Assembly: GCA_965240325.2 (NCBI GenBank)
Contig: OZ251225.1
Span: 744,001-808,000, forward strand
From: Rebecca billardiae RCC1528
Taxonomy: Eukaryota > Protista > Haptophyta
Direction: 5' to 3'
Length of the DNA: 64,000 nucleotides
Under the pieces are notes generated by a model, which saw nothing but the letters and a program-made list of their open reading frames with translations, made no database searches and was not told the DNA's origin. Shown here piece after piece: positions 1 to 64,000 of the stretch (position 1 is the first letter of the stretch; the number at the start of each line of letters is the position of its first letter). Position numbers and translations under genes: made by a program.

Positions 1-656
1 CGGAGGAAGTTCTTGGCGCCTGTGGGATGCTCTCGAAGTGCGTTTGCCCGCGCGAGCACGCGAGGGGTGCATTCCTCTCGCTAGCCTCGCGCCGGCGCGC
101 GTGCGTGCGCTCGTTCGGAACAGCATGTTGAACCCCGCGATCACGACCGCGTGAAGCCCGCGCACGTGACATTGTGCCGGATGACAGGGCGCCTGGGGCC
201 GGGCAAGTATACTACGGATGCATACGTTGGGATGACATCGTATGCCACCCTCGCTAGTGCACCGAATGCCCCTGATGTGCTGTCCCGCGTGCATCACGAC
301 CGTCCGCCGTGCCGTCGTCGAGAGTGACCCACCCAACTTCAGACTGCAATATTAGGTCCCAGGGTGATGCTCAGGTCCCTGAAGGTGTTGGGCCTGTATC
401 ATGGTGTCAGGGAGACCCAGAATGACTTATTCGCCGGATGCCCATCATGCCGCTGAGACCTAATATACCCGTGTAACGGTCGGGGCTCTAGGTTTTCTTG
501 CACCATCAATAGCCCAGGTTTGCTCGCCGGAGCAGGACGGGAAGAAAATCCGGTTCCACCCTGCCGAGCTGGCGAGTGCAGCAAGCTTCGCAGCACCCGG
601 CTGTGATTGGGTCGCGAGGGGAAGCGGTGGCAGGCGACGTCGAGGCCGCTGCGCCC

Positions 657-2111
657 ATGACGTCGCTCGGGGCGGCTCAGAGCTCGACGTCCGGCGGTCG
701 GAAGCGCGCAAAGGTCGAGGTGACGAGCAGCAAGCCCGCGCTCGAGTGCAAGCTCCGTCTCGACCTGCAGGCGCTGTACGAGGACGGGCTGCTGTCGGAC
801 GTGCACCTGCATGTGCGCGGTGACGGGGCGCAGGCGGCCAAGACGTTCTCGTGCCACCGCGCGATCCTGGCGGCCGCTTCGACGTACTTCAAGGCCATCT
901 TCACGTCCAACTGCAAGGAGAACGGCAAGAGCGAGGTGACGCTCAACGATGTTGATCCTCACGTGTTTGAGGACATCATTCGGCTGTGCTATGGCGGGCC
1001 CGTGACGTTGGACAGGGCCAACGTCGTCGGGCTGATGCAGGCGGCGGAGTTTTACGGCGTGTCCGAGCTGCGCGAGTCGTGCACCGCCTTCTTCCAGCAG
1101 GGTCTCTCCGCCGAGGTCTACTACGAGCTGCTCGACCTGGGCATGACGATCCGGTGCGAGCGTGCACAGCAGCTGTGCATCCGCGCGCTCGCCAAGGACT
1201 TTGCGACGGCGATCTCGCATCCGGCGTTCCTCACCGTGTCGGTGGACAGCTTACGCGGCATGCTCCAGGACGACGCGCTCAGCGTGCCGAGCGAAGAAGC
1301 CGTCCTGCAGGCCCTTGTGACGTGGCTCGAGCACAACAAGTCGGGCATGCTCGAGCGCGAGATCCCAGCGAGGGAGATTGACGAGCTGCTGCTACTCGTG
1401 CGCTGGCCGTGGCTGCCGACGTCGGTGCTGTGCGCCGTGCAAGAGCGGTACCCGTGCCTGTCGTCATGCGCGATGCTCGACCGACTGCTGCTGCAAGCCT
1501 TTCGTTTTCACGCCTCGAGCGCCGAGCAGCGGAGCGCGCTCGGGTGCGAGAGCGTGCAGTTTCAGCCGCGCCCCGGCATGCTGCGCCTGAGCGAGCTGCT
1601 GCCCGACGGGCTGATGACCGACATGACCTTCGTCTGGAACGTGCCCAACTTCGCCTCGATCGAGCAGGAGAGCCTGTACTCCCCGCACGTCTGCGTCAAC
1701 GGCAACCGCTGGTCCATCTACATGTGGCCGCGCCGCCGATGCAGCTCGCAGACGGGCAAGGAGCAGGACTGGGTCTCCATCTACCTCAACTCGGTGGACG
1801 TGAAGAACGGTGACGTCGAGCAGCTGCCGACGTACGCGTTCGAGCTCACGGTGAAGAACTACCTGGACGCTGGGCGGTCGATCACGCGCGAGTACGAGCA
1901 CGCCTTCGACTCACAGGCGGTCGACTGGGGCCTCAGCCGCTTCGTCTCATACGCACAGGTGTGCGACCCGTTCCAGGGGTTCCTCAACGGCGGCACGCTC
2001 ACCATCATCTGCGCGATCCACCAGATGACAGATGAGGATGAGGTGCGTGGCCAGCGCGTGCCCGTGCGCTGCTTCGCGTGCGCTCGGCTGCCCATGTGTA
2101 CCTCCAACTAA
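657..2111 (+). CDS. BTB/POZ-BACK-MATH domain protein (Cullin-3 adaptor-like)
   Basis: BTB: LYEDGLLSDV..FSCHRAILAAASTYFKAIF. BACK: LSVPSEEAVLQALVTWLEH..LLVRWPWL. MATH: FVWNVPNF..LYSP..NGNRWSIYMWP..VSIYL..DWGLSRFV..GFL. First ATG at 657. A possible donor GAG|GTGCGT near 2043 makes the 3' end uncertain. Confidence 0.9.
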   Translation: MTSLGAAQSSTSGGRKRAKVEVTSSKPALECKLRLDLQALYEDGLLSDVHLHVRGDGAQAAKTFSCHRAILAAASTYFKAIFTSNCKENGKSEVTLNDVDPHVFEDIIRLCYGGPVTLDRANVVGLMQAAEFYGVSELRESCTAFFQQGLSAEVYYELLDLGMTIRCERAQQLCIRALAKDFATAISHPAFLTVSVDSLRGMLQDDALSVPSEEAVLQALVTWLEHNKSGMLEREIPAREIDELLLLVRWPWLPTSVLCAVQERYPCLSSCAMLDRLLLQAFRFHASSAEQRSALGCESVQFQPRPGMLRLSELLPDGLMTDMTFVWNVPNFASIEQESLYSPHVCVNGNRWSIYMWPRRRCSSQTGKEQDWVSIYLNSVDVKNGDVEQLPTYAFELTVKNYLDAGRSITREYEHAFDSQAVDWGLSRFVSYAQVCDPFQGFLNGGTLTIICAIHQMTDEDEVRGQRVPVRCFACARLPMCTSN

Positions 2112-2454
2112 CCGACCGTGGCCCTGCGGTATCGATCGCGCGCTCGCCTCCCCGGCACCTCGGGCGGCATGCAGGATGCGCAACCAAATGACGAGACTGT
2201 TGCGGGGGGCTGACTGGCTGACCCAAGTTGGCCTTCGGACGTAGTAGTCCTAGCGTATAGACTGTGATATAGGTCTAGTCTGACGGACGCTGCGCCAATG
2301 TGTGTTTTTCAAAGTCCGACTCTACCACGACGGTACTGCGGGTCCGATATTACCATACAGACAGTACCGGACGCACGGTCCGGACCAGACCAACAACGAC
2401 CAAAATAATGACCAACGGCGAGCACCTCCTCACGCAGCACGATGGCGGCGTAAT

Positions 2455-3783
2455 ATGGTGCTGGTGGTGCTGGCGCTGCTGGCATTCCCAGGAACGGTCG
2501 GTCTGGGCGAGCACACGCGCTTTGCGCATACGGACGAGCCCGGCGCCGACAAGATTGTCGAGAAAGCCAAGAGCGAAATGGCTGATCTCGTCCCGCCCGG
2601 TGCATCCCCCAACAAGTGCACCGCCGTCTTCCACTGGCACGTCGAGAAGTGCGCGGGTGTGACGCTGCGCCGCCACTTCATCCGGGTGCATGGGAGCGAG
2701 CGTCTCGAGCACTTCACACAGGGTGCCATCATATTCCATCGACGGAATCCGTCGCGCCCGCTTGTGCCGCACAACGCATGCTACCCGACCAAGGGCTGGT
2801 TCAGCGAGGCACTCCATTGCACGTGGGAGCAGCTCATCGCTGACCTGCTCAGAACGCCGCCCGTGCACAGGCGCGTTTTGGTCGAGATCGGGGCGATGTC
2901 ATCTGGCACTGAGAACTCAATCTTCCGTATCGCGGAGGACATCACGCGCGTGCGCAAGGCGTGGGAGGCGCGCGGCTGCTCGGTGCTGATGACGACGCTG
3001 CTGCGCGAGCCGTTCTCTCACTTCCTCTCGATCTACAACTACTTCATCCGGTGGAAGCAGGCGCGCGACCCTGAGTCGTACGGGCGCACATTCGAGGACT
3101 ACATCAGCTCAGACGCGGTGCACAACTTCCAGACACGGCTGCTGCTGTCGCAGGGCGTGCTCAAGATCATGCCCATGCGCGAACGGCCCGTGCGCTCATC
3201 CCGCGCAGGCGGCGTGTATGGCACGACTGAGGCGAACCTCGAGCTGCTTGCGCCAAGGCTGGGCACGCTGCTCGCCCGCTTCGACCTCGCCGCGCCGCTC
3301 GAGCGCTTCGACGAGTTTTTCTACGCCCTCTCAGAGCGCATGGGCCTCACGTCGATCCTGTACAGGAAGGCGAACGCGAACACGGTGGTGATGGCTGTGC
3401 GCAGACGCAGGCACGAGATCTACGACAAGCTGGTGAAGACGCAGGGCGTCGAGGCGGCTCTCCGGGCGCTCGGTCGGAAGCATCCGCCGGGCAAGATGCC
3501 AAACGGCTCAGCCATCACGGTGGACTCGCTCTCGCCAGATCTCATCGCGCGTGTGCATGCCAAGCTGCGTGTGGACGAGCAGCTGTACCGACATGTGAGC
3601 GCGCAGTGGGATGCGCACGTGCGCGCTCTGCCCGCAGCCGTGCAGGCGCGCATGCGGCGATACGTCGCACTCTCGACGAAGCTCAGGGCCGATGAGGACA
3701 AGCAGCGCAGTGTGGCGATCCATATGGAGCGCATAGCGGCATCGTCACTGAGGTCCGGTAAGCTACTCCGCCGGTCACAATGA
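2455..3783 (+). CDS. Golgi-type sulfotransferase (Gal-3-O/Sulfotransfer_2-like)
   Basis: Signal/anchor MVLVVLALLA. 5'-PAPS-loop-like FHWHVEKCAGVTLR. 3'-PB-like TTLLREPFSHFLSIYNY. Also LERFDE and DEQLY motifs. Confidence 0.8.
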   Translation: MVLVVLALLAFPGTVGLGEHTRFAHTDEPGADKIVEKAKSEMADLVPPGASPNKCTAVFHWHVEKCAGVTLRRHFIRVHGSERLEHFTQGAIIFHRRNPSRPLVPHNACYPTKGWFSEALHCTWEQLIADLLRTPPVHRRVLVEIGAMSSGTENSIFRIAEDITRVRKAWEARGCSVLMTTLLREPFSHFLSIYNYFIRWKQARDPESYGRTFEDYISSDAVHNFQTRLLLSQGVLKIMPMRERPVRSSRAGGVYGTTEANLELLAPRLGTLLARFDLAAPLERFDEFFYALSERMGLTSILYRKANANTVVMAVRRRRHEIYDKLVKTQGVEAALRALGRKHPPGKMPNGSAITVDSLSPDLIARVHAKLRVDEQLYRHVSAQWDAHVRALPAAVQARMRRYVALSTKLRADEDKQRSVAIHMERIAASSLRSGKLLRRSQ

Positions 3784-5225
3784 CACCGCGTTTGCGCGCC
3801 GCATCAGCCATCACCTTATTGATAATCATAATAATAATATCGTATATAGCGCGTCATCATTGACGATTATTAATGGCTGCTGCTTGCCGTCCCACTAACT
3901 ACTCATCAGCAGTAACAATAGCAGCTACGTACGACTCAGATCGACAGTAACTAACAGACAGGTTGCACGGAGAAATGACCGCCCGCGACTGACAGATGTT
4001 ACATTCCCAGTGGACGCGACCTGTCCACCCGTCTTTCGGTACATCGCGCCCGTCCCATGGCGGCCGGCGCGTGGCGCGAGTGCTTGGAAACCACGGAGCA
4101 CACGAATGCCGGTGGTTTCCGACCTTCGCCGCCACGGCCCGCCTCCCCGTTCGCCCGCAATCGGTACCGCAGTCTGGTGCCCAGTTCCTCTCACTCCCGC
4201 GTCGGCAGTGGCGCGAAGCCGAAGCGCATCGCGGGAAGAAGCACAACTGGGACCTGGATACAGGTGGTAGATAGAGCCTTCAAGGAGGCTGCTCTCGCGC
4301 ACGAGCAGGATGCGCCGGTTGCGGTATGCGCGTGCACCTTTGCACGAACGTGTGCTGGTCTCCTGCTGCACTGCTCATACCGTACGCACGAGCGCGCAAC
4401 CGTGCGCACGCGCTCAGGTGGCTTGGACCACACGCGCGAGTGCTTGTGGAGCTCGCCTCACGAGGCCTTCGTAGAAGAAGGCGGGCAACCGTAGTGCGCT
4501 AAAGAAGCAGAAGGAGATGCTCGCCAAACGCGTGCAGCGCGCGAGGGCGAAGCTTGCTACGGCGCGCGCGGCCTCTGCTGTTGCAGCTCGGGCCGCTGCT
4601 CCGGCCGTGCAGGCGTCTGGCGCGGGGTCCTCGGACAAGCAGGCGAACTCTGGGCAGTCTGCCTTTGCCGCCGGCAAGAAGTATCGGAAACGCACACATT
4701 TGGTCGTGCGCGTGGCGCGCTCGCGCGCCGTGACGCAGCAAGCAGGCGATCCTTGACAAGCGCCTCGCTGACGCTCAGCAGGCCGAGGCGACGGCGCGGC
4801 GCTCGACCACGCCGACAGGCACGCCCTGAGCGAGGGGGAAGGCACTTTTCGAGACAGCACTCAGGCGCTCGACGTTGAGTATGTCATGGCCCGCGGTGCA
4901 GGGCGGAGCGCGCAGCGTGGAGCCCGCACCAGCGGGCCCGAACCACGTTTCAAAAAGATCTTTGATCAAGAAAAAGGGACGCGGGGGCCGATTTTTAGGG
5001 CTGGCGGAGACCGAGTTTCGAATTTTGAGACCCTCTCTACAGATGCATCACGGAGAAAAAAACCGCGCCCACGACATTCCCCTAATCAATCGTGGACGGC
5101 CGGGCGTGAGAGTTCACTTCTGTGTGAAGTAGGACGGTTACAAGTCCAATACAAGCGTCAGCTTCTTTGAGGCTATTTTTGCACGTCCTTACGGGATCAG
5201 CGAAGTAACCAACCGCTATATATTG

Positions 5226-5370
5226 GCTTCGTCGGGGTCGTATTCACTACTGGAGAACATTTGCACCGCGCTTCGTATTCATATGTATGGTTCACGCAGG
5301 CATAAAATCGCTTCGTCGGGGTCGTATCCACTATACTGGAGAACACCATTTGCACCGCTTCGTTTTCATA
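5226..5370. repeat. Imperfect ~60-bp direct repeat (2 copies)
   Basis: GCTTCGTCGGGGTCGTAT(T/C)CACTA..CTGGAGAACA..TTTGCACCGC at ~5226 and ~5310. Confidence 0.75.
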
Positions 5371-5584
5371 CATTGTAATGTATATGGTTCATCGTGGACT
5401 GCTACGGGGTCGAGCAGAATATCATCGATATTCATCAGGCGCACGTGTGCGTATTCATCATCAGCCTTCGGGAATTGGGAGTAGCTATTGGCCTTTTGCC
5501 CTCTGGCGAGCCAGTTATCCGCACTTGATTGAGCAGGCCTTGAGCAGGCTCGAGCGGCCACTTTGTTGCGCTCACGTGGACATT

Positions 5585-7200
5585 ATGATGCCGAGCACGT
5601 CAGCTGGCGACGCCGACGAGGACCGCGCTCGCCGCGTATTGAACGTGCTGCTCGAATCCGGGGCAGTGAAGAAGGTGGCTAAGAGCACGCTCCAGAGCAT
5701 CGCTGCTGCCATCTCAGTCGTGAGGCACAAGCAGGACGTGCCCTCTGCGGCGGTGAAGTACAACGTGCCCAAATGGTCGATCTACAAACAACTTCGTTCG
5801 CAAGGTCCGCACCGTGCTGGAGGACGAAGGCGCAATCGGCAGGGGGAGCGCGACGCGACTGATCACCGACTTCACCACGCGCCCCGCAGGCCAGCTCCCT
5901 CCCTCCTCCTCACCCGGCCCAACAGCTGGCAGCCGCTTTGCGGCACTCGCCGCGCTCGACGGGGAAATGCCCGCTGCAGAGAAAGCACAGCCGCAGCGGG
6001 GGCGCCCGGCCGGCTCGCTCAGCCTGCTGGGCACGCTCAACCTAGGCGTCACGTGCTACCTCGGCTCGCTGCTGGTGGCGCTGCTCGCGTGCCCTTCCAT
6101 CGTCTCGCTCGCCACATCTGCCGCGGCTGAGCAGTCCACCAACCCCATCGTGTCCCGAGCATGCGCTCGACGCTGGCGCTCGCGCATGTCAACTGCGAGT
6201 GGCCCAGCGAGGTGGGGCCGACGCGTAGCTTGCTCGAGCCGCTCCACGACGCGATCGCGGAGGTCTGTCGGTGGACAACGGCGTTTGGGCAGCAGCAGCA
6301 GGACGCGTGCGAGGTGCTGTACAAAATCATGGAGGCCCTGGCTGGCTGCGACGAGGCGTGCTCATACCTTGGCTTGCTCGAGTGCCTCGGTCAGCTGGCG
6401 AGCGAGCAGCCCTCGCAGCAGCAGCGCGTGCCGACGCCGACGATCTCGCAGCAGCAGCGCGTGCCGACGATCTCAGTCGGCCATGACTTCGACTGTACAC
6501 AATCGGCGCCTCGCCGGCGGCTGCGATGGGCCCGCCCGGCCGCGCGGCGGGCGGCGGCGCGGCGGGCGGCGGCGCGCCGCTGAAGTCTACTCGCTGCCGG
6601 GCTCGCGGCCGGGCGGGCCCACTCTCGATCGCGACGGAGGGTGCGACGGAGGGTGCACCGCCACCGCGGGCCCCGAACTACGTTCGTTCTACGGAAAAGG
6701 ACCGCGGAACGCGGTCATTGATCGTGCGCGTGTGTGATCACGGCAGCAAGACTAAGTCGCGCGAGGTGGAGTAGGTAGTAGCGCGCCTCTTCGCCGCATC
6801 ATCCGCAGCTGACTGGCGTGCGCCAGCTCGCTCACGTCGCGCGCGGCAGCGGTCGGCTTCCACCATGTTCGCACAGCGCGGCGCCGGCTGCACCGCCCGT
6901 TCCGCTGGACGCCGGCTCGCTCTTCGTTGACGACTTCTTCTTCAACCCGGTCGCGCGGGCGCGGTGATGGTACACTCCGGCAGGCAGATGCGGCGCACTG
7001 TCTGATGCTCTATGCGTGCGTGTGCCTTTCCACGACGTCGACTCAGGCTGCTACGCGTGGCATCCAGCTCGACGCGGAGGTCGCCAGGGCTCGCCCAAGG
7101 TCGAGTCTGCCTTGCGTGTGCTAAGTCGCCGAGGTGCGGCCGCAGGGTGCTCGCTGGCTGACTCCTGACGATGACGAGGAGTTGCGCGCCGTCACAACCT
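5585..7200 (+). pseudogene. Frameshifted psq-type HTH + USP (peptidase C19) gene
   Basis: AAISVVRHKQDVPSAAVKYNVPKWSIYKQL (psq HTH-like). GTLNLGVTCYLGSLLVAL (USP Cys box). FGQQQQDACEVL (QQDA box). Possible His-box remnant LYACVC..VAEVRPQGARWLTPDDD. The pieces lie in different frames. Confidence 0.7.
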
Positions 7201-7535
7201 CTCGCACGTATCGTGCCGACCGAGTCGAGTGGATGACGCTCGCGGCGGCTGCTCTTCAAATGACGCGGTCGGGCCCTTGGCGAGCTTGGGAGGAGGGCTC
7301 GGTCTGCTACATGTGCGTCAGTAGTCACGGCCTAAACCGTGCGCAAGACTCATTGAGTCGTACATGGCGCGGCAGCACGGCCGCACCCGCGGGGAACCGT
7401 GGGCGGGCAGCCATGCTCCAAAGGGCCGAAATGTAACACCAAGGTCAGTTTCCCGTGCAACCTGTCAACAGGTCTACACAATAAGCTACCCTATGGCCTA
7501 TCGATCTAGCTATGTGAATATCTATAATATAGATT

Positions 7536-7786
7536 CTATATCTATCTCTATCTCTATCTCTATCTCTATCTCTATCTCTATCTCTATCTCTATCTCTATC
7601 TCTATCTCTATCTCTATCTCTATCTCTATCTCTATCTCTATCTCTATCTCTATCTCTATCTCTATCTCTATCTCTATCTCTATCTGTATCTCTATCTATA
7701 TCTATATCTATATCTGTATCTGTATCTCTATCTCTATCTCTATCTCTATCTCTATCTCTATCTCTATCTCTATCTCTATCTCTATC

Positions 7787-7825
<39 letters not shown>

Positions 7826-8026
7826 ATCTCTATCTATATCTATATCTATATCTATATCTATATCTATATCTATATCTATATCTATATCTATATCTATATC
7901 TATATCTATATCTATATCTATATCTATATCTATATCTATATCTATATCTATATCTATATCTATATCTATATCTATATCTATATCTATATCTATATCTATA
8001 TCTATATCTATATCTATATATATATA
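7536..8026. repeat. Compound microsatellite (TATCTC)n/(TC)n/(TATATC)n
   Basis: Directly visible hexamer arrays. Confidence 0.98.
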
Positions 8027-8291
8027 GTGCGCTAACCGCCACCGAAAGTTGACGACGAATAATTCGGGCAGAATCGGCGGCCGATTCCGCGATGCCATCA
8101 GGGACGTTTTCGCGGAGGCCGGCCGCCATCGCTGGCGCAGCCATCCGCCGGCGCGGACACGCGCGCGCAGCGACGCCAGCCGCATGGCGTGCGCCAAGAC
8201 GGGGGGCGGCTGAGTTCTGCATTACGGCAGCATTATTACCTACGCGCTCGTTCGGGCTCGCGGGTCATGCCTCCTGGCATCGTTGTCAAAA

Positions 8292-10155
8292 TTACATTTG
8301 CATGACATGATGATGACTAGCTATAATGACCTGATTAAATATGTAAGGATATGACCGCGTTCCGCGGTCCTTCCGTAGAACCAACGCAGTTAGGGGCCCG
8401 CGGTGCACCCTCCGTCGGCTGCTCGGCTGCTCAATGTCGTATGAAGATTTATAATGGGCCAGGCCCAGTGGCAGTGGCAGTCTGCGAGACGCGTCGCAAG
8501 TTGGCAGTCCAGCTTGCCCGCCGCGACCCGCGTGCGCCGCGGCCGCGATCTCGTCGCCGTCCATGTCCTCGAACAGCTTGGCGGCGTTGGCGATGCGTCG
8601 GGACTTGGCGCGCTCGTCCGATTTGTTCATCGCACCCGCCGCCGCGGCGCCGCCCTCGTCCCGCTGCTTGCGCTTGCCGAGGCGGTTGGAGTTGCCGCGC
8701 ATCGACCGCGAGCGCGCCGCGTGCGCGCATGCGCCGCCGCCCCGGTGCGCTCCGCTGCCAGCGCCTTGCGTACCTTACGGCGCCGAAAACGGATCCGGCG
8801 CTCAGCGTTGCGCAGCGCGCGTGTGTCCTGGTCGCACGCCTCGCACACGAGCAGCAGCGCCAGCGCCATCTGCGCGTCCTCGTCGACCTCGGCCGAGTGC
8901 AGCGTCACGGGCGCGCCGCCCGCGCGTGCCGCCATCTCCTCGCGCTGCAGCTGCTCTGCGATGGCGCGGTCGCTGCGCAGCTGCTCGGCCAGGGGGTCGG
9001 GCGCGGCGGAGCGCTGCTCGCGCAGGCGGAGCGCGGCGGCGGACGTACTCCTCCAGCGCGGCCTACTCGTCGTTCAGCGGCGCGCCGGGCCGGCAGCGCG
9101 CCCGTGATCGCCGACCGTCCGACCGAGAGCCGCGCGCGGCCATGTGTGCGCGCAGCTCCGCCGTCTCCTCCTACGAGAGCATGCCTGCGCGGCGGCGGCG
9201 GCGGCGCGGCCGGGGTAGCGCATGCGCGAGGTGCGTCAACGGTCAGCGCCGTACGGCTGGTCGGCGCGCCACGTGCCCGTCGCGCGCGCACGCGCGCGCG
9301 CGCGCCGCGCACAGAGCTGAGAGCAGCGACGCCGGTAGCTGCAGGTTGTGAGGGGCCGCCACGCTCATCGTCGCGACGCGGAAGACGATCTTGAGCACGT
9401 GGGAGAACGGGCCCGACGCGTCCTTGCGCTGCACGAAGATCAGCTTCATCGGTGGCACCACCGCCGCCATCAGCTGGCCCCTCACGTGCACCAGCTTGGC
9501 CAGGCGCGGCGAGCGACCACCTCCAGCGGCCAGGCGGAGTTGACCGGCCTTGGCGACAGGGTCCACGCGCCACACCGTCTTGGTGCGCGAGTCCCACGCG
9601 CCCGGAAGCGACGCCTGCGTGGTCTGCGCGTCGGGCAGGTCGAGAAGATGCGCCTCACCATGATCAGGCTCAGCGCCTCGATCACCACCTGCTTCGCCGT
9701 GTCGATCATCTTGGCACGCCTTGCTCGCACACGGTCGCGTGTCTCATGCCCACCACCTTGGTTAGCACGTGGCAGCGGCGGTCCTGGATGCGCTGATGCA
9801 CCTGGCCCGAGAGCAGCGGGTTGTTGCAGCTCGGGCAGAACGCCCGCACCGCCATCTGCGGCGCCAGCACCTGCTCCTTCGCGTCGCGCAGTGTCGAAGT
9901 CGTCACGCGGCCTGCGGTCCGCGCGTGCACGCGGTAGAGTTTCGCCCGGTGTCGTTTCAGAACGGCCCGATGTCGTGCGTCCCCAAGCGCATCAACGCGT
10001 TCCGCATGCCGAGCCGGTTCGCGTGCGCGTCCGCGCGCGCCCGCGCCGCGTCGCCGGCGTTTGACTGCGGGTCGAGAGTCCGGATCACTGTTGTCTGGTG
10101 CTGGGCGGAGTCCGGCCCCGGGCATACACAATGGCGCAGATTCGTTTACTGACAA
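8292..10155 (-). pseudogene. Fragmented gene of unknown function with CxxC motifs and a MIU-like ubiquitin-binding motif
   Basis: Several short minus-strand ORF pieces with stops and frameshifts: FCPSC, CEAC, LAEQLRSDRAIAEQLQREE. Confidence 0.5.
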
Positions 10156-11788
10156 TGTGACGGCCGTCCAACGACATACGCGGAATGACCCGGGCGCGGC
10201 CTTTTAAGCTTGGGATGGACAGCATTGTACCGTACCCCTCAAAAAATCGAAAACTCACCCTCCAACAACCCTAAAAATCGTCCCCCGTCCCCTTTTCTTT
10301 GATCAAAAGATCTTTTTGACAACGTAGTGAGGGCCCCCGGTGGGGCTCCACGCTACGCGCTCCGCCCTGCACCGCGGGCCATAATCACTTATGTCGTTAT
10401 GATAATGCGCGCCCTGCTTTGGCACTCCGACGCAACTTTGGCGCGGTCAGGCTTCTGACTCTGGCGCCGGACCGTATGGCGGTATAGTAGCTTAGGCGGC
10501 GGTATACTAAAGTCTGTAATAATTATATATATATATATATATATATATCTAGATATATCTATATATATCATGATCGGCTACGCCGATCTTCGGGTAGTAA
10601 ACAACGAAGTTGAGGGCGCACGGCCCTAGCTAGTTCCGCGCGTGGCTGCGTGCGCCAGCTGCGCGCACCCGCTGCGCCCGCGTTGAGCCCGTGCGAGCGC
10701 CGCGCCTCGAGCCTCACACGCAGCGGGCGCGGCTGGCGACACCGAGCCGCATGGCAGTGTCGCTCGTGCGCCTCGGCCCGTGATCAGTCTCAGCTCTGAG
10801 GCGCGCGCTCAGGAGGGCTGCGGCCGGGCCGAGCGCGATCTGCGCAGACGGTACAGCCCCGAGCCCGTGGCGGCTCATGGCAGCCCGAGCCCAATTCCCG
10901 CAAAGCCCGGCGCCTCCGCCATCCGCGTCACAGTCGGGGCGCTCCAGGCTCCACGGCCTCTTACTTACGCGTGCTGCGCTGGCAGCCGTGCTCGGCCGAA
11001 CGACGCCCGCCGAGCCCGCCGAGCACGCGGCTGATGAGCAGTGGTAGCCAGGCGAAGCCGTCGTCGCGGGCGAAGCTGCGCTGGGTGATGCGGCTTGACG
11101 GCCCACAGGCGGCTCACCCGGCTCGTCAGCCGTCTGACGTGTAGCGCGTCGACAAATGGCTGCTGACGGCGTAAAATCGGCCTGAGCGGCGGATGAAACG
11201 GCTGAAAGGCGAGACCACGACGCCACCCAACTGGCGCACGCGCGTGCGGCCGGCGGTGCGGCGCAGCTCGGTCACTGCCACCGCTCCCGCGGGCTGCTCA
11301 GCACGCCGAGCGCTGTGTTGGCAGCTGCAAGCTGATCGTGCGCTCGCCGCTCCCAGACGAGATCGGTCGAGATCGTGGGAGCAGACGAGCGGACCATCGC
11401 GCAGCAAGATGCAGCGAGCACGCAGACACTCGCGCTGCCCTCTCCTCGTGCGCCTGCGCCAGCCACAGTCTCGAACACCAGCAGAACGGAGCTTGCACCG
11501 AAAACGCTGCGCGACGCGGGCGCGCAGGCGCGCGTGGACGCGGGTCGGCAGGGCGGGGCGCGCGGGGTGAGCGAGGCACGAATGCGATGCCGACGGCCGT
11601 TGGGACCCGCCGCAGCTGCGCGCACCTGCGCTGAGTCTGTCGGATTGAACGATCGTGCGGCAGCGGCCTGCGTGGGCGGTGGACACCCTCCGAGCTGCCT
11701 CGGTTCAGCACTCTCAACTCCTCCGGCCTGCCACTGCCTGCCCGCGCGACCGGTACTCATCATCAAGGGAGATATTATGATACTGCAA

Positions 11789-11830
11789 TCTCGCCTGCCT
11801 GAGCTGTGTGCGTCTCTTATTCTTAGTAAA
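11789..11830 (+). repeat. Dispersed repeat motif shared with 51793-52034
   Basis: TCTCGCCTGCCTGAGCTGTGTGCGTCTCTTATTCTTA is the reverse complement of sequence at ~51936-51972 and, in part, ~51793-51823. Confidence 0.85.
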
Positions 11831-12538
11831 ATGTTAACCAAGTGTGCACGTTAATAATAGTAAACTGTACTTTACTTCGCGGGCCACCCGGCACCCAGTG
11901 CCCACTTGGGTATTTTGAGCGCCTTCCGGCTTTAAAAGATATTACCCGTGTATGAATCAAGGGTAATCAAGGGGCTTTTAACAAGGGGCTTAACGAGTTA
12001 ACGGCCTTAACCTGATGATATCCGCCACTGAGAAGCGACGGTTCATGAATCATGACTTCAGATGCCGGCATAATAATTCTTTACTTCAAGCGACATAAAA
12101 TCTGACTCAACCTCTCTTTTCTATGGTTGGCGAGCTGTTTCAGGCTCTTACAATTCAAGCATCTTACTATGACGGAATGTTCGAACACACGGCTGGTGTT
12201 ATATGCTATTCCACCCGGCATTCCCCTAAGTGTTACTATCGTTAAAATTAGCATCTACTACAAACGCAATCATTGGCAGCGAAATCCACTCATACGTACG
12301 GTAAGGCCACCCACAAAAATCCCCCAAATCCTGCGCGCATCCTCTTTTTGATTTTGCGGAGCACGTGCGCCGCCCCCCCCCGGCTTTCGCTCACGCTCAG
12401 ACCTTTCGGGGGGGGGGGCGTGCGCCATTATATGATATATATGACTATATATAACTATAACTATATCTATATCCATATATCCATATATCTCTATCTCTAT
12501 CTCTATATCCATCTCTGTATCTCTATATGACACATATA

Positions 12539-13535
12539 TCCCCTTACCGCAGGTTGCTTCTATACGAAGCAAAGATGGGTTCGCCCCCGCGGGTGCGTGC
12601 TCGACGGGCAGGTGGACGCCGCGAGAGGGCGCGCGATGGCTGAGAGGCATCTTCGTGAGCATCTTCGTGGGCCACCCGAGCCTCATCGCCGCCGCCCTCC
12701 CCCTCACTCCGGTGCCACGGCGTCCAAACGGAGTGCCAAACGAGTGTTCGAGCACGCCCAGAAGCAAAGTTTTGAGGGGTGCTCGGTTCGCCTCTGAGGT
12801 GCTCGTATCGCTACGGTATGGTGCCGCACGCGGTACCGCATCAGGCGGGGTGAAGGACGTCATCCGCCGGTCGGCTCTCGGGCTGCCAGTCAGTGCCTGT
12901 GGTGCTCGGACGCTGCTCTCCGAGCTCGAGATCCATCATGCGGCTTCCTGTGTGACGTCGGCAATGAGGAGGGTGTACTTGCGCAGCGGGGCGCGCGCGT
13001 CGCGCATGCGATCGAAACCGAAACAGACGAAGAAACCTGACCGCCCATCCCGCCGAGCTCCTGGCTGACTTGCACTCGGCAATCACGCCGCGCGCGCGGC
13101 CTGCGGCTGCTGCGTGCGGCAAGCCGCCGAGCGTGTCACGCGCGACTAGCAGGTGAGTGAGTTCAGCGCGACGAGTCAGGTGAACGCGCGCAGACCAGCG
13201 CGTGCAGTACGTACACCGCCTACAGCCATCTCGACCGATCGCCTACCTGCCTGAAGCAGCTGCAAGGCGTGCAGCCGGGTGTCGCGGGCACACGGCCAGC
13301 CTGGCGGGCACGACACGCCCGTACGGCAGCTCGGCGCGCTGCCGCGCGATGCCATCGTGGAGGCATTGTAGCTGGAGGGACCAGTCTGGCGGCTGTCTGA
13401 GGGTAGCTAGACCATGCCTGCACAGTATCATGCGGCGTTCAGCGCCCAAATGCGCCCTGACTGGCCGCAAGGCGCCCTCAGCGGACGCCGTCAACTTTGC
13501 TTCCATACGAAGCAAAGTGAACTGCGGTAAGGGGA
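12539..13535. mobile_element. MITE / non-autonomous TIR element (~1 kb, TA flanks)
   Basis: Perfect 14-bp TIRs TCCCCTTACCGCAG (12539) and CTGCGGTAAGGGGA (13522-13535), with TA on both sides. Subterminal palindrome TTGCTTC-N5-GAAGCAA at both ends. Confidence 0.8.
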
Positions 13536-14698
13536 TAGAGATATCCTGGAAACCCACGAGAACAAAGGCACGACTTCGGCGCTGGGGACCAGCCCGTCGC
13601 ACCCCTTTTTTTGACGCCCACTCACCACGACCGTATCATCGGTCACATATGCGCAATTCGCGTACCCGTCTAGGCGCGCCATATGACAAAAGCCGCTCGC
13701 GTCATGCGTTCAAACACCGCTCGTCGTTCGGCGCTTTTTGAACTCACAATTCGCGCGAATCGCATCGGCCGATTCGGCCCATTCGTCGTGTCGCGAGTTC
13801 ACAATCGACATTCGCACGAACCGTCACTTTCTCGCTAGACATTTCACGAACGAAAGGGCGCGCTTATATTGGCACGCGGATATCATCTTGCATTTGACAT
13901 ACGAGCGTCGGAGCAACCTCGCGCGGCCTCGATGTCCCGGGTCCGAAGAACAGAGAGCCGAGAGCCCACGAATCCGCCAAGGGTTGCCCTCGTCCTTGCG
14001 GTCGGTCGCGCGACGAACGGCTTGCGTGCGGCGCCAGCGAGCAACGCGGGGCGCGCGGCGGGCTCACGCGCGAGGCTGCCCACCACGCGCACGCGCGCGA
14101 ACCCGCCGGCTCGGGCGACACGCGCCGCCTCAGCTCGAGCACGAGCGCGAGGCGTGGCGCCGCGGCTCGGTGGCGGCGCCGGAGGGCTCGAGCTGCACTG
14201 CGTGCGACGAGCGGCTCGCGTGCGGTGCCAGCGGATGAAGCGGCACGCGCGGCGGGCGCATACGCGCAGGGCCGCCCTCCACGCGCGAGCGCGACACCGC
14301 GTGTTCCACGAGCTGCACAGCAGGCGGCCGGTGCTGGTCGGCGGTCGACGGAGTGCCGCCCGGCCCGTTTCGCTTGGGCGCGGGCCACACTCTCACTCAC
14401 AGCGCGGGGCGTGGTGCTGCAGACGGGCCAGTCATTGCAGCGCTCACTTCGTGCTCAGACGTGCACACGCGCGCGCGTCGTCAGCCCCGCCGCTGCGGCC
14501 CGGCGGCTGCGGCTGCCGGCCTGCCGCCGTCGCTTGCGCCCATCGCAGCGTCGGAAGTTCCGAGCTCGGGCGACCGGCCTCGAGCCATCAGGCGTTAAAA
14601 AAACAGGTTTCCAGCCCAAGCTGACGCGCAGCGCCAACCCATATAATCGTGGTCAAATTGTCGTCGCTAGACTAGACTGAGTCGAGGTCTGTCCGACG

Positions 14699-15670
14699 TT
14701 AGTTGATGCCATCCACGGCGACGATTGCCAGCGCCGCGTGCGCCTGCTCAAGTTCCCGCATGGAATGGTGCAGCTGCTCACGCAGACTCGTGATCTCGGC
14801 ATCCTTCGAGGCAACCACGGCGCGCACGCGATCCTCGATCGCGGCCAGCTGCTGCCTATGCGTCGAGCCCTGGTCGCGCGCTGTGCGCTTGGCCGCATCG
14901 AGCTGGCGCTCAGCAGCGGCAGCGGCACTTGCCATCGCTGTGCGCAAAGAAGCGCGCTGCTCCGCGCTGGTGACTTGCGCCCATTCCAGTGCTGACTCGG
15001 CGGCACGCAGTTCCACCGCGATTGCGCGGATGCATGCGCCTTCAGTCGCGAGCTCGCCGCTGGCTGCAGCAGCCTGGGCTCGGAGTGCCTCCAACTCAGC
15101 CTCCAGCGCCGAGCCTCGCTGGCGCGCCTTCTCGTGCTCGTGCCGCCACGCCTGCTCGCTGCGGATCACCTCAGCGACGCGCTCGCGATGAACGGCGGAC
15201 TGGTCGGCGAGCTTGCTCGCCCAACGCTCGGCGCGCGCCTTGACCTCTGCCGCGTGCGATGCGCGCACCTCCTCCATCACGCGCGCTTGCCTCACCGCAA
15301 AGCGCGACATCTCGTCCTCCAGATCGGCAAGGTCCTGCCGGAGGATCCCTTTCTCGGAAGCATGGCGGAGGGCGTCAACAGCATGCGCATGTTCGGCTCG
15401 CTGCGCCGCGCCGGCGCGCGCCTGCTTCTCCGCCTTCATGCGCCTGGCACTTGAAGCCTTCTCGTGGGCCAGCTCTGCCTCGAGCGCGTGCACGCGGTCG
15501 CGATGCACCTGCAGCTGCTTCTGCAGGGCGGTGACCTCCTCGAGGCCCTCCACCTGCAGGCGTTCCATCGCCGAGGAGTTCTCTTGAAGCGCCTTGCGCA
15601 TCTCCTCACGCTGCGTCCCGGCCGCGCGCAGCGCGGCGCGCCTCTCGTGGTACTGGGCCAATTCCTCCAT
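14699..15670 (-). CDS. Coiled-coil protein with CEP131/AZI1-like C-terminus
   Basis: Heptad-rich throughout. C-terminal IEDRVRAVVASKDAEITSLREQ resembles the CEP131 C-terminal motif (recalled similarity). Confidence 0.6.
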   Translation of the reverse strand: MEELAQYHERRAALRAAGTQREEMRKALQENSSAMERLQVEGLEEVTALQKQLQVHRDRVHALEAELAHEKASSARRMKAEKQARAGAAQRAEHAHAVDALRHASEKGILRQDLADLEDEMSRFAVRQARVMEEVRASHAAEVKARAERWASKLADQSAVHRERVAEVIRSEQAWRHEHEKARQRGSALEAELEALRAQAAAASGELATEGACIRAIAVELRAAESALEWAQVTSAEQRASLRTAMASAAAAAERQLDAAKRTARDQGSTHRQQLAAIEDRVRAVVASKDAEITSLREQLHHSMRELEQAHAALAIVAVDGIN

Positions 15671-15696
15671 CGCCGCCCTTCAAACGGTCAAACCGT

Positions 15697-15744
15697 GGCC
15701 GGGGCAAAGGACCATCATATTTTTGATGGTCCTTTGGCCGGGGC
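15697..15744. repeat. 30-bp hairpin flanked by 9-bp direct repeats
   Basis: GGCCGGGGC-AAAGGACCATCA-TATTTT-TGATGGTCCTTT-GGCCGGGGC. Confidence 0.85.
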
Positions 15745-15865
15745 CGCTTGGCGGAGTTGGCGCTGGCGACGCCCCGGACTTCATCGACTTATTTGAAAAA
15801 GACTGCTGAAGAGCATGGCGGCCCGCCCGCCAGGTCTTGCGAGTGGCTGCCTTGCTGGATGATAC

Positions 15866-17431
15866 ATGCGGCCAGTGCCCCGGCTCGCAGAGCTGTGCGA
15901 GGCGTCGATCGCGCGGAATGCGGGCATCGCCCTCGCGCGTGCGCACACGCTGCCCGTCGACGAGCGCTGCTTCGCGCAGCTCACGCGCGCACTGAGCGCT
16001 GACCGGCACGCGCTCGACGATCGGCTGCTGGACGCGCTGCTGCGGCCGGGCTTCGAGGCCATCGACCTGAGCGGCTTCGTGCAGGTGACGAGCGAGGGGC
16101 TTCGCCGCGCTGCGCCCCGCCTCGCACGCACGCGCCGCATCGCCCTTGATGGCATCGGCGCGACGGACGCGGCAGTCGAGAGCGTGCTGAGCTACCCGGC
16201 GCAGCTGCTGTTGCTCTCGGTCAGCCGTTGCCGGCAGCTGACGGACGGCTCGATGCTCGCGCTCGCTCGGCGTTGCCTTACCACGTTGACCTCGCTCGAC
16301 ATCTCGCACTGCAAGCAGCTCACCGACGCCGCGCTCGCCGCCCTTCTCGCCGGCGCGCGCGCCCTTGAGGTGCTCGATGCCTCCATGCTGCCGCAGCTGA
16401 GCGATGCCTGCTACCGCCCCGCGCAGAGCGAGGCGCAGCGACGCGCGGTGGGGCGGCTGCGCGTGCTGCGCCTTCGCGGTTGCCGAGGCCTCACGGACGC
16501 CGGCCTCGCCGCGCTCCTCGCCGACGCCACCTCGCTCGAGGAGCTCGACCTCGCGCTCACCGCGGCCGCTGAGGGCGCCGCTGACACCGTGGCCGAGCGC
16601 GCAGGCGGAACCCTCCGCGCGCTCGAGCTGACGCAGTGTGCGGCGCTGCCGCTCGAGGCGCTGCCCGTGCTCCTCGTCGGCTGCGCGCAGCTGACCTCGC
16701 TCGACCTCTCGCGCTGCCCGCGCATCACCTCCGTCCCCTTCGCGCACTCGTCGCACTCGCTGCTGACCGTCCGCCTCAGCTTCTGCGAGCTCGAGCCAGC
16801 GGCGCTGGGCGAGCTCGCGTCAAGCTGCCCGCAGCTCACCGGGCTGGCGGTGCGTGGCTGCGCGCGGCTGCTGGACGAGACTGTCTTCGAGCTGGCCGAG
16901 ACGTGCTCACTCCTCGAGGACGTCGACCTCGCGCACTGCCCGCAGCTCACCGACCACGCCGTGCGCGCACTCGCCGTCCGCTGCCCACGCCTGCGCTCGC
17001 TGGCGCTGGACGGCAACGCGTGGCTGAGTGACGAGGCCGTGGAGGCAGTGGCCGAGGGCTGCGTCGAGCTCGCAAAGCTCGCGCTCGCGCACTGCTCCGA
17101 TGTCGGAGACCCGGCTCTGCACGCGCTCGCCCGCCACAGCCACTTTGTGCGCTCTCTTGACGTAAGCCACTGCGAGCGCGTCTCAGGGCGGGCCATTGTG
17201 CACTTTGCGCGCCACTGCGCAGGGCTCCAGTCGCTCGCGCTCGCAGGCTCGCCCGCCGTGACGGCGGACGCGTTGGCGGAGGTGCTGCGCTTCTGTCCGC
17301 TCATCCGCAGCCTGGACGTCTCCCGCTGCGCGCTGCTCGACGTCCCCACCGTGGCACGCATCACTGCATCCGCCGCGCTTGTCATCGACGTGCGGCGTTC
17401 TGGCAGTGGCACGACCGCACATCATCAGTGA
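15866..17431 (+). CDS. Cysteine-containing LRR (FBXL/AMN1-like) protein with N-terminal BC-box-like motif
   Basis: VPRLAELCEASI (BC-box pattern) followed by many LxxLDLSxCxxLTD repeats. Confidence 0.88.
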   Translation: MRPVPRLAELCEASIARNAGIALARAHTLPVDERCFAQLTRALSADRHALDDRLLDALLRPGFEAIDLSGFVQVTSEGLRRAAPRLARTRRIALDGIGATDAAVESVLSYPAQLLLLSVSRCRQLTDGSMLALARRCLTTLTSLDISHCKQLTDAALAALLAGARALEVLDASMLPQLSDACYRPAQSEAQRRAVGRLRVLRLRGCRGLTDAGLAALLADATSLEELDLALTAAAEGAADTVAERAGGTLRALELTQCAALPLEALPVLLVGCAQLTSLDLSRCPRITSVPFAHSSHSLLTVRLSFCELEPAALGELASSCPQLTGLAVRGCARLLDETVFELAETCSLLEDVDLAHCPQLTDHAVRALAVRCPRLRSLALDGNAWLSDEAVEAVAEGCVELAKLALAHCSDVGDPALHALARHSHFVRSLDVSHCERVSGRAIVHFARHCAGLQSLALAGSPAVTADALAEVLRFCPLIRSLDVSRCALLDVPTVARITASAALVIDVRRSGSGTTAHHQ

Positions 17432-17799
17432 TCCTAGCAGTCGTGACTTTCACCTCAGTAAGCTACCGGACGATCGGGCCGTCGGGCGGACCGTCGGACG
17501 ATCGTCCGTAGTAGACGACGAATAAGAGTCAAGTCGCCACGTCTACTCCGTACACGGGGTCCAGTCGGCTACCCGAGGCGAGACTGGCGAGAGTACCACG
17601 GCCACGGGTGTGCGGCCCCTCGGTCTGACCCCGGTGCCGACCCGGGGCGGGTGTGACTGTGACTCAGTGTGAGTGAGGCCCGTCCGCGAGTCCGCGACCG
17701 CCAGCATGTCCATGATCGGCGGGCCGGTCATATCATCGGCACCGGACGCACCGGACACTACAGGCAATCGCGGGCAATAAGAAGTCAGAGATCTCACGG

Positions 17800-18260
17800 C
17801 TAGCCTCGGTTTCTTAGCCGTTCGGTAGCCCGAGCGCCTACGGAGTCTCAGTTTCTTAGCTAGGTCCGCCCGCCGCGCAGGCGCGGGGGGCGCAGGGGGG
17901 CAGAGCCCCCCGCTGAGTCTTTAGGCCCGGCCGGCGAGGCCGACGAAAATTTTGGGCCTTTGCTTTTTGGAGCAAATCTGGCATGATGTTGCATGGATGC
18001 TGCGGTGCACTGGCCAGGAGTCAGTCATCAGGAGAAGTCGGGACTTGGCCTGTACTCGTAGTCGGGCCGCGCGCCGCGTCCCCGACGGGCCGACTGCGCC
18101 TCGCCGCCCTCGCCCCTCGGCGGACCACTCGTCAGCCGGGACGACGTAGTCCCGGTTTCTTAGTGTGACTATGCGTATAGCGAACCAGCCAATCGCTAGC
18201 CTCAGTTTCTAGGCCAGATCCGCAGATAGCAAGCCCCAGTTTCTTAACGTGACAGCTCCT
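17800..18260 (+). repeat. Dispersed repeat (decayed non-autonomous DNA element), copy A
   Basis: Colinear with 33600-34190. About five internal C(A/G)GTTTCT(T)A motifs. Confidence 0.75.
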
Positions 18261-18623
18261 TATTGCCCGCGATTGCCTGTACTGGGCGGTCCGGCGTCGC
18301 GCCTTAGTCTTAGAACTGAGCACGGGCAGGCCCGCAGGCCGGGCTGGAGCCTGGCCGGCCTGCCCGGTGCAAACAGCACAGCTACGCAAGCTGTGAGTCA
18401 TCTGTGATTGACTGATTGTGTAAAGCATCACTAAGCAGCAGCAGAGTTATTTAGTATTAAGTAGCCGGTAAAGCCGAGTGTGTTAACTGTAGTTATATAT
18501 ATGACGAGAGGCCGTGTGGCTGACCAGAGTCATCGTCATGTAATATTACTACTATTAATATTAGTAGACAGTCTGAAGCTAGTCCTACTAGTACTAGCTA
18601 CTGTACGGCCTAGCTTACTAGTC

Positions 18624-18624
<1 letters not shown>

Positions 18625-18668
<44 letters not shown>
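18625..18668. repeat. (TA)n microsatellite
   Basis: Direct. Similar tracts at ~10525, ~49900 and ~57995. Confidence 0.95.
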
Positions 18669-18671
<3 letters not shown>

Positions 18672-18682
18672 AATAACTATAT

Positions 18683-19235
18683 TGTCAAAGTCCAAGGCAG
18701 CCATCGGCGCCATTCCCCAGCTCGAGACTTTAATTCCAAGGCGCTGAGCAATTTCAGCCGCCAAGCTACAGACTTTCATCATGCAATTCAATCGGTTTCA
18801 CCATTCAAGAGCAAGGCCAACAGCAGCCATTGTTCATGCAAGTTACTACTCCAAAGATAAGGAGCATCGGCACACACATGAGGTCTTCGGACTACACATC
18901 CAAGGGTCCAGGGATTCTTCACCACTTGGGAAGGTACCCTGAACTGGACCAGAGACTACCATGCAGTCATCAGAACTTTCTTTTCATTTCGAGGAGACGT
19001 CCCGATCATCACAGGAAGCTTTCGTGCAATGACCCGAAGGCAATCAACGGAATTCCGAGAGCATTCCGACCGAGGAAAGCAGGCACACGAAGATTCCAAA
19101 ATCTTCGATGCCACTTCCATCAGCTTTCACCAGACTGAAACATCAGTTACCTGAAACCAGCCATCAGCAAGGGGGACGCCCCTTCGCCCCACGAAACACA
19201 GTAAGGACCGCACGACACGCGCGAAGCGCCAATCA
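18683..19235 (+). repeat. 5' LTR
   Basis: TGTCAAAG...GCCAATCA. Matches 25896-26448; I saw only one A/G difference. Confidence 0.97.
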
Positions 19236-22200
19236 TGAGCTCAGGGGTGCACAACGTCGTCCGATCCTACGATCAGCGCAAGCGGACCCGCATCGATCGG
19301 CTCCGCCACCACGGGAGCCCCATGCTCCTCGACATTGATTTCGGCGACAACGCCGGATCGGCACGGAACGACACCGGCCGCAAGGAAGACATCGAGTTCC
19401 CATCCTCGCGATGGTACGACCAGGGCGGGAGCCCGCGTACCTTCTACGAGGACCGTCGCAGCTCCATCGAGAAGCGCGACCGCCACGACGGACACTACCC
19501 GCGTGGCGAGCAAGGCCCCAGTCGCCAAGGCAACGGCGGCGGCCGGCATCACGCACCGACCGAGTACAAGCACCACCGGCGGAGCGACGACAACCTCGTA
19601 CCCTACGACGGGACGCGGTTCGCGGAGAGCACAAGGCCATCCAACTCCGCGCATGCGCACTGGCACCCGCCCCATTCGCGGGGCCACCGATACCATCCCT
19701 CGCATGACAGCGAGGCCGAGCGCGCCGCGCCGCGCACCGGCGCGCGCGCAACTGAACCCATGACGATCCCCAGCGCGCAGGAGCGATCGTCGGCGCACGA
19801 CAAGTACCCAAACGGCCCGCGGCCCTCCGGCACGCTGGGCTGGGACTACAAGCAGCCCGTCGTGCTCCCTGAGCAATGGCGAGTGCCCCCGTCCTCGCAG
19901 AAGGACGACTCGCCGTCGTCGCAGTCGCTGCATCGCGACGCTACGACACAGACGGAATCCCCGGACTCGGCGTCGCCGACTGCGACTGGACACGACCAGC
20001 ATGGAGGCAGCAGCGTCGCAGCGCCGGAGGCGGACGCGATGGCGGGCGACATCCCGACCATCAGCGTCGTGACCGACTTCAAGGAGCCGCACAGCCACTA
20101 CCCCTTCGACCCGGGCCAGATCACTGGCGAACAGCGGTCGGAGCCGTTCGAGGAGTTCGCGCCGCAGCTTGACGACCTCGCGCGCGGCTCGACCCCGCCG
20201 CCGGACGCGTTGAGCCTCAATGATGTCCTCAACGTGCTCAAGGATGCGGCCATCGACATCAACGGACTCGTCTACCAGGATCCGATGGACATCGGAGACG
20301 ACATCTTCACCATTGGAGGTATGTGCAGCGACTCGAGTGACCGGCCCCAATCCATCTTGTGCTGCAACAAGGCAGCATGGGAACACGCTGCGCGCGACAA
20401 GCATCGCATGTCCTCATACCTGTGCACTTACCCCCTCCTGGCTGTCAGCAGTTGGTATGGTGTAGGCGAGACCTTCGATTGCATCATCCCGGAGATCCCG
20501 GCGCGCAAGAACATGGGCAACGGCATCTACTGCAGCCAGTGGAGTGAGATTGACGACGATGATCCGAAGTCGCGCCAGCCATGCGACAATCAGTCGTGCA
20601 CATCGATGCATTGCACCCTCGAATGCATCATCTGTGGGATGGGCAGAGTCTGCAGCTACCGATGCGCAGACGCCATCCAAGTTCAGCATCAGCTCGAATG
20701 TGAGCAGATTATCCAGTTTGCAGCGATGAACGACGGGATTGACATCGATGATGATGGCATTCACTTCCACCGGCAGGACGGACCCGTCGCAGCGGCTGAT
20801 CGCCGCAGCCTGAGCGTCGTGAACGACGCAGGCGCCAGCCTCGATGATATTTGCCCTTGGCGGCCATCCAAACGATGCACTATCTACTCGGGAGGCTTCA
20901 TCGCAGCAGCCGCAGAGCGGCAAGGTCACAACTACACAGTTGGAGACTATGTGCGGGAGAGGGACGAGCTTCACCAAAGCAAGTTCGATCTCATGTTCCA
21001 TTGTAATGACGCACTCCTACAGCCAGGTGTCGCATGCTTCCTGCACAAAGAGTTCTATGGGCTGACTTCTGAAGCGAGCGAGGGACACTCGCCGGCTGAC
21101 GACGGCCCACCTGGTGGTGTCACAAACTACCCACCTGCCACGACTGGTGACGACAACAGCGCACAGCAGAGCAGCGATGGGGACGAGTCTTCTACATCGT
21201 CGGACATGGGCAGCTATGCCACAGCAGAGGACCACATTGAGACAAGCTCGCTCGACGCGTCACCACGAACGCGCAGAAATGGAGGCGAAGCTTGCATCAC
21301 CTACTTGCCCGACGCACATGCAATGATGGCTGTGCAGACAAGCCAGCCTGGCGTCGGAAGCTACAAGCTGAATTTCTTCACAATCAAATCGAAAATGGCT
21401 ATCCACGGAGCGATCAAGGACGCAGTCACCGAGGTCAAGGCTTCCTTCAAGGGAAGAGCGACCGACACTACGTCGTCCATGGTCACCCTCGTCGAGGCCA
21501 GGCTCTCCGGATACGCGCTGGCCGAGGCCGCCGTGTGGACAGCCGAAAATGCTATTCGGGAACCGTACGCAACCGCATTCGCAAACATGGACGCGGACAC
21601 CACCATCATGCAGATGACGATCGTCTACGAGCGATCGGTGGAAGTACTTTTCAAGCGTATCAAGGACATGATGCTGCCGAGTCTCTTTTCGTACCTCGAG
21701 TCGAAACGGCACATCGTGAACCCAAATGAGAATTTCCTGAATTTACATACTCTGCTCGAAATCTTCGAGCACGAGCTGAACGTATCGACCATGTCGGAGC
21801 TCCGAGCTGAGTTCAAGAAGCTCTACCCGGACCGACCGACCCCGGTGAGCGGCCCCGAGATGATCAAGCAAACGGTGGAGATGGTACGCGCATCACGCTA
21901 TCGAGAGCTAGACGACGCCACACTCCTCGTTTTCAAGTTGTACAACGGGATGCACGAGCACCCAGAGGTCTACTCGACCGTCATCTCTATTTACGGTTCA
22001 ATGTCGCCCCAGCAATGCGTGGCGCAGACCGAACAGCTCACCGCCCAGATCGAGGACGCATACAGGCGTTGGACTCAGTCGCCCAAGGGACGACAGGCAA
22101 CGCAACGTGACCCCAAGCGGGGCGGTCCCGCGCACGCTCTCAATACTGAGGAGGCGGACCGCCGACAACCAGCCGTCACGTGCTCGCACTGCGGGCTGCG

Positions 22201-25200
22201 CAATCACACCGCAGAGCGGTGCTGGAAGCTACATCCAGACTTGCGGCCACCCAGGCCGCCCGGCGCACCAAGGCAGGGCAACTTCAGGCTGCCCGCCAAG
22301 CCCGGCGGGCGCGACAGCAAGTTCATCAAAGTACCTCCGCCCCAAAAGCGGGCGGGGAGGCCACGGGCCCAGATGGTGCAAGACGAGGACATCGACCCGG
22401 AGCCCGATGACGCAGATCTCGAGCCGACGCAATACGCGTATCTGGACTCGGGCGCGTCCCAATCATTTGTCGATATCAACCTCGGCCTGCTACACAATGC
22501 TCACCCGATCAGCATGTCTGTCAAGGTCGCCAAGCGCGACATTGAGCTACACGCATCCAAGGCAGGCGACATGTACGTATACTTACTCGACGCCGACTCA
22601 GACACAACCGTGCCGGTGTGCCTGGAAAACGTCGTCGGAGTCGAAGATCTCGATACTACTCTCTTTTCAGTCAACGCGTTCGCCGCGGTCGGAATGGCTG
22701 TGGTGTTCGACGAACGACCATACATCCGCATCGGCCCCAAGAGGGTTCATTTGCGCCCCGACAACACGGTCGGATTCAAGGCAGTCGTACCCAAGGCCGA
22801 GACAGCCATGCCGGCCACCGCGGACGACGTGCCACCAGACGTCGACCCGATCAAGAACGGGCGGAAGATCACGCTCTGGCAATCCAGACTAGGATATGCC
22901 GATATCAAGCGTGTACGCGCAACCTACCGCGCGAACGACAAGATGTCGGAGGCATCGCCCTGCACGTACCAGCCCTCCGACGTTGCCAAGTTCAAGGCCA
23001 AGCCGTTCCCGGGCACACGTGAGAGAACAACTCGACCGCTCGAGATGCTCCACAACGATGTCATCGGGCCCATCAACGGGCTGCCCGCAAAGACTCCAAG
23101 GTGGGGAACTCTATTCATCGATGATTTTTCCGGATACATGCGCTTCTACGACATGCAAAACAAGGCTGAAGCGCCGGAGAAGCTCGACCTCATGGCCAGC
23201 GAGATGGGAGCCAACTCTCTATCCGCCACCATGCAGAACAAGGGCATCGCCGGATGCACCATTCACCTCGACGGAGGCCGAGAGTTACACTCAAAGAATT
23301 GGAACCGAGTCCTTCGCAGGTACGACATGCTATGCAACTACATGTCGCCCCCCCACACGCAGCAGCTGAACGGCGTCGCCGAACGTGGCCTCGGAGTCAT
23401 CATGAATGACGCCAGGACAATGCTGTACCTCTCAGGCGTACACCACAAATGGTGGTATTGGGCAGCCAAGTGCGCTGCCGCGCAACGCAACCTGATGAGC
23501 AAGCATCCTACCAGCGATGGCAAGCTGGTTTCACCGCACGAGCTGATGTTTGGCACCTCGCCCGGGCCCTTCCTGCAAAAGCTGAGAGTTTGGGGCTCGC
23601 CCTGCATCTACCTCGTACAGTCGATCAACAAGCAGAACAAGCTACTCCCGCGCGCGCGGGAGGGCATCTTACTGGGATACGGATTTGACGGTATCTTCGA
23701 GCGAGGCACCATCAAGCGATCGCACGGATACATCGTTTTGAGTGCCGACGACGGGAAAATCGTCATCACTCGGCACGTCAAGTTCAACGAGCAAGTCATT
23801 TTGGATCGAATCTCTACGCATTTCAAGGAGATCCGCGAAATTCGGGACCCCCTGCTGGCGTGGAGCGCTCGGCGACCTCCTCAAGGTGCAGATGCTGGTA
23901 AGACCCGTGACAGCAACACCAACGAGGAGGGCGACGAAGAGTTTGCCAGCAGCAGCAGTGACGCCGACAGCGACTCCGAGCGCGGAGGAGACGATCCGCC
24001 ATCGCCGGACGAGGAATCAGACGACGATGACAAGGACGACAGGGACAAACCCGACGACGACGAGAAGGGAAATGATGGCGACGGCGACGACGGTGATGGA
24101 GACGGCCCCGGAGCTGGAGGCAGACCATCGCAGAGCAATACGCCACCGCAGCCAAAGCAGCCTCCTCCCTCCGCCGATCGCCGCCCACAGCGGACTCGCA
24201 ACATGACTGGCAAGTCATACTTCCCGCCGACGCGGCGCGCGCGCGCGCGCGCGCAGCTCGCGCAGCTCGCATCAGATATCCCGGTACCTACATCGTTCAA
24301 GGAAGCGATGGAGAGCAAGCAAGCATCCGATTGGACAAGGGCTATCATGGAAGAATACGAGGCCCACGACAGGCTGGGCACATTCACGCCCGTCATTGTT
24401 CCCAAAGGGAAAGCAATTATCCCATCGAAGCTGGTCTTCAAGGTCAAAGCCAATCCAGATGGTACCATCGAACGGTACAAGGCAAGATTGGTTGGTCAAG
24501 GCTTCCGCCAGATTCAAGGAGTCAATTACGACGAGGTGTTCTCGCCTACTATCCGGTACGAGAACGTACGCCTCCTATTGGCACTGACGACGGAGCTACG
24601 AACACCAGAAAGACCTTGGATCATCCACTCCGCAGACGTGAGTACGGCGTACCTCCAAGCCCCATTGGAGGACGGCCTGAAGATCTACACTACGCTACCC
24701 CCGCTGTACCCGTGTGCCCTCAAGCCACCCGAGGGACACGTGGTCGCGGCTGACTGGGATATGGCCCTTCCAGGATTTAAGCAGAGCGGCAGACGATGGC
24801 ACATCCGCCTCAGCCAGAAACTGCGAGAGAAAGGATTCAAGAAACTCACACAGTCGGAGTGCATCTTCGTCCGCACCTCAGGAGACATCATCGACGTCAT
24901 CGCAGTGTACGTGGACGACCTGCTTATTCTGAGCAGCTCCCCCGACAGCGCAAGACCCAGCTCGATTATCGGAGAAATTCGAAAAGAATTCACCCTCCGG
25001 GATCTGGGACCAGCAACGACTTTCCTGGGCATGAGTATCGCCCAGGGGCCCAAGTCGACGACTATCTCCATGTCACAGTACATCACCGATCTCCTCAAGA
25101 AGCACGACATGAGCGACATTACGCCCGTCGACAACCCGTGCAGATCGGCAGCAGAGCATCCGACAGCAGTCGAGACAGACGACTCATCATCGTGCTCGCC

Positions 25201-25888
25201 GGAGGAATCAAAGACCTACCGAGCAATTGTCGGAGCGCTACTATTCATCATGAACACCTGCCGACCCGACATCAGCTACGCAGTCAATATGTTGGCAAGG
25301 CACATGGCGAGCCCAAGCTCGAACGACCTTAAAGGTGCCAAGCGAGTGCTCAGGTACTTGGCAGGGACAAAGAATTCCGGCATCACTTTCACACCAACGG
25401 CTACTACTCAGCCACGAACGGAGATGTTTGTGGACTCGGACTGGGCCAACGATACAAAAGATCGCCGCTCGACCGGAAGCTATATCTACTTCCATGCTGG
25501 CGGCCCAGTATCGTGGCGCACCTTCAAGCAGTCAATCACAACCCTCTCATCATGTGAGGCCGAATATGTCGCACTCGCGGAAGGAGCCAAAGAGGCAGTT
25601 TACCTACGCGACGTCATCAGCGATATCCTCAACATTCCAAAGACTCCCATTGTGATCCACGAGGACAACAAGGGGGCGATTGATCTCTCAAAGAACAGCA
25701 TTCATCATAAGCGCACCAAGCACATCGACGTACGACACCATTTTATTCGAGATTGTGTCGACCTCGGTGCAGTCAACATCACCAAGGTGCACACATCGGA
25801 AAACATCGCCGATTGTCTGACCAAGGCGCTACCCAAGGACAAGTTCACCAAATTTCGAGACATCATGGTTACACCAGTTTCGAATTGA
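19235..25888 (+). CDS. Copia gag-pol polyprotein (2217 aa) with long N-terminal extension
   Basis: Zn knuckle CSHCGLRNHTAERC. Protease YLDSGAS. Integrase HNDVIGP/HLDGGRE/NGVAER. RT YKARLV..YVDDLL. RNase H DSDWA/EAEY/EDN/ADCLTK. IN lies before RT, the Copia order. Confidence 0.97.
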   Translation: MSSGVHNVVRSYDQRKRTRIDRLRHHGSPMLLDIDFGDNAGSARNDTGRKEDIEFPSSRWYDQGGSPRTFYEDRRSSIEKRDRHDGHYPRGEQGPSRQGNGGGRHHAPTEYKHHRRSDDNLVPYDGTRFAESTRPSNSAHAHWHPPHSRGHRYHPSHDSEAERAAPRTGARATEPMTIPSAQERSSAHDKYPNGPRPSGTLGWDYKQPVVLPEQWRVPPSSQKDDSPSSQSLHRDATTQTESPDSASPTATGHDQHGGSSVAAPEADAMAGDIPTISVVTDFKEPHSHYPFDPGQITGEQRSEPFEEFAPQLDDLARGSTPPPDALSLNDVLNVLKDAAIDINGLVYQDPMDIGDDIFTIGGMCSDSSDRPQSILCCNKAAWEHAARDKHRMSSYLCTYPLLAVSSWYGVGETFDCIIPEIPARKNMGNGIYCSQWSEIDDDDPKSRQPCDNQSCTSMHCTLECIICGMGRVCSYRCADAIQVQHQLECEQIIQFAAMNDGIDIDDDGIHFHRQDGPVAAADRRSLSVVNDAGASLDDICPWRPSKRCTIYSGGFIAAAAERQGHNYTVGDYVRERDELHQSKFDLMFHCNDALLQPGVACFLHKEFYGLTSEASEGHSPADDGPPGGVTNYPPATTGDDNSAQQSSDGDESSTSSDMGSYATAEDHIETSSLDASPRTRRNGGEACITYLPDAHAMMAVQTSQPGVGSYKLNFFTIKSKMAIHGAIKDAVTEVKASFKGRATDTTSSMVTLVEARLSGYALAEAAVWTAENAIREPYATAFANMDADTTIMQMTIVYERSVEVLFKRIKDMMLPSLFSYLESKRHIVNPNENFLNLHTLLEIFEHELNVSTMSELRAEFKKLYPDRPTPVSGPEMIKQTVEMVRASRYRELDDATLLVFKLYNGMHEHPEVYSTVISIYGSMSPQQCVAQTEQLTAQIEDAYRRWTQSPKGRQATQRDPKRGGPAHALNTEEADRRQPAVTCSHCGLRNHTAERCWKLHPDLRPPRPPGAPRQGNFRLPAKPGGRDSKFIKVPPPQKRAGRPRAQMVQDEDIDPEPDDADLEPTQYAYLDSGASQSFVDINLGLLHNAHPISMSVKVAKRDIELHASKAGDMYVYLLDADSDTTVPVCLENVVGVEDLDTTLFSVNAFAAVGMAVVFDERPYIRIGPKRVHLRPDNTVGFKAVVPKAETAMPATADDVPPDVDPIKNGRKITLWQSRLGYADIKRVRATYRANDKMSEASPCTYQPSDVAKFKAKPFPGTRERTTRPLEMLHNDVIGPINGLPAKTPRWGTLFIDDFSGYMRFYDMQNKAEAPEKLDLMASEMGANSLSATMQNKGIAGCTIHLDGGRELHSKNWNRVLRRYDMLCNYMSPPHTQQLNGVAERGLGVIMNDARTMLYLSGVHHKWWYWAAKCAAAQRNLMSKHPTSDGKLVSPHELMFGTSPGPFLQKLRVWGSPCIYLVQSINKQNKLLPRAREGILLGYGFDGIFERGTIKRSHGYIVLSADDGKIVITRHVKFNEQVILDRISTHFKEIREIRDPLLAWSARRPPQGADAGKTRDSNTNEEGDEEFASSSSDADSDSERGGDDPPSPDEESDDDDKDDRDKPDDDEKGNDGDGDDGDGDGPGAGGRPSQSNTPPQPKQPPPSADRRPQRTRNMTGKSYFPPTRRARARAQLAQLASDIPVPTSFKEAMESKQASDWTRAIMEEYEAHDRLGTFTPVIVPKGKAIIPSKLVFKVKANPDGTIERYKARLVGQGFRQIQGVNYDEVFSPTIRYENVRLLLALTTELRTPERPWIIHSADVSTAYLQAPLEDGLKIYTTLPPLYPCALKPPEGHVVAADWDMALPGFKQSGRRWHIRLSQKLREKGFKKLTQSECIFVRTSGDIIDVIAVYVDDLLILSSSPDSARPSSIIGEIRKEFTLRDLGPATTFLGMSIAQGPKSTTISMSQYITDLLKKHDMSDITPVDNPCRSAAEHPTAVETDDSSSCSPEESKTYRAIVGALLFIMNTCRPDISYAVNMLARHMASPSSNDLKGAKRVLRYLAGTKNSGITFTPTATTQPRTEMFVDSDWANDTKDRRSTGSYIYFHAGGPVSWRTFKQSITTLSSCEAEYVALAEGAKEAVYLRDVISDILNIPKTPIVIHEDNKGAIDLSKNSIHHKRTKHIDVRHHFIRDCVDLGAVNITKVHTSENIADCLTKALPKDKFTKFRDIMVTPVSN

Positions 25889-25895
25889 GGGGGCG

Positions 25896-26448
25896 TGTCA
25901 AAGTCCAAGGCAGCCATCGGCGCCATTCCCCAGCTCGAGACTTTAATTCCAAGGCGCTGAGCAATTTCAGCCGCCAAGCTACAGGCTTTCATCATGCAAT
26001 TCAATCGGTTTCACCATTCAAGAGCAAGGCCAACAGCAGCCATTGTTCATGCAAGTTACTACTCCAAAGATAAGGAGCATCGGCACACACATGAGGTCTT
26101 CGGACTACACATCCAAGGGTCCAGGGATTCTTCACCACTTGGGAAGGTACCCTGAACTGGACCAGAGACTACCATGCAGTCATCAGAACTTTCTTTTCAT
26201 TTCGAGGAGACGTCCCGATCATCACAGGAAGCTTTCGTGCAATGACCCGAAGGCAATCAACGGAATTCCGAGAGCATTCCGACCGAGGAAAGCAGGCACA
26301 CGAAGATTCCAAAATCTTCGATGCCACTTCCATCAGCTTTCACCAGACTGAAACATCAGTTACCTGAAACCAGCCATCAGCAAGGGGGACGCCCCTTCGC
26401 CCCACGAAACACAGTAAGGACCGCACGACACGCGCGAAGCGCCAATCA
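25896..26448 (+). repeat. 3' LTR
   Basis: Copy of the 5' LTR, followed by TATAT. Confidence 0.97.
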
Positions 26449-26587
26449 TATATATCTTATTATCTAGTAGTAGTCGCCGTCTACTGTCGGTCGCCAGGTC
26501 TGACTCTGCGGCACTCAGACTCAGTCACTCTGCCAGGTGTCCGACTCCGACTCCGAGTCCGAGGTTACACGCCCCGCGGTCGGGACC

Positions 26588-27757
26588 TCATTCTGATGAC
26601 TCCGAATCCGATGAGTCCAGTCGGTGACGGCGTGAGGGTAGAGGGAGCGAGCGGGTCACCCGGGCGTCAAGCAGCACGGCCCCAGGCTGGGCTACCCCTG
26701 ACGCATTGCCTCGGCCAGCTCCCAGTGACACGCCGGCCCCGACGTGTGCCGCAGCAGCTGGGTGCCGAGCTGTGAAGAGCGCTTTTGGCGTGGTGCCATG
26801 GCCGCCCGCCTGCCCTGACTTTTGAGGCTGGCAGAAAGTCTGCACGAAACGCTGTGCGGGGAGACCGTGGTCCGGCGCGGGGTTCCCGGCGGCGCGGTGC
26901 GCGTAAGGGCAGAGCGTGAGCACCGCAGGGCACGAGCGCACGAGCCGCTTGATCTGCATCTTGCTGCCGCCCCAGGCTGCATGGCCCCAGCCAAACCATG
27001 GCTTATGCACGCCCAAGGGCACTGCGCGACCGTCCCACACGGTCTCGACGGCGAAGCGCTGCGCGGAAGAGGCGGGCGCCTTGCGGAAGGCTGGCATGTC
27101 CGCCGCATACTCGAGCACAAACATGTCGACGTTCACCGGGTGGAAGCGGTTGTGGTGTGGGTGTTGCCGCGCGCGCCGGAGCAGCTGAGCCACCTTGCGC
27201 GGTTGCGAGAGGGAGAGGCCCGAGTTGCAGCAGCAGCGCTCGGCGCCGAGCCGGCGACCGTGGCACCAGGGCACAGAAGGGCGCCACGGAGCGCCGACGA
27301 AGTCGAACTGCGTGAAATTCGACAGCTTGGTGGCGGCGCCGGGGCAGAGCACCGCATCGCGCTCGAAGAGCAGCACATGGCCTTGCTCCGTGGGCAGCAG
27401 CGCTTCCCAGAAGGCGGGCTGACGGAGCTGCTCGTTGTACTCGGCGCGCGTGAGCTTATAATCGACCTTGCGCGTCACCAACTTGCCCGCCTGCAGCGCC
27501 GGGCCCAGAACGTCGCTTGCGCGCAGCCGCGTGCGCTCATCGGCGCCAAGCTCGTGGTCAGTGAGCCAGTGCACGCGCACTTCGCGCGGGAGCATGACAA
27601 CAAAGTGCTCGAGGGAGTGCACGAGCAGCTCGTCCAGCTTGGGGTCGATGATGATCGCCGTCACCGACACCCGCCCGCCCTGCCGCGGCGGTGGTGTGGC
27701 CGCGGCGTGCACGAGCCCTATCGTCAGCAATGCCGCCACCAAGGTCCGAACCGCCAT
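26588..27757 (-). CDS. Secreted DUF5672-family (glycosyltransferase-like) protein
   Basis: Signal peptide MAVRTLVAALLTIGLVHA. Motifs HVLLFERDAVLC, FDFVGAPW, NSGLSL, FAVET, PLGVHKPW. Confidence 0.8.
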   Translation of the reverse strand: MAVRTLVAALLTIGLVHAAATPPPRQGGRVSVTAIIIDPKLDELLVHSLEHFVVMLPREVRVHWLTDHELGADERTRLRASDVLGPALQAGKLVTRKVDYKLTRAEYNEQLRQPAFWEALLPTEQGHVLLFERDAVLCPGAATKLSNFTQFDFVGAPWRPSVPWCHGRRLGAERCCCNSGLSLSQPRKVAQLLRRARQHPHHNRFHPVNVDMFVLEYAADMPAFRKAPASSAQRFAVETVWDGRAVPLGVHKPWFGWGHAAWGGSKMQIKRLVRSCPAVLTLCPYAHRAAGNPAPDHGLPAQRFVQTFCQPQKSGQAGGHGTTPKALFTARHPAAAAHVGAGVSLGAGRGNASGVAQPGAVLLDARVTRSLPLPSRRHRLDSSDSESSE

Positions 27758-28089
27758 GCTGCGGAAAGCGAGGCAGATCAAGTAGGCCGTCTCACCGGTT
27801 GTCGACTTGTCGTGGCCTTGTCCGGCTGCCCAACGGCAAGGGTGGTCGATCCGGCTTGGCAGCCTCCGTCAGGCCGTGCGTCCGGTGGGTCACTGCCACT
27901 ACTGGCGGCACTGGGGCCCACTCTACCAACCTTGACTACAGGCGTGTCCGCTTGACTCTACTGAGACTGAGTACCTTAGTAGGCCTGACCGTAGCACTCG
28001 GCTGATGACTGTGCCCATGGGCCGCAGTCCCCCGGAACCGCGTACAGTACACGGATGACGGAACGCAACCAACACGCGTCACAGCTAGC

Positions 28090-30361
28090 TTAGCGCTTGC
28101 CCGTGTGGAACAAGTAGAGCACCAGCCCAAAGGCCACCTGGAAGCCGATCGCGTAGTAGGCGAGGATACGCAGGTCGCAGTCCACACACACGTCGTCCAT
28201 GTCGTAGAATTCGAGCACGTCCGTCCCGTTGGCAAACATCGACGAGTTGAGGCCGGTGATGACGGAGAACTCGTTGTACATGAAGATGCGGAAGGTGTAC
28301 GAGTGCGGCGCGATCACATAGCCCCAGTACAGGTAGTCGGGGATGTCGTCTCGCACCTTGAAGAAGCCTTGGCACAGCATGAAGAAGCCGAACACGCCTG
28401 CGCCCAGCGCGATGCCGATGATGTAGTGAGGCACGCACGCCGCCATGAACGCCATGAACGCCTCGGCAAACATGAGCGAGAGGAAGAGGTCGAGAGTGTA
28501 CACCCAGAAGCCGTTCATATCCGTCATCCCGATAATGATGCCAGACGAGACGATCGTGATCAGAAAGACGCCGGGCATGGAGACGAGCCACTTGGAGAGC
28601 ACGTACTCGAGCACGCCGTAGGAGCCGTTGAACCGCTCCTTCACAAACACCTCGCGCTGGATCATGAAGAAGGGCAGCACCGCGACGGACATGAAGACCA
28701 TGAACGCCGCGACGTAGAAGATGATGGACACGCGCGCGGAGCTGTCCGACAGGCGGGCCAGGGCGCGTGCGCAGGGCGGTCGGCGCGTGCGGTTGGGCGA
28801 GTGTGGGGCCGGAGCGCGCCGAGAGGGCGGCACGCGGCACGCGCCCGAGCTTGAGCTCGGGCGCGAGGGTGGGCGCGGCGTCACGCGGGGACATGCGCGC
28901 GCGCGCGCACATGTCCTCGTCCTCGTCGTCGCCCTCGAGACCGAAGAACATGGCGCCGATGAGGAAGGAGAGCATCGAGTACATCACGAGGCGCACCACC
29001 ACGATCCCCGGATCGCGCAGGATCTCGCGCCCATCCCGGTACAGCAGCACGGCCAGCCGGATGGGCCAGATCGCGCGCGTGCGCGGAGGCGCGACGACGT
29101 TGTCCTCCGGGAGGTCTCCCGCCTCGAGGTGCGCGAGCGTCTTCATCTTGGCGAGCGTGCCCTCCCGCTTCATCATCGGCGGCGGCTGCGGGCCCAGCGG
29201 GTCCGTCGGCCTCTGCTTCACCTGCACCTTCCACCGCTCGATCAGCATGGTGGTGTCAGCGTGGTTGGGGAAGTCCTTGTTGATCAGCCCGAGGATGAAG
29301 TCCGCCGGGTTGGCCATCGGTGGGCATGGATAGCCAAGCTCGGAGAAGTAGTCGACGACGTCCATGCCCGCACGCCCGAAGTAGACGACGCGGCCGTCCA
29401 CCATGAAGCAAACCTGCGAGCGCCAGCGGCCGCGGCAGTGGCGGCACGGCCGGAGCGGGTGAGGATGCGAGCGTGTGAGCGGCGTGCGCCGTCGGCGGCG
29501 TGCGGCCGGCGTCGGCCTCCGGTCGCGCGCGCGCGCAGAGAGCCTGCCCGCTAGGCAGTGGGCGAGCGCACACGCCCCCCCCTCCCCCCTCCCCCCCCCC
29601 CCTCCCCACCACCCACCCCCCCGCGCGCGCACCTTGTCGAAGCGCTCCCAGATCTCGGAGGCGGGCTGGTGGATGGTGCAGAGCACGGTGCAGCCGTCGC
29701 TGTGCGCGAGCTGACGCAGCAGCTCGATGACGGCGAGCGCGGAGGCCGAGTCGAGGCCGGAGGTGGGCTCGTCGAGCAGCAGCAGCGACGGCTCCGTGAG
29801 CAGCTGCTCCGCCAGCGAGAGACGGCGCTTCTGCCCTCCCGACAGGCCCTTCATGAAGATGTTGCCCACGATGGTGTCCTGGGCGGACACGAGGCCGAGC
29901 CGCTCAATCATCGGGTCGATCTTGTCGGTGGAGATGCCCGCGAGTCGCGCCGCGTTGAACAGCACCTCGCGCACCGTGAGCACGCCCACGAGCGCGTCCT
30001 CCTGCTGCACGTACACGGCGATCTTGCCGAAGCCGCGCGATGTGAGCTTCTTGTCGTTCAGCCGGACCTCGCCAAGCACCTCGCGGCCTCGGCGGAACGG
30101 GTCGATGCGCCGCGCGATCAGGTCGAGGAGCGACGTCTTTCCGGCCCCCGATGGACCCATCAGCGCGACCACCTCGCCCGGCTGCGCGATGCCCGTGCAG
30201 CTCTTCAGCACCTGCTTGTCGCGCACACGGTAGGTCAGGTCCTCCCACTCGAGCTTGGCGGGCGCGACCTTGACGCGCGAGGCGCGGCGTGGTTGGCCCC
30301 CGTCGCCTGCGACCGGGGACATTGGTGTGTCGCTGACGCCCTTGCGCACGATCCCGAACAT
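28090..30361 (-). CDS. ABCG (White-type) half transporter, 3 exons
   Basis: Walker A GPSGAGKT, signature LSGGQKRR, Walker B LLLLDEPTSGLD, TIHQP. TMD with FVKERFNGSY. GT-AG introns 29414-29632 and 28742-28910 restore the frame. Confidence 0.95.
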
Positions 30362-30934
30362 TCACGTGGAGCGGTGCGCTCCCCTTCGCGTGAGGGCGAA
30401 AAGTGACCGCGCGCCTAGAAGGGGCCCCGTGTGGATCCGCTGCGGCGTCGCTCGGTCAAAGAACGGCGCGCGCTGGCTCGGCGCGTTGCGAAAGGCAGTA
30501 AGGCACGACGCGTGCACGGACGCACGAGCTAGACGACAGGAACCAGCAGTCCGGCACAAGTTGAGCACTGAGCAGCGCTCAAATTTATGCACCGTGATTA
30601 ATTTGGTAAGGGAACTGTACCCGCGCGCACCCGCAAGTGGGGCAACTTTTCGCTTTCCCCCGAGTACAGGTCTCAGAACGACATACCGAGCGAGCCCGCG
30701 AGCCGGCCTGATTCAGCGAGATTCATCCAATCACACCATGTCAATCACGAACCAGTATGTTGTCCTGGATTCTCCCCCGACGACCGCCCAGGCCTGGGCA
30801 GCCTTTGCTCCTGACCACCGTTCTCCGAATTGACCTCTCACACGGCTGGTGAGCACTGAGCAGCGGCGCCGCGCGCGCGCTCTCAGAGCGCCGCGCAAAA
30901 GTGACCTCGAAGAGGAGCGGCAGCGCGCTCGCCC

Positions 30935-31258
30935 ATGGGCACTCCAAGCCCGCCGCCGAGCCCGCCGCCGCGCCCGCCGCCCCCGAGCCCGAGCCCGCCG
31001 GCACCACCAGCGCGCCCACCGTTCCCTTCCCTGCCGCCCACGCCGCCGCCGGCCTCGCCGCCACCCCTGACGGACATCCCAAACGCGTTTGCGCTGTCAC
31101 TCGGGCTCGGTGCCCTGGGTTTCGTGGTCGTGGTCGCGCTGCTCAGCTTCGTGCTCAAGCAGGTGACGCGAGCGCGCCGAAAGAAGGCGTCTGCACATGA
31201 TGGCACCGCCATCGAAGGGGGCGGCGAGGAGGAGCCTGCTGCCACCCGTGCATCATGA
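30935..31258 (+). CDS. Small proline-rich single-pass membrane protein
   Basis: SPPP-rich N-terminus, hydrophobic helix AFALSLGLGALGFVVVVALLSFVL, then basic RARRKK. Confidence 0.55.
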   Translation: MGTPSPPPSPPPRPPPPSPSPPAPPARPPFPSLPPTPPPASPPPLTDIPNAFALSLGLGALGFVVVVALLSFVLKQVTRARRKKASAHDGTAIEGGGEEEPAATRAS

Positions 31259-32161
31259 GGAAGCAGCTCGTCTCGGTGGCGCCGCATACTGTCAGCGAAG
31301 ACCCTTTCTGCCAAGCCCACGTCTCTGACGGTCTGACCACGCTCTGCACAATTATGACCGTTGTGCTCTTTCTGGAATGCATATGGGGGCGTGCTGACGG
31401 TCTACATCTGCCTGGGCGTTCTGGGCGTGCTGCCAATGCGTATCTCAGTCCGGTCCGGGCCGTTCCAGAGACTCCCGGAGCGGTTTACGGGCGCCGTCAC
31501 TGTGGCGATGACGGCCCGGGGCCGGGCCGATGCACGTTCGGAGTGGCCTACATGGAATGGGCTCCTCGGGTGGCAGAGTGACGACTCTGACGCGGATTCT
31601 GTCACCGTCACGGCGCTGGCAACTCACGCGACGTACGAGGCGGTGCGGGCACGGCCACGGGCCCTGAGGGATAACTCTATGCCAGGGGTATGCACGTACG
31701 CTGAAATTCTGAAAATCGAACGTAGGACTGTGGTGATAACGACCGAAGGCTCGTGGTAACTTACTAATCTGCAGCCGCACCGGCTGAGCCGGACAGTGAA
31801 CAGTCTCGCGCGCGGGCAACTAACGGGCCGCGGGCGTAATGCCGCAGGCCGCACGTGAAGGCACGCGGCTCGACTCGCGCGACAGGCGCCGTACCAAAAG
31901 GCAGTCGCCAGAGCCATCGGCTCCATGGCTTGCCGAGCCAGCGGGGGAGCGCACCGAGCGCGTTTTCTTGACTTAGTCAGCAGTCTCAGCTGCGACATTC
32001 CTGCGACATATTCTGCGCTATTTCTCACTCACATTCCCGCCTCCCCCGCCCGGGTTTGTGCTGCAGGCCTGCAGCTGACGCAGATTCGCGCACCCGGACT
32101 GCTGTCGAGTTCGAGTAGATTCCGCTCGGCAAGACGGCAACTCTCGTCTGATTCGGCGACG

Positions 32162-33115
32162 ATGTCGACGAACGGCACTGCCTCTCGCGAAACGCAGATA
32201 GCAGTGCAGACGTGCGAGCTGTCGTACGGGAGCTCGGACGCGCAGTTTGTGCGTTTGTACAGTGTCGAGTACGAGCCTGATCAAGCCACACAACGCGTGG
32301 CTGTACTCCTCCACGGCGGCTTCTGGCGTGACCGGTACACGGTGGACAACGCGTTCACGCGTGAGGTGGCGCATGCTCTCGTGGCACGTGGCTGGTCGGC
32401 ATGCTACTCGATCGAATACAGACGCGTTGGTCCGACGCAAGGCGGTTGGCCACGCACAAACCACGATGTGCTCGCGGCCCTCGTCTGCATCCGGCTCCAC
32501 ATGGAGGAGTCATCGTGCTGGCAAAGCGCACACGTGGCGCTCATTGGGCACAGCGCAGGTGGGACGCTGGCGCTCTGGGCCGGTCACTGCAGCGCAGTCG
32601 CGCGCCGCTCGCCCGAGAGGGTGCCTGCGGCATTTGTCGACTTGGCGACCCGTGCACTGGTGCCGCATCTCGTCGTGGCCATCGCCCCCATCGTCGACCT
32701 CGTCGCAGGCTCGCGCGCGGCGCTCTCGGACGGCGGAGATGCCATAGCTCTCTATCTGGGAGGTGACCCGGCGCGAGACGATGAGGCGTTCGAGCGCGCT
32801 CAGTTGGCGTCGCCATCATCGGCGTGCGCGCCGGCGTGCCTCGTCCCCTGCATCGTGGTCGCCGGCGCAAAGGATGTGGACGTGCCTCCGCAATACGTGC
32901 ATCGACCGCCTTTTGCACCAGCGTCAGCGCAGTCCGATGGGCAGAGAGCCCCTGGTAATGTGGGCCATGCGCGCGGCAGCCGTGGCAGCAGCTGCAAGCT
33001 TCTTCTCGTCGAGGCGGACCACTACACCATGTTCGATGGCACGTCGGCTGGATTCACCACGATCATCGCCGAGGCCGAGCGAGCTCTCGAGGCAGCAGAC
33101 AAGCCATCTGCTTGA
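32162..33115 (+). CDS. Alpha/beta hydrolase (HSL/BD-FAE-like esterase)
   Basis: HGGFW oxyanion hole, IEYRR, GHSAGG nucleophile elbow, GAKDVDVP Asp, ADHY His. Confidence 0.9.
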   Translation: MSTNGTASRETQIAVQTCELSYGSSDAQFVRLYSVEYEPDQATQRVAVLLHGGFWRDRYTVDNAFTREVAHALVARGWSACYSIEYRRVGPTQGGWPRTNHDVLAALVCIRLHMEESSCWQSAHVALIGHSAGGTLALWAGHCSAVARRSPERVPAAFVDLATRALVPHLVVAIAPIVDLVAGSRAALSDGGDAIALYLGGDPARDDEAFERAQLASPSSACAPACLVPCIVVAGAKDVDVPPQYVHRPPFAPASAQSDGQRAPGNVGHARGSRGSSCKLLLVEADHYTMFDGTSAGFTTIIAEAERALEAADKPSA

Positions 33116-33122
33116 AGATACT

Positions 33123-33300
33123 GGCCCGCGGTGACGCAGGGCGGAGCGCGCAGCGTGGAGCCTGCCGTGCGGGCACTAACCACGCTTCAAACAGATCTTT
33201 GATCCAAAAAAAGGGACGGGGCCGGGGCGCGATATATTTCGTCAGTGATGGTGACCGAGTTTCGTTTTTTTATTTTTTTCGGACGGCGGATTTTTGAGAC
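33123..33300 (+). mobile_element. Solo terminal fragment of the 4888-10380 TIR family
   Basis: GGCCCGCGGTGACGCAGGGCGGAGCGCGCAGCGTGGAGCC..AGATCTTTGATC..ACCGAGTTTCG matches 4888-5030. Confidence 0.85.
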
Positions 33301-33599
33301 TACCAGTACTTACCGCATAGCTACTCTGAGTACTCACATACACTCATAGAGACAATGCCCGGCCGCCTCAGGCAGGGAGCAATCAGGAGCCGACTAGTTA
33401 TGTACGCAATAATATAAGTTTTGTAATAACTAGTATACGGCGGTATACAGCACGCTACAGATTACTGCAGGCAATAATCGCCGTGCTGAGGCCGAATTAA
33501 TACGTATATGTGATGATGATAAGACGAAGTCGTCAGTGAGTCAGAGAATCGTCTTAGCACTACTGCTAGTGCTAGTCTCGTCCGGGTTAATTATTCCGT

Positions 33600-34190
33600 T
33601 AGCCCGGTTCGTGTGCGCCCGAGCGCCTATAACGGGAGCCCTCAGTTTCTTATAATTAAATAAGTCTTAAAGCTAACTAGTTCCGCGCCCGACGGGCCGA
33701 CCCGGCGACCGCGCAGGCGGCGGCGCGGCCCTGCCCGCTGAGTGGCTTTGCCTTTGGGCCCGGCCGGCGAGGCCCGAACAACTTGACGATGTATGTGGGC
33801 CATGTTGACAGTACTCACAGTAGTCAGCAGATGAGCAATAAATCTGGCAGCATGATCTATTGCATGGATATCCCGCGGTGCAACTGCACTCAGCACTGGC
33901 CAGGACTCAGTCAGGTGAATTCTGGGACTTGGGCAAGCTTCATAATGGACATCGGCATGGCCTAATAAGGTACTCGTATTACTATTCGGGCCGCGCGCTG
34001 CGTCCCACGACGGGCACACGCCGAGAGGGTCTATCTATCTAATCGGCTGACCACGAGCCGCAGACATAGTCCCTGTTATTTAGTCTTACTTACTAGCGTG
34101 ACTATAGCAAACCAGCAATCGCTAGTCTCAGTTTCTAGGCCAGATCCGCAGATAGCAATAAGCCCCTGGCAGTTTCTTAACGTGACGACA
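33600..34190 (+). repeat. Dispersed repeat, copy B of 17800-18260
   Basis: Shared blocks GCCCGAGCGCCTA, GGCCCGGCCGGCGAGGCC, CACTGGCCAGGA, CTCAGTTTCTAGGCCAGATCCGCAGATAGCAA. Confidence 0.75.
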
Positions 34191-34645
34191 GCACCTGCTG
34201 CTTATTATTATTGCGCAATGCGGCCCGCCATCATTGTGATTGATGATGTCCGCCTCGTCGGGCTCGTAGTAAGTATCATCGATCATCGGATTATTATTAT
34301 TATCGGCGGATAGTCGTCGTCCCGCGTACTACTACTTGAAGCAGACGAAGTTAGCCTAAGCCTACCGGCAATATATAGACATAGTACTCTACCGGATGAT
34401 TATTGGCTGGCAGTCGGAAAAGTAGTCCGGGACATCGGAGCCGGCAGCAGTAGGATTTCAGCGCTAGCATATATATATTATATATATTATTATATACATT
34501 ATTATTATTATTATTCGGCCGCGCGCCGCAATCGGTCATCGATCCACGGTGACCGCCCTCCGAGTCACACTCACTCCGAGCGACCGCAGGCACGGGCCGC
34601 GGAGCAGACGCAGTCAACTGATTCGGAGTTAGCTACAAGCTTAAG

Positions 34646-36370
34646 CTACCTGTTGGCAGCGGCAGCGGGCGATCCAGGACCAGATGCGGTGCGCAGCGTC
34701 GTCGTACTGTGGGCGAGCAGGGGCAGGTGGCGCCGAGCGCCATCGCCGTAGTGGCGCACCACACTGAAGAGCACAGGGTCGGCAGCTGCCACCAGCTGCA
34801 AAAGAACGTGCTCGACAGCGGAGTCGATCTCGCCTTGAGCTGCCGCGCTGGCAATGAGCGAGACTGTGCGGTCCACCAACGCAGGGTCGGCGCCTCCGCG
34901 CGCAGCAACGTCGGCGGCGGCGGCGCCGCCGCCGCCGCCGGCGCCGCCACGCGCCGCGCCCATCGCAGGCGCACCGATGGCCTCCGCCGTGTCCAGCATG
35001 CTGTTCCGGACGTGCTCAACAAGCCCGGCCGCCTGGGCGCGAGTGAGTGACACCTTGAGCTTGCGCGTCCACGCGATCGATCGCGAGAACTTGCTGAGCG
35101 TGTTGATGAGCGCGACGAGCTCCTCCCGGCTCGTCGCCGTCGCGATCAGATCGGGAGGCAGCAGCAGCCACTTGAGAGCCGTGCCCACCCCGAGCAGCTG
35201 CAGCTTGCCGTGCAGCCGGCACTTCTGGCAGGAGACGCAGTCGAGGATGGACGAGATGTTGTGGAACACGCCCTTGAACTGCCGCTTGAGCGACCACCAC
35301 GTGTGCACGTGCGGCTGCTGGGAGGGCTGGAAGAGCCGGCCCTCGTCGAACGCCGAGAACACCGACGAGCACGACTGCAGGATGCACGACTCGAGCAGCC
35401 GCTCGACGAGCGCGCGCGTGCGCTCCGCGTCGGCCAGCCCGAGCCGCTCGTAGTCGTAGCTCTGCAGGAAGCTCGACGCCTTCTGCACGGCACGGAGGAG
35501 CACGACGAAGGCGAAGTGCAGGTTGCGCAGCCGCTCGTCGTCGCCCTCGGCCGTAAAGTGCTTCGCGAAGATGGCCTCTGCGCTCGCGTGCAGCGAGTGC
35601 GACGCGTTGTGGTGCATGGCCGCGTGGATGTTGGTCGAGGCGTGCATCCCAGAGAGCACGCGGTACAGCACGCGCTCCTCGAGGCACATGGCGTTGGGCT
35701 GCGACGCGCGCACGAAGCAGTTCTCCTCGTAGATGGCCTCCCAGATGTGCGAGCCGTTGAAGCCCGTGTCCGACTCGGGGTTGAGCTTGAGGTTCACTGG
35801 CTCGCCTGCGCTGGTCGGGATGCGCGCGCACATGTCCAGCCAGAACTGAGGCAGCTCCTCGTCGTCGCACGCCGCACTCTGCACATCGGTGCCGGCGGCC
35901 TCGCCCTCTGCGAACGAGATGGTCGTGTCCACCACATCTGTCACGAACCCGTCGGCGTGGTCCACCCCGCCGTCCGACACCGCGCAGCGGCTCGACGGCG
36001 CACCGCCAGAGAGGGGTGAGCTGCCCGAGGCCGCGGCGCCAAACGCGATCGGCGGCGGCATGGGATCTACCGGGGCGCACGAGCCGGCCGTGTCGGCGTC
36101 GGCGAAACGGTCGAACGGGCATTCACGATGCAGGTCCACGCGCCAGATCCGGAAGAACGTGGTGTTCGTAAGCTCCTGAAGAATGGAGTGCAGCTGCTCC
36201 GAGTTGGCCCGATCCACTGCCGCGGCGTCGCAGGTGGCATCCCCGAGAGGCCCCTCAACGCAGACGCCAGCGTCATCCACGGGTGGTGGCAGGGCCTCCC
36301 ACGGGTTGGGGAAGGCGCCCGAGCTGACGGCGATGAGCGTGGCGCACAGCGTCGCCGTCGTCGTGCGCAT
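34646..36370 (-). CDS. ERO1: ER oxidoreductin 1
   Basis: Signal peptide. FFRIWRVDLHRECPF, LKLNPESDTGFNG, WEAIYEENC, LYRVLSGMHAS, DCVSCQKCRLHGKLQ (CxxCxxC). Confidence 0.96.
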   Translation of the reverse strand: MRTTTATLCATLIAVSSGAFPNPWEALPPPVDDAGVCVEGPLGDATCDAAAVDRANSEQLHSILQELTNTTFFRIWRVDLHRECPFDRFADADTAGSCAPVDPMPPPIAFGAAASGSSPLSGGAPSSRCAVSDGGVDHADGFVTDVVDTTISFAEGEAAGTDVQSAACDDEELPQFWLDMCARIPTSAGEPVNLKLNPESDTGFNGSHIWEAIYEENCFVRASQPNAMCLEERVLYRVLSGMHASTNIHAAMHHNASHSLHASAEAIFAKHFTAEGDDERLRNLHFAFVVLLRAVQKASSFLQSYDYERLGLADAERTRALVERLLESCILQSCSSVFSAFDEGRLFQPSQQPHVHTWWSLKRQFKGVFHNISSILDCVSCQKCRLHGKLQLLGVGTALKWLLLPPDLIATATSREELVALINTLSKFSRSIAWTRKLKVSLTRAQAAGLVEHVRNSMLDTAEAIGAPAMGAARGGAGGGGGAAAADVAARGGADPALVDRTVSLIASAAAQGEIDSAVEHVLLQLVAAADPVLFSVVRHYGDGARRHLPLLAHSTTTLRTASGPGSPAAAANR

Positions 36371-36458
36371 CAGGCCTAGATCACCGTCACCGCGCCGCGG
36401 TGCGTCAGACTCGTCACTCGTCCCTCGAGACAGAGGGCGGTGAGGTCCAGACGCCGCC

Positions 36459-38937
36459 CGGCAGCGCTAAATCAGCCCGGGCCGATTTAAGCTTATCTCA
36501 GCCCGGGCCGATTTAAGCGCTTAAATCGGCCCGGGCTGAGATAAGCTCCGCGCGAGCTTATCTCAGCCCGGGCTGAGATAAGCGCTTATCTCAGCCCAGC
36601 GGCTCGCGACTCGGCCGCCGTGGACTCGGAGCGCACGTCGCGCGGTGCGGCCCGCCCGCTCCATGGCTGCACGCGCTGCTGTGTCTTCGGTGGCCACAGG
36701 GTGAAGTGTGCTGAGTCTAGTGGCGGGCCCAGCTCCACCCACCCCCTTCTCCCTGGCCCGCCCCGCCTGCCCTCGCCTGCATCGGATGCCTTCCTCGCGC
36801 ATGCAACGGCCTCAGCCAACGCCATTGTTCCACCATCGATTCCACCATCGACGGTCGCGGGTACTTGTACGTCGTGTGCTGTACATGTGTGTCATGTGTA
36901 ATCGCACGCATGTGGCCACGGCCCACGTGCACCTGTCTGCCGTGTGCCGTTGCCCTTGTACCACGTTGCCCTTGTACCGTTCGCGCGTTGCGGCATGTGC
37001 TTGCCCAGCTTGGCATACTTGCCGGTCACGCTCGACGCTGGATCAGCCAATCATCGCGATCCCGTCAGATCGAAACGGTCCCTTCGCGCGGCGCACTACT
37101 CTGCGCGGCGGCTGCCGGTTCACGACCGAGCTTGGACCATCGGCTGACAGCTGTGGTGTGCGGCTCGCTGCGTCTCAAGTGTGGCAGGCGCTTCGGCAGA
37201 GTAATACACTGTCGACGGTCGTGGCGCCGCAGCTGGTGGGCTCACCGGCGCCGTCGCGCTCGCAGCTTTCGGCGCGCTTGGCGAGCACGCCAAGGTCGCC
37301 GCGCGCACCGTGGTCCGCGTGCACACAACGGCCGCCGCGCGCGCCGCAGCCGTCTTGCGCGCCGCAGCCGGCGAGCGCGCCGCGGCCGGCGAGCGCGCCG
37401 CGGCTGCTGAGCGCGCCCGGCCGGCGAGCGCGCCGCGGCCGGCGAGTGCGCCGCGGCTGCTGCGCGCGCCCGGACGGTGAGCGCGCCGCGGCTGCCGCGC
37501 GCCGCGCGGCTGGCGATTGCGCCGCGGCTGCCACGCGCGCTGCGGCCGGTAAGCGCGCCACGGCGGCAGACAGCGTAACTCGGCCGTCGCGCCCGGCCGG
37601 CGAGCGCGCCGTGGCTGCTGCGCGCGCCGCGGCTGCCGCGCGCGCCGCGGCCGGCGAGCGCGCCGAGGCCGACCAACGCGCCGCGACCGCCCCGCGCACG
37701 GCGACCGAAGGCGAGTCTGTGGCGGATAGCGAGCTTGCCGCTGCGGCTAGTGAGCGCGCCGCAACCGGCGCGGATGGATGGTGCAGCCGGGGCTTGCGCC
37801 ACCGCGACCGGTGAGCAGGCCGCGCCAGCATGCGTAGGTATTGGCGAGCGCGCCACCGCAACCGGCGAGCGCGCACCGCACGGGCCACAGATGCCCATTG
37901 GCCCAACGCCGCAGGTGCCCATCAAGCCTGGCGCCAACACGTGACAGTTGCGCGATGAGGCTGAGCGTGCTCGCCGGCCGCTGCGCGCTCACTGGCCGCG
38001 GCGGCGCGCTCGCTCGCTATCCGCCACAGACTAGCCTTCGGTCGTCGCGCACGGCCGCGGCGCGCTGGTCCGCCGCGGCGCGCGCGGCAGCCACGGCGCG
38101 CGCGGCAACCGCGGCGCGCGCGGCGGCCACCGCGCGCGTGGCGCATGCGGCGGCCGTTGCGTGCGTGCGGACCGCGGCGCACACCGCAACCTTAGCTTGC
38201 TGTCCGTGCGCACCAGCCCCTGAGCCGCGGCACGCGCTGCGAGCTTGGCGTGCTCGCCGTGCGCGCCGACAGCTGCGGGCGTGCCGGCGTCGGCGCGCCC
38301 ACTAGCCGCAGCGCCATGATCGTCCATGGAGCTGCGCCGGTGCCCATGCCTGTGCCGCTGGCACCGGTACGCCCGCGCGCGGCGGCCGCGGTGGCAACGT
38401 TCAGCACATTTTGAACAACGTGCAATGGCAACAGCACACAACCGACTGTAGCGCACGGGCCGTGTTCACCCGCGTGCGACTACGCGCGGACATGGTCAAC
38501 TGGCGAACGTCGATGGTGCGTCCATGGTGTTGGCTGCATGCTTCTCATGCGGGCAGCAAGTCCACAAGCCGAGTTGCCGCCGTGGAGTTGCATGCGCGAG
38601 GAAGGCATCCGATGCGGGCGAGGGCAGGCGGGGCGGGCCAGGGAGAAGGGGGTGGGTGGAGCTGGGCGCCCGCCACTAGACTCAGCACACTTCACCCTGT
38701 GGCCACCGAAGACACAGCAGCGCGTGCAGCCATGGAGCGGGCGGGCCGCACCGCGCGACGTGCGCTCCGAGTCCACGGCGGCCGAGTCGCGAGCCGCTGG
38801 GCTGAGATAAGCGCTTATCTCAGCCCGGGCTGAGATAAGCTCGCGCGGAGCTTATCTCAGCCCGGGCCGATTTAAGCGCTTAAATCGGCCCGGGCTGAGA
38901 TAAGCTTAAATCGGCCCGGGCTGATTTAGCGCTGCCG
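36459..38937. mobile_element. Non-autonomous foldback/Mutator-like element
   Basis: ~350-bp near-perfect TIRs (36459-36807, 38587-38937) and 9-bp TSD GACGCCGCC. No transposase. GC-rich short-repeat interior. Confidence 0.92.
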
Positions 38938-39227
38938 GACGCCGCCGCCGCCGCCGTCGCCGGTGGATTCGCGCGCGAGGAACCGTTTGTGGCGGCGGAA
39001 ATGCGGACGAATGCGCGGGAGGGAGTAGGGACCGTGTGGCGTGTCCGTCGGACCGTGAGGGCTCTGAAGCAGCACTGACGCGCTGTCACATATATATGCA
39101 CACGTGTGCTCGTCAGGTAGCTAACTCATCAGTGACACGGTCACGGACACGGTGGTACGACCTGTCGACCACAGCGACAACTCTGAAACGGTGCTCGCAC
39201 ATCGCGCGCGTGACTGCTACTACTACT

Positions 39228-41201
39228 TCACAGCAGCGCGCTTAGCTGGCGACGCCCAGCAGCACGTGCGGGTGACGCGAGCGCATCGGCGCCGGGAATC
39301 GCCGCTGCGTGCTCCGGAGCGTGGGTCCACGACCGGCGCAACCTGCGGCCGACCGCGAACCCTGCGCTGATCGGCGCGGCGACCAGCAGCAGGCCGACGA
39401 CCGCGGCCGCGGTGGTCGCGAGCTGCACGTACGGCGTGAGCGAGTCGCCCTCCGTCGCGTGCGGCGCAGGCGCGCGCGCGCCGGGCACGGCCTCTGGCGC
39501 GTCCTCGACCTTGACGAGGTCGGCGCCGAGCTTGCGCAGCATCTGCGCGATCGTGCCGTTCGCGATCGCGAGCACGTACTTCTCGGCGCGGTGGATCGTC
39601 TGGATGTGCGTCGCGTTGGTCAGCCGCACGACCGTGTACATCTGCGGGTCTGCCTCCGCCCACACGTCGCACATGTTGAGCGAGTCGAGCATCACGGCGC
39701 CGTCGCCGTCGACCTCGTCGTACTGCAGCATCGCGGGATCGTACACGTCCTCCGACGTGTACCGCAGCGTCGCGGGCGTCGGCACGCCCGCGCCGTAGAA
39801 GCAGTACGTCTTGACGCCCGGTGGCGCGAACGTGTGGTACCGCTTGGTGGCGTTGTAGATGTCAGCGGTCGTGTGCAGGTCCACCTGGTGGAGCATAGAG
39901 TCGAGCTGCGAGGCGCTCCACGAGCGGTGCGGCGTCTGCACGATCGGCCAGTCCTCCGCATGCCCTGGGATCGCCATGGGGAACGACCACGTCACGCCGC
40001 CAAACGTGCGGCTCACCTCGGCGAGGATCGAGCCATCGATCCACGGCAGCGACTTGGAGTTGATGCCCCAGAGGTAGCCGGACAGCACCATCCGCACCGA
40101 CTGCAGCGAGCCGCCAAAGCTGCCGGCGATCGGCACGAACGCCTCCACGTACTTGGCCTTCCACGCCTGCGCGGCGCGGCGGCGCGCACGCGCGCACCGG
40201 CGCGAGTGGCCATGAGCGCGCAGCCCATCGGCGCGGGCTGCGCCGCATCGCGGGCCGCGCTCGCGCGCCGGCGTGCGGGCGTGCGGCGCGCGCACCGGTG
40301 TGACAAAGTTGTTGAGAAACCACAGCGTGTACGGCGCGCCCTCGCTCACGGCGACGAGTACGGCCTTGCGCCCCGAGTTGAGCTGCACCGAGCTCTCGAT
40401 CAGCCGCTGCAGCTGCGAGAACGCGCCGCCCGGTTTCGTCCAGTACATGGGCCCCGTGCGCCAGTCGTACGGCGCGCCGTGCAGGTTGGAGCCCGCCACG
40501 TACCCCATGCGCTCGAGGTGGTACGCCATCTTGGAGAAGACCTCGGTGAGCGTGCACGTCGACTCCATCGCGGGCACGATGCAACGCACGCCCCCCACGT
40601 CGCCGTACTCGACGAGCCGCGTCTGCACGCCGTTGTCCAGGTACTCGTGCCGCCACATGTCCCACTTGAGCTCCAGGTTGGCCTGCGCGCGCGGCGCGCG
40701 GAGGCGCGGCGCGCAGCACGTGCGCATGGCGTCAGCCCGAGGGGCGGCGCGCGAGCGGGCGCCCGCGGAGCGCGGGGTGCGTGCACGCGCCTGGAAGCAC
40801 CCCACGGATCCCGGGATGATCTGCGTGATGTCGAACCAAAGATCGAACCACGACTTCTGGAAGAACTGCTGGACCAGGCATTCCCAGTCGTTCCGCCTGC
40901 CGGGGATGCGCGCCTGCAGCACAAGAGGCAGGCGAGGCGCAGACGTCAGACGAAGCGCGCACGCGAGGGCGGGGGGCCAAGCGCTGGACCGCCGTCAGCG
41001 CGCAACCGCGAGCGCGCTCCGAGCGCGTGCCTGGATGCGGCTGCCACCAATGCCTGGGATCAGCATGACCGGCGGCAGGTTCGGATCGCCCATGTCCTTG
41101 CGCTCCACAATCTTGCCCGTGGGATCCTCGACAGTGATTCCCCCATCCACCACGCGAGCGAGGCCCAGGAAGGGCAGCAGCAGCGCCACGCGCATCGTCA
41201 T
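39228..41201 (-). CDS. LCAT / group XV phospholipase A2-like acyltransferase, 4 exons
   Basis: PVMLIPGIGGSRIQ, GAPYDWR, VAVSEG (nucleophile), CFYGAGVPT, DGDGAV, THIQTI. Introns 40914-41030, 40683-40790, 40167-40295. C-terminal hydrophobic helix. Confidence 0.92.
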
Positions 41202-41520
41202 CGACGAACACCCGGCGGCGCCCTTCCGCCGAGACGCCAGCGCAGATCCCGGTGGCAAGCGCGTCCGGTAGCACGGCCCCGCGCGGGATCGATTTCTTAT
41301 TGCCGCCATTTTGCCGCCCAGCCTGCCGTCGGGTGGGTGATGGTCTTTCCCGCCCAGCCAGCGCCCAGCGGGGCTCGAGAGCGGCGAGACCGCAGCTTGG
41401 CCTCAGTGGTTGACTTCGGCTCGGGAGTCGGGGCCACGTTACTACATCATCACATGAATCTCTCTGTCTCCGCCTCTCCTCTATTCCAGAAGACTGGCCA
41501 GCTGCTTCAGCTAGTCGGCG

Positions 41521-43604
41521 TCACACTCCGGACGAGTGGCGCGGGCGGCGGCCGCGCGCTCGCAGATTGTGCGCAGCGTTGTACAGCCTGTGCATGAACT
41601 CCTCGCCCTTGCCGACGTCATAGTCGTCGTCTATGCCGTCGATCGCCGCGAGCTGCGCGCGCAGCTGCTCGATGCTCGCCATCTGCTGCTCGTGCACCTC
41701 GCGCTCCATCGAGCGCAGCACGTCCCGCTGCGCGCGCTCGCGCGTCTGCCGATCGGAACGCGCGCCGCGAATGCGCCCCTGCGTCGCGGCGCGCGGCGGG
41801 GTCGGGGGCGGCGCGCGGCTGGTGAGCTCGGCGCTCGGCGCGGCCGAGCGCGCGCGCGCACCCGCCCGCCCGCCCGCCCGCCGCACCTCGAGCATCTGTA
41901 TCTGCTCCCTGTAGAAGCCCTCCGTCGCGTGGTAGCTGCGCTCGGCGGCAAGCCGGCGCGCGCGCGCGCGCTCAGCCTCGGCGTCGCGCCCGAGCTGCAG
42001 CCGCTCTCGCTGCAGCTTGAGCGCGAGGCGGTAGAGGTGCTGGCGGTACGCGGCGCCGCGCGAGCCCCTGCGCGCGCGCGGCGCGCACAGGGGGACACGC
42101 CGCCAGCACGGCGTGAGCCTCGCGCAGCCCCGCGCAACACGCCAACCACCAACGCCCCGGCAGCGGCGCGCGCGCGCGCGCCGCCCTCGCGGCCCGCTCA
42201 CCCCCTGCGCGTGCGGGCCATGGGCGCGAGGGCGTGCGCGGTGGTGCGCGTGCGCGTGTGCGCGCACCTGCGGCTCGCGATGGACGCCTCCCAGCTCGCC
42301 GCGTCGTGCTCGCGGCGCAGCCGGCGGATCCACAGGATCCGCTCGTCGCGCAGCGCGTTGCGCGCCGCCAGCTCGGCGCTCGCGCGCTGCTGCCCGTCCG
42401 CGCGCCTCAGCTCAGCTGCGTACTGCCTGAGGAGGGACATGAGCACGGCGTAGGCGCGCACGCCCGCGTCGCCGGCGAGGCCGCTCGAGGCGTACTCCGA
42501 GAGCCGCCGGATGTCCTCGGCGTACACGCCCGCCTCCTCCGCCGGCGCGCCCTCCTCCTCCGCGCGCGCGCCCGCAGACTCGCGCGCGCCCTCGACGCGC
42601 GCGCGCGCCTCCTCCACGCGCCGCGCCAGCCTCGCCACGTCCTCGTTGATCGTGGCGTAGGAGAGGGTGCGCGCGTACGAGAGGGGCGCGTGCGCGCGGC
42701 GCGGGCGCGCGGCGTGCTCCGGCGGCAGCGGCGACGACGCCGCCGGGCCGTCCGCCCACTCGCGCGCGCGCGGCACGGGCAGCGGCCTGGCGGGCGGCCC
42801 AGGCGCGCGGCCGCCAGGCCTCCAGGGCTCAGCTGACGCCGGCCGCTGCCGCAGCCGCGCGCGCTGCGCGTCGGCCGCGCGCGCGAGCTCGTCCACGCGC
42901 AGCGCGGAGGCGGAGGTGTACGCCCGCCTGCCCGGGCGCTCCTGCACGAGCACGAGCCCTGGCCGCGCCGCGCCTCGCACGCCGCGCGCCACCGCGCGCC
43001 GCGCGCCGCCGCGCCCGCCCGCGCGCAGCAGCGTGCGCCTCACGTGTTCGATCGGCGCCTCGTCCTCGCCCTCCTGCGACCAGGGCGCCATCTCCTCCGC
43101 GTCGTCGGCGATGTCGAAGAGGACGTCGTCGGTCTGCACCCCACGAGGCGTGCGCGCGCGCGCGCGCGGCCTCGAGTGCGTGCGCGGCGCCGTGTCCGGC
43201 GAGCCCTCGCGCCGGCGGCGCGATGGCGGCGTGTCCTGCTCGGGCGCACCGTCGGGTGCGCCCAGCTCGCCGCTCGACTTGAAGATCTCGTGGAGCTCGT
43301 CGAGGATCTCGAGGAGGTTGCGCGTGGTCTCGAGGTCCACATCCGCCAGCGCCGCGCCGTCGATGTGCGACAGGTCCATCATCAGCACCGAGGTCGCCAG
43401 GTGGCTCACGAGCGCGTTGAAGTTGGCCTCGTGGTCCGCGTGCGTGCGCGCGGCCGTGTGGATGCCGGCGGGGAGGCCGATGAAGAGGCGGCGGAAGATC
43501 TGGAGGAGGAGCAGCGAGTCGAACTCCTCAAGCCGGCGTACGCGCTGCACGCCCACGCGGTCGAGCACGCGGTTGAGGGCCGCGACGACGTCCGTAGCCG
43601 ACAT
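41521..43604 (-). CDS. CEP95: Centrosomal protein CEP95-like (DUF5745 N-terminus), spliced
   Basis: N-terminal DLSHIDGAALADVDLETTRNLLEIL. C-terminal coiled coil with EGFYREQIQMLE..RERAQ. Introns near 42068-42267 and 41780-41886 (approximate). Confidence 0.75.
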
Positions 43605-43782
43605 CTTCGGTAGCGCTGCGGTGGGCAGGGCCGAAGGCCACTGGGTAGGCGCGCGGCCGGACGTGACTTTGCTGTTGCGAAAACGTCAAAAGTCAAAACG
43701 CGGGCTGCCCTTTTGGCCTTATTATTTTCCCAGCTGCGCCTGTGCTTGATGTGCATGAAAACTGGGCGGTGCTCGTAATAAC

Positions 43783-44943
43783 TCAGTCGTGCACGGCATC
43801 GGCCACACTGGAATCACGCAGCTCGGCGAGCCTCCTGCGGATGCCCTCCGCCATGCGCGCATTATGCGCGTCCTGCACCGAAGGCCTGCGCCCTTCTGGC
43901 GCCGATTGCGACGACCCCTGCCCCACCGCCGCAGGCGCGCGCGCTGGCTCCGCCCCTGTGCCAACGGGCAGAGGGGCAGGAGAGGCAGCAGGGTGCGATG
44001 CCGCCGCCGCTGCTGCGGCCACAGCGAGGGCTTCGAGCGCCTGCTGATACAGCGCGATCACCTCGTCGCGACTGGCCTCCCCGAGCGGCTCGAGCGCTGA
44101 GGCGAGGCGCAGGCACACCTGCGCGCGAAGTGCGCACATCTCCTCCTCCTCCTCAGCCTCATCGGCACTCGCCGTGTCCACCGGGGTGGCAGGAGTGCGC
44201 TCGAGCAAGCGGGCGGCTGCGCGCAGGTGCTCGCGCGCGCGCTCCGAGTCCGGATGGAAGGCATGGCGCGCGGCGGCGGGGGCGTGCGTGACATCCTCGC
44301 TGCCCTCCTCCCCCTCGTTGCCCGCCGCCGCCGCCGCCGCCGCCGCCGCGGGCGCGACCGCGGGCGCGAGGCACATGTTGGCAAGGTTCACGTGCGCGCG
44401 CACCGCGCACGGCACGTCCGCGCACGCCTCGGCGGCTCGGATGCATTCGGCTTGCTTGGCGGCCGCCTCGGGCCATCGACCGAGCGAGCGAAGCGCGAGA
44501 GCCACGTTCCCCAGCGCGTGCGCCCGGCCCTGCTCGTCGCCGTGCCGCGCGCACAGCTCGGCACAGCCCTCGAGCATCCGAAGGGCAACTTGCGGCTTGC
44601 CGATCTGGCGGTAGCAGATGGCGGCAGAGTTGAGGGCGTCCACCTCGCCGCGGACGTAGTTGAGCGCGCGCGCCATCACGTACGAGGCCGCGAAGCACTG
44701 CAGTGCGCCGCACGTGAGCGAGTGCGCGTCGGCACCCGGCTCGCCAGCATGCGCAAGCTGCGCGTTGCCTGCACCCATCATGCCGTCGAGCTCGTCCTTG
44801 CCGAGGCCCGCGAGGCCCTTCCCGCGCTCCTGAAGCACGGCGAGCTCACGCTCCGCGTCGCGGAGCGCGGGTGAGTACCCGTGCCCGTTCACCGCGGTGT
44901 CACCACGCCCGCCTTCGTCGTCGCTGTCGTGCCCGTGCTCCAT
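43783..44943 (-). CDS. TPR-repeat protein
   Basis: ALNSAAICYRQIG, ALGNVALALRSLGRWPEA, AHVNLANM helical repeats. Confidence 0.8.
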   Translation of the reverse strand: MEHGHDSDDEGGRGDTAVNGHGYSPALRDAERELAVLQERGKGLAGLGKDELDGMMGAGNAQLAHAGEPGADAHSLTCGALQCFAASYVMARALNYVRGEVDALNSAAICYRQIGKPQVALRMLEGCAELCARHGDEQGRAHALGNVALALRSLGRWPEAAAKQAECIRAAEACADVPCAVRAHVNLANMCLAPAVAPAAAAAAAAAGNEGEEGSEDVTHAPAAARHAFHPDSERAREHLRAAARLLERTPATPVDTASADEAEEEEEMCALRAQVCLRLASALEPLGEASRDEVIALYQQALEALAVAAAAAAASHPAASPAPLPVGTGAEPARAPAAVGQGSSQSAPEGRRPSVQDAHNARMAEGIRRRLAELRDSSVADAVHD

Positions 44944-45026
44944 GTTTGCTGCTCGGCGCTTCTGCCGTTCGCCCGGCCGGGCAGTTCTAGGAATGGGCGC
45001 GGGACTGACGAACGGGACCCGGGGAC

Positions 45027-46049
45027 GTGGCCTTACTGAAGGCAGGGCTAGGCATCATGCAGGCCCGCAAGGACGTGGACTCCCAGCTGTCAAAGGCAGG
45101 GCGTCTCCTCCGACATGCCAGGGAGCTTCGGCCGCCGCCTGGGCACGACCAGGGGGGGCAGCCCCCTCCCCCACAGGCACAGGCAGGCCCAGGAGGGGCG
45201 ATTGCCATGAATAATCAGTTACAGGGGCCACCTGTCATCCAGCAGCAACCCCCTGCCCAGGCTGGCCAGGGCTGGCAGGCAGGCGCGGGGCAGGCCAACC
45301 TGCACCAGCCAATAGCGCGCGGTCACCACGTGCGCCCTCAGCTACTCTTGCGGGCATGGCCCCTACAGCGTGCTCGCCCCCTCCCTATGGTGATTGCGTG
45401 GCCTCTGCAGCCTGCCACACCTCTTGTAGCATGGCCGCTCCAATATGTTACCCCACTGGCTCGCCGCGATGTGCGTCCGTCGGACAATGTGTTGACACAT
45501 GGGGGCCCTGAGATTGAGGCAGATCCTGCTGCGGGCAGTCACACTGGTCACGGAGCTCACAACGGCATTACACAATCAGACACTGGACAGCAGGCCACAC
45601 AGCCACCTGCTGGCTCTGCCAAGACACTGGCAGCCCCCAGGCGCAGGCTGCCTCCTCCTAGTCAAGCTCAGCAAGACAGCCCCCCGCCCAAACGACACTG
45701 CCCACCCCGCCAGGCAAATGTGCCTATCCTAACACCAACTGGCAGGCAGGCTCAGCCTGCACAGCGAAGTATGCAACCCCCTGCAAAGAGCAGCAGAAAG
45801 AGGCGCGCAAACGACTCCTCCCCAGGCGTATTAGCCATCGCCACCACTCTGCTTGCCTCCTACAGCGGCCCACGCCCTGACTTGATGCCCGATATCGCAC
45901 ACATGTCTGACATGACACCATCTGCCTCCATAGCAGCACGAGTGAAATACAGGCGCCTCACTGCCAGGACCAGTGGCCCAGACCCCGGCCCAGCTACTGG
46001 GCTCGCTGACAGCCCCCTCCGTCCCCTCCCCCGCGCAGGGATCGGCTAG
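45027..46049 (+). other. Low-complexity P/Q-rich ORF in a CpG-depleted island, probably TE-derived
   Basis: 340-aa open frame. Region ~45000-46370 has visibly few CpG compared with its flanks. Confidence 0.4.
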
Positions 46050-46456
46050 TGGCTGGCCCTCTGCCCACACTGGGGCACCCTAAGGGGTGCCCAGTCTGCC
46101 GACTCGGCTCAAACTCGATGATCTCGAATTGCAAGGCAGTGCACTGCTGGTACCTGGGACCACCCCACAGTGTTGGGCTTGTATGCTGTCGGCAATGGCA
46201 TACCCCCGCCCCCTCTGGAGGCGGGCTGTCCACAGCGGAGTGGTGTCAAGGCACTTGGTGTATCGGTCAGTGGTTTGAGGTTGGGTGAGGGTGGTGGTTG
46301 GTTGGGGGCTGGCCAGGGTAGGGCTGGAGGCTTCGGCCGCCAGTCTGATCACCCGGAGCCCGTTATAAAGGGGAATTTAGCAGTACTTACGTACAGTATG
46401 CATGGGTAACTAATGGGTACGGTAGCTACCGCTATCATAGAGCGCGACGCGCGTGG

Positions 46457-46993
46457 ATGGCGCCCGGCCACAAGCACGAGGCGTTCCCGGAGCCGCAGGG
46501 TACGGAGACTGTGGCGAGGGTGGTGGACACGCCCGGGAGCAATCTGCTCGTCGTCGAGTACCCAGCCAGCGATGACACCGACTCGATGCTAAGGATGCTC
46601 GCGCGCCTTCCCAGCAAGTTCAAAAAGTCGGTGTGGATCCGACGGGGCGACTACGTGATCGTCGACGGCGAGCGCGCAGAGCCAAGCGCTGCGGTAGGCG
46701 GCCAGGTGACCACCTCGGGTGGCTGGGTGGTGCACAGCTTGCAACGCGACCAGATCAAGTATCTACGCGAGCGCGGGCTGTGGCCGGGGGCGTTTGCAGC
46801 CGCTCACAAGTCGGAAGCCGTCGTCGACGACGATGACTACCTCGTCAACCACAACCACGCCGTTGACGACGAGGACAGCGACGACGAGGACAGTGTGGGG
46901 GAGGATGAGGACGAGAATGACGATAAGGAGACGCGCAGCATGCCAGGTGGGGGCCACGATGAAGCAGACGAGATTGCAGGCCCTCGCCAGTAG
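46457..46993 (+). CDS. EIF1AD: eIF1A-domain RNA-binding protein
   Basis: GSNLLVV..LARLPSKFKKSVWIRRGDYVIV..QIKYLRERGLWP, acidic tail. Confidence 0.92.
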   Translation: MAPGHKHEAFPEPQGTETVARVVDTPGSNLLVVEYPASDDTDSMLRMLARLPSKFKKSVWIRRGDYVIVDGERAEPSAAVGGQVTTSGGWVVHSLQRDQIKYLRERGLWPGAFAAAHKSEAVVDDDDYLVNHNHAVDDEDSDDEDSVGEDEDENDDKETRSMPGGGHDEADEIAGPRQ

Positions 46994-47021
46994 TAGCTGA
47001 GCCCGGTATTAATACTATACG

Positions 47022-49414
47022 GGGGGTCCATGACAGCAGCCCATTGATTTGTGATTTCGACAACCATGCGCCATGTAGGTGTCTGACGAGCGTGGCGCTT
47101 GCGGAGTCACTTACAAATATGTCCCAGAGCCCAGCCCAGCCGTTGGAAGCACTCAAAACCGACTCCGCGCGCCGTCGCGCGGTCGTGCGCGCACGCCAGC
47201 TGCGCCACTGTGTCGCATACAGATTCAGCCAAACGTCAACGATCCGACTTGTTATGGCGGCTAAATGACGGTATGTCGTCGGACTTACTTATTCATAACC
47301 GTTGCAACCCGCCCCAACAAAATTAAGGTGGAATTGCTAAATTTTAGTAGGCATGATAGATGAGTGCGCGTAGCGGTTGGTGAAAAACTACTCCAAGATC
47401 GAGCATTTTACCCATCATTTAATTAGAGATACCCTACCCGCACATATGCACAGACTTACCCGTTAATATATAGTACGGGTGCACTCTCCTATATATATTC
47501 ATATTGGTGTCTATATGTGGGTACCGTGTTCAATATTGAGACTGGGTCATCCGAATCAGGCGGCCGCCGCCGCGGAGCAGTCACTGCGGCTGCTCATGCC
47601 ACTCGAACAGTGCCGCAGCAGGCCCGGACGGGCCTGATGCGGGCGGCGGGCTGCGTGCCGATGCACACTAGCAAGACCACCTCTGAGCATGCCACCATCC
47701 CAACACTCGCAGGAGAGCCCTCCGCCGTCGAGGCTTGCGTGCGCAGACTGGCAGTCGATTGCCGCCGCCAAGCTTGCCGCGGTCCGTTCGGCGACTCCGA
47801 GCCCGTACTCTGTGTCACCGGCATCGTCGCCGTTCGTCGTACCCCGGCCCACGCGAGGCTGCCACCGGTCCACCACTACTGCGGCGGACTGCGCGCGCTT
47901 CGCCACGCGCTCGCCCCGGAGCTCCGCCGCTCTCCTATCGCGCTTGAGCTCGGCGCCGTCGGCAGCCATGGCCGCCCGCTCGGCCGCAGCGCGATCTGTG
48001 CCCCAGCACGCGCTGCGCTCGGCTTCGTCGGCGCGCAAGCTGGCACGCGCAGCGTCGGCGACGGCGCGCGCGGTCGCCTTGCGCGACGAGTCCAGCTCCA
48101 CCTGCTGCTCCGAGATGATCGCGTGCGCAGCAGGAGTCACGCGCTGCTCGTGCAGCGGCACCGGCACGCGGCCTGATGCGGAAATGCGCGGCGCGCCGGC
48201 GTCGGGGTGCGAGTCGAGGTCGCGGAAGGGGCAGCTGACGTGGGCGGCGCCCAGCAACTTGTCGTCGGTGTCCAGCTCCGCCAACCTCTCCGCCGCCGAT
48301 GCGCCCAGCTTCCGGCTCAGGATGCGCTCCACGTCCTGGCGCTTGCCCTTCGACCACCTGTGCACCGTCATCAGCCAGTTGCCGATCATCTCGAGCCGCG
48401 GCGAGTCGTGGCGCGCCGAGATGCCGTGCACGTCCGCGCAGGCGTGCGCGACCTTCTTGGGCTTCCTCATCCCACCGTCGCCCGCGGTCTGGGCGTACGC
48501 CGCGGTGAACACTATGACCAACTGCTTGCGCTTCTTCAAGTTCTTCTCGAGCATGAGGTCCACGAGCGTGCGGAGGAGGTCGAGGAGCACGAAGTTGAGC
48601 ACCGATGCGTACCGCGGGTGCGTGCCGGCCACGAAGCGGCAGCCTGAAGTGTGCATCACGTGAATGGCGCGCGCCGCCGCCGCCGTCTCCTCGACCTGCT
48701 CCACGCGGACGTTGATGTCTGGCGGCAGCTCGAGCCTTGACTGCTGCACGCCATCGTGGCCGTCCGCGGAGGAGGTGAGCCCCTCTGCGGTGCTGGCGGG
48801 GACCTCGGGCGGGTCGCACATGTCCATGGACACGCGCACATCATCATCCGCCACGCCCTGGACCTCGTCATGCCCGACACGGCGGTCAGCAAGTTGATCG
48901 ACGTCGAGCGGCCCTTGCGGCAGAGGCCCGCGGGGAGCGTCAGAGCGCGAGAGCGACGCGTCGGGTGGGCAAGGAGGCTGCGTCGAGTCGTTGTCGATGT
49001 CCACCCCACCGCGTAGGTCATGTTCGTCTCCGCGTAGGTCGCCAGCACGTGCTGCTAGGACTCGCTCCTTGGTCGCGAGCAGCGCACGTTGAGCACGCAG
49101 ATGCAAATTATGAAGCACGAGCTTCGGTTGGACCACGACTCCCAGCGAGAGCCCGGTCCGCACGAGTCATGGCTGCCCGTCCGCAGCCGCCCAGCCGCTT
49201 GACGAGGCGCCTGCACCGAGGTGGGTGCGCCCAATGGCGAGCGGACGGCCGTCGATGAGGGCCATCAGCCTCGCCGACCCCGTTCAGAGCTCCGCTCCCG
49301 CGCCGGGGCCAGCCGAGCGCGGATTTGGAATCTGCCGATCGCGAAAACCCGCCGAACAAGTTCTGAATGGAAAAGAAAAGAAAATCAAAACTCAATTTAA
49401 TCTGATGGACCCCC
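47022..49414. mobile_element. Putative decayed TIR element (~2.4 kb)
   Basis: GGGGGTCCAT at 47022 and ATGGACCCCC at 49405-49414, with further loose inverted similarity (ATTGA..TGATTT). AT-rich subterminal DNA. TSD unclear. Confidence 0.55.
47556..49163 (-). CDS. Hypothetical protein inside the putative TIR element, possibly a pseudogene
   Basis: 535-aa frame with a globular-looking core (YASVLNFVLLDLLRTLVDLMLEKNLKKRKQLVIVF..EMIGNWL). No recognised domain. Confidence 0.45.
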   Translation of the reverse strand: MRTGLSLGVVVQPKLVLHNLHLRAQRALLATKERVLAARAGDLRGDEHDLRGGVDIDNDSTQPPCPPDASLSRSDAPRGPLPQGPLDVDQLADRRVGHDEVQGVADDDVRVSMDMCDPPEVPASTAEGLTSSADGHDGVQQSRLELPPDINVRVEQVEETAAAARAIHVMHTSGCRFVAGTHPRYASVLNFVLLDLLRTLVDLMLEKNLKKRKQLVIVFTAAYAQTAGDGGMRKPKKVAHACADVHGISARHDSPRLEMIGNWLMTVHRWSKGKRQDVERILSRKLGASAAERLAELDTDDKLLGAAHVSCPFRDLDSHPDAGAPRISASGRVPVPLHEQRVTPAAHAIISEQQVELDSSRKATARAVADAARASLRADEAERSACWGTDRAAAERAAMAADGAELKRDRRAAELRGERVAKRAQSAAVVVDRWQPRVGRGTTNGDDAGDTEYGLGVAERTAASLAAAIDCQSAHASLDGGGLSCECWDGGMLRGGLASVHRHAARRPHQARPGLLRHCSSGMSSRSDCSAAAAA

Positions 49415-50120
49415 TATAATATACGGCCCGCCATTAACGACGTGGTATGCAACGGGCAGGCGTCAGAGTCAGCAAGCTGTAGCAGCAGATCGAGCAGCAG
49501 AGACAAACACCAGGATCAGCGCTCCTCGCCGTCGTCCCCCCCCCCCCTCGTAGTCGCCCAATGATAATTTTAAGCTACTCGGGTAACGTACTCTATAGTC
49601 ATAGTGAGGCGAAGTACCCGAAGTCTTGTAAAAGTGTCGCCTGTCGGGCTCAGGCTCGGACGATTTAGACTATACTCAGTGAGTGTGTCAGTTTGAGCCG
49701 TGTCAAAGGCCGGCCGGGTCGGCCGTCGGCCCGGCGGCCGTGCCCGTGGCGGCATGCAGCCAGTGCCTAGAGTGACGTACTGAATATTAATTGCTAATGA
49801 GTAGTTAAATTTATAATAATAATACCGCTGCTCATAATAATCTCACTAGTCACTGGCATCCGGACGTGTAACTACCGCTGTGCTCAATATATATATGCGT
49901 ATATATATATATATATATATACTTCTTGAAAAGTAATAATTCTATGCCGCGTGCACATGCGGCAGTCATGTGAGTCACTGAGTGTCAGTGAGTGCCGGGA
50001 CCGTACTTGACAGACTTGTGATCAGTGATGGCACCGGTTCACAGTGACCCGAATCGGCCACTTAGTCAATAATCAGCCATATAATTAACTGGCACGGCCT
50101 GGCCGCCGCCAGTGTCAAGT

Positions 50121-51254
50121 TCAAGGCCAAAAGTGTGCTCGTACCCCACTCTTGCGGAGTCTGGTCATCACCGACAGCGCATGGTCAACGGTGCCGCCGG
50201 TCAATCCGGCCGCCGACTCGTCTTGATGCCAGAACGGGTTGAGCCATGGCTCGTTGGGCGTATCAAAATGGTACTCGAAGAAGAACTCGTCGATTAGCCT
50301 CGATGCATTCGTGCCGCGTCGATTGGTGAGAACCTCGTCAACGAGCTCGTGTTCGACAGAGAAGGTGTCGATGTCGAGTTTGAACACGACAAAGTCTTCT
50401 TCGCTCGCCACCTCGGCGATGGTCAGGAGCGGGTCGCTGGCTGTGCCGGGGTATACCGGTACGTTGTAGAAGTGAAGCCGCGCGCGCTGCGCAAGGGGAA
50501 CATGCCGCCACCACCTCTTCGCCTCGTACTTCTTGGCTTCCCATGCCCATATGCCGTCGAAGTGGATGCACTGCCGGGCGTACAGTTGGACGAGAAGAGG
50601 GAGCGACGGGCCCTGCGCTGACGCCAAATCAGTCCGGCTGTTGGCCACATGCTTGCCCCAGTCTGCGCAGCCAGCATCAAAGAGCAGCGCTCGCTGTGGC
50701 CTGGCTGTGCTCGCCCATCGACCCTCAGCACCCGTCGCGGAGCAGCGCGAAGCGAGCACAAGATGGTCGACGCGCAGCAGGCCCTTCTTCACCATCTCGC
50801 GAGTGATCCGCTTCTTCTCGCTCTGCGTGGTAGGGCCTCTGCGGCCGGGTGGAAGGCTGCATCCGATGTCAGCATGCACCGGGTGGCGTGCGAAGCCGTG
50901 CAGAGGCTCGATCGGCTCCCAGGTGCACGGCTGGCTCGCATTCGATGCGGCACAGATCTCGATCTGCGACATGATATCCAGGTAGTCCGGCCCAGCGGCG
51001 CGTCTGCGGGCATGCAGCGACGAGTTCTGCGCGCCACGCAGCCTGGCGGCCACACGGACGGCGCGCTCTTGCAGACCCTGCTGCTTTGGGGCCTCTGCAA
51101 CCTCGCAGATGCGGCCATCCACCTTGCCCTCGAGGACCCACGGCCGCTCGGCCTCACTGACGTGGTAGAACACGCGCACGCCCCCAGACGCCGCCGAGGC
51201 ACGGGCTTGTTCAGCGGCAGCGCCAAGCACAGGGGCGAGCAGCCACCACACCAT
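50121..51254 (-). CDS. Secreted/Golgi FkbM-like (Methyltransf_21-type) protein
   Basis: Signal peptide MVWWLLAPVLGAAA. LLFDAGC, IWAWEA, DFVVFKLDID..EHELV, LIDEFFFEYH. Confidence 0.75.
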   Translation of the reverse strand: MVWWLLAPVLGAAAEQARASAASGGVRVFYHVSEAERPWVLEGKVDGRICEVAEAPKQQGLQERAVRVAARLRGAQNSSLHARRRAAGPDYLDIMSQIEICAASNASQPCTWEPIEPLHGFARHPVHADIGCSLPPGRRGPTTQSEKKRITREMVKKGLLRVDHLVLASRCSATGAEGRWASTARPQRALLFDAGCADWGKHVANSRTDLASAQGPSLPLLVQLYARQCIHFDGIWAWEAKKYEAKRWWRHVPLAQRARLHFYNVPVYPGTASDPLLTIAEVASEEDFVVFKLDIDTFSVEHELVDEVLTNRRGTNASRLIDEFFFEYHFDTPNEPWLNPFWHQDESAAGLTGGTVDHALSVMTRLRKSGVRAHFWP

Positions 51255-51609
51255 GGCGGCGCGGCTGGCCACAGCTTGGCTATACTGTACTGTACGTACG
51301 GCGGCTCCGCGGGGTAATCACAGTCCGCGCTTTCCCCTCTCCGCGCCCACGTCCGACCACGCCGCGCGCGCCAACGCGCGCGCACCACGAGATGAGAAAG
51401 AGAACCCACGCCGAGGCGTTTTGAGTTTTCAGCCCCCGGTGCCTATAATTTGGTACACGGGCCGTCCGGGCCCGCATTATGCCATAGCTTCAGTCCGGGA
51501 GCCAAGGAGGGTCGGAGGGACTGAACAGGAAGGTCCGGACTCGCTCGCACGCAGCCCGGCCTTCCGCCTTCACCGTGAAGGTGGCACAGTAAGTACAGTT
51601 TATTATAAT

Positions 51610-51779
51610 AATGTGTTTTAACGTGCGTAAGGCTCACGGTGGCAGGTAGTGCCGCGGCCATCCTTCATCGCACGCTCTCCGAAGAGAGACCTGGAAACTG
51701 GTTTTGAACCCATGACCTCAGACGCAAGAGCACGCCAGTAGGCTCCCTCTCCCACTCGCCGACTCGGCCACAGACCGGC
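51610..51779 (-). other. tRNA-derived Pol III-type (SINE-like) sequence
   Basis: Minus strand has A-box TGGCCGAGTCGG (51759-51770), B-box GGTTCAAAACC in a GAGGTCATGGGTTCAAA context (~51700-51719), then a CTCTC-TTCG-GAGAG hairpin. Confidence 0.5.
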
Positions 51780-51792
51780 GTTAAGAATACTG

Positions 51793-52034
51793 TAAGAGAC
51801 GCACACAGCTCAGGCAGGCGAGAGTGACGCCCGCCAACTGTCATCGCCCATGAAGCCGTCGCCGATGGTAGCGCCGCCGGAAAACTTCGGCCGTCCGCCT
51901 GCGAGGCCTGTACTCTGTAGACAGTTTACTAAGAGTAAGAATAAGAGACGCACACAGCTCAGGCAGGCGAGATCGTGACGCCCGCCAACTGTCACCGCCC
52001 ATGAAGCCGTCGCCGATGGTAGCGCCGCCGGAAA
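51793..52034. repeat. ~92-bp direct repeat (2 copies)
   Basis: TAAGAGACGCACACAGCTCAGGCAGGCGAGA..GGTAGCGCCGCCGGAAA at 51793 and 51942. Confidence 0.9.
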
Positions 52035-52899
52035 TATTCGTTCAGCCGTCCGCCTGCGAAGTGCGAGGCACGGCCTGGATGAGGGCTGGTCCTCGCCCCA
52101 CCGTCGTCCACAAAACGTCGTCGTCCGAACTCGCCGACTGGGCGCCGATGCGACAGCGCGCCGACAGGATGAGGATGTAGTAGTAGGGAATGTAGAGCCC
52201 CCGAGTATGCATGTATGGAGCGCTCCATTTCCCAGCGAAGTGCCCCAACTCGGCGGGGCTGGCACGCTCGGCACACGCTCCTGAGCGCTCGCTTCGCGGT
52301 GCGGCAGGCCTTGGATAGAATATGCAGACATGTCACGACCGCATTACCGGGCCATGCGCGCACCACATCCGCGCTACGTGGCCTGCGCGCTGGACGACTG
52401 AGAGTCAATGCCGACCCACTGCATTCAACTGCCCCGCATGCCCCCCGAGTCGCCTTCAGAGGGCGTCGACAAGCGCAGAGCGGGCGCGCGGGAGTTCGAC
52501 CAACTCGTGTACCTTCTTGCAAGCACCAGCGGCGATGTCGCAAGCCGAACCTTGACCAGCTGTGGAACTTCAACTTGAGCTGGTCGGCAGCAAAACAACG
52601 CATGGCCCCGGATCAAGTTAGCAGCGTGCGAGGAGGAGGCGCGGTGCGCGTCCGCAGCTGGCGAGAGGCGTCCGGACCGTGCCCTTCTCGGCCACGCCCG
52701 CGCGCTTCCCGCCGCCGCGGGCCCCGTGTACGCCCGTCGTCGCCCTCGCCGCGTGGGCGCCAAGCCGGGCTCAAGTGAGTTCCAACAAGCGCTCCATAGT
52801 GAGCGACACGTGCGGGAGCTCACGTAGACTGACGCAAAACACATCTTAACCTGATGCCCACCCCCGTGGTCTTCTACCGTATTTGCAAATAGGACAAAG

Positions 52900-53082
52900 T
52901 TCGGGCGCAAAGCCTCCAATCTTTGTATGTGTGGACTCGAGAGCGTCCAATCTTTGTATGTGTGGACTCGTTCGGGCGCAAAGCCTCCAATCTTTGTATG
53001 TGTGGACTCGAGAGCGTCCAATCTTTGTATGTGTGGACTCGTTCGGGCGCAAAGCGTCCAACCTTTGTATGTGTGGACTCGT
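52900..53082. repeat. Higher-order minisatellite: 25-bp unit with alternating linkers
   Basis: TCCAATCTTTGTATGTGTGGACTCG x5, separated alternately by AGAGCG and TTCGGGCGCAAAGC(C/G). Three units recur at ~57417-57512. Confidence 0.95.
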
Positions 53083-53338
53083 TTACTTGCATAGAAATCT
53101 TCCTCAAAATGTGGCGAGAAGTACCCACTTCGCTATGAGCCTGTGAATATGGCCACAGCGATGCCGCGAACCGTTTCGTTACGATAACCACCCTGCGCTC
53201 GCCTGGGCGCTCGTGGACGTGAGCAGTTCGAGCCTCCAGCAGTTGGCCGGTTCAACCTGGTGAGTTCCATCGCGTCGCACCGCCCGGAGGGCACGCACGA
53301 GACGTGGTGCCCCCGCCGGCGCTGTGGCGCTGGTCGCA

Positions 53339-56300
53339 ATGGGAGGGCCTCAACCTACTCCCAGGGCTGCCCTCGACGAGCTGCGTCGCGTCTATGGTTG
53401 CATCCCCGAGTGGATGGTCGACGAACGACTCCATGTTAAGCGCGCTCGGGGCGATGTCCTGCGTCTCGCGATGCCTCGACCTCGGGGGCTGCACGAGACG
53501 CTCGGGCTGCACATGCCGGGGGTGGACCCCCTCGACGCGTCGGCGACGCACATTGCCGTGCTCAAACGCGTCATGCGCTGCATTCCTGTGCACATGCGCG
53601 ACGCACATGGGTGCGTCAGACGCGCGCTGCGCGAGGCAAAGGCTCCGCCTCGCCCTCAGCGCGTCGCGCGATGCCGGCGCGCGACGCGCGGCCTCGATCT
53701 TCCTGACGTGGACAGCTTCGACGTGACGGGCACACAGATTGCCGTGCTGGAGCGCGTCGCGCGCTGCGTTCCCGCACACATGCAAGCCGTGCAAGCACGC
53801 GTGCAAGGCGCGCTGCGCGTGGCTCATCGCGATGACGATATTAAGCAGCGGCGCGCGCTGGTGGACTGGCGTGCGGGCGATCTGGCGCTGGCCACGGAAT
53901 CGTGCCTCGCACGCCGGCGCGCTCGCGACGAGCGAGCGCAACGCGCCGCGGCGCGCGCACGCGAGCGCGCGTGCCGATCCGGAGCAGGCTGGCACGTGTT
54001 CGAGGAGAATCCGGCGCGACGCGTTGGTGGCGGCGTGCGCAGGCGGCGTGCGCGGGCCAGCCGCCGCAGCACCCTGTCTCGGCGTCATGCGACATCCGAC
54101 GCGGTGCCCCGAGACACTGCCGAGATGTCGAGCGCGCCGCAGCACGCCGCGCTCGACCACGATTCGATTCGGTGCAAGGCGACCGCCGAGCAGCGCCGCG
54201 CGCTCAGCAGCATGCAAGCAGCAATGCGTGCTGACGGCGCAGGAGCCGATGCAGCACGGCGCAAGGCGTACGGCGCGGGCGTGCGCGCCGCGTGCACGGC
54301 GCTGCGCGTTTGCGCCTCGAACGCGCCCACTCTTCCCGAGGACGACGCGCTGCTCGAATCGGCGATGATGATCGCCGCGCGCGCTGGGCTGCTCTGGTTT
54401 GGCCGCGCGCCGCCATCGCAGCTGCTCGCACCACCACCTGCGGCTGGGGTGCAGGCCCTCTCTGCCGTCGCTCGCGCCTCGAAGGCGGAGTCGGGCTGGC
54501 GGGACGTGGCGTTTGCCGTCGCGCACGCGCGGCTGCGGCGTGAGCGCGCCGCGCGCGCCATTCAACGGCGCGCACGCCCGCTGTGGCGAATCCGCGGCAC
54601 CGCCGCTGGCGCGCGCGTGGAGTTGGGGCGTGCGCCGCGACGCGTGGGCGCGGTGCGCGGCGCGCTCGGCATCGTCTGCATGGAGCGGCGGCGCGCGCGG
54701 CTGCTGGCCGACGAGGAGATGCTGATGCCCGGTGGCGACTACTACTACACGCCGATGGCGTACGCGCCGGGTGCTATCGCCGGCGCCGAGCCCGCTTCGA
54801 CGCCGCCACCGCAGCTGCCGCCGTCGCACGACCGCATCGCGTCAACCTCTGCCGGGCAGCACTCGCGCTCAGCCTCGGGCTGCTGCTCTGCGGCAGGCTG
54901 CGCCGCGCGCGTGGGCCGCCCAGCGCCCGTGGCGGCGCACGTGCTGTACGCGGTGCCGTGCGCGCACGTTGGCGCACCGCATCGTGATCGTGCGGCGAGC
55001 GAGGCGGACACGGCGCCACCGTGCGGAGCTGGCGAGCACGGCGGGCACTTGGCGCCAAGTTTGGTGGCGCGGCCCGGCGCGCACGTGGACGGCGACTGGC
55101 TCAACGCGCGCGCGCGCGGCGGCGGCGCATCGCTGGCAGCGATGCTGGGCGTGGACGGATTGGCAACCGTCCGCGATATCATCGCGCGCTCCAAGTCCTC
55201 GAATTTCTCGGTCGAGCAGAGCCTCGCCGTGCTCGAGACCGGGCTGGGCTACGGCGCGGCCGCTGAGCATCCCGCGCTGAGCCGTGTCGCGCCAGACCTG
55301 ATCCGCAGGCATCGTCTCCGCCTGCGCGCGCTGCTGGGGAAGCACGCACCCACCGCCGTCCAGCGGCTCGACGCGCACCGCGCTTCAAGCGCACGCGGCG
55401 GCGCTGCTCCATCCGTATCGGCTGCGACGGCTGCCCCGCAGACCGACGCACACCGTGCCCCGAGCACGCGCGATGGCGCCGCAGTTGCTGATCACCGCGC
55501 GCCCCACCTGACGCGGTCGGAGTCGACGACGCGGCGTCCATCCACCACGCAGACGGAGGCTGACGGGAGCGCCATATCGTCGCCGCCGGCCACGTTGCTG
55601 CTGGAGGTCCTCGGCGCCCAGGCGCATGCGCGCGTGTGCGCGCTCATCAGCTCGCGCTCACAGTCCCAGCTCTTCTCGCTCGAGCAGAGCCTCGCGGTGT
55701 TGGAGACGGGTGTGGTCGGCGCGCCGCGTGGCGCGCACCCACTGCTCGAGGATTTCAAGCCGCAGCAGTGTCGCTCGCATCGCTGGGCGCTCCACCAGAT
55801 TTTGCGCGCCGAGTGCCCAGACGCGCTCGAGCGGCTGCGAGCCAAGGGCGTCGAGAGCGTGTCGCTTTCACCTGTGCAGCCGTCACAGCGTGCAGAGGCG
55901 GTGTCCGATGCGCTCTCGGTGGCGGTCGCGAGCGCAACGGCGCGTGCGACGACCACGCCGTTGGAGCAGCTCCTCGGCCACGAGGCGCATGCGTGCGTGC
56001 GCGCGCTCATCAGTTCACGCTCGCACTCGCAGCTCTTCTCGCTCGAGCAGAGCCTCGCCGTGTTGGAGACGGGCATTGTCGGCGCGCCGCGTGGCGCGCA
56101 CCCACTGCTCGAGGATTTCAAGCCGCAGCAGTGTCACTCGCATCGCTGGGCGCTCCACCAGATTTTGCGCGCCGAGTGCCCAGACGCGCTCGAGCGGCTG
56201 CGAGCCAAGGGCGTCGAGCAGCATCGCGTGCGCGCGGTCAAGCGGCCGCGGCCGTCCGAGGCGACGCCGAGCTGCACGTCGGGCGCGCGCGCTGCGCCGC

Positions 56301-57334
56301 GCGCCGCGCGCGCGTGTCCGGCCCCGGTGCAGCGCGCGCTCGGCGACGCGGGCTGCGCACAGCTGCTCGCAGTGCTCGAGGCGCACTCGACCGAGCTGTG
56401 CGTGCCGGTCGACGTGGCGCTCGAGGTGCTCTCCATGCAGATTGGCGGTCGCAGCGACACGAGCATGTCGCGGCGCTGTCGCCTGGCCCCGAAGCGCGAG
56501 CTCGCGCAGTGCGCACGCGAGCTGCGCGCGCTGCTGAGCGCGCACGCGCCCAGCGCGCACGCGCTCGTCTGGCCGATCAGCGCGCTGCCCGGCGCACGCC
56601 CGTCCGGCATCGACGCTGACGGCGCGGGCGCGCACGAGGCGGAGCCGTCGCCGATCGCCATGGACGTCGACGGCAGCGGCATCGACGCCGCGCACCCACG
56701 TGCCACCGCCGCCGCTGCTCGGGCTGACGCTCGCGACGCGCTCGCGCACGGGCCGGGAGCAGCAGCGCTGTGCGAGCGCGCGCCACGCGCCGCGTGCGGC
56801 GATGAGCAGCCGAGTGCCGAGCCGCCCGCCGCTCCGCAGCCCGCAGACTCGCCCGAGCGCGCATTCGCGCGCTTGCACGGCGCGCTTCGCACCATGCGCG
56901 ACGGGCGCGTGCTTCGCTTCTACATGCAGAACGACTCGACGTGGGACGTGGAGGCCGATCTCGCGCTGCTGCAGGCGCAGTACGCCTACGTGCTCAACCC
57001 GCGCGCGCGGCGCGCGTGGCCGGCGTTCGAGGGCAAGACGGCGAACGCGTGCGCGCTGCGCCTGCGGCGGCTGCGCAAGGTGATCGAGGAGGTCGAGCCG
57101 GGTCTGCTCGCCACGCTCTTTCCCGCCGACGCCGACGACGAGCTGCGCGAGCTGGTGAGGCGCTGCGCCGACCCGGCCGAGCGCGCCAGGCTGTGCTCGG
57201 CTCACACGGGGCCGCTGCCGAGCGCGACGGCCGCGCTGCGCGAGGCGACGGCAGGGCTGCCCGAGGCGCATCGGGCGGAGGCGCTGCGGCTCCTCCGCGT
57301 CGAGTTCGACACGGGTATGAACATTTGGGATTGA
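53339..57334 (+). CDS. Large hypothetical protein with two kinds of internal repeat
   Basis: ~1330-aa open frame. Repeats conserved at protein level (IAVLxRVxRCxPxHM x2-3; LG..FSxEQSLAVLETG..HP..HR..L..L..A..RL x3 clear plus 2 diverged). Confidence 0.7.
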   Translation: MGGPQPTPRAALDELRRVYGCIPEWMVDERLHVKRARGDVLRLAMPRPRGLHETLGLHMPGVDPLDASATHIAVLKRVMRCIPVHMRDAHGCVRRALREAKAPPRPQRVARCRRATRGLDLPDVDSFDVTGTQIAVLERVARCVPAHMQAVQARVQGALRVAHRDDDIKQRRALVDWRAGDLALATESCLARRRARDERAQRAAARARERACRSGAGWHVFEENPARRVGGGVRRRRARASRRSTLSRRHATSDAVPRDTAEMSSAPQHAALDHDSIRCKATAEQRRALSSMQAAMRADGAGADAARRKAYGAGVRAACTALRVCASNAPTLPEDDALLESAMMIAARAGLLWFGRAPPSQLLAPPPAAGVQALSAVARASKAESGWRDVAFAVAHARLRRERAARAIQRRARPLWRIRGTAAGARVELGRAPRRVGAVRGALGIVCMERRRARLLADEEMLMPGGDYYYTPMAYAPGAIAGAEPASTPPPQLPPSHDRIASTSAGQHSRSASGCCSAAGCAARVGRPAPVAAHVLYAVPCAHVGAPHRDRAASEADTAPPCGAGEHGGHLAPSLVARPGAHVDGDWLNARARGGGASLAAMLGVDGLATVRDIIARSKSSNFSVEQSLAVLETGLGYGAAAEHPALSRVAPDLIRRHRLRLRALLGKHAPTAVQRLDAHRASSARGGAAPSVSAATAAPQTDAHRAPSTRDGAAVADHRAPHLTRSESTTRRPSTTQTEADGSAISSPPATLLLEVLGAQAHARVCALISSRSQSQLFSLEQSLAVLETGVVGAPRGAHPLLEDFKPQQCRSHRWALHQILRAECPDALERLRAKGVESVSLSPVQPSQRAEAVSDALSVAVASATARATTTPLEQLLGHEAHACVRALISSRSHSQLFSLEQSLAVLETGIVGAPRGAHPLLEDFKPQQCHSHRWALHQILRAECPDALERLRAKGVEQHRVRAVKRPRPSEATPSCTSGARAAPRAARACPAPVQRALGDAGCAQLLAVLEAHSTELCVPVDVALEVLSMQIGGRSDTSMSRRCRLAPKRELAQCARELRALLSAHAPSAHALVWPISALPGARPSGIDADGAGAHEAEPSPIAMDVDGSGIDAAHPRATAAAARADARDALAHGPGAAALCERAPRAACGDEQPSAEPPAAPQPADSPERAFARLHGALRTMRDGRVLRFYMQNDSTWDVEADLALLQAQYAYVLNPRARRAWPAFEGKTANACALRLRRLRKVIEEVEPGLLATLFPADADDELRELVRRCADPAERARLCSAHTGPLPSATAALREATAGLPEAHRAEALRLLRVEFDTGMNIWD

Positions 57335-58083
57335 CGCAAAACACATCTTAACCTGATGCCCACCCCCGTGGTCTTCTACCGTATTTGCAAATAGGACAAA
57401 GTTCGGGCGCAAAGCCTCCAATCTTTGTATGTGTGGACTCGAGAGCGTCCAATCTTTGTATGTGTGGACTCGTTCGGGCGCAAAGCCTCCAATCTTTGTA
57501 TGTGTGGACTCGAGAGCGTGAGCGACACGTGCGGGAGCTCACGTAGACTCATATTCTATGATTTAACGACACAGGTAGGACGACGCGGGTCTCCTGATTC
57601 GTCGGCGGCAGTGCCCGATCGTCGACACGAAGTCGGCGTTGGTGGCAGAGCATAGCCTGCACCGCGATCGGATTGCTTGAGCGCGGCCTTGAGCTGCTGG
57701 AGCGCGATCCACCTGCGCTGCGCGGCTCGCAGTCGCATGGCCCTGCTGTGCCCCGAGCGAGGGCGATGGTGCAGGTCCGGATGTCAGCTGGCAGTCTCAG
57801 CCGCTGGTGGCAGCTGGTCGAGCCTGCCCCGTGCTCCCCGAGCGGTCGCGTACGCGCCTGCCGCTCGAGCCAGCTGGCTGGCTGGCGGCGGCTGGCGCTG
57901 CGGCGTCGTCCAGGGTGCGCTTCGTCCGCTGCTGCTCACACGTACGCTGCGATCGACCGCCCTTTCCGGACATAATATATGATATATTGATAATACATAT
58001 ATATATATATATATTAATCGTATGCTCCAAGAATAGTAATTCATCACGCGCGACACGCACTCGTCAGTCAGCATCGATCATCA

Positions 58084-61000
58084 TCATCGGAATAATTCAC
58101 TGGATCCACCGGCCAGCACCCACTGCAGGCAGCGGCCTGTCATGGACGCGAGCGTCTCGTTGATCGTGTTGCCCACCGTCGCGCCAAAGTGCACCGTGCG
58201 CCGCGCCGCCGAGTCCAGCCCGAGGCACGTGAGCGTGAGCAGCGGCTCGACGAGCGCGAGCCGCTGCGCCTCGGCGAGCCCCCAGCTGAGCATCATGCGC
58301 CGCGTCTTGGCGCGGCCGAAGCGGTAGCCGTACGCGAGCGCGGAGAGGCAGCACGCGCACACCGTCGCGACCGAGATGAGCCAGCCGAGAGCCGTGCGCA
58401 AGCGCGCGCCGCACGCCGCCGCGCACGCCGCGCGCACGCACAGCGGCGCGCGCGCGCGCCCGCGCTCGGCGCGGCGCACGCGCGCGCGCGCCTCGTCTTC
58501 CACGCGCGCCGCGTACCAGCCGCACAGCGCGCGGAACGAGACCGCGCCGCCGTCCGCCTCGTCCGCCGCCGCGAGCTGCGCGGCCGCGCGCGCCGCGCGC
58601 ACCTTTCCAAAGCCGAGCTCCTCGAGGAAGCGGCGCGCGGTGAGCGGGTGCAACGCGCCCGAGAGCGTCGGGTCTGCGAGCACGAAGCGGTAGCGCAGCA
58701 GCGAGGCGGAGGCGGAGTCGAGGCCGCTCGCGTGCGGCGCGGAGGAGAGCACCGAGAGCGAGGCGAGCGTGGCGTTGGTCAGCTCGGACGCCTCCGCCAC
58801 CGACACACCCGCGTCGTCGGTCGCGGCCGCCGCGCGCTGCGTGCCGTGCTCCTCGCTGGTGACCGAGAGGCGCCACGCGCGCACGCCCGGCGGCGCGGGC
58901 GACAAGCCGCCGGCGGCGCGCAGCCGCTCCGCCTCGGTCGGCGCCTCGAAGCGCGAGCCCGCCGAGGGCAGGTACTGCTGCGACAGCGGGGCAGAGAGGG
59001 CGCGCGTGCTGCGCAGCGCGAGCGCCGCCGACTCGGCGGAGCCGTCCGAGCCGCGAGAGCCGCGGCGCTGCTGCAGGCGCGGCCGACCGCCCGGGGACGA
59101 GGGCGGCAGGCGCAGCTGCAGCCGCGCGCCCACGCGCGCGCGGACCCACTCCCCGCCCGCCGGGCTGTGCGGCGGCGGCACCGGCTCTGCCGCCGCGCGC
59201 AGCGGCACGACCCGATCGGCCGAGCCCGCGTCGCCGCGGCCGGCCGGCGGCGGCGGCGCGGGCGGCGGCGGCGAGAAGGGCGGCGTGCGCGGCGACGCGG
59301 CGGAGGCGGCTGAGCGGCTGTCGCGTGATGAGACGTCGGCCGAGCGGCCGCGCACGCTGCCGCTCGGCTCGCTCGGCCGCGCCCACAGCAGCGGCGGCGA
59401 CAGCCTGCCGCCCGAGTGCTGCGGCGATGCCCACGCCAGCGCGACACTCGAGTTGGAGTGAGCGCTCGACAGCCGGACGGCGGCGCGGCTGCTCGGGCCC
59501 GTGTGCCGCGCGGTGGACAGACGCGAGGAGGACTGCTCAGACACCCACCCGCCCGGCACGCCGCCGCCCAGCTCCGGCTCGGACGGCCGGCTGCAGCTGC
59601 CTGCGCTCGGGGAGCGCGCGCCCGCGTGGCCGCGGCTGCCGTCGCGGCCGGCCGCGCCCGGCCGCGCGCCACCGTCGCCGCGCTGCGCGCGCGGCGGCGG
59701 CGCGCGCGGCGAGTCGGCCGCGAGTGACAGCGCCCGCATCGGCGAGCAGAGCGCGCCCTCGCCCTCGCCCTCGCCCTCGCCCTCAGCCTCGGGCTCGTGC
59801 GGCTGCGGCGGCAGCACGAGCGGGCGGCGCGCCTCGCCCACCAGTGTGGGCAGCGGCCTGGGCGGCGTGTCTGGCGGGCTCACGAGCGCCGCCGGCTGGC
59901 GCTCCGCGTATGGCAGCGGCGAGGCGGGCGCCGCTGCGGCCGACGGCGGCGCGGGCGGGCGGGCGGGCGCGCGGCGCGCGCCCGCCGAGCCTCGGCGCGA
60001 GCTGCGCATGCGCGCCGTGTGCTCGCGGAGCGCGCGCTCGGTCAGCGGCGTCGGCAGCGTCGGCGTCGGTGGGACCCGAGCGCGCGCGGGCTCCGAGGCG
60101 GGCGGCGCGCCCGCCGCGCCCGCCGCGCCGCCACCGCCGGGCAGCTCGTCGGCGGAGACGCGCGAGCGCACGCCATCAGCGTGCTCGCCCGCGGCCACGC
60201 GCGACAGCACCGCGCGCGCGCTCAGAGGGCCCCCGCGCCGCTCCGACGCGGAGCTCGACTCGCTCCCCTCGCACGCGGGCGCGCGCTCGGCGGCGCGAGC
60301 CGCGACCGCGGCGGGCGGGACGGCGGCGGCCGGGGCAGGCGAGCGGCCCTGCCGGCTCGAGCGGCGCGCGGGCAGCACGCGCTCGTTGACTGCGCCGCCG
60401 CCCCAGCCGCGCGGCTGCGCGGCGTCGCGCGGCGTGGGCGTGGGCGGCTGCGCGTGCGCGAGCGCCGCCGCGCGCACACGCACCGCCTCTGCGTACACCA
60501 GCCGCGCGCGCTCCGCTCGGCCCAGCAGCTTGGCCGGCGCATCCGCGGGCGTGCGGCTGCGCGCAAACAGCGCCTTGACGACGCCCAGCAGCGGCGCGCT
60601 GAGCAGCGCGGTCGTCGCCGCGGCGAGCAGCTCGTGGATCAGGACGATGGGCGCGCCCTCGGGCGCGTCGTCGTACTGCGCGCACGAGAGCACGAGCCCG
60701 AGCGCCGCCGCCGCCCAGAAGAGGATGGCGAGCTCGGAGGGCAGCAGCAAGGGCTCGCGCCGGCCGAGCAGCGCGCCGAGCAGCGTGTGCTCGGCGCCCG
60801 CGCGGCTGGCGAGCGCGCGCGCGAGCCCGAGCGCGTCCACGCCGCTCAGCCGGCGCGTGGGCGCCCACAGCGCCGCGAGCCGCGAGCGCTTGCCACCGCC
60901 GCCGCCGCCAGGCAGCGTGCTCGCCGCGTGCGACTCCGCCTCGTCGAGCGCCGCGCGGCGCGCGAGCAGCCCGCGGACGTACCGCTGGATCTCGCACGCG

Positions 61001-64000
61001 GCGTGCTGCTCGGTGAGGGCGGCGAGGAGCGCGGGCGAGATCGAGTCGCCGTCCTGCGCGCCGCCGGCCGAGGCGGGCGCGCGGGGCGCGCGCGTGCCGT
61101 GCATGCTGAGCGCGCGCCGGAACGCGAGCAGCGGAGGCGGCGCCGCCGCCGCGGACGCGTCGGTCGCGCCGCCGTCGTCCGCAAAGACCAGCGCCGCGCC
61201 CCTCCGCGCCTTGTGCCTCTCGCGGCAGCCGAGCGTGCACACGGACGCGAGGCACGCCGCGGCGAGGCTGCCGATCAGCGCGTGCAGCGTGGGGTCGCGC
61301 TCGGCCGCGGGCGCGAGCAGCGCGCCCGCCACGTCGTCCGCGCCGAGCGGCTCGAGCCTGAACGCCTTGGCGTCGTCGAGCGCGTCCGCCGCCGAGTCGG
61401 GCACGTCGAGCGCCACGCCGGCAAACTCGGTGAGGTGGTCGCACGCGCACCAGAGGAGCGCGGAGCCTGCGTCGGGCGGCAGCGTGGCGCACCCGTCGGC
61501 CACCCACGCGCCGCGCGCCTCGTCCCACCAGCGGCACTCCGTCACCGCGCCCGCCGCCGCCGCCGAGCCGTTCGGAGCGCCCGCCGCGGCCGGCGGCGGC
61601 GGCGGGATGCCGAGCAGCAGCGGCTCGGCCAGCGCCGAGATGGCCAGCGCCGAGCCGCTGGCCGCGGAGGCGAGCGTGACCGAGAAGACGCTCGTCGCAG
61701 TGGGCGTGGGCGCCGAGCCGTTCAGCGCCGCGTCCGCCGCCGGCGCGCGCAGGCCCGCCCTGCCCACGCTCCACAGCAGCACGTCCACGCCCGAGCCGCC
61801 CAGCGCCGACGCGTCGACGCCGGCGAGCGCGCTGCGCGGCACGCGCAGCGCGCCCGCGCCGCCCGCGGCGGCGAGGCTGGCGTTGAGCAGCGCGGACGGC
61901 GTGAGCCGCACCGCCGACACATTCAGCGCCCCGCCCACCAGCGCCACGGGCGGGTCGCCAGCCAGCGCGCCCACCAGCAGTGCAGACGCCAGCCCCTCCG
62001 CGGCGGAGGCGGCGGCCGCGCCCACCGCCGCCGCGTCCGCGGCCGCGAGCTCGGTCGCGGGCGCGCCGAGCGTGGCGTTGAGCGCGCTCAGCAGCGCGGC
62101 GCTCTCGGCAGCGCCCACGCCCGTCGTCGCCGCCGCCGCGCCGATCGCCGCCGCCTGCGCCAGCGCGCTCAGCTGCATCTCGCCCGTCGCGAGCGCCGCC
62201 GGCGGCGCGGCGCTCACAACCGCCTGCAGCGTGAAGGTGGCGTGTGCGCGCGACTCCGCCTCCTGCAGGGCGCCCGCGCGCGCGGCGCCCGCGCTGAGCT
62301 GGAGGAGCGAGAGCGAGACGGCCGCCTCCGCGGCGAGGGACGCGTTGGCGGGCGCGGGGCCGCCCAGCTCCGCGGCGATCGCGCCGGCGAGCTGCAGCGA
62401 GCGAGTCGTGTCGCCCGCTGCGAGCGCGAGCTGTGCGCGCGCCACCGCCGCGCTCACGGCCGCGTCTGCCACCGCGCCGCCCGAGCCGGGCACGGCGGCG
62501 TCGGCGGCGTCGGCGCGGAGCGAATACACGCGCACGAATGCCGCCGCGCGCGCGCTCGCGCCGAGCGCGTCCGCCACGCGCACGTACAGCGTGCGGTTGC
62601 CCGCGGGCAGCAGCGCGAGCGCGTGCGCCGAGCGCTGCGCCGCGCCGAGCGCCGCGGCCGCGCCCTCGTCCGCGGCCGCGTGCGAGAAGGCGTAGCTGAG
62701 CGGCAGGTCGTCCGCGTCGTCGTCCGTCCAGCTGTCCGCGCGCAGCGCGAACACGGTGAGCGCCGCGATCCCGCGCTCCGGCGAGACCGCCAGCCCGCCG
62801 CCGTGCGGCGGCCGGTTGACCACCACGACCAGCTCCGCGACCGCCGCGCGGCCGGCCGCGCCGTCCGCGCGCCGCGTCGCGCGCACCTCGAACGCGTAGG
62901 TCGCGCCCGGGCTGAGCGCGCCGCTGCGGAAGCCGAGCGCGGGCTGCGCAGCGCCCGTCGTCGTGACGGCGGACGTGTCCGCTAGCTCGAGCGGCGCGGG
63001 CGCGCGCGCGCCGCCCGCGCCCACGAGCCACGCGCGCCACACAAAGTCGTGCGCCGCCTCCGCGTCCGCGCCGTCGGCGAGCTCGGCGTCCGCGGCGGCG
63101 TCGATGGTGGCGCGGAGGACGAGGCGGCCGCTGCTGCGCTCCCACGTGGGCGCGACCTTGCGCGTGCCGAGTGGCACGAGGCGCAGCGCCGGCAGCGGCG
63201 CCGATGCCGCCGCCACGTCCACCCTTGCCTCCGCCTCCGCGGGCGCGAGCGCGGGCGTGCCGGGCGCGGACACGAGCACGCGCACGAGATACGCCGCGCC
63301 GTGCGGCAGCGCGCCCGGCGGCAGCAGCAGCGTGGGCGAGGTGGCGTTGGCGAGGTCGAGCTCGACGGGCGCGCCGTCGGACGCGCGCGCCACCGCCCAC
63401 GCGAACGCGAGCCCGCCGCCCGCCGCCTCGTTCGGGTTGGCCGAGGCGGAGGCGTCCAGCCGCACCGCGTCGGCGCCGCCCACGCGCGCGGCGCTCGGCG
63501 TGAGCGCGGCGCGCAGCGGCAGGTACGGCACGCGCAGCGAGACGTCGGCGCTCGCGCTGAGCTCGGGCGCGGCGGCCATTGTCGCGAGCACGCGCAGCGT
63601 GTACGCGTGCCCCGCGCTCAGCGACCACGGCGGCAGCCGCAGCGTCGCGCCGGCGGCGTCGCTCAGGTCGGGCACGCGCGGCGCCGCGGCACTCGGCGCG
63701 GCCATGCCGCTGCGGTCGACGTCGTCGTCGCGCGTCACGTTGAGCACCGCCCAGCCGAAGCGCACCTGCGCGGAGAGCGTGGATGGCCAGCACGGGGACA
63801 GACCGACGTTCGCCGAGAGACGCACGGCGCTGCCCGCGCGCGCGAGCACGCCCGACGACCGCCCATCCACCTCGACGCTCGGGCCGTCCGGCGGCGCGCG
63901 CGCCACGGCGTGCGTCGCGGGCGCGGACGCGATGCCGAGCGCGGAGGTGAGGACGAGGGAGAAGACGAAGCCGCCCTCGGCGCCGAGCGCGGACGGGCCG
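58084..64000 (-). CDS. Polycystin-1-like REJ + GAIN/GPS membrane protein (5' end beyond window)
   Basis: REJ-like LDASAS..FAW, VNRPPHGG..VSP..F..WTDD..DLPLSYAF. GPS CRWWD..W..DGC..CACDHLTEFA. Several TM helices. IQ-like EIQRYVRGLLARR. Confidence 0.85.
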   Translation of the reverse strand, partial: GPSALGAEGGFVFSLVLTSALGIASAPATHAVARAPPDGPSVEVDGRSSGVLARAGSAVRLSANVGLSPCWPSTLSAQVRFGWAVLNVTRDDDVDRSGMAAPSAAAPRVPDLSDAAGATLRLPPWSLSAGHAYTLRVLATMAAAPELSASADVSLRVPYLPLRAALTPSAARVGGADAVRLDASASANPNEAAGGGLAFAWAVARASDGAPVELDLANATSPTLLLPPGALPHGAAYLVRVLVSAPGTPALAPAEAEARVDVAAASAPLPALRLVPLGTRKVAPTWERSSGRLVLRATIDAAADAELADGADAEAAHDFVWRAWLVGAGGARAPAPLELADTSAVTTTGAAQPALGFRSGALSPGATYAFEVRATRRADGAAGRAAVAELVVVVNRPPHGGGLAVSPERGIAALTVFALRADSWTDDDADDLPLSYAFSHAAADEGAAAALGAAQRSAHALALLPAGNRTLYVRVADALGASARAAAFVRVYSLRADAADAAVPGSGGAVADAAVSAAVARAQLALAAGDTTRSLQLAGAIAAELGGPAPANASLAAEAAVSLSLLQLSAGAARAGALQEAESRAHATFTLQAVVSAAPPAALATGEMQLSALAQAAAIGAAAATTGVGAAESAALLSALNATLGAPATELAAADAAAVGAAAASAAEGLASALLVGALAGDPPVALVGGALNVSAVRLTPSALLNASLAAAGGAGALRVPRSALAGVDASALGGSGVDVLLWSVGRAGLRAPAADAALNGSAPTPTATSVFSVTLASAASGSALAISALAEPLLLGIPPPPPAAAGAPNGSAAAAGAVTECRWWDEARGAWVADGCATLPPDAGSALLWCACDHLTEFAGVALDVPDSAADALDDAKAFRLEPLGADDVAGALLAPAAERDPTLHALIGSLAAACLASVCTLGCRERHKARRGAALVFADDGGATDASAAAAPPPLLAFRRALSMHGTRAPRAPASAGGAQDGDSISPALLAALTEQHAACEIQRYVRGLLARRAALDEAESHAASTLPGGGGGGKRSRLAALWAPTRRLSGVDALGLARALASRAGAEHTLLGALLGRREPLLLPSELAILFWAAAALGLVLSCAQYDDAPEGAPIVLIHELLAAATTALLSAPLLGVVKALFARSRTPADAPAKLLGRAERARLVYAEAVRVRAAALAHAQPPTPTPRDAAQPRGWGGGAVNERVLPARRSSRQGRSPAPAAAVPPAAVAARAAERAPACEGSESSSASERRGGPLSARAVLSRVAAGEHADGVRSRVSADELPGGGGAAGAAGAPPASEPARARVPPTPTLPTPLTERALREHTARMRSSRRGSAGARRAPARPPAPPSAAAAPASPLPYAERQPAALVSPPDTPPRPLPTLVGEARRPLVLPPQPHEPEAEGEGEGEGEGALCSPMRALSLAADSPRAPPPRAQRGDGGARPGAAGRDGSRGHAGARSPSAGSCSRPSEPELGGGVPGGWVSEQSSSRLSTARHTGPSSRAAVRLSSAHSNSSVALAWASPQHSGGRLSPPLLWARPSEPSGSVRGRSADVSSRDSRSAASAASPRTPPFSPPPPAPPPPAGRGDAGSADRVVPLRAAAEPVPPPHSPAGGEWVRARVGARLQLRLPPSSPGGRPRLQQRRGSRGSDGSAESAALALRSTRALSAPLSQQYLPSAGSRFEAPTEAERLRAAGGLSPAPPGVRAWRLSVTSEEHGTQRAAAATDDAGVSVAEASELTNATLASLSVLSSAPHASGLDSASASLLRYRFVLADPTLSGALHPLTARRFLEELGFGKVRAARAAAQLAAADEADGGAVSFRALCGWYAARVEDEARARVRRAERGRARAPLCVRAACAAACGARLRTALGWLISVATVCACCLSALAYGYRFGRAKTRRMMLSWGLAEAQRLALVEPLLTLTCLGLDSAARRTVHFGATVGNTINETLASMTGRCLQWVLAGGSSELFR

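Follow-up and report, generated by a model that had tools for sequence, protein, structure and literature searches.

Structure of the insertion locus

The insertion lies in a 1.7-kb intergenic spacer of the window, that is, of the whole 64-kb stretch of DNA analysed here. The site is bounded by a transcription start at 51640, which is the common start of two RNA-seq contigs, and by the stop codon of a REJ/GPS gene at 58084. Two direct repeats, X and Y, are each present as exactly two identical copies in the window and are arranged in the order X-Y-ORF-Y-X (Table 1). X has the sequence GTGAGCGACACGTGCGGGAGCTCACGTAGACT; its two occurrences have no mismatches, and none of 100 shuffled sequences gave two matches. 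The Y copies (52830-53017 and 57332-57519) show no differences over 188 nt, and X and Y taken together show none over 220 nt. Y begins with (T)GACGC and finishes with GAGAGCGT; its terminal sequences are GACGCAAAAC at one end and the minisatellite at the other. The left Y is composed of 68 unique nt (52831-52898) followed by the first 119 nt of the minisatellite. A search for the 24-nt core of the minisatellite, CCAATCTTTGTATGTGTGGACTCG, found five occurrences on the left and three on the right, and the right Y breaks off inside the minisatellite while the array runs on in the left copy. The fold energies of X and of Y, the latter on either strand, were no better than those of shuffled sequences.

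Table 1. Positions of the terminal repeats and of the enclosed features in the window.
Feature	Position	Strand	Description
X, left	52799-52830	.	32 nt; target-site duplication (TSD); final T shared ambiguously with the insert
Y, left	52831-53017	+	187-nt terminal redundancy; 188 nt when the ambiguous T at 52830 is counted
Minisatellite	52899-53083	+	71-nt unit made of 31-nt and 40-nt sub-units; 2.6 copies by Tandem Repeats Finder
Leader	53084-53338	+	from the minisatellite to the first ATG; only short upstream ORFs; in-frame stop at 53261-53263
Long ORF	53339-57334	+	1331 codons from the first ATG (1336 from GTG at 53324); TGA at 57332-57334
Two N-terminal repeats	53491-53637, 53677-53823	+	about 49 aa; 70% nucleotide identity
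Five tandem helical modules	55124-55393, 55583-55858, 55949-56221, 56321-56575, 56849-57124	+	about 90 aa
Y, right	57333-57519	+	contributes GA to the stop codon and forms a 188-nt trailer; terminates within the minisatellite; last GT overlaps X
X, right	57518-57549	.	TSD; exact second copy

The repeats overlap by T at the left junction and by GT at the right junction, which gives a duplicated target of 29-32 bp. The inserted piece measures 4,687-4,690 bp. With a unit length of 4,502 bp, this amounts to 1.04 units joined head to tail. The unit consists of a 506-nt non-coding part (the 68 unique nt, the minisatellite and the leader) and one 4-kb ORF. Since the order X-Y...Y-X cannot be obtained by duplicating a contiguous segment, insertion together with target-site duplication fits. 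The simplest reading of the layout is one insertion of 1.04 head-to-tail units with a 29-32-bp TSD. The initial annotation had described X as a repeat with microhomology at both junctions, Y as a 188-bp block without differences between its copies, the right Y as ending part-way through the minisatellite, and the ORF stop codon as made partly by Y. The overlaps, the repeat comparisons and the core counts given above bear this out, and the stop codon straddles the start of Y. Its proposal that X is a TSD is also supported; insertion with a 29-32-bp duplication and head-to-tail terminal redundancy is the best reading.

The insertion is real and recent; its host is a Pavlovales-like haptophyte, and its site is intergenic. 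Assemblers are known to have trouble with partial tandems (PMC8557442), and this structure might be ascribed to a repeat that was collapsed or joined wrongly, or to a circular molecule that was built into the chromosome during assembly. However, mis-joins do not usually leave nested, fully consistent X and Y repeats and clean junctions, and the sequence adjacent to the insert is 100% identical to independent RNA-seq contigs. We regard an assembly artefact as hardly likely at all. The flanking sequences are unique and bear no relation to the insert; an apparent similarity between flank and element, through the 10-mer GTGAGTTCCA, was attributed to chance.

Inside X, the inverted hexamers GTGAGC and GCTCAC flank CACGTG, forming a small palindrome. 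Att cores are typically exact direct repeats of 15-60 bp that flank an integrated element, and X with its palindrome could be read as such a core. A 4,719-bp circle (X plus Y-Z-Y) would then have been integrated by a tyrosine or serine recombinase acting in trans, in the manner of Cryptons. In Crypton and att-type elements, all copies would bear one and the same short direct repeat at their ends. This site-specific recombination leaves the truncated Y beside X unexplained, however. No recombinase was found in the element or in the window, no tyrosine recombinase of the Crypton or att type was found in the element ORFs, and the DIRS/Ngaro layout of split direct repeats, or of inverted terminal repeats (ITRs) with an internal complementary region (ICR), is absent. 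Site-specific recombination is a very improbable origin.

The long ORF and its product

The long ORF exceeds chance expectation, the longest ORF in 300 shuffles being 812 codons, and its GC contents at the three codon positions (0.775/0.596/0.829) resemble those of host genes. Its product is a basic, Ala/Arg-rich protein of 142 kDa with a pI of 10.1 and is predicted to be all-helical. An alignment of the five modules showed that the motif FSxEQSLAVLETG is present in each of them, and a re-scan with an HMM of the module returned these five copies and no other in the 64-kb window. The AF2 model of the module has four helices (pLDDT 79), and no match to it was found by Foldseek in the PDB or BFVD. 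The model of the N-terminal half (pLDDT 46) was unusable. A weak profile match of the module to the harmonin-like domain of RTEL1 (E = 0.23) is a lead only. A tRNA-Ile predicted by ARAGORN inside the ORF was judged spurious.

No relative of the ORF was found in about 15 billion proteins. A word-indexed homologue search returned nothing for the full-length ORF or, separately, for a 361-aa piece of it, and an exhaustive phmmer search with 1200 aa of the ORF against 1.84 billion representatives found no homologue. No Pfam domain and no PHROG family was assigned to the protein, no related locus was found among metagenome and viral contigs, and look-ups of the exact products gave nothing for the ORF or for two flank ORFs; they recovered only the neighbouring gene, from two RNA-seq assemblies. 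With its five-fold helical module of 90 residues, the protein constitutes a family that has no known relative. Its expression is not indicated either: protein libraries that include this organism's RNA-seq assemblies contain no fragments of the ORF. As a guess from composition, the product may serve in RNA binding or packaging, an ORF1-like role.

The organisation of the unit also recalls a small replicon. It is 89% coding, with a single ORF and a compact 506-nt control region that contains five 24-nt iterated cores, and its basic protein has no known relative. Circular replicons usually integrate at greater-than-unit length. The insert might therefore be an integrated 4.5-kb circular episome or virus-like replicon, in which the minisatellite would represent iterons or an origin and the orphan protein a new type of factor for replication or integration. 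Against this, no Rep, helicase, polymerase or integrase signature was found with Pfam or PHROG, and the structure models contain no enzyme fold. The HUH Rep and superfamily 3 helicase of CRESS viruses and plasmids were likewise not found by Pfam, PHROG or structure. The unit has the GC content and the codon-position pattern of the host nucleus. Nothing similar was found among viral contigs, and the Y core and the minisatellite array are absent from viral and metagenome contig collections. We consider an integrated episome unlikely. It is very unlikely that the unit is a new eukaryotic mobile or episomal element with no matching superfamily, in which its own 142-kDa orphan would serve as the integration or replication factor, with a circular or multimeric intermediate and TSDs of ~30 bp.

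Comparison with known mobile elements

Domain searches of the long ORF and the ten next-longest ORFs on both strands detected no RT, DDE, tyrosine-recombinase, HUH or GIY-YIG domain, in agreement with the initial annotation, and no RT, nuclease or recombinase was found in any frame of the element. Apart from a copia element, the other ORFs in the 64-kb window include no partner RT or GIY-YIG. The window contains no second copy of the element, and the element contains no internal copy of its termini. With one copy visible and no empty site or partner RT/endonuclease found, the mobility proposed in the initial annotation is conjectural. An Rfam scan of 52300-58100 at E<=5 found no hammerhead or other ribozyme; it gave only two matches, to a snoRNA and a miRNA, both at chance level.

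The TG..CA ends, 4-6-bp TSD, PBS and PPT of LTR retrotransposons, including LARD and TRIM forms, were not found in the insert. The copia element in the window, unlike the insert, shows all canonical LTR features, with near-identical 553-bp TG..CA LTRs and a 5-bp TSD. A PBS-like stretch starting with TGG after the minisatellite did not match a tRNA 3' end on inspection. LTR retroelements and pararetroviruses have terminally redundant RNAs, and the insert, when read in the ORF sense, resembles them in the order R-leader-ORF-R with an R of 188 nt. It differs from them in having no U3/U5 regeneration and no RT, in addition to the missing PBS, PPT, TG..CA ends and 4-6-bp TSD. DIRS and Ngaro elements have split direct repeats (A1-internal-B1-A2-B2), or ITRs with an internal complementary region, no TSD and a YR ORF (PMC8969392); in the insert, no internal terminus copy, no terminal inverted repeats and no recombinase were found. 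A TIR (DDE) transposon should have terminal inverted repeats and a fixed short TSD. The two ends of the insert share no inverted repeat, its TSD is ~30 bp and no DDE domain was detected. [quoted passage not shown] The ends of the insert misfit on either strand, a TSD is present, and neither Rep nor helicase was detected.

LINE-mediated processed retrocopies have a poly(A) or simple-repeat tail at the 3' end, are truncated at the 5' end and have TSDs of variable length. The long TSD and the junction microhomology of the insert are compatible with such an origin; no A-rich tail is present at either junction. HAL1 (half-L1) elements are non-autonomous LINEs that keep a large non-RT ORF; their ORF1 can be recognised as a relative of L1 ORF1, and poly(A) closes their copies. 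Unlike HAL1, the insert has neither kinship to ORF1 nor poly(A). The related genome of D. lutheri contains LINE and LTR elements (PMC8379373). As described in two sources (PMC7761336; a 2026 bioRxiv preprint), retrozymes and circular-RNA retrocopies give greater-than-unit or tandem copies, for which an RT acting in trans uses a circular or multimeric RNA. They are small, non-coding and hammerhead-bearing, whereas the insert is 4.5 kb, coding and ribozyme-free.

In Penelope-like elements (PLEs), the pseudo-LTR (pLTR) arises from a 5'-truncated copy followed by a full copy, and known pLTRs measure 181-218 bp (PMC8557442; PMC3846280; PMC8969392). The insert has such a partial head-to-tail tandem with direct pLTRs, since Y-Z-Y carries an exact 188-nt repeat. 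No RT or GIY-YIG of the PLE type was found in any frame of the element or in the other ORFs of the window. The Rfam scan also found no hammerhead of the kind that the pLTRs of canonical clades carry; Naiad and Chlamys have no hammerhead (PMC8557442; PMC3846280; PMC8969392). In a survey of PLEs, none was reported from haptophytes. A PLE family should comprise many copies that end alike at the 3' side and are truncated to different extents at the 5' side; viral and metagenome collections yielded no copy of the insert. X has the right size for the optional 30-40-bp tail of PLEs. However, its two copies have the same direction and flank the Y copies on their outer sides, whereas a PLE tail would follow the 3' end of the unit in both tandem copies (PMC8557442; PMC11167929), and this assignment was rejected.

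Trans mobilisation has been reported for pLTRs of ~200 bp that enclose a non-RT gene (PMC3846280). In Pen3a of Adineta vaga, a host NRPS gene lies between pLTRs with a TSD and was mobilised in trans (PMC3846280). Pen3a and the insert have in common a non-RT gene, direct terminal repeats of ~200 bp derived from a head-to-tail partial tandem, and a TSD, and in Pen3a the enzyme acts in trans (PMC3846280; PMC8557442). They differ in that the TSD of Pen3a measures 8-10 bp or is missing, whereas that of the insert has 29-32 bp, and in that the Pen3a pLTRs belong to an identified PLE family while no PLE is known for the insert. The cargo of Pen3a is a member of a host gene family, whereas that of the insert is an orphan, and the insert has no inverted pLTR, 30-40-bp tail or hammerhead. 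Non-autonomous Chlamys elements also carry pLTRs (PMC8557442). Chlamys PLEs of green algae (e.g. MRC1) resemble the insert in being algal, non-autonomous and head-to-tail, with pLTRs and without the canonical hammerhead (PMC8557442). They are multi-copy, have 3' ends in common with autonomous partners and are mostly short 5'-truncated inserts, whereas the insert is visible here as one copy.

Possible routes of insertion

The layout matches the pseudo-LTR partial tandems of PLEs, including trans-mobilised genes, and target-primed reverse transcription of the PLE type with enzymes supplied in trans is therefore our best, though tentative, guess. The likeness to Penelope-like partial tandems pointed out in the initial annotation holds, and it extends to the published case of a trans-mobilised non-RT gene. 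The template would exceed one unit, as a multimeric or terminally redundant RNA; multi-copy PLE transcripts have been reported (PMC11167929). A reverse transcriptase and an endonuclease supplied in trans would copy it at staggered nicks ~30 bp apart, and the partial tandem would be made in the Penelope-like manner. In the ORF-sense option, the RNA would start at position 1 of Y, pass through the leader and the ORF and end 188 nt beyond the stop codon; its 506-nt leader and 188-nt trailer would give it the organisation of an ordinary mRNA. The initial annotation had placed the ORF antisense to the mobilised RNA. This does not follow, because Y-Z-Y parses as (Y)(ZY) or (YZ)(Y) equally on both strands, so the truncated right Y is no proof of an antisense ORF.

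In favour of a retroelement, the left boundary of the insert coincides exactly with the ORF stop codon, for which the chance with random breaks is about 5 in 4,502, and the ORF is intact, which a random break would allow in ~11% of cases (506/4,502). Against it, no poly(A) or simple-repeat tail is present, only one copy is visible, the element itself contains no partner enzyme or ribozyme, and the ORF shows no sign of expression. Against a PLE in particular, the TSD is ~30 bp, compared with 0-10 bp in published PLEs (PMC3846280), and the survey had none from haptophytes.

A DNA-level event without transposition machinery could also have produced the insert. A replication fork could have switched by microhomology (MMBIR/FoSTeS) onto a tandem or circular 4.5-kb unit and returned 32 bp upstream of its exit; alternatively, a staggered break could have captured a linear fragment of a concatemer of the rolling-circle or eccDNA type. 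The return offset would yield the duplication of X without an endonuclease. The 1-2-nt junction overlaps are equally typical of DNA repair, which speaks against a retroelement, and the nearby GACT/GACG on the left and GAGCGT/GAGCGA on the right are also typical of repair. In addition, the element encodes neither a mobility enzyme nor a ribozyme, a single copy is visible, and the composition of the ORF is fully host-like. However, the event requires a tandem or circular donor, and none was seen; random breakpoints would rarely spare the ORF and rarely hit its stop codon, as the above figures indicate. To our knowledge, capture by end joining normally yields no 30-bp duplications. We regard a DNA-level event as possible but doubtful.

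The identical repeated ends of the one copy examined indicate a recent insertion by an unusual route. If other copies exist, the insert would be a candidate for the first gene-carrying partial-tandem retroelement in haptophytes, its long TSD would bear on target cutting and resolution of the Penelope type, and it would show how an orphan 4-kb gene can spread in an algal genome that is streamlined and very rich in GC. Should a single repair event lie behind the insert, it would provide a clean illustration from nature of how a chromosome receives a copy of a circular or tandem donor.

Finally, the target itself was examined as a reconstructed empty site. The initial annotation had suggested that removal of the insert rejoins a decayed minus-strand reading frame. 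The minus-strand frame of the empty site consists of two ORFs of 134 and 128 codons with a stop between them, and it has no Pfam match. Its GC content is flat across the codon positions (0.65/0.68/0.70). A decayed gene is thus not supported, and the flat GC content and the missing Pfam match indicate that the target looks like ordinary GC-rich non-coding DNA. Chlamys PLEs target microsatellites, and in this respect too the insert differs from them, as its target is not a microsatellite.

Structure of the insert

The insert has the order X-Y-ORF-Y-X, in which X is a 32-nt direct repeat at the outer edges, read as the target-site duplication (TSD), and Y is a terminal direct repeat lying directly inside each X. 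X occurs exactly twice in the 64 kb, a number of matches reached in none of the shuffles, and the two copies of Y show no differences over 188 nt, which confirms the layout and repeat identity reported in the initial annotation. In Y, 68 unique nucleotides precede the first part of a minisatellite whose repeat unit is 71 nt long. Since the 24-nt core of this minisatellite is present in five copies on the left versus three on the right, the right Y breaks off inside the array, which goes on in the left copy, as had been proposed. A single base (T) is shared by host and insert at the left junction and two (GT) are shared at the right one, which puts the duplicated target at 29-32 bp. The stretch between the Y copies, called Z, holds a 255-nt leader and one ORF, and the TGA stop codon of the ORF spans the boundary at which the right Y begins. 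Neither flank recurs elsewhere in the window, and both are unrelated to the insert.

Because no duplication of a contiguous segment yields a left side reading X-Y together with a right side reading Y-X, the structure is an insertion. The simple explanation is that a Y-Z-Y piece entered a site with one X, which was then duplicated. An assembly artefact is the least probable of the explanations considered. With a unit of 4,502 bp, the Y-Z-Y piece is 1.04 units long, which indicates a circular, tandem or terminally redundant template.

The insertion site lies within a 1.7-kb spacer between the transcription start at 51640 and the REJ/GPS stop codon at 58084. A decayed minus-strand reading frame had been suggested for the target; at the restored site a stop divides this frame into one ORF of 134 codons and another of 128. 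The frame is taken as non-coding rather than decayed, since GC is flat across the codon positions and no family match was found.

Coordinates of features in the window
Feature	Position	Strand	Description
Hexanucleotide microsatellite	7535-8019		TCTATC, ~81 copies, 98% match
Motif TAAGAGACGCACACAGCTCAGGCAGGCGAGA...	11788-11825	-
Young copia-type LTR retrotransposon	18683-26448		553-bp TG..CA LTRs, 1 mismatch; 5-bp TSD TATAT
Foldback-like structure	36452-38944		2.5 kb
RNA-seq contig match	49536-51640		100% match
Gene for 377-aa secreted-looking protein	50124-51254	-	No Pfam domain
Motif TAAGAGACGCACACAGCTCAGGCAGGCGAGA...	51793-51823	+
Motif TAAGAGACGCACACAGCTCAGGCAGGCGAGA...	51942-51973	+
X, left	52799-52830
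Y, left	52830-53017
ORF of insert	53339-57334		Counted from first ATG
ARAGORN tRNA-Ile(GAT) call	56624-56713	-	90 nt; probably false
Y, right	57332-57519
X, right	57518-57549
REJ + GPS gene (polycystin-like receptor)	58084-63906	-	1940-codon ORF, ~80% GC, GC3 0.96

The encoded protein

At 1336 codons the ORF is far beyond chance length (300 shuffles gave none above 812), and its GC1/2/3 (0.775/0.596/0.829) is the host codon-position pattern. The product is an Ala- and Arg-rich protein of 142 kDa with a pI of 10.1 and a net charge of +42 in residues 1-450. Its N-terminal part carries two repeats of ~49 aa, and a helical module of ~90 aa occurs five times. The structure model of the ~90-aa module has four helices (pLDDT 79) and no match in PDB or viral models; the profile search gave only a weak match, to the RTEL1 harmonin-like domain (E = 0.23).

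Homologues of the ORF were found neither by the word-indexed protein search nor when phmmer was run exhaustively on 1.84 billion cluster representatives, and metagenome and viral contigs contained no relatives. The earlier statement that the element has no mobility enzyme is upheld, since its ORFs on both strands lack any Pfam domain. An episome-like replicon carrying this novel protein as its own is improbable. No fragments of the ORF were present in protein libraries that include RNA-seq assemblies of this organism, suggesting that it is not detectably expressed there. The tRNA-Ile(GAT) called inside the ORF is probably false because no Rfam family reached the gathering score anywhere in the window.

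Possible route of insertion

The initial annotation regarded the insert as a young non-autonomous element mobilised in trans by target-primed reverse transcription, comparable in layout to Penelope-like elements (PLEs), with the ORF antisense to the mobilised RNA if the truncated right Y marks the 5' end. This interpretation is supported in part. The structure is real and PLE-like in its pseudo-LTR (pLTR) anatomy, but the strand argument does not hold: Y-Z-Y is symmetric and a truncated-then-full parse is valid on either strand, which means that the template strand cannot be read from the truncated right Y. On the antisense reading, the fixed 3' end of the unit would be the complement of Y position 1. 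On the ORF-sense reading, the RNA would begin at Y position 1, continue through a leader of 506 nt and the ORF, and end 188 nt beyond the stop; such a layout is that of an ordinary mRNA with a terminal redundancy.

One end of the insert coincides exactly with the ORF stop codon, and the non-coding share of the unit is only ~11%, yet the ORF is left intact. These two features favour a defined template end rather than a random break. The ~30-bp duplication requires staggered cuts. Among described structures, the PLE partial tandem comes closest; in it, pLTRs of ~200 bp arise where a 5'-truncated copy precedes a full one (PMC8557442, PMC3846280, PMC8969392). Multi-copy PLE transcripts (PMC11167929), non-RT genes moved in trans between pLTRs (PMC3846280) and non-autonomous algal PLE families (PMC8557442) have been described. 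From the defined-end signs, the staggered cuts and this closeness to PLEs, target-primed reverse transcription by machinery acting in trans is ranked first, at somewhat less than even probability. This ranking is weakened because no ribozyme or tail was found in the element and no partner enzyme within the window, the TSD exceeds the 0-10 bp given for PLEs (PMC3846280), a published PLE survey contains no haptophyte PLE, and only one copy, that in the window, is known. X cannot be the PLE tail, since at one end its position relative to Y is wrong.

The same layout and the 1-2-nt junction overlaps would also result if replication switched templates or if DNA in circular or concatemeric form was captured; such an origin is unlikely, but second only to target-primed reverse transcription. 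Att-type recombination is slightly less probable than the episome-like replicon. The insert is a candidate mobile element with a putative RNA route.

Host sequence and other repeats

The window is nuclear eukaryotic DNA with a GC range of 58-81%, and no part of it resembles human DNA, a toxin gene or a virus of animals, people or crops. The genes around the insert are long and single-exon, and include BTB-BACK-MATH, ABC transporter, ERO1, LCAT, eIF-1A, LRR protein and REJ/GPS polycystin-like genes. The nearest named proteins to ERO1 are those of Diacronema lutheri (60% identity) and Pavlovales sp. CCMP2436 (57%). [quoted passage not shown] The source is accordingly placed as a Pavlovales-like haptophyte distinct from D. 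lutheri. Very long spurious ORFs are present on the strand opposite the REJ/GPS gene.

The copia-type element, which sits in a (TA)n tract and whose 2217-codon ORF contains an RVT_2 and a retroviral SH3-like domain, represents the canonical pattern for this genome, from which the X-Y-ORF-Y-X insert differs in every structural respect.

Two independent Logan RNA-seq contigs (from runs ERR14847151 and ERR14847148) begin at 51640, the position at which transcription of the 377-aa protein gene starts. A 31-38-nt motif is exact at three places, and two of the copies fall in a tandem duplication of 150 bp located a short distance upstream of this start. The foldback-like structure adjoins the ERO1 gene start; its terminal inverted arms (~356 nt, 99% complementary) are made of 28-nt palindromic sub-repeats and surround 18-nt tandem repeats, which are likewise in inverted arrangement.
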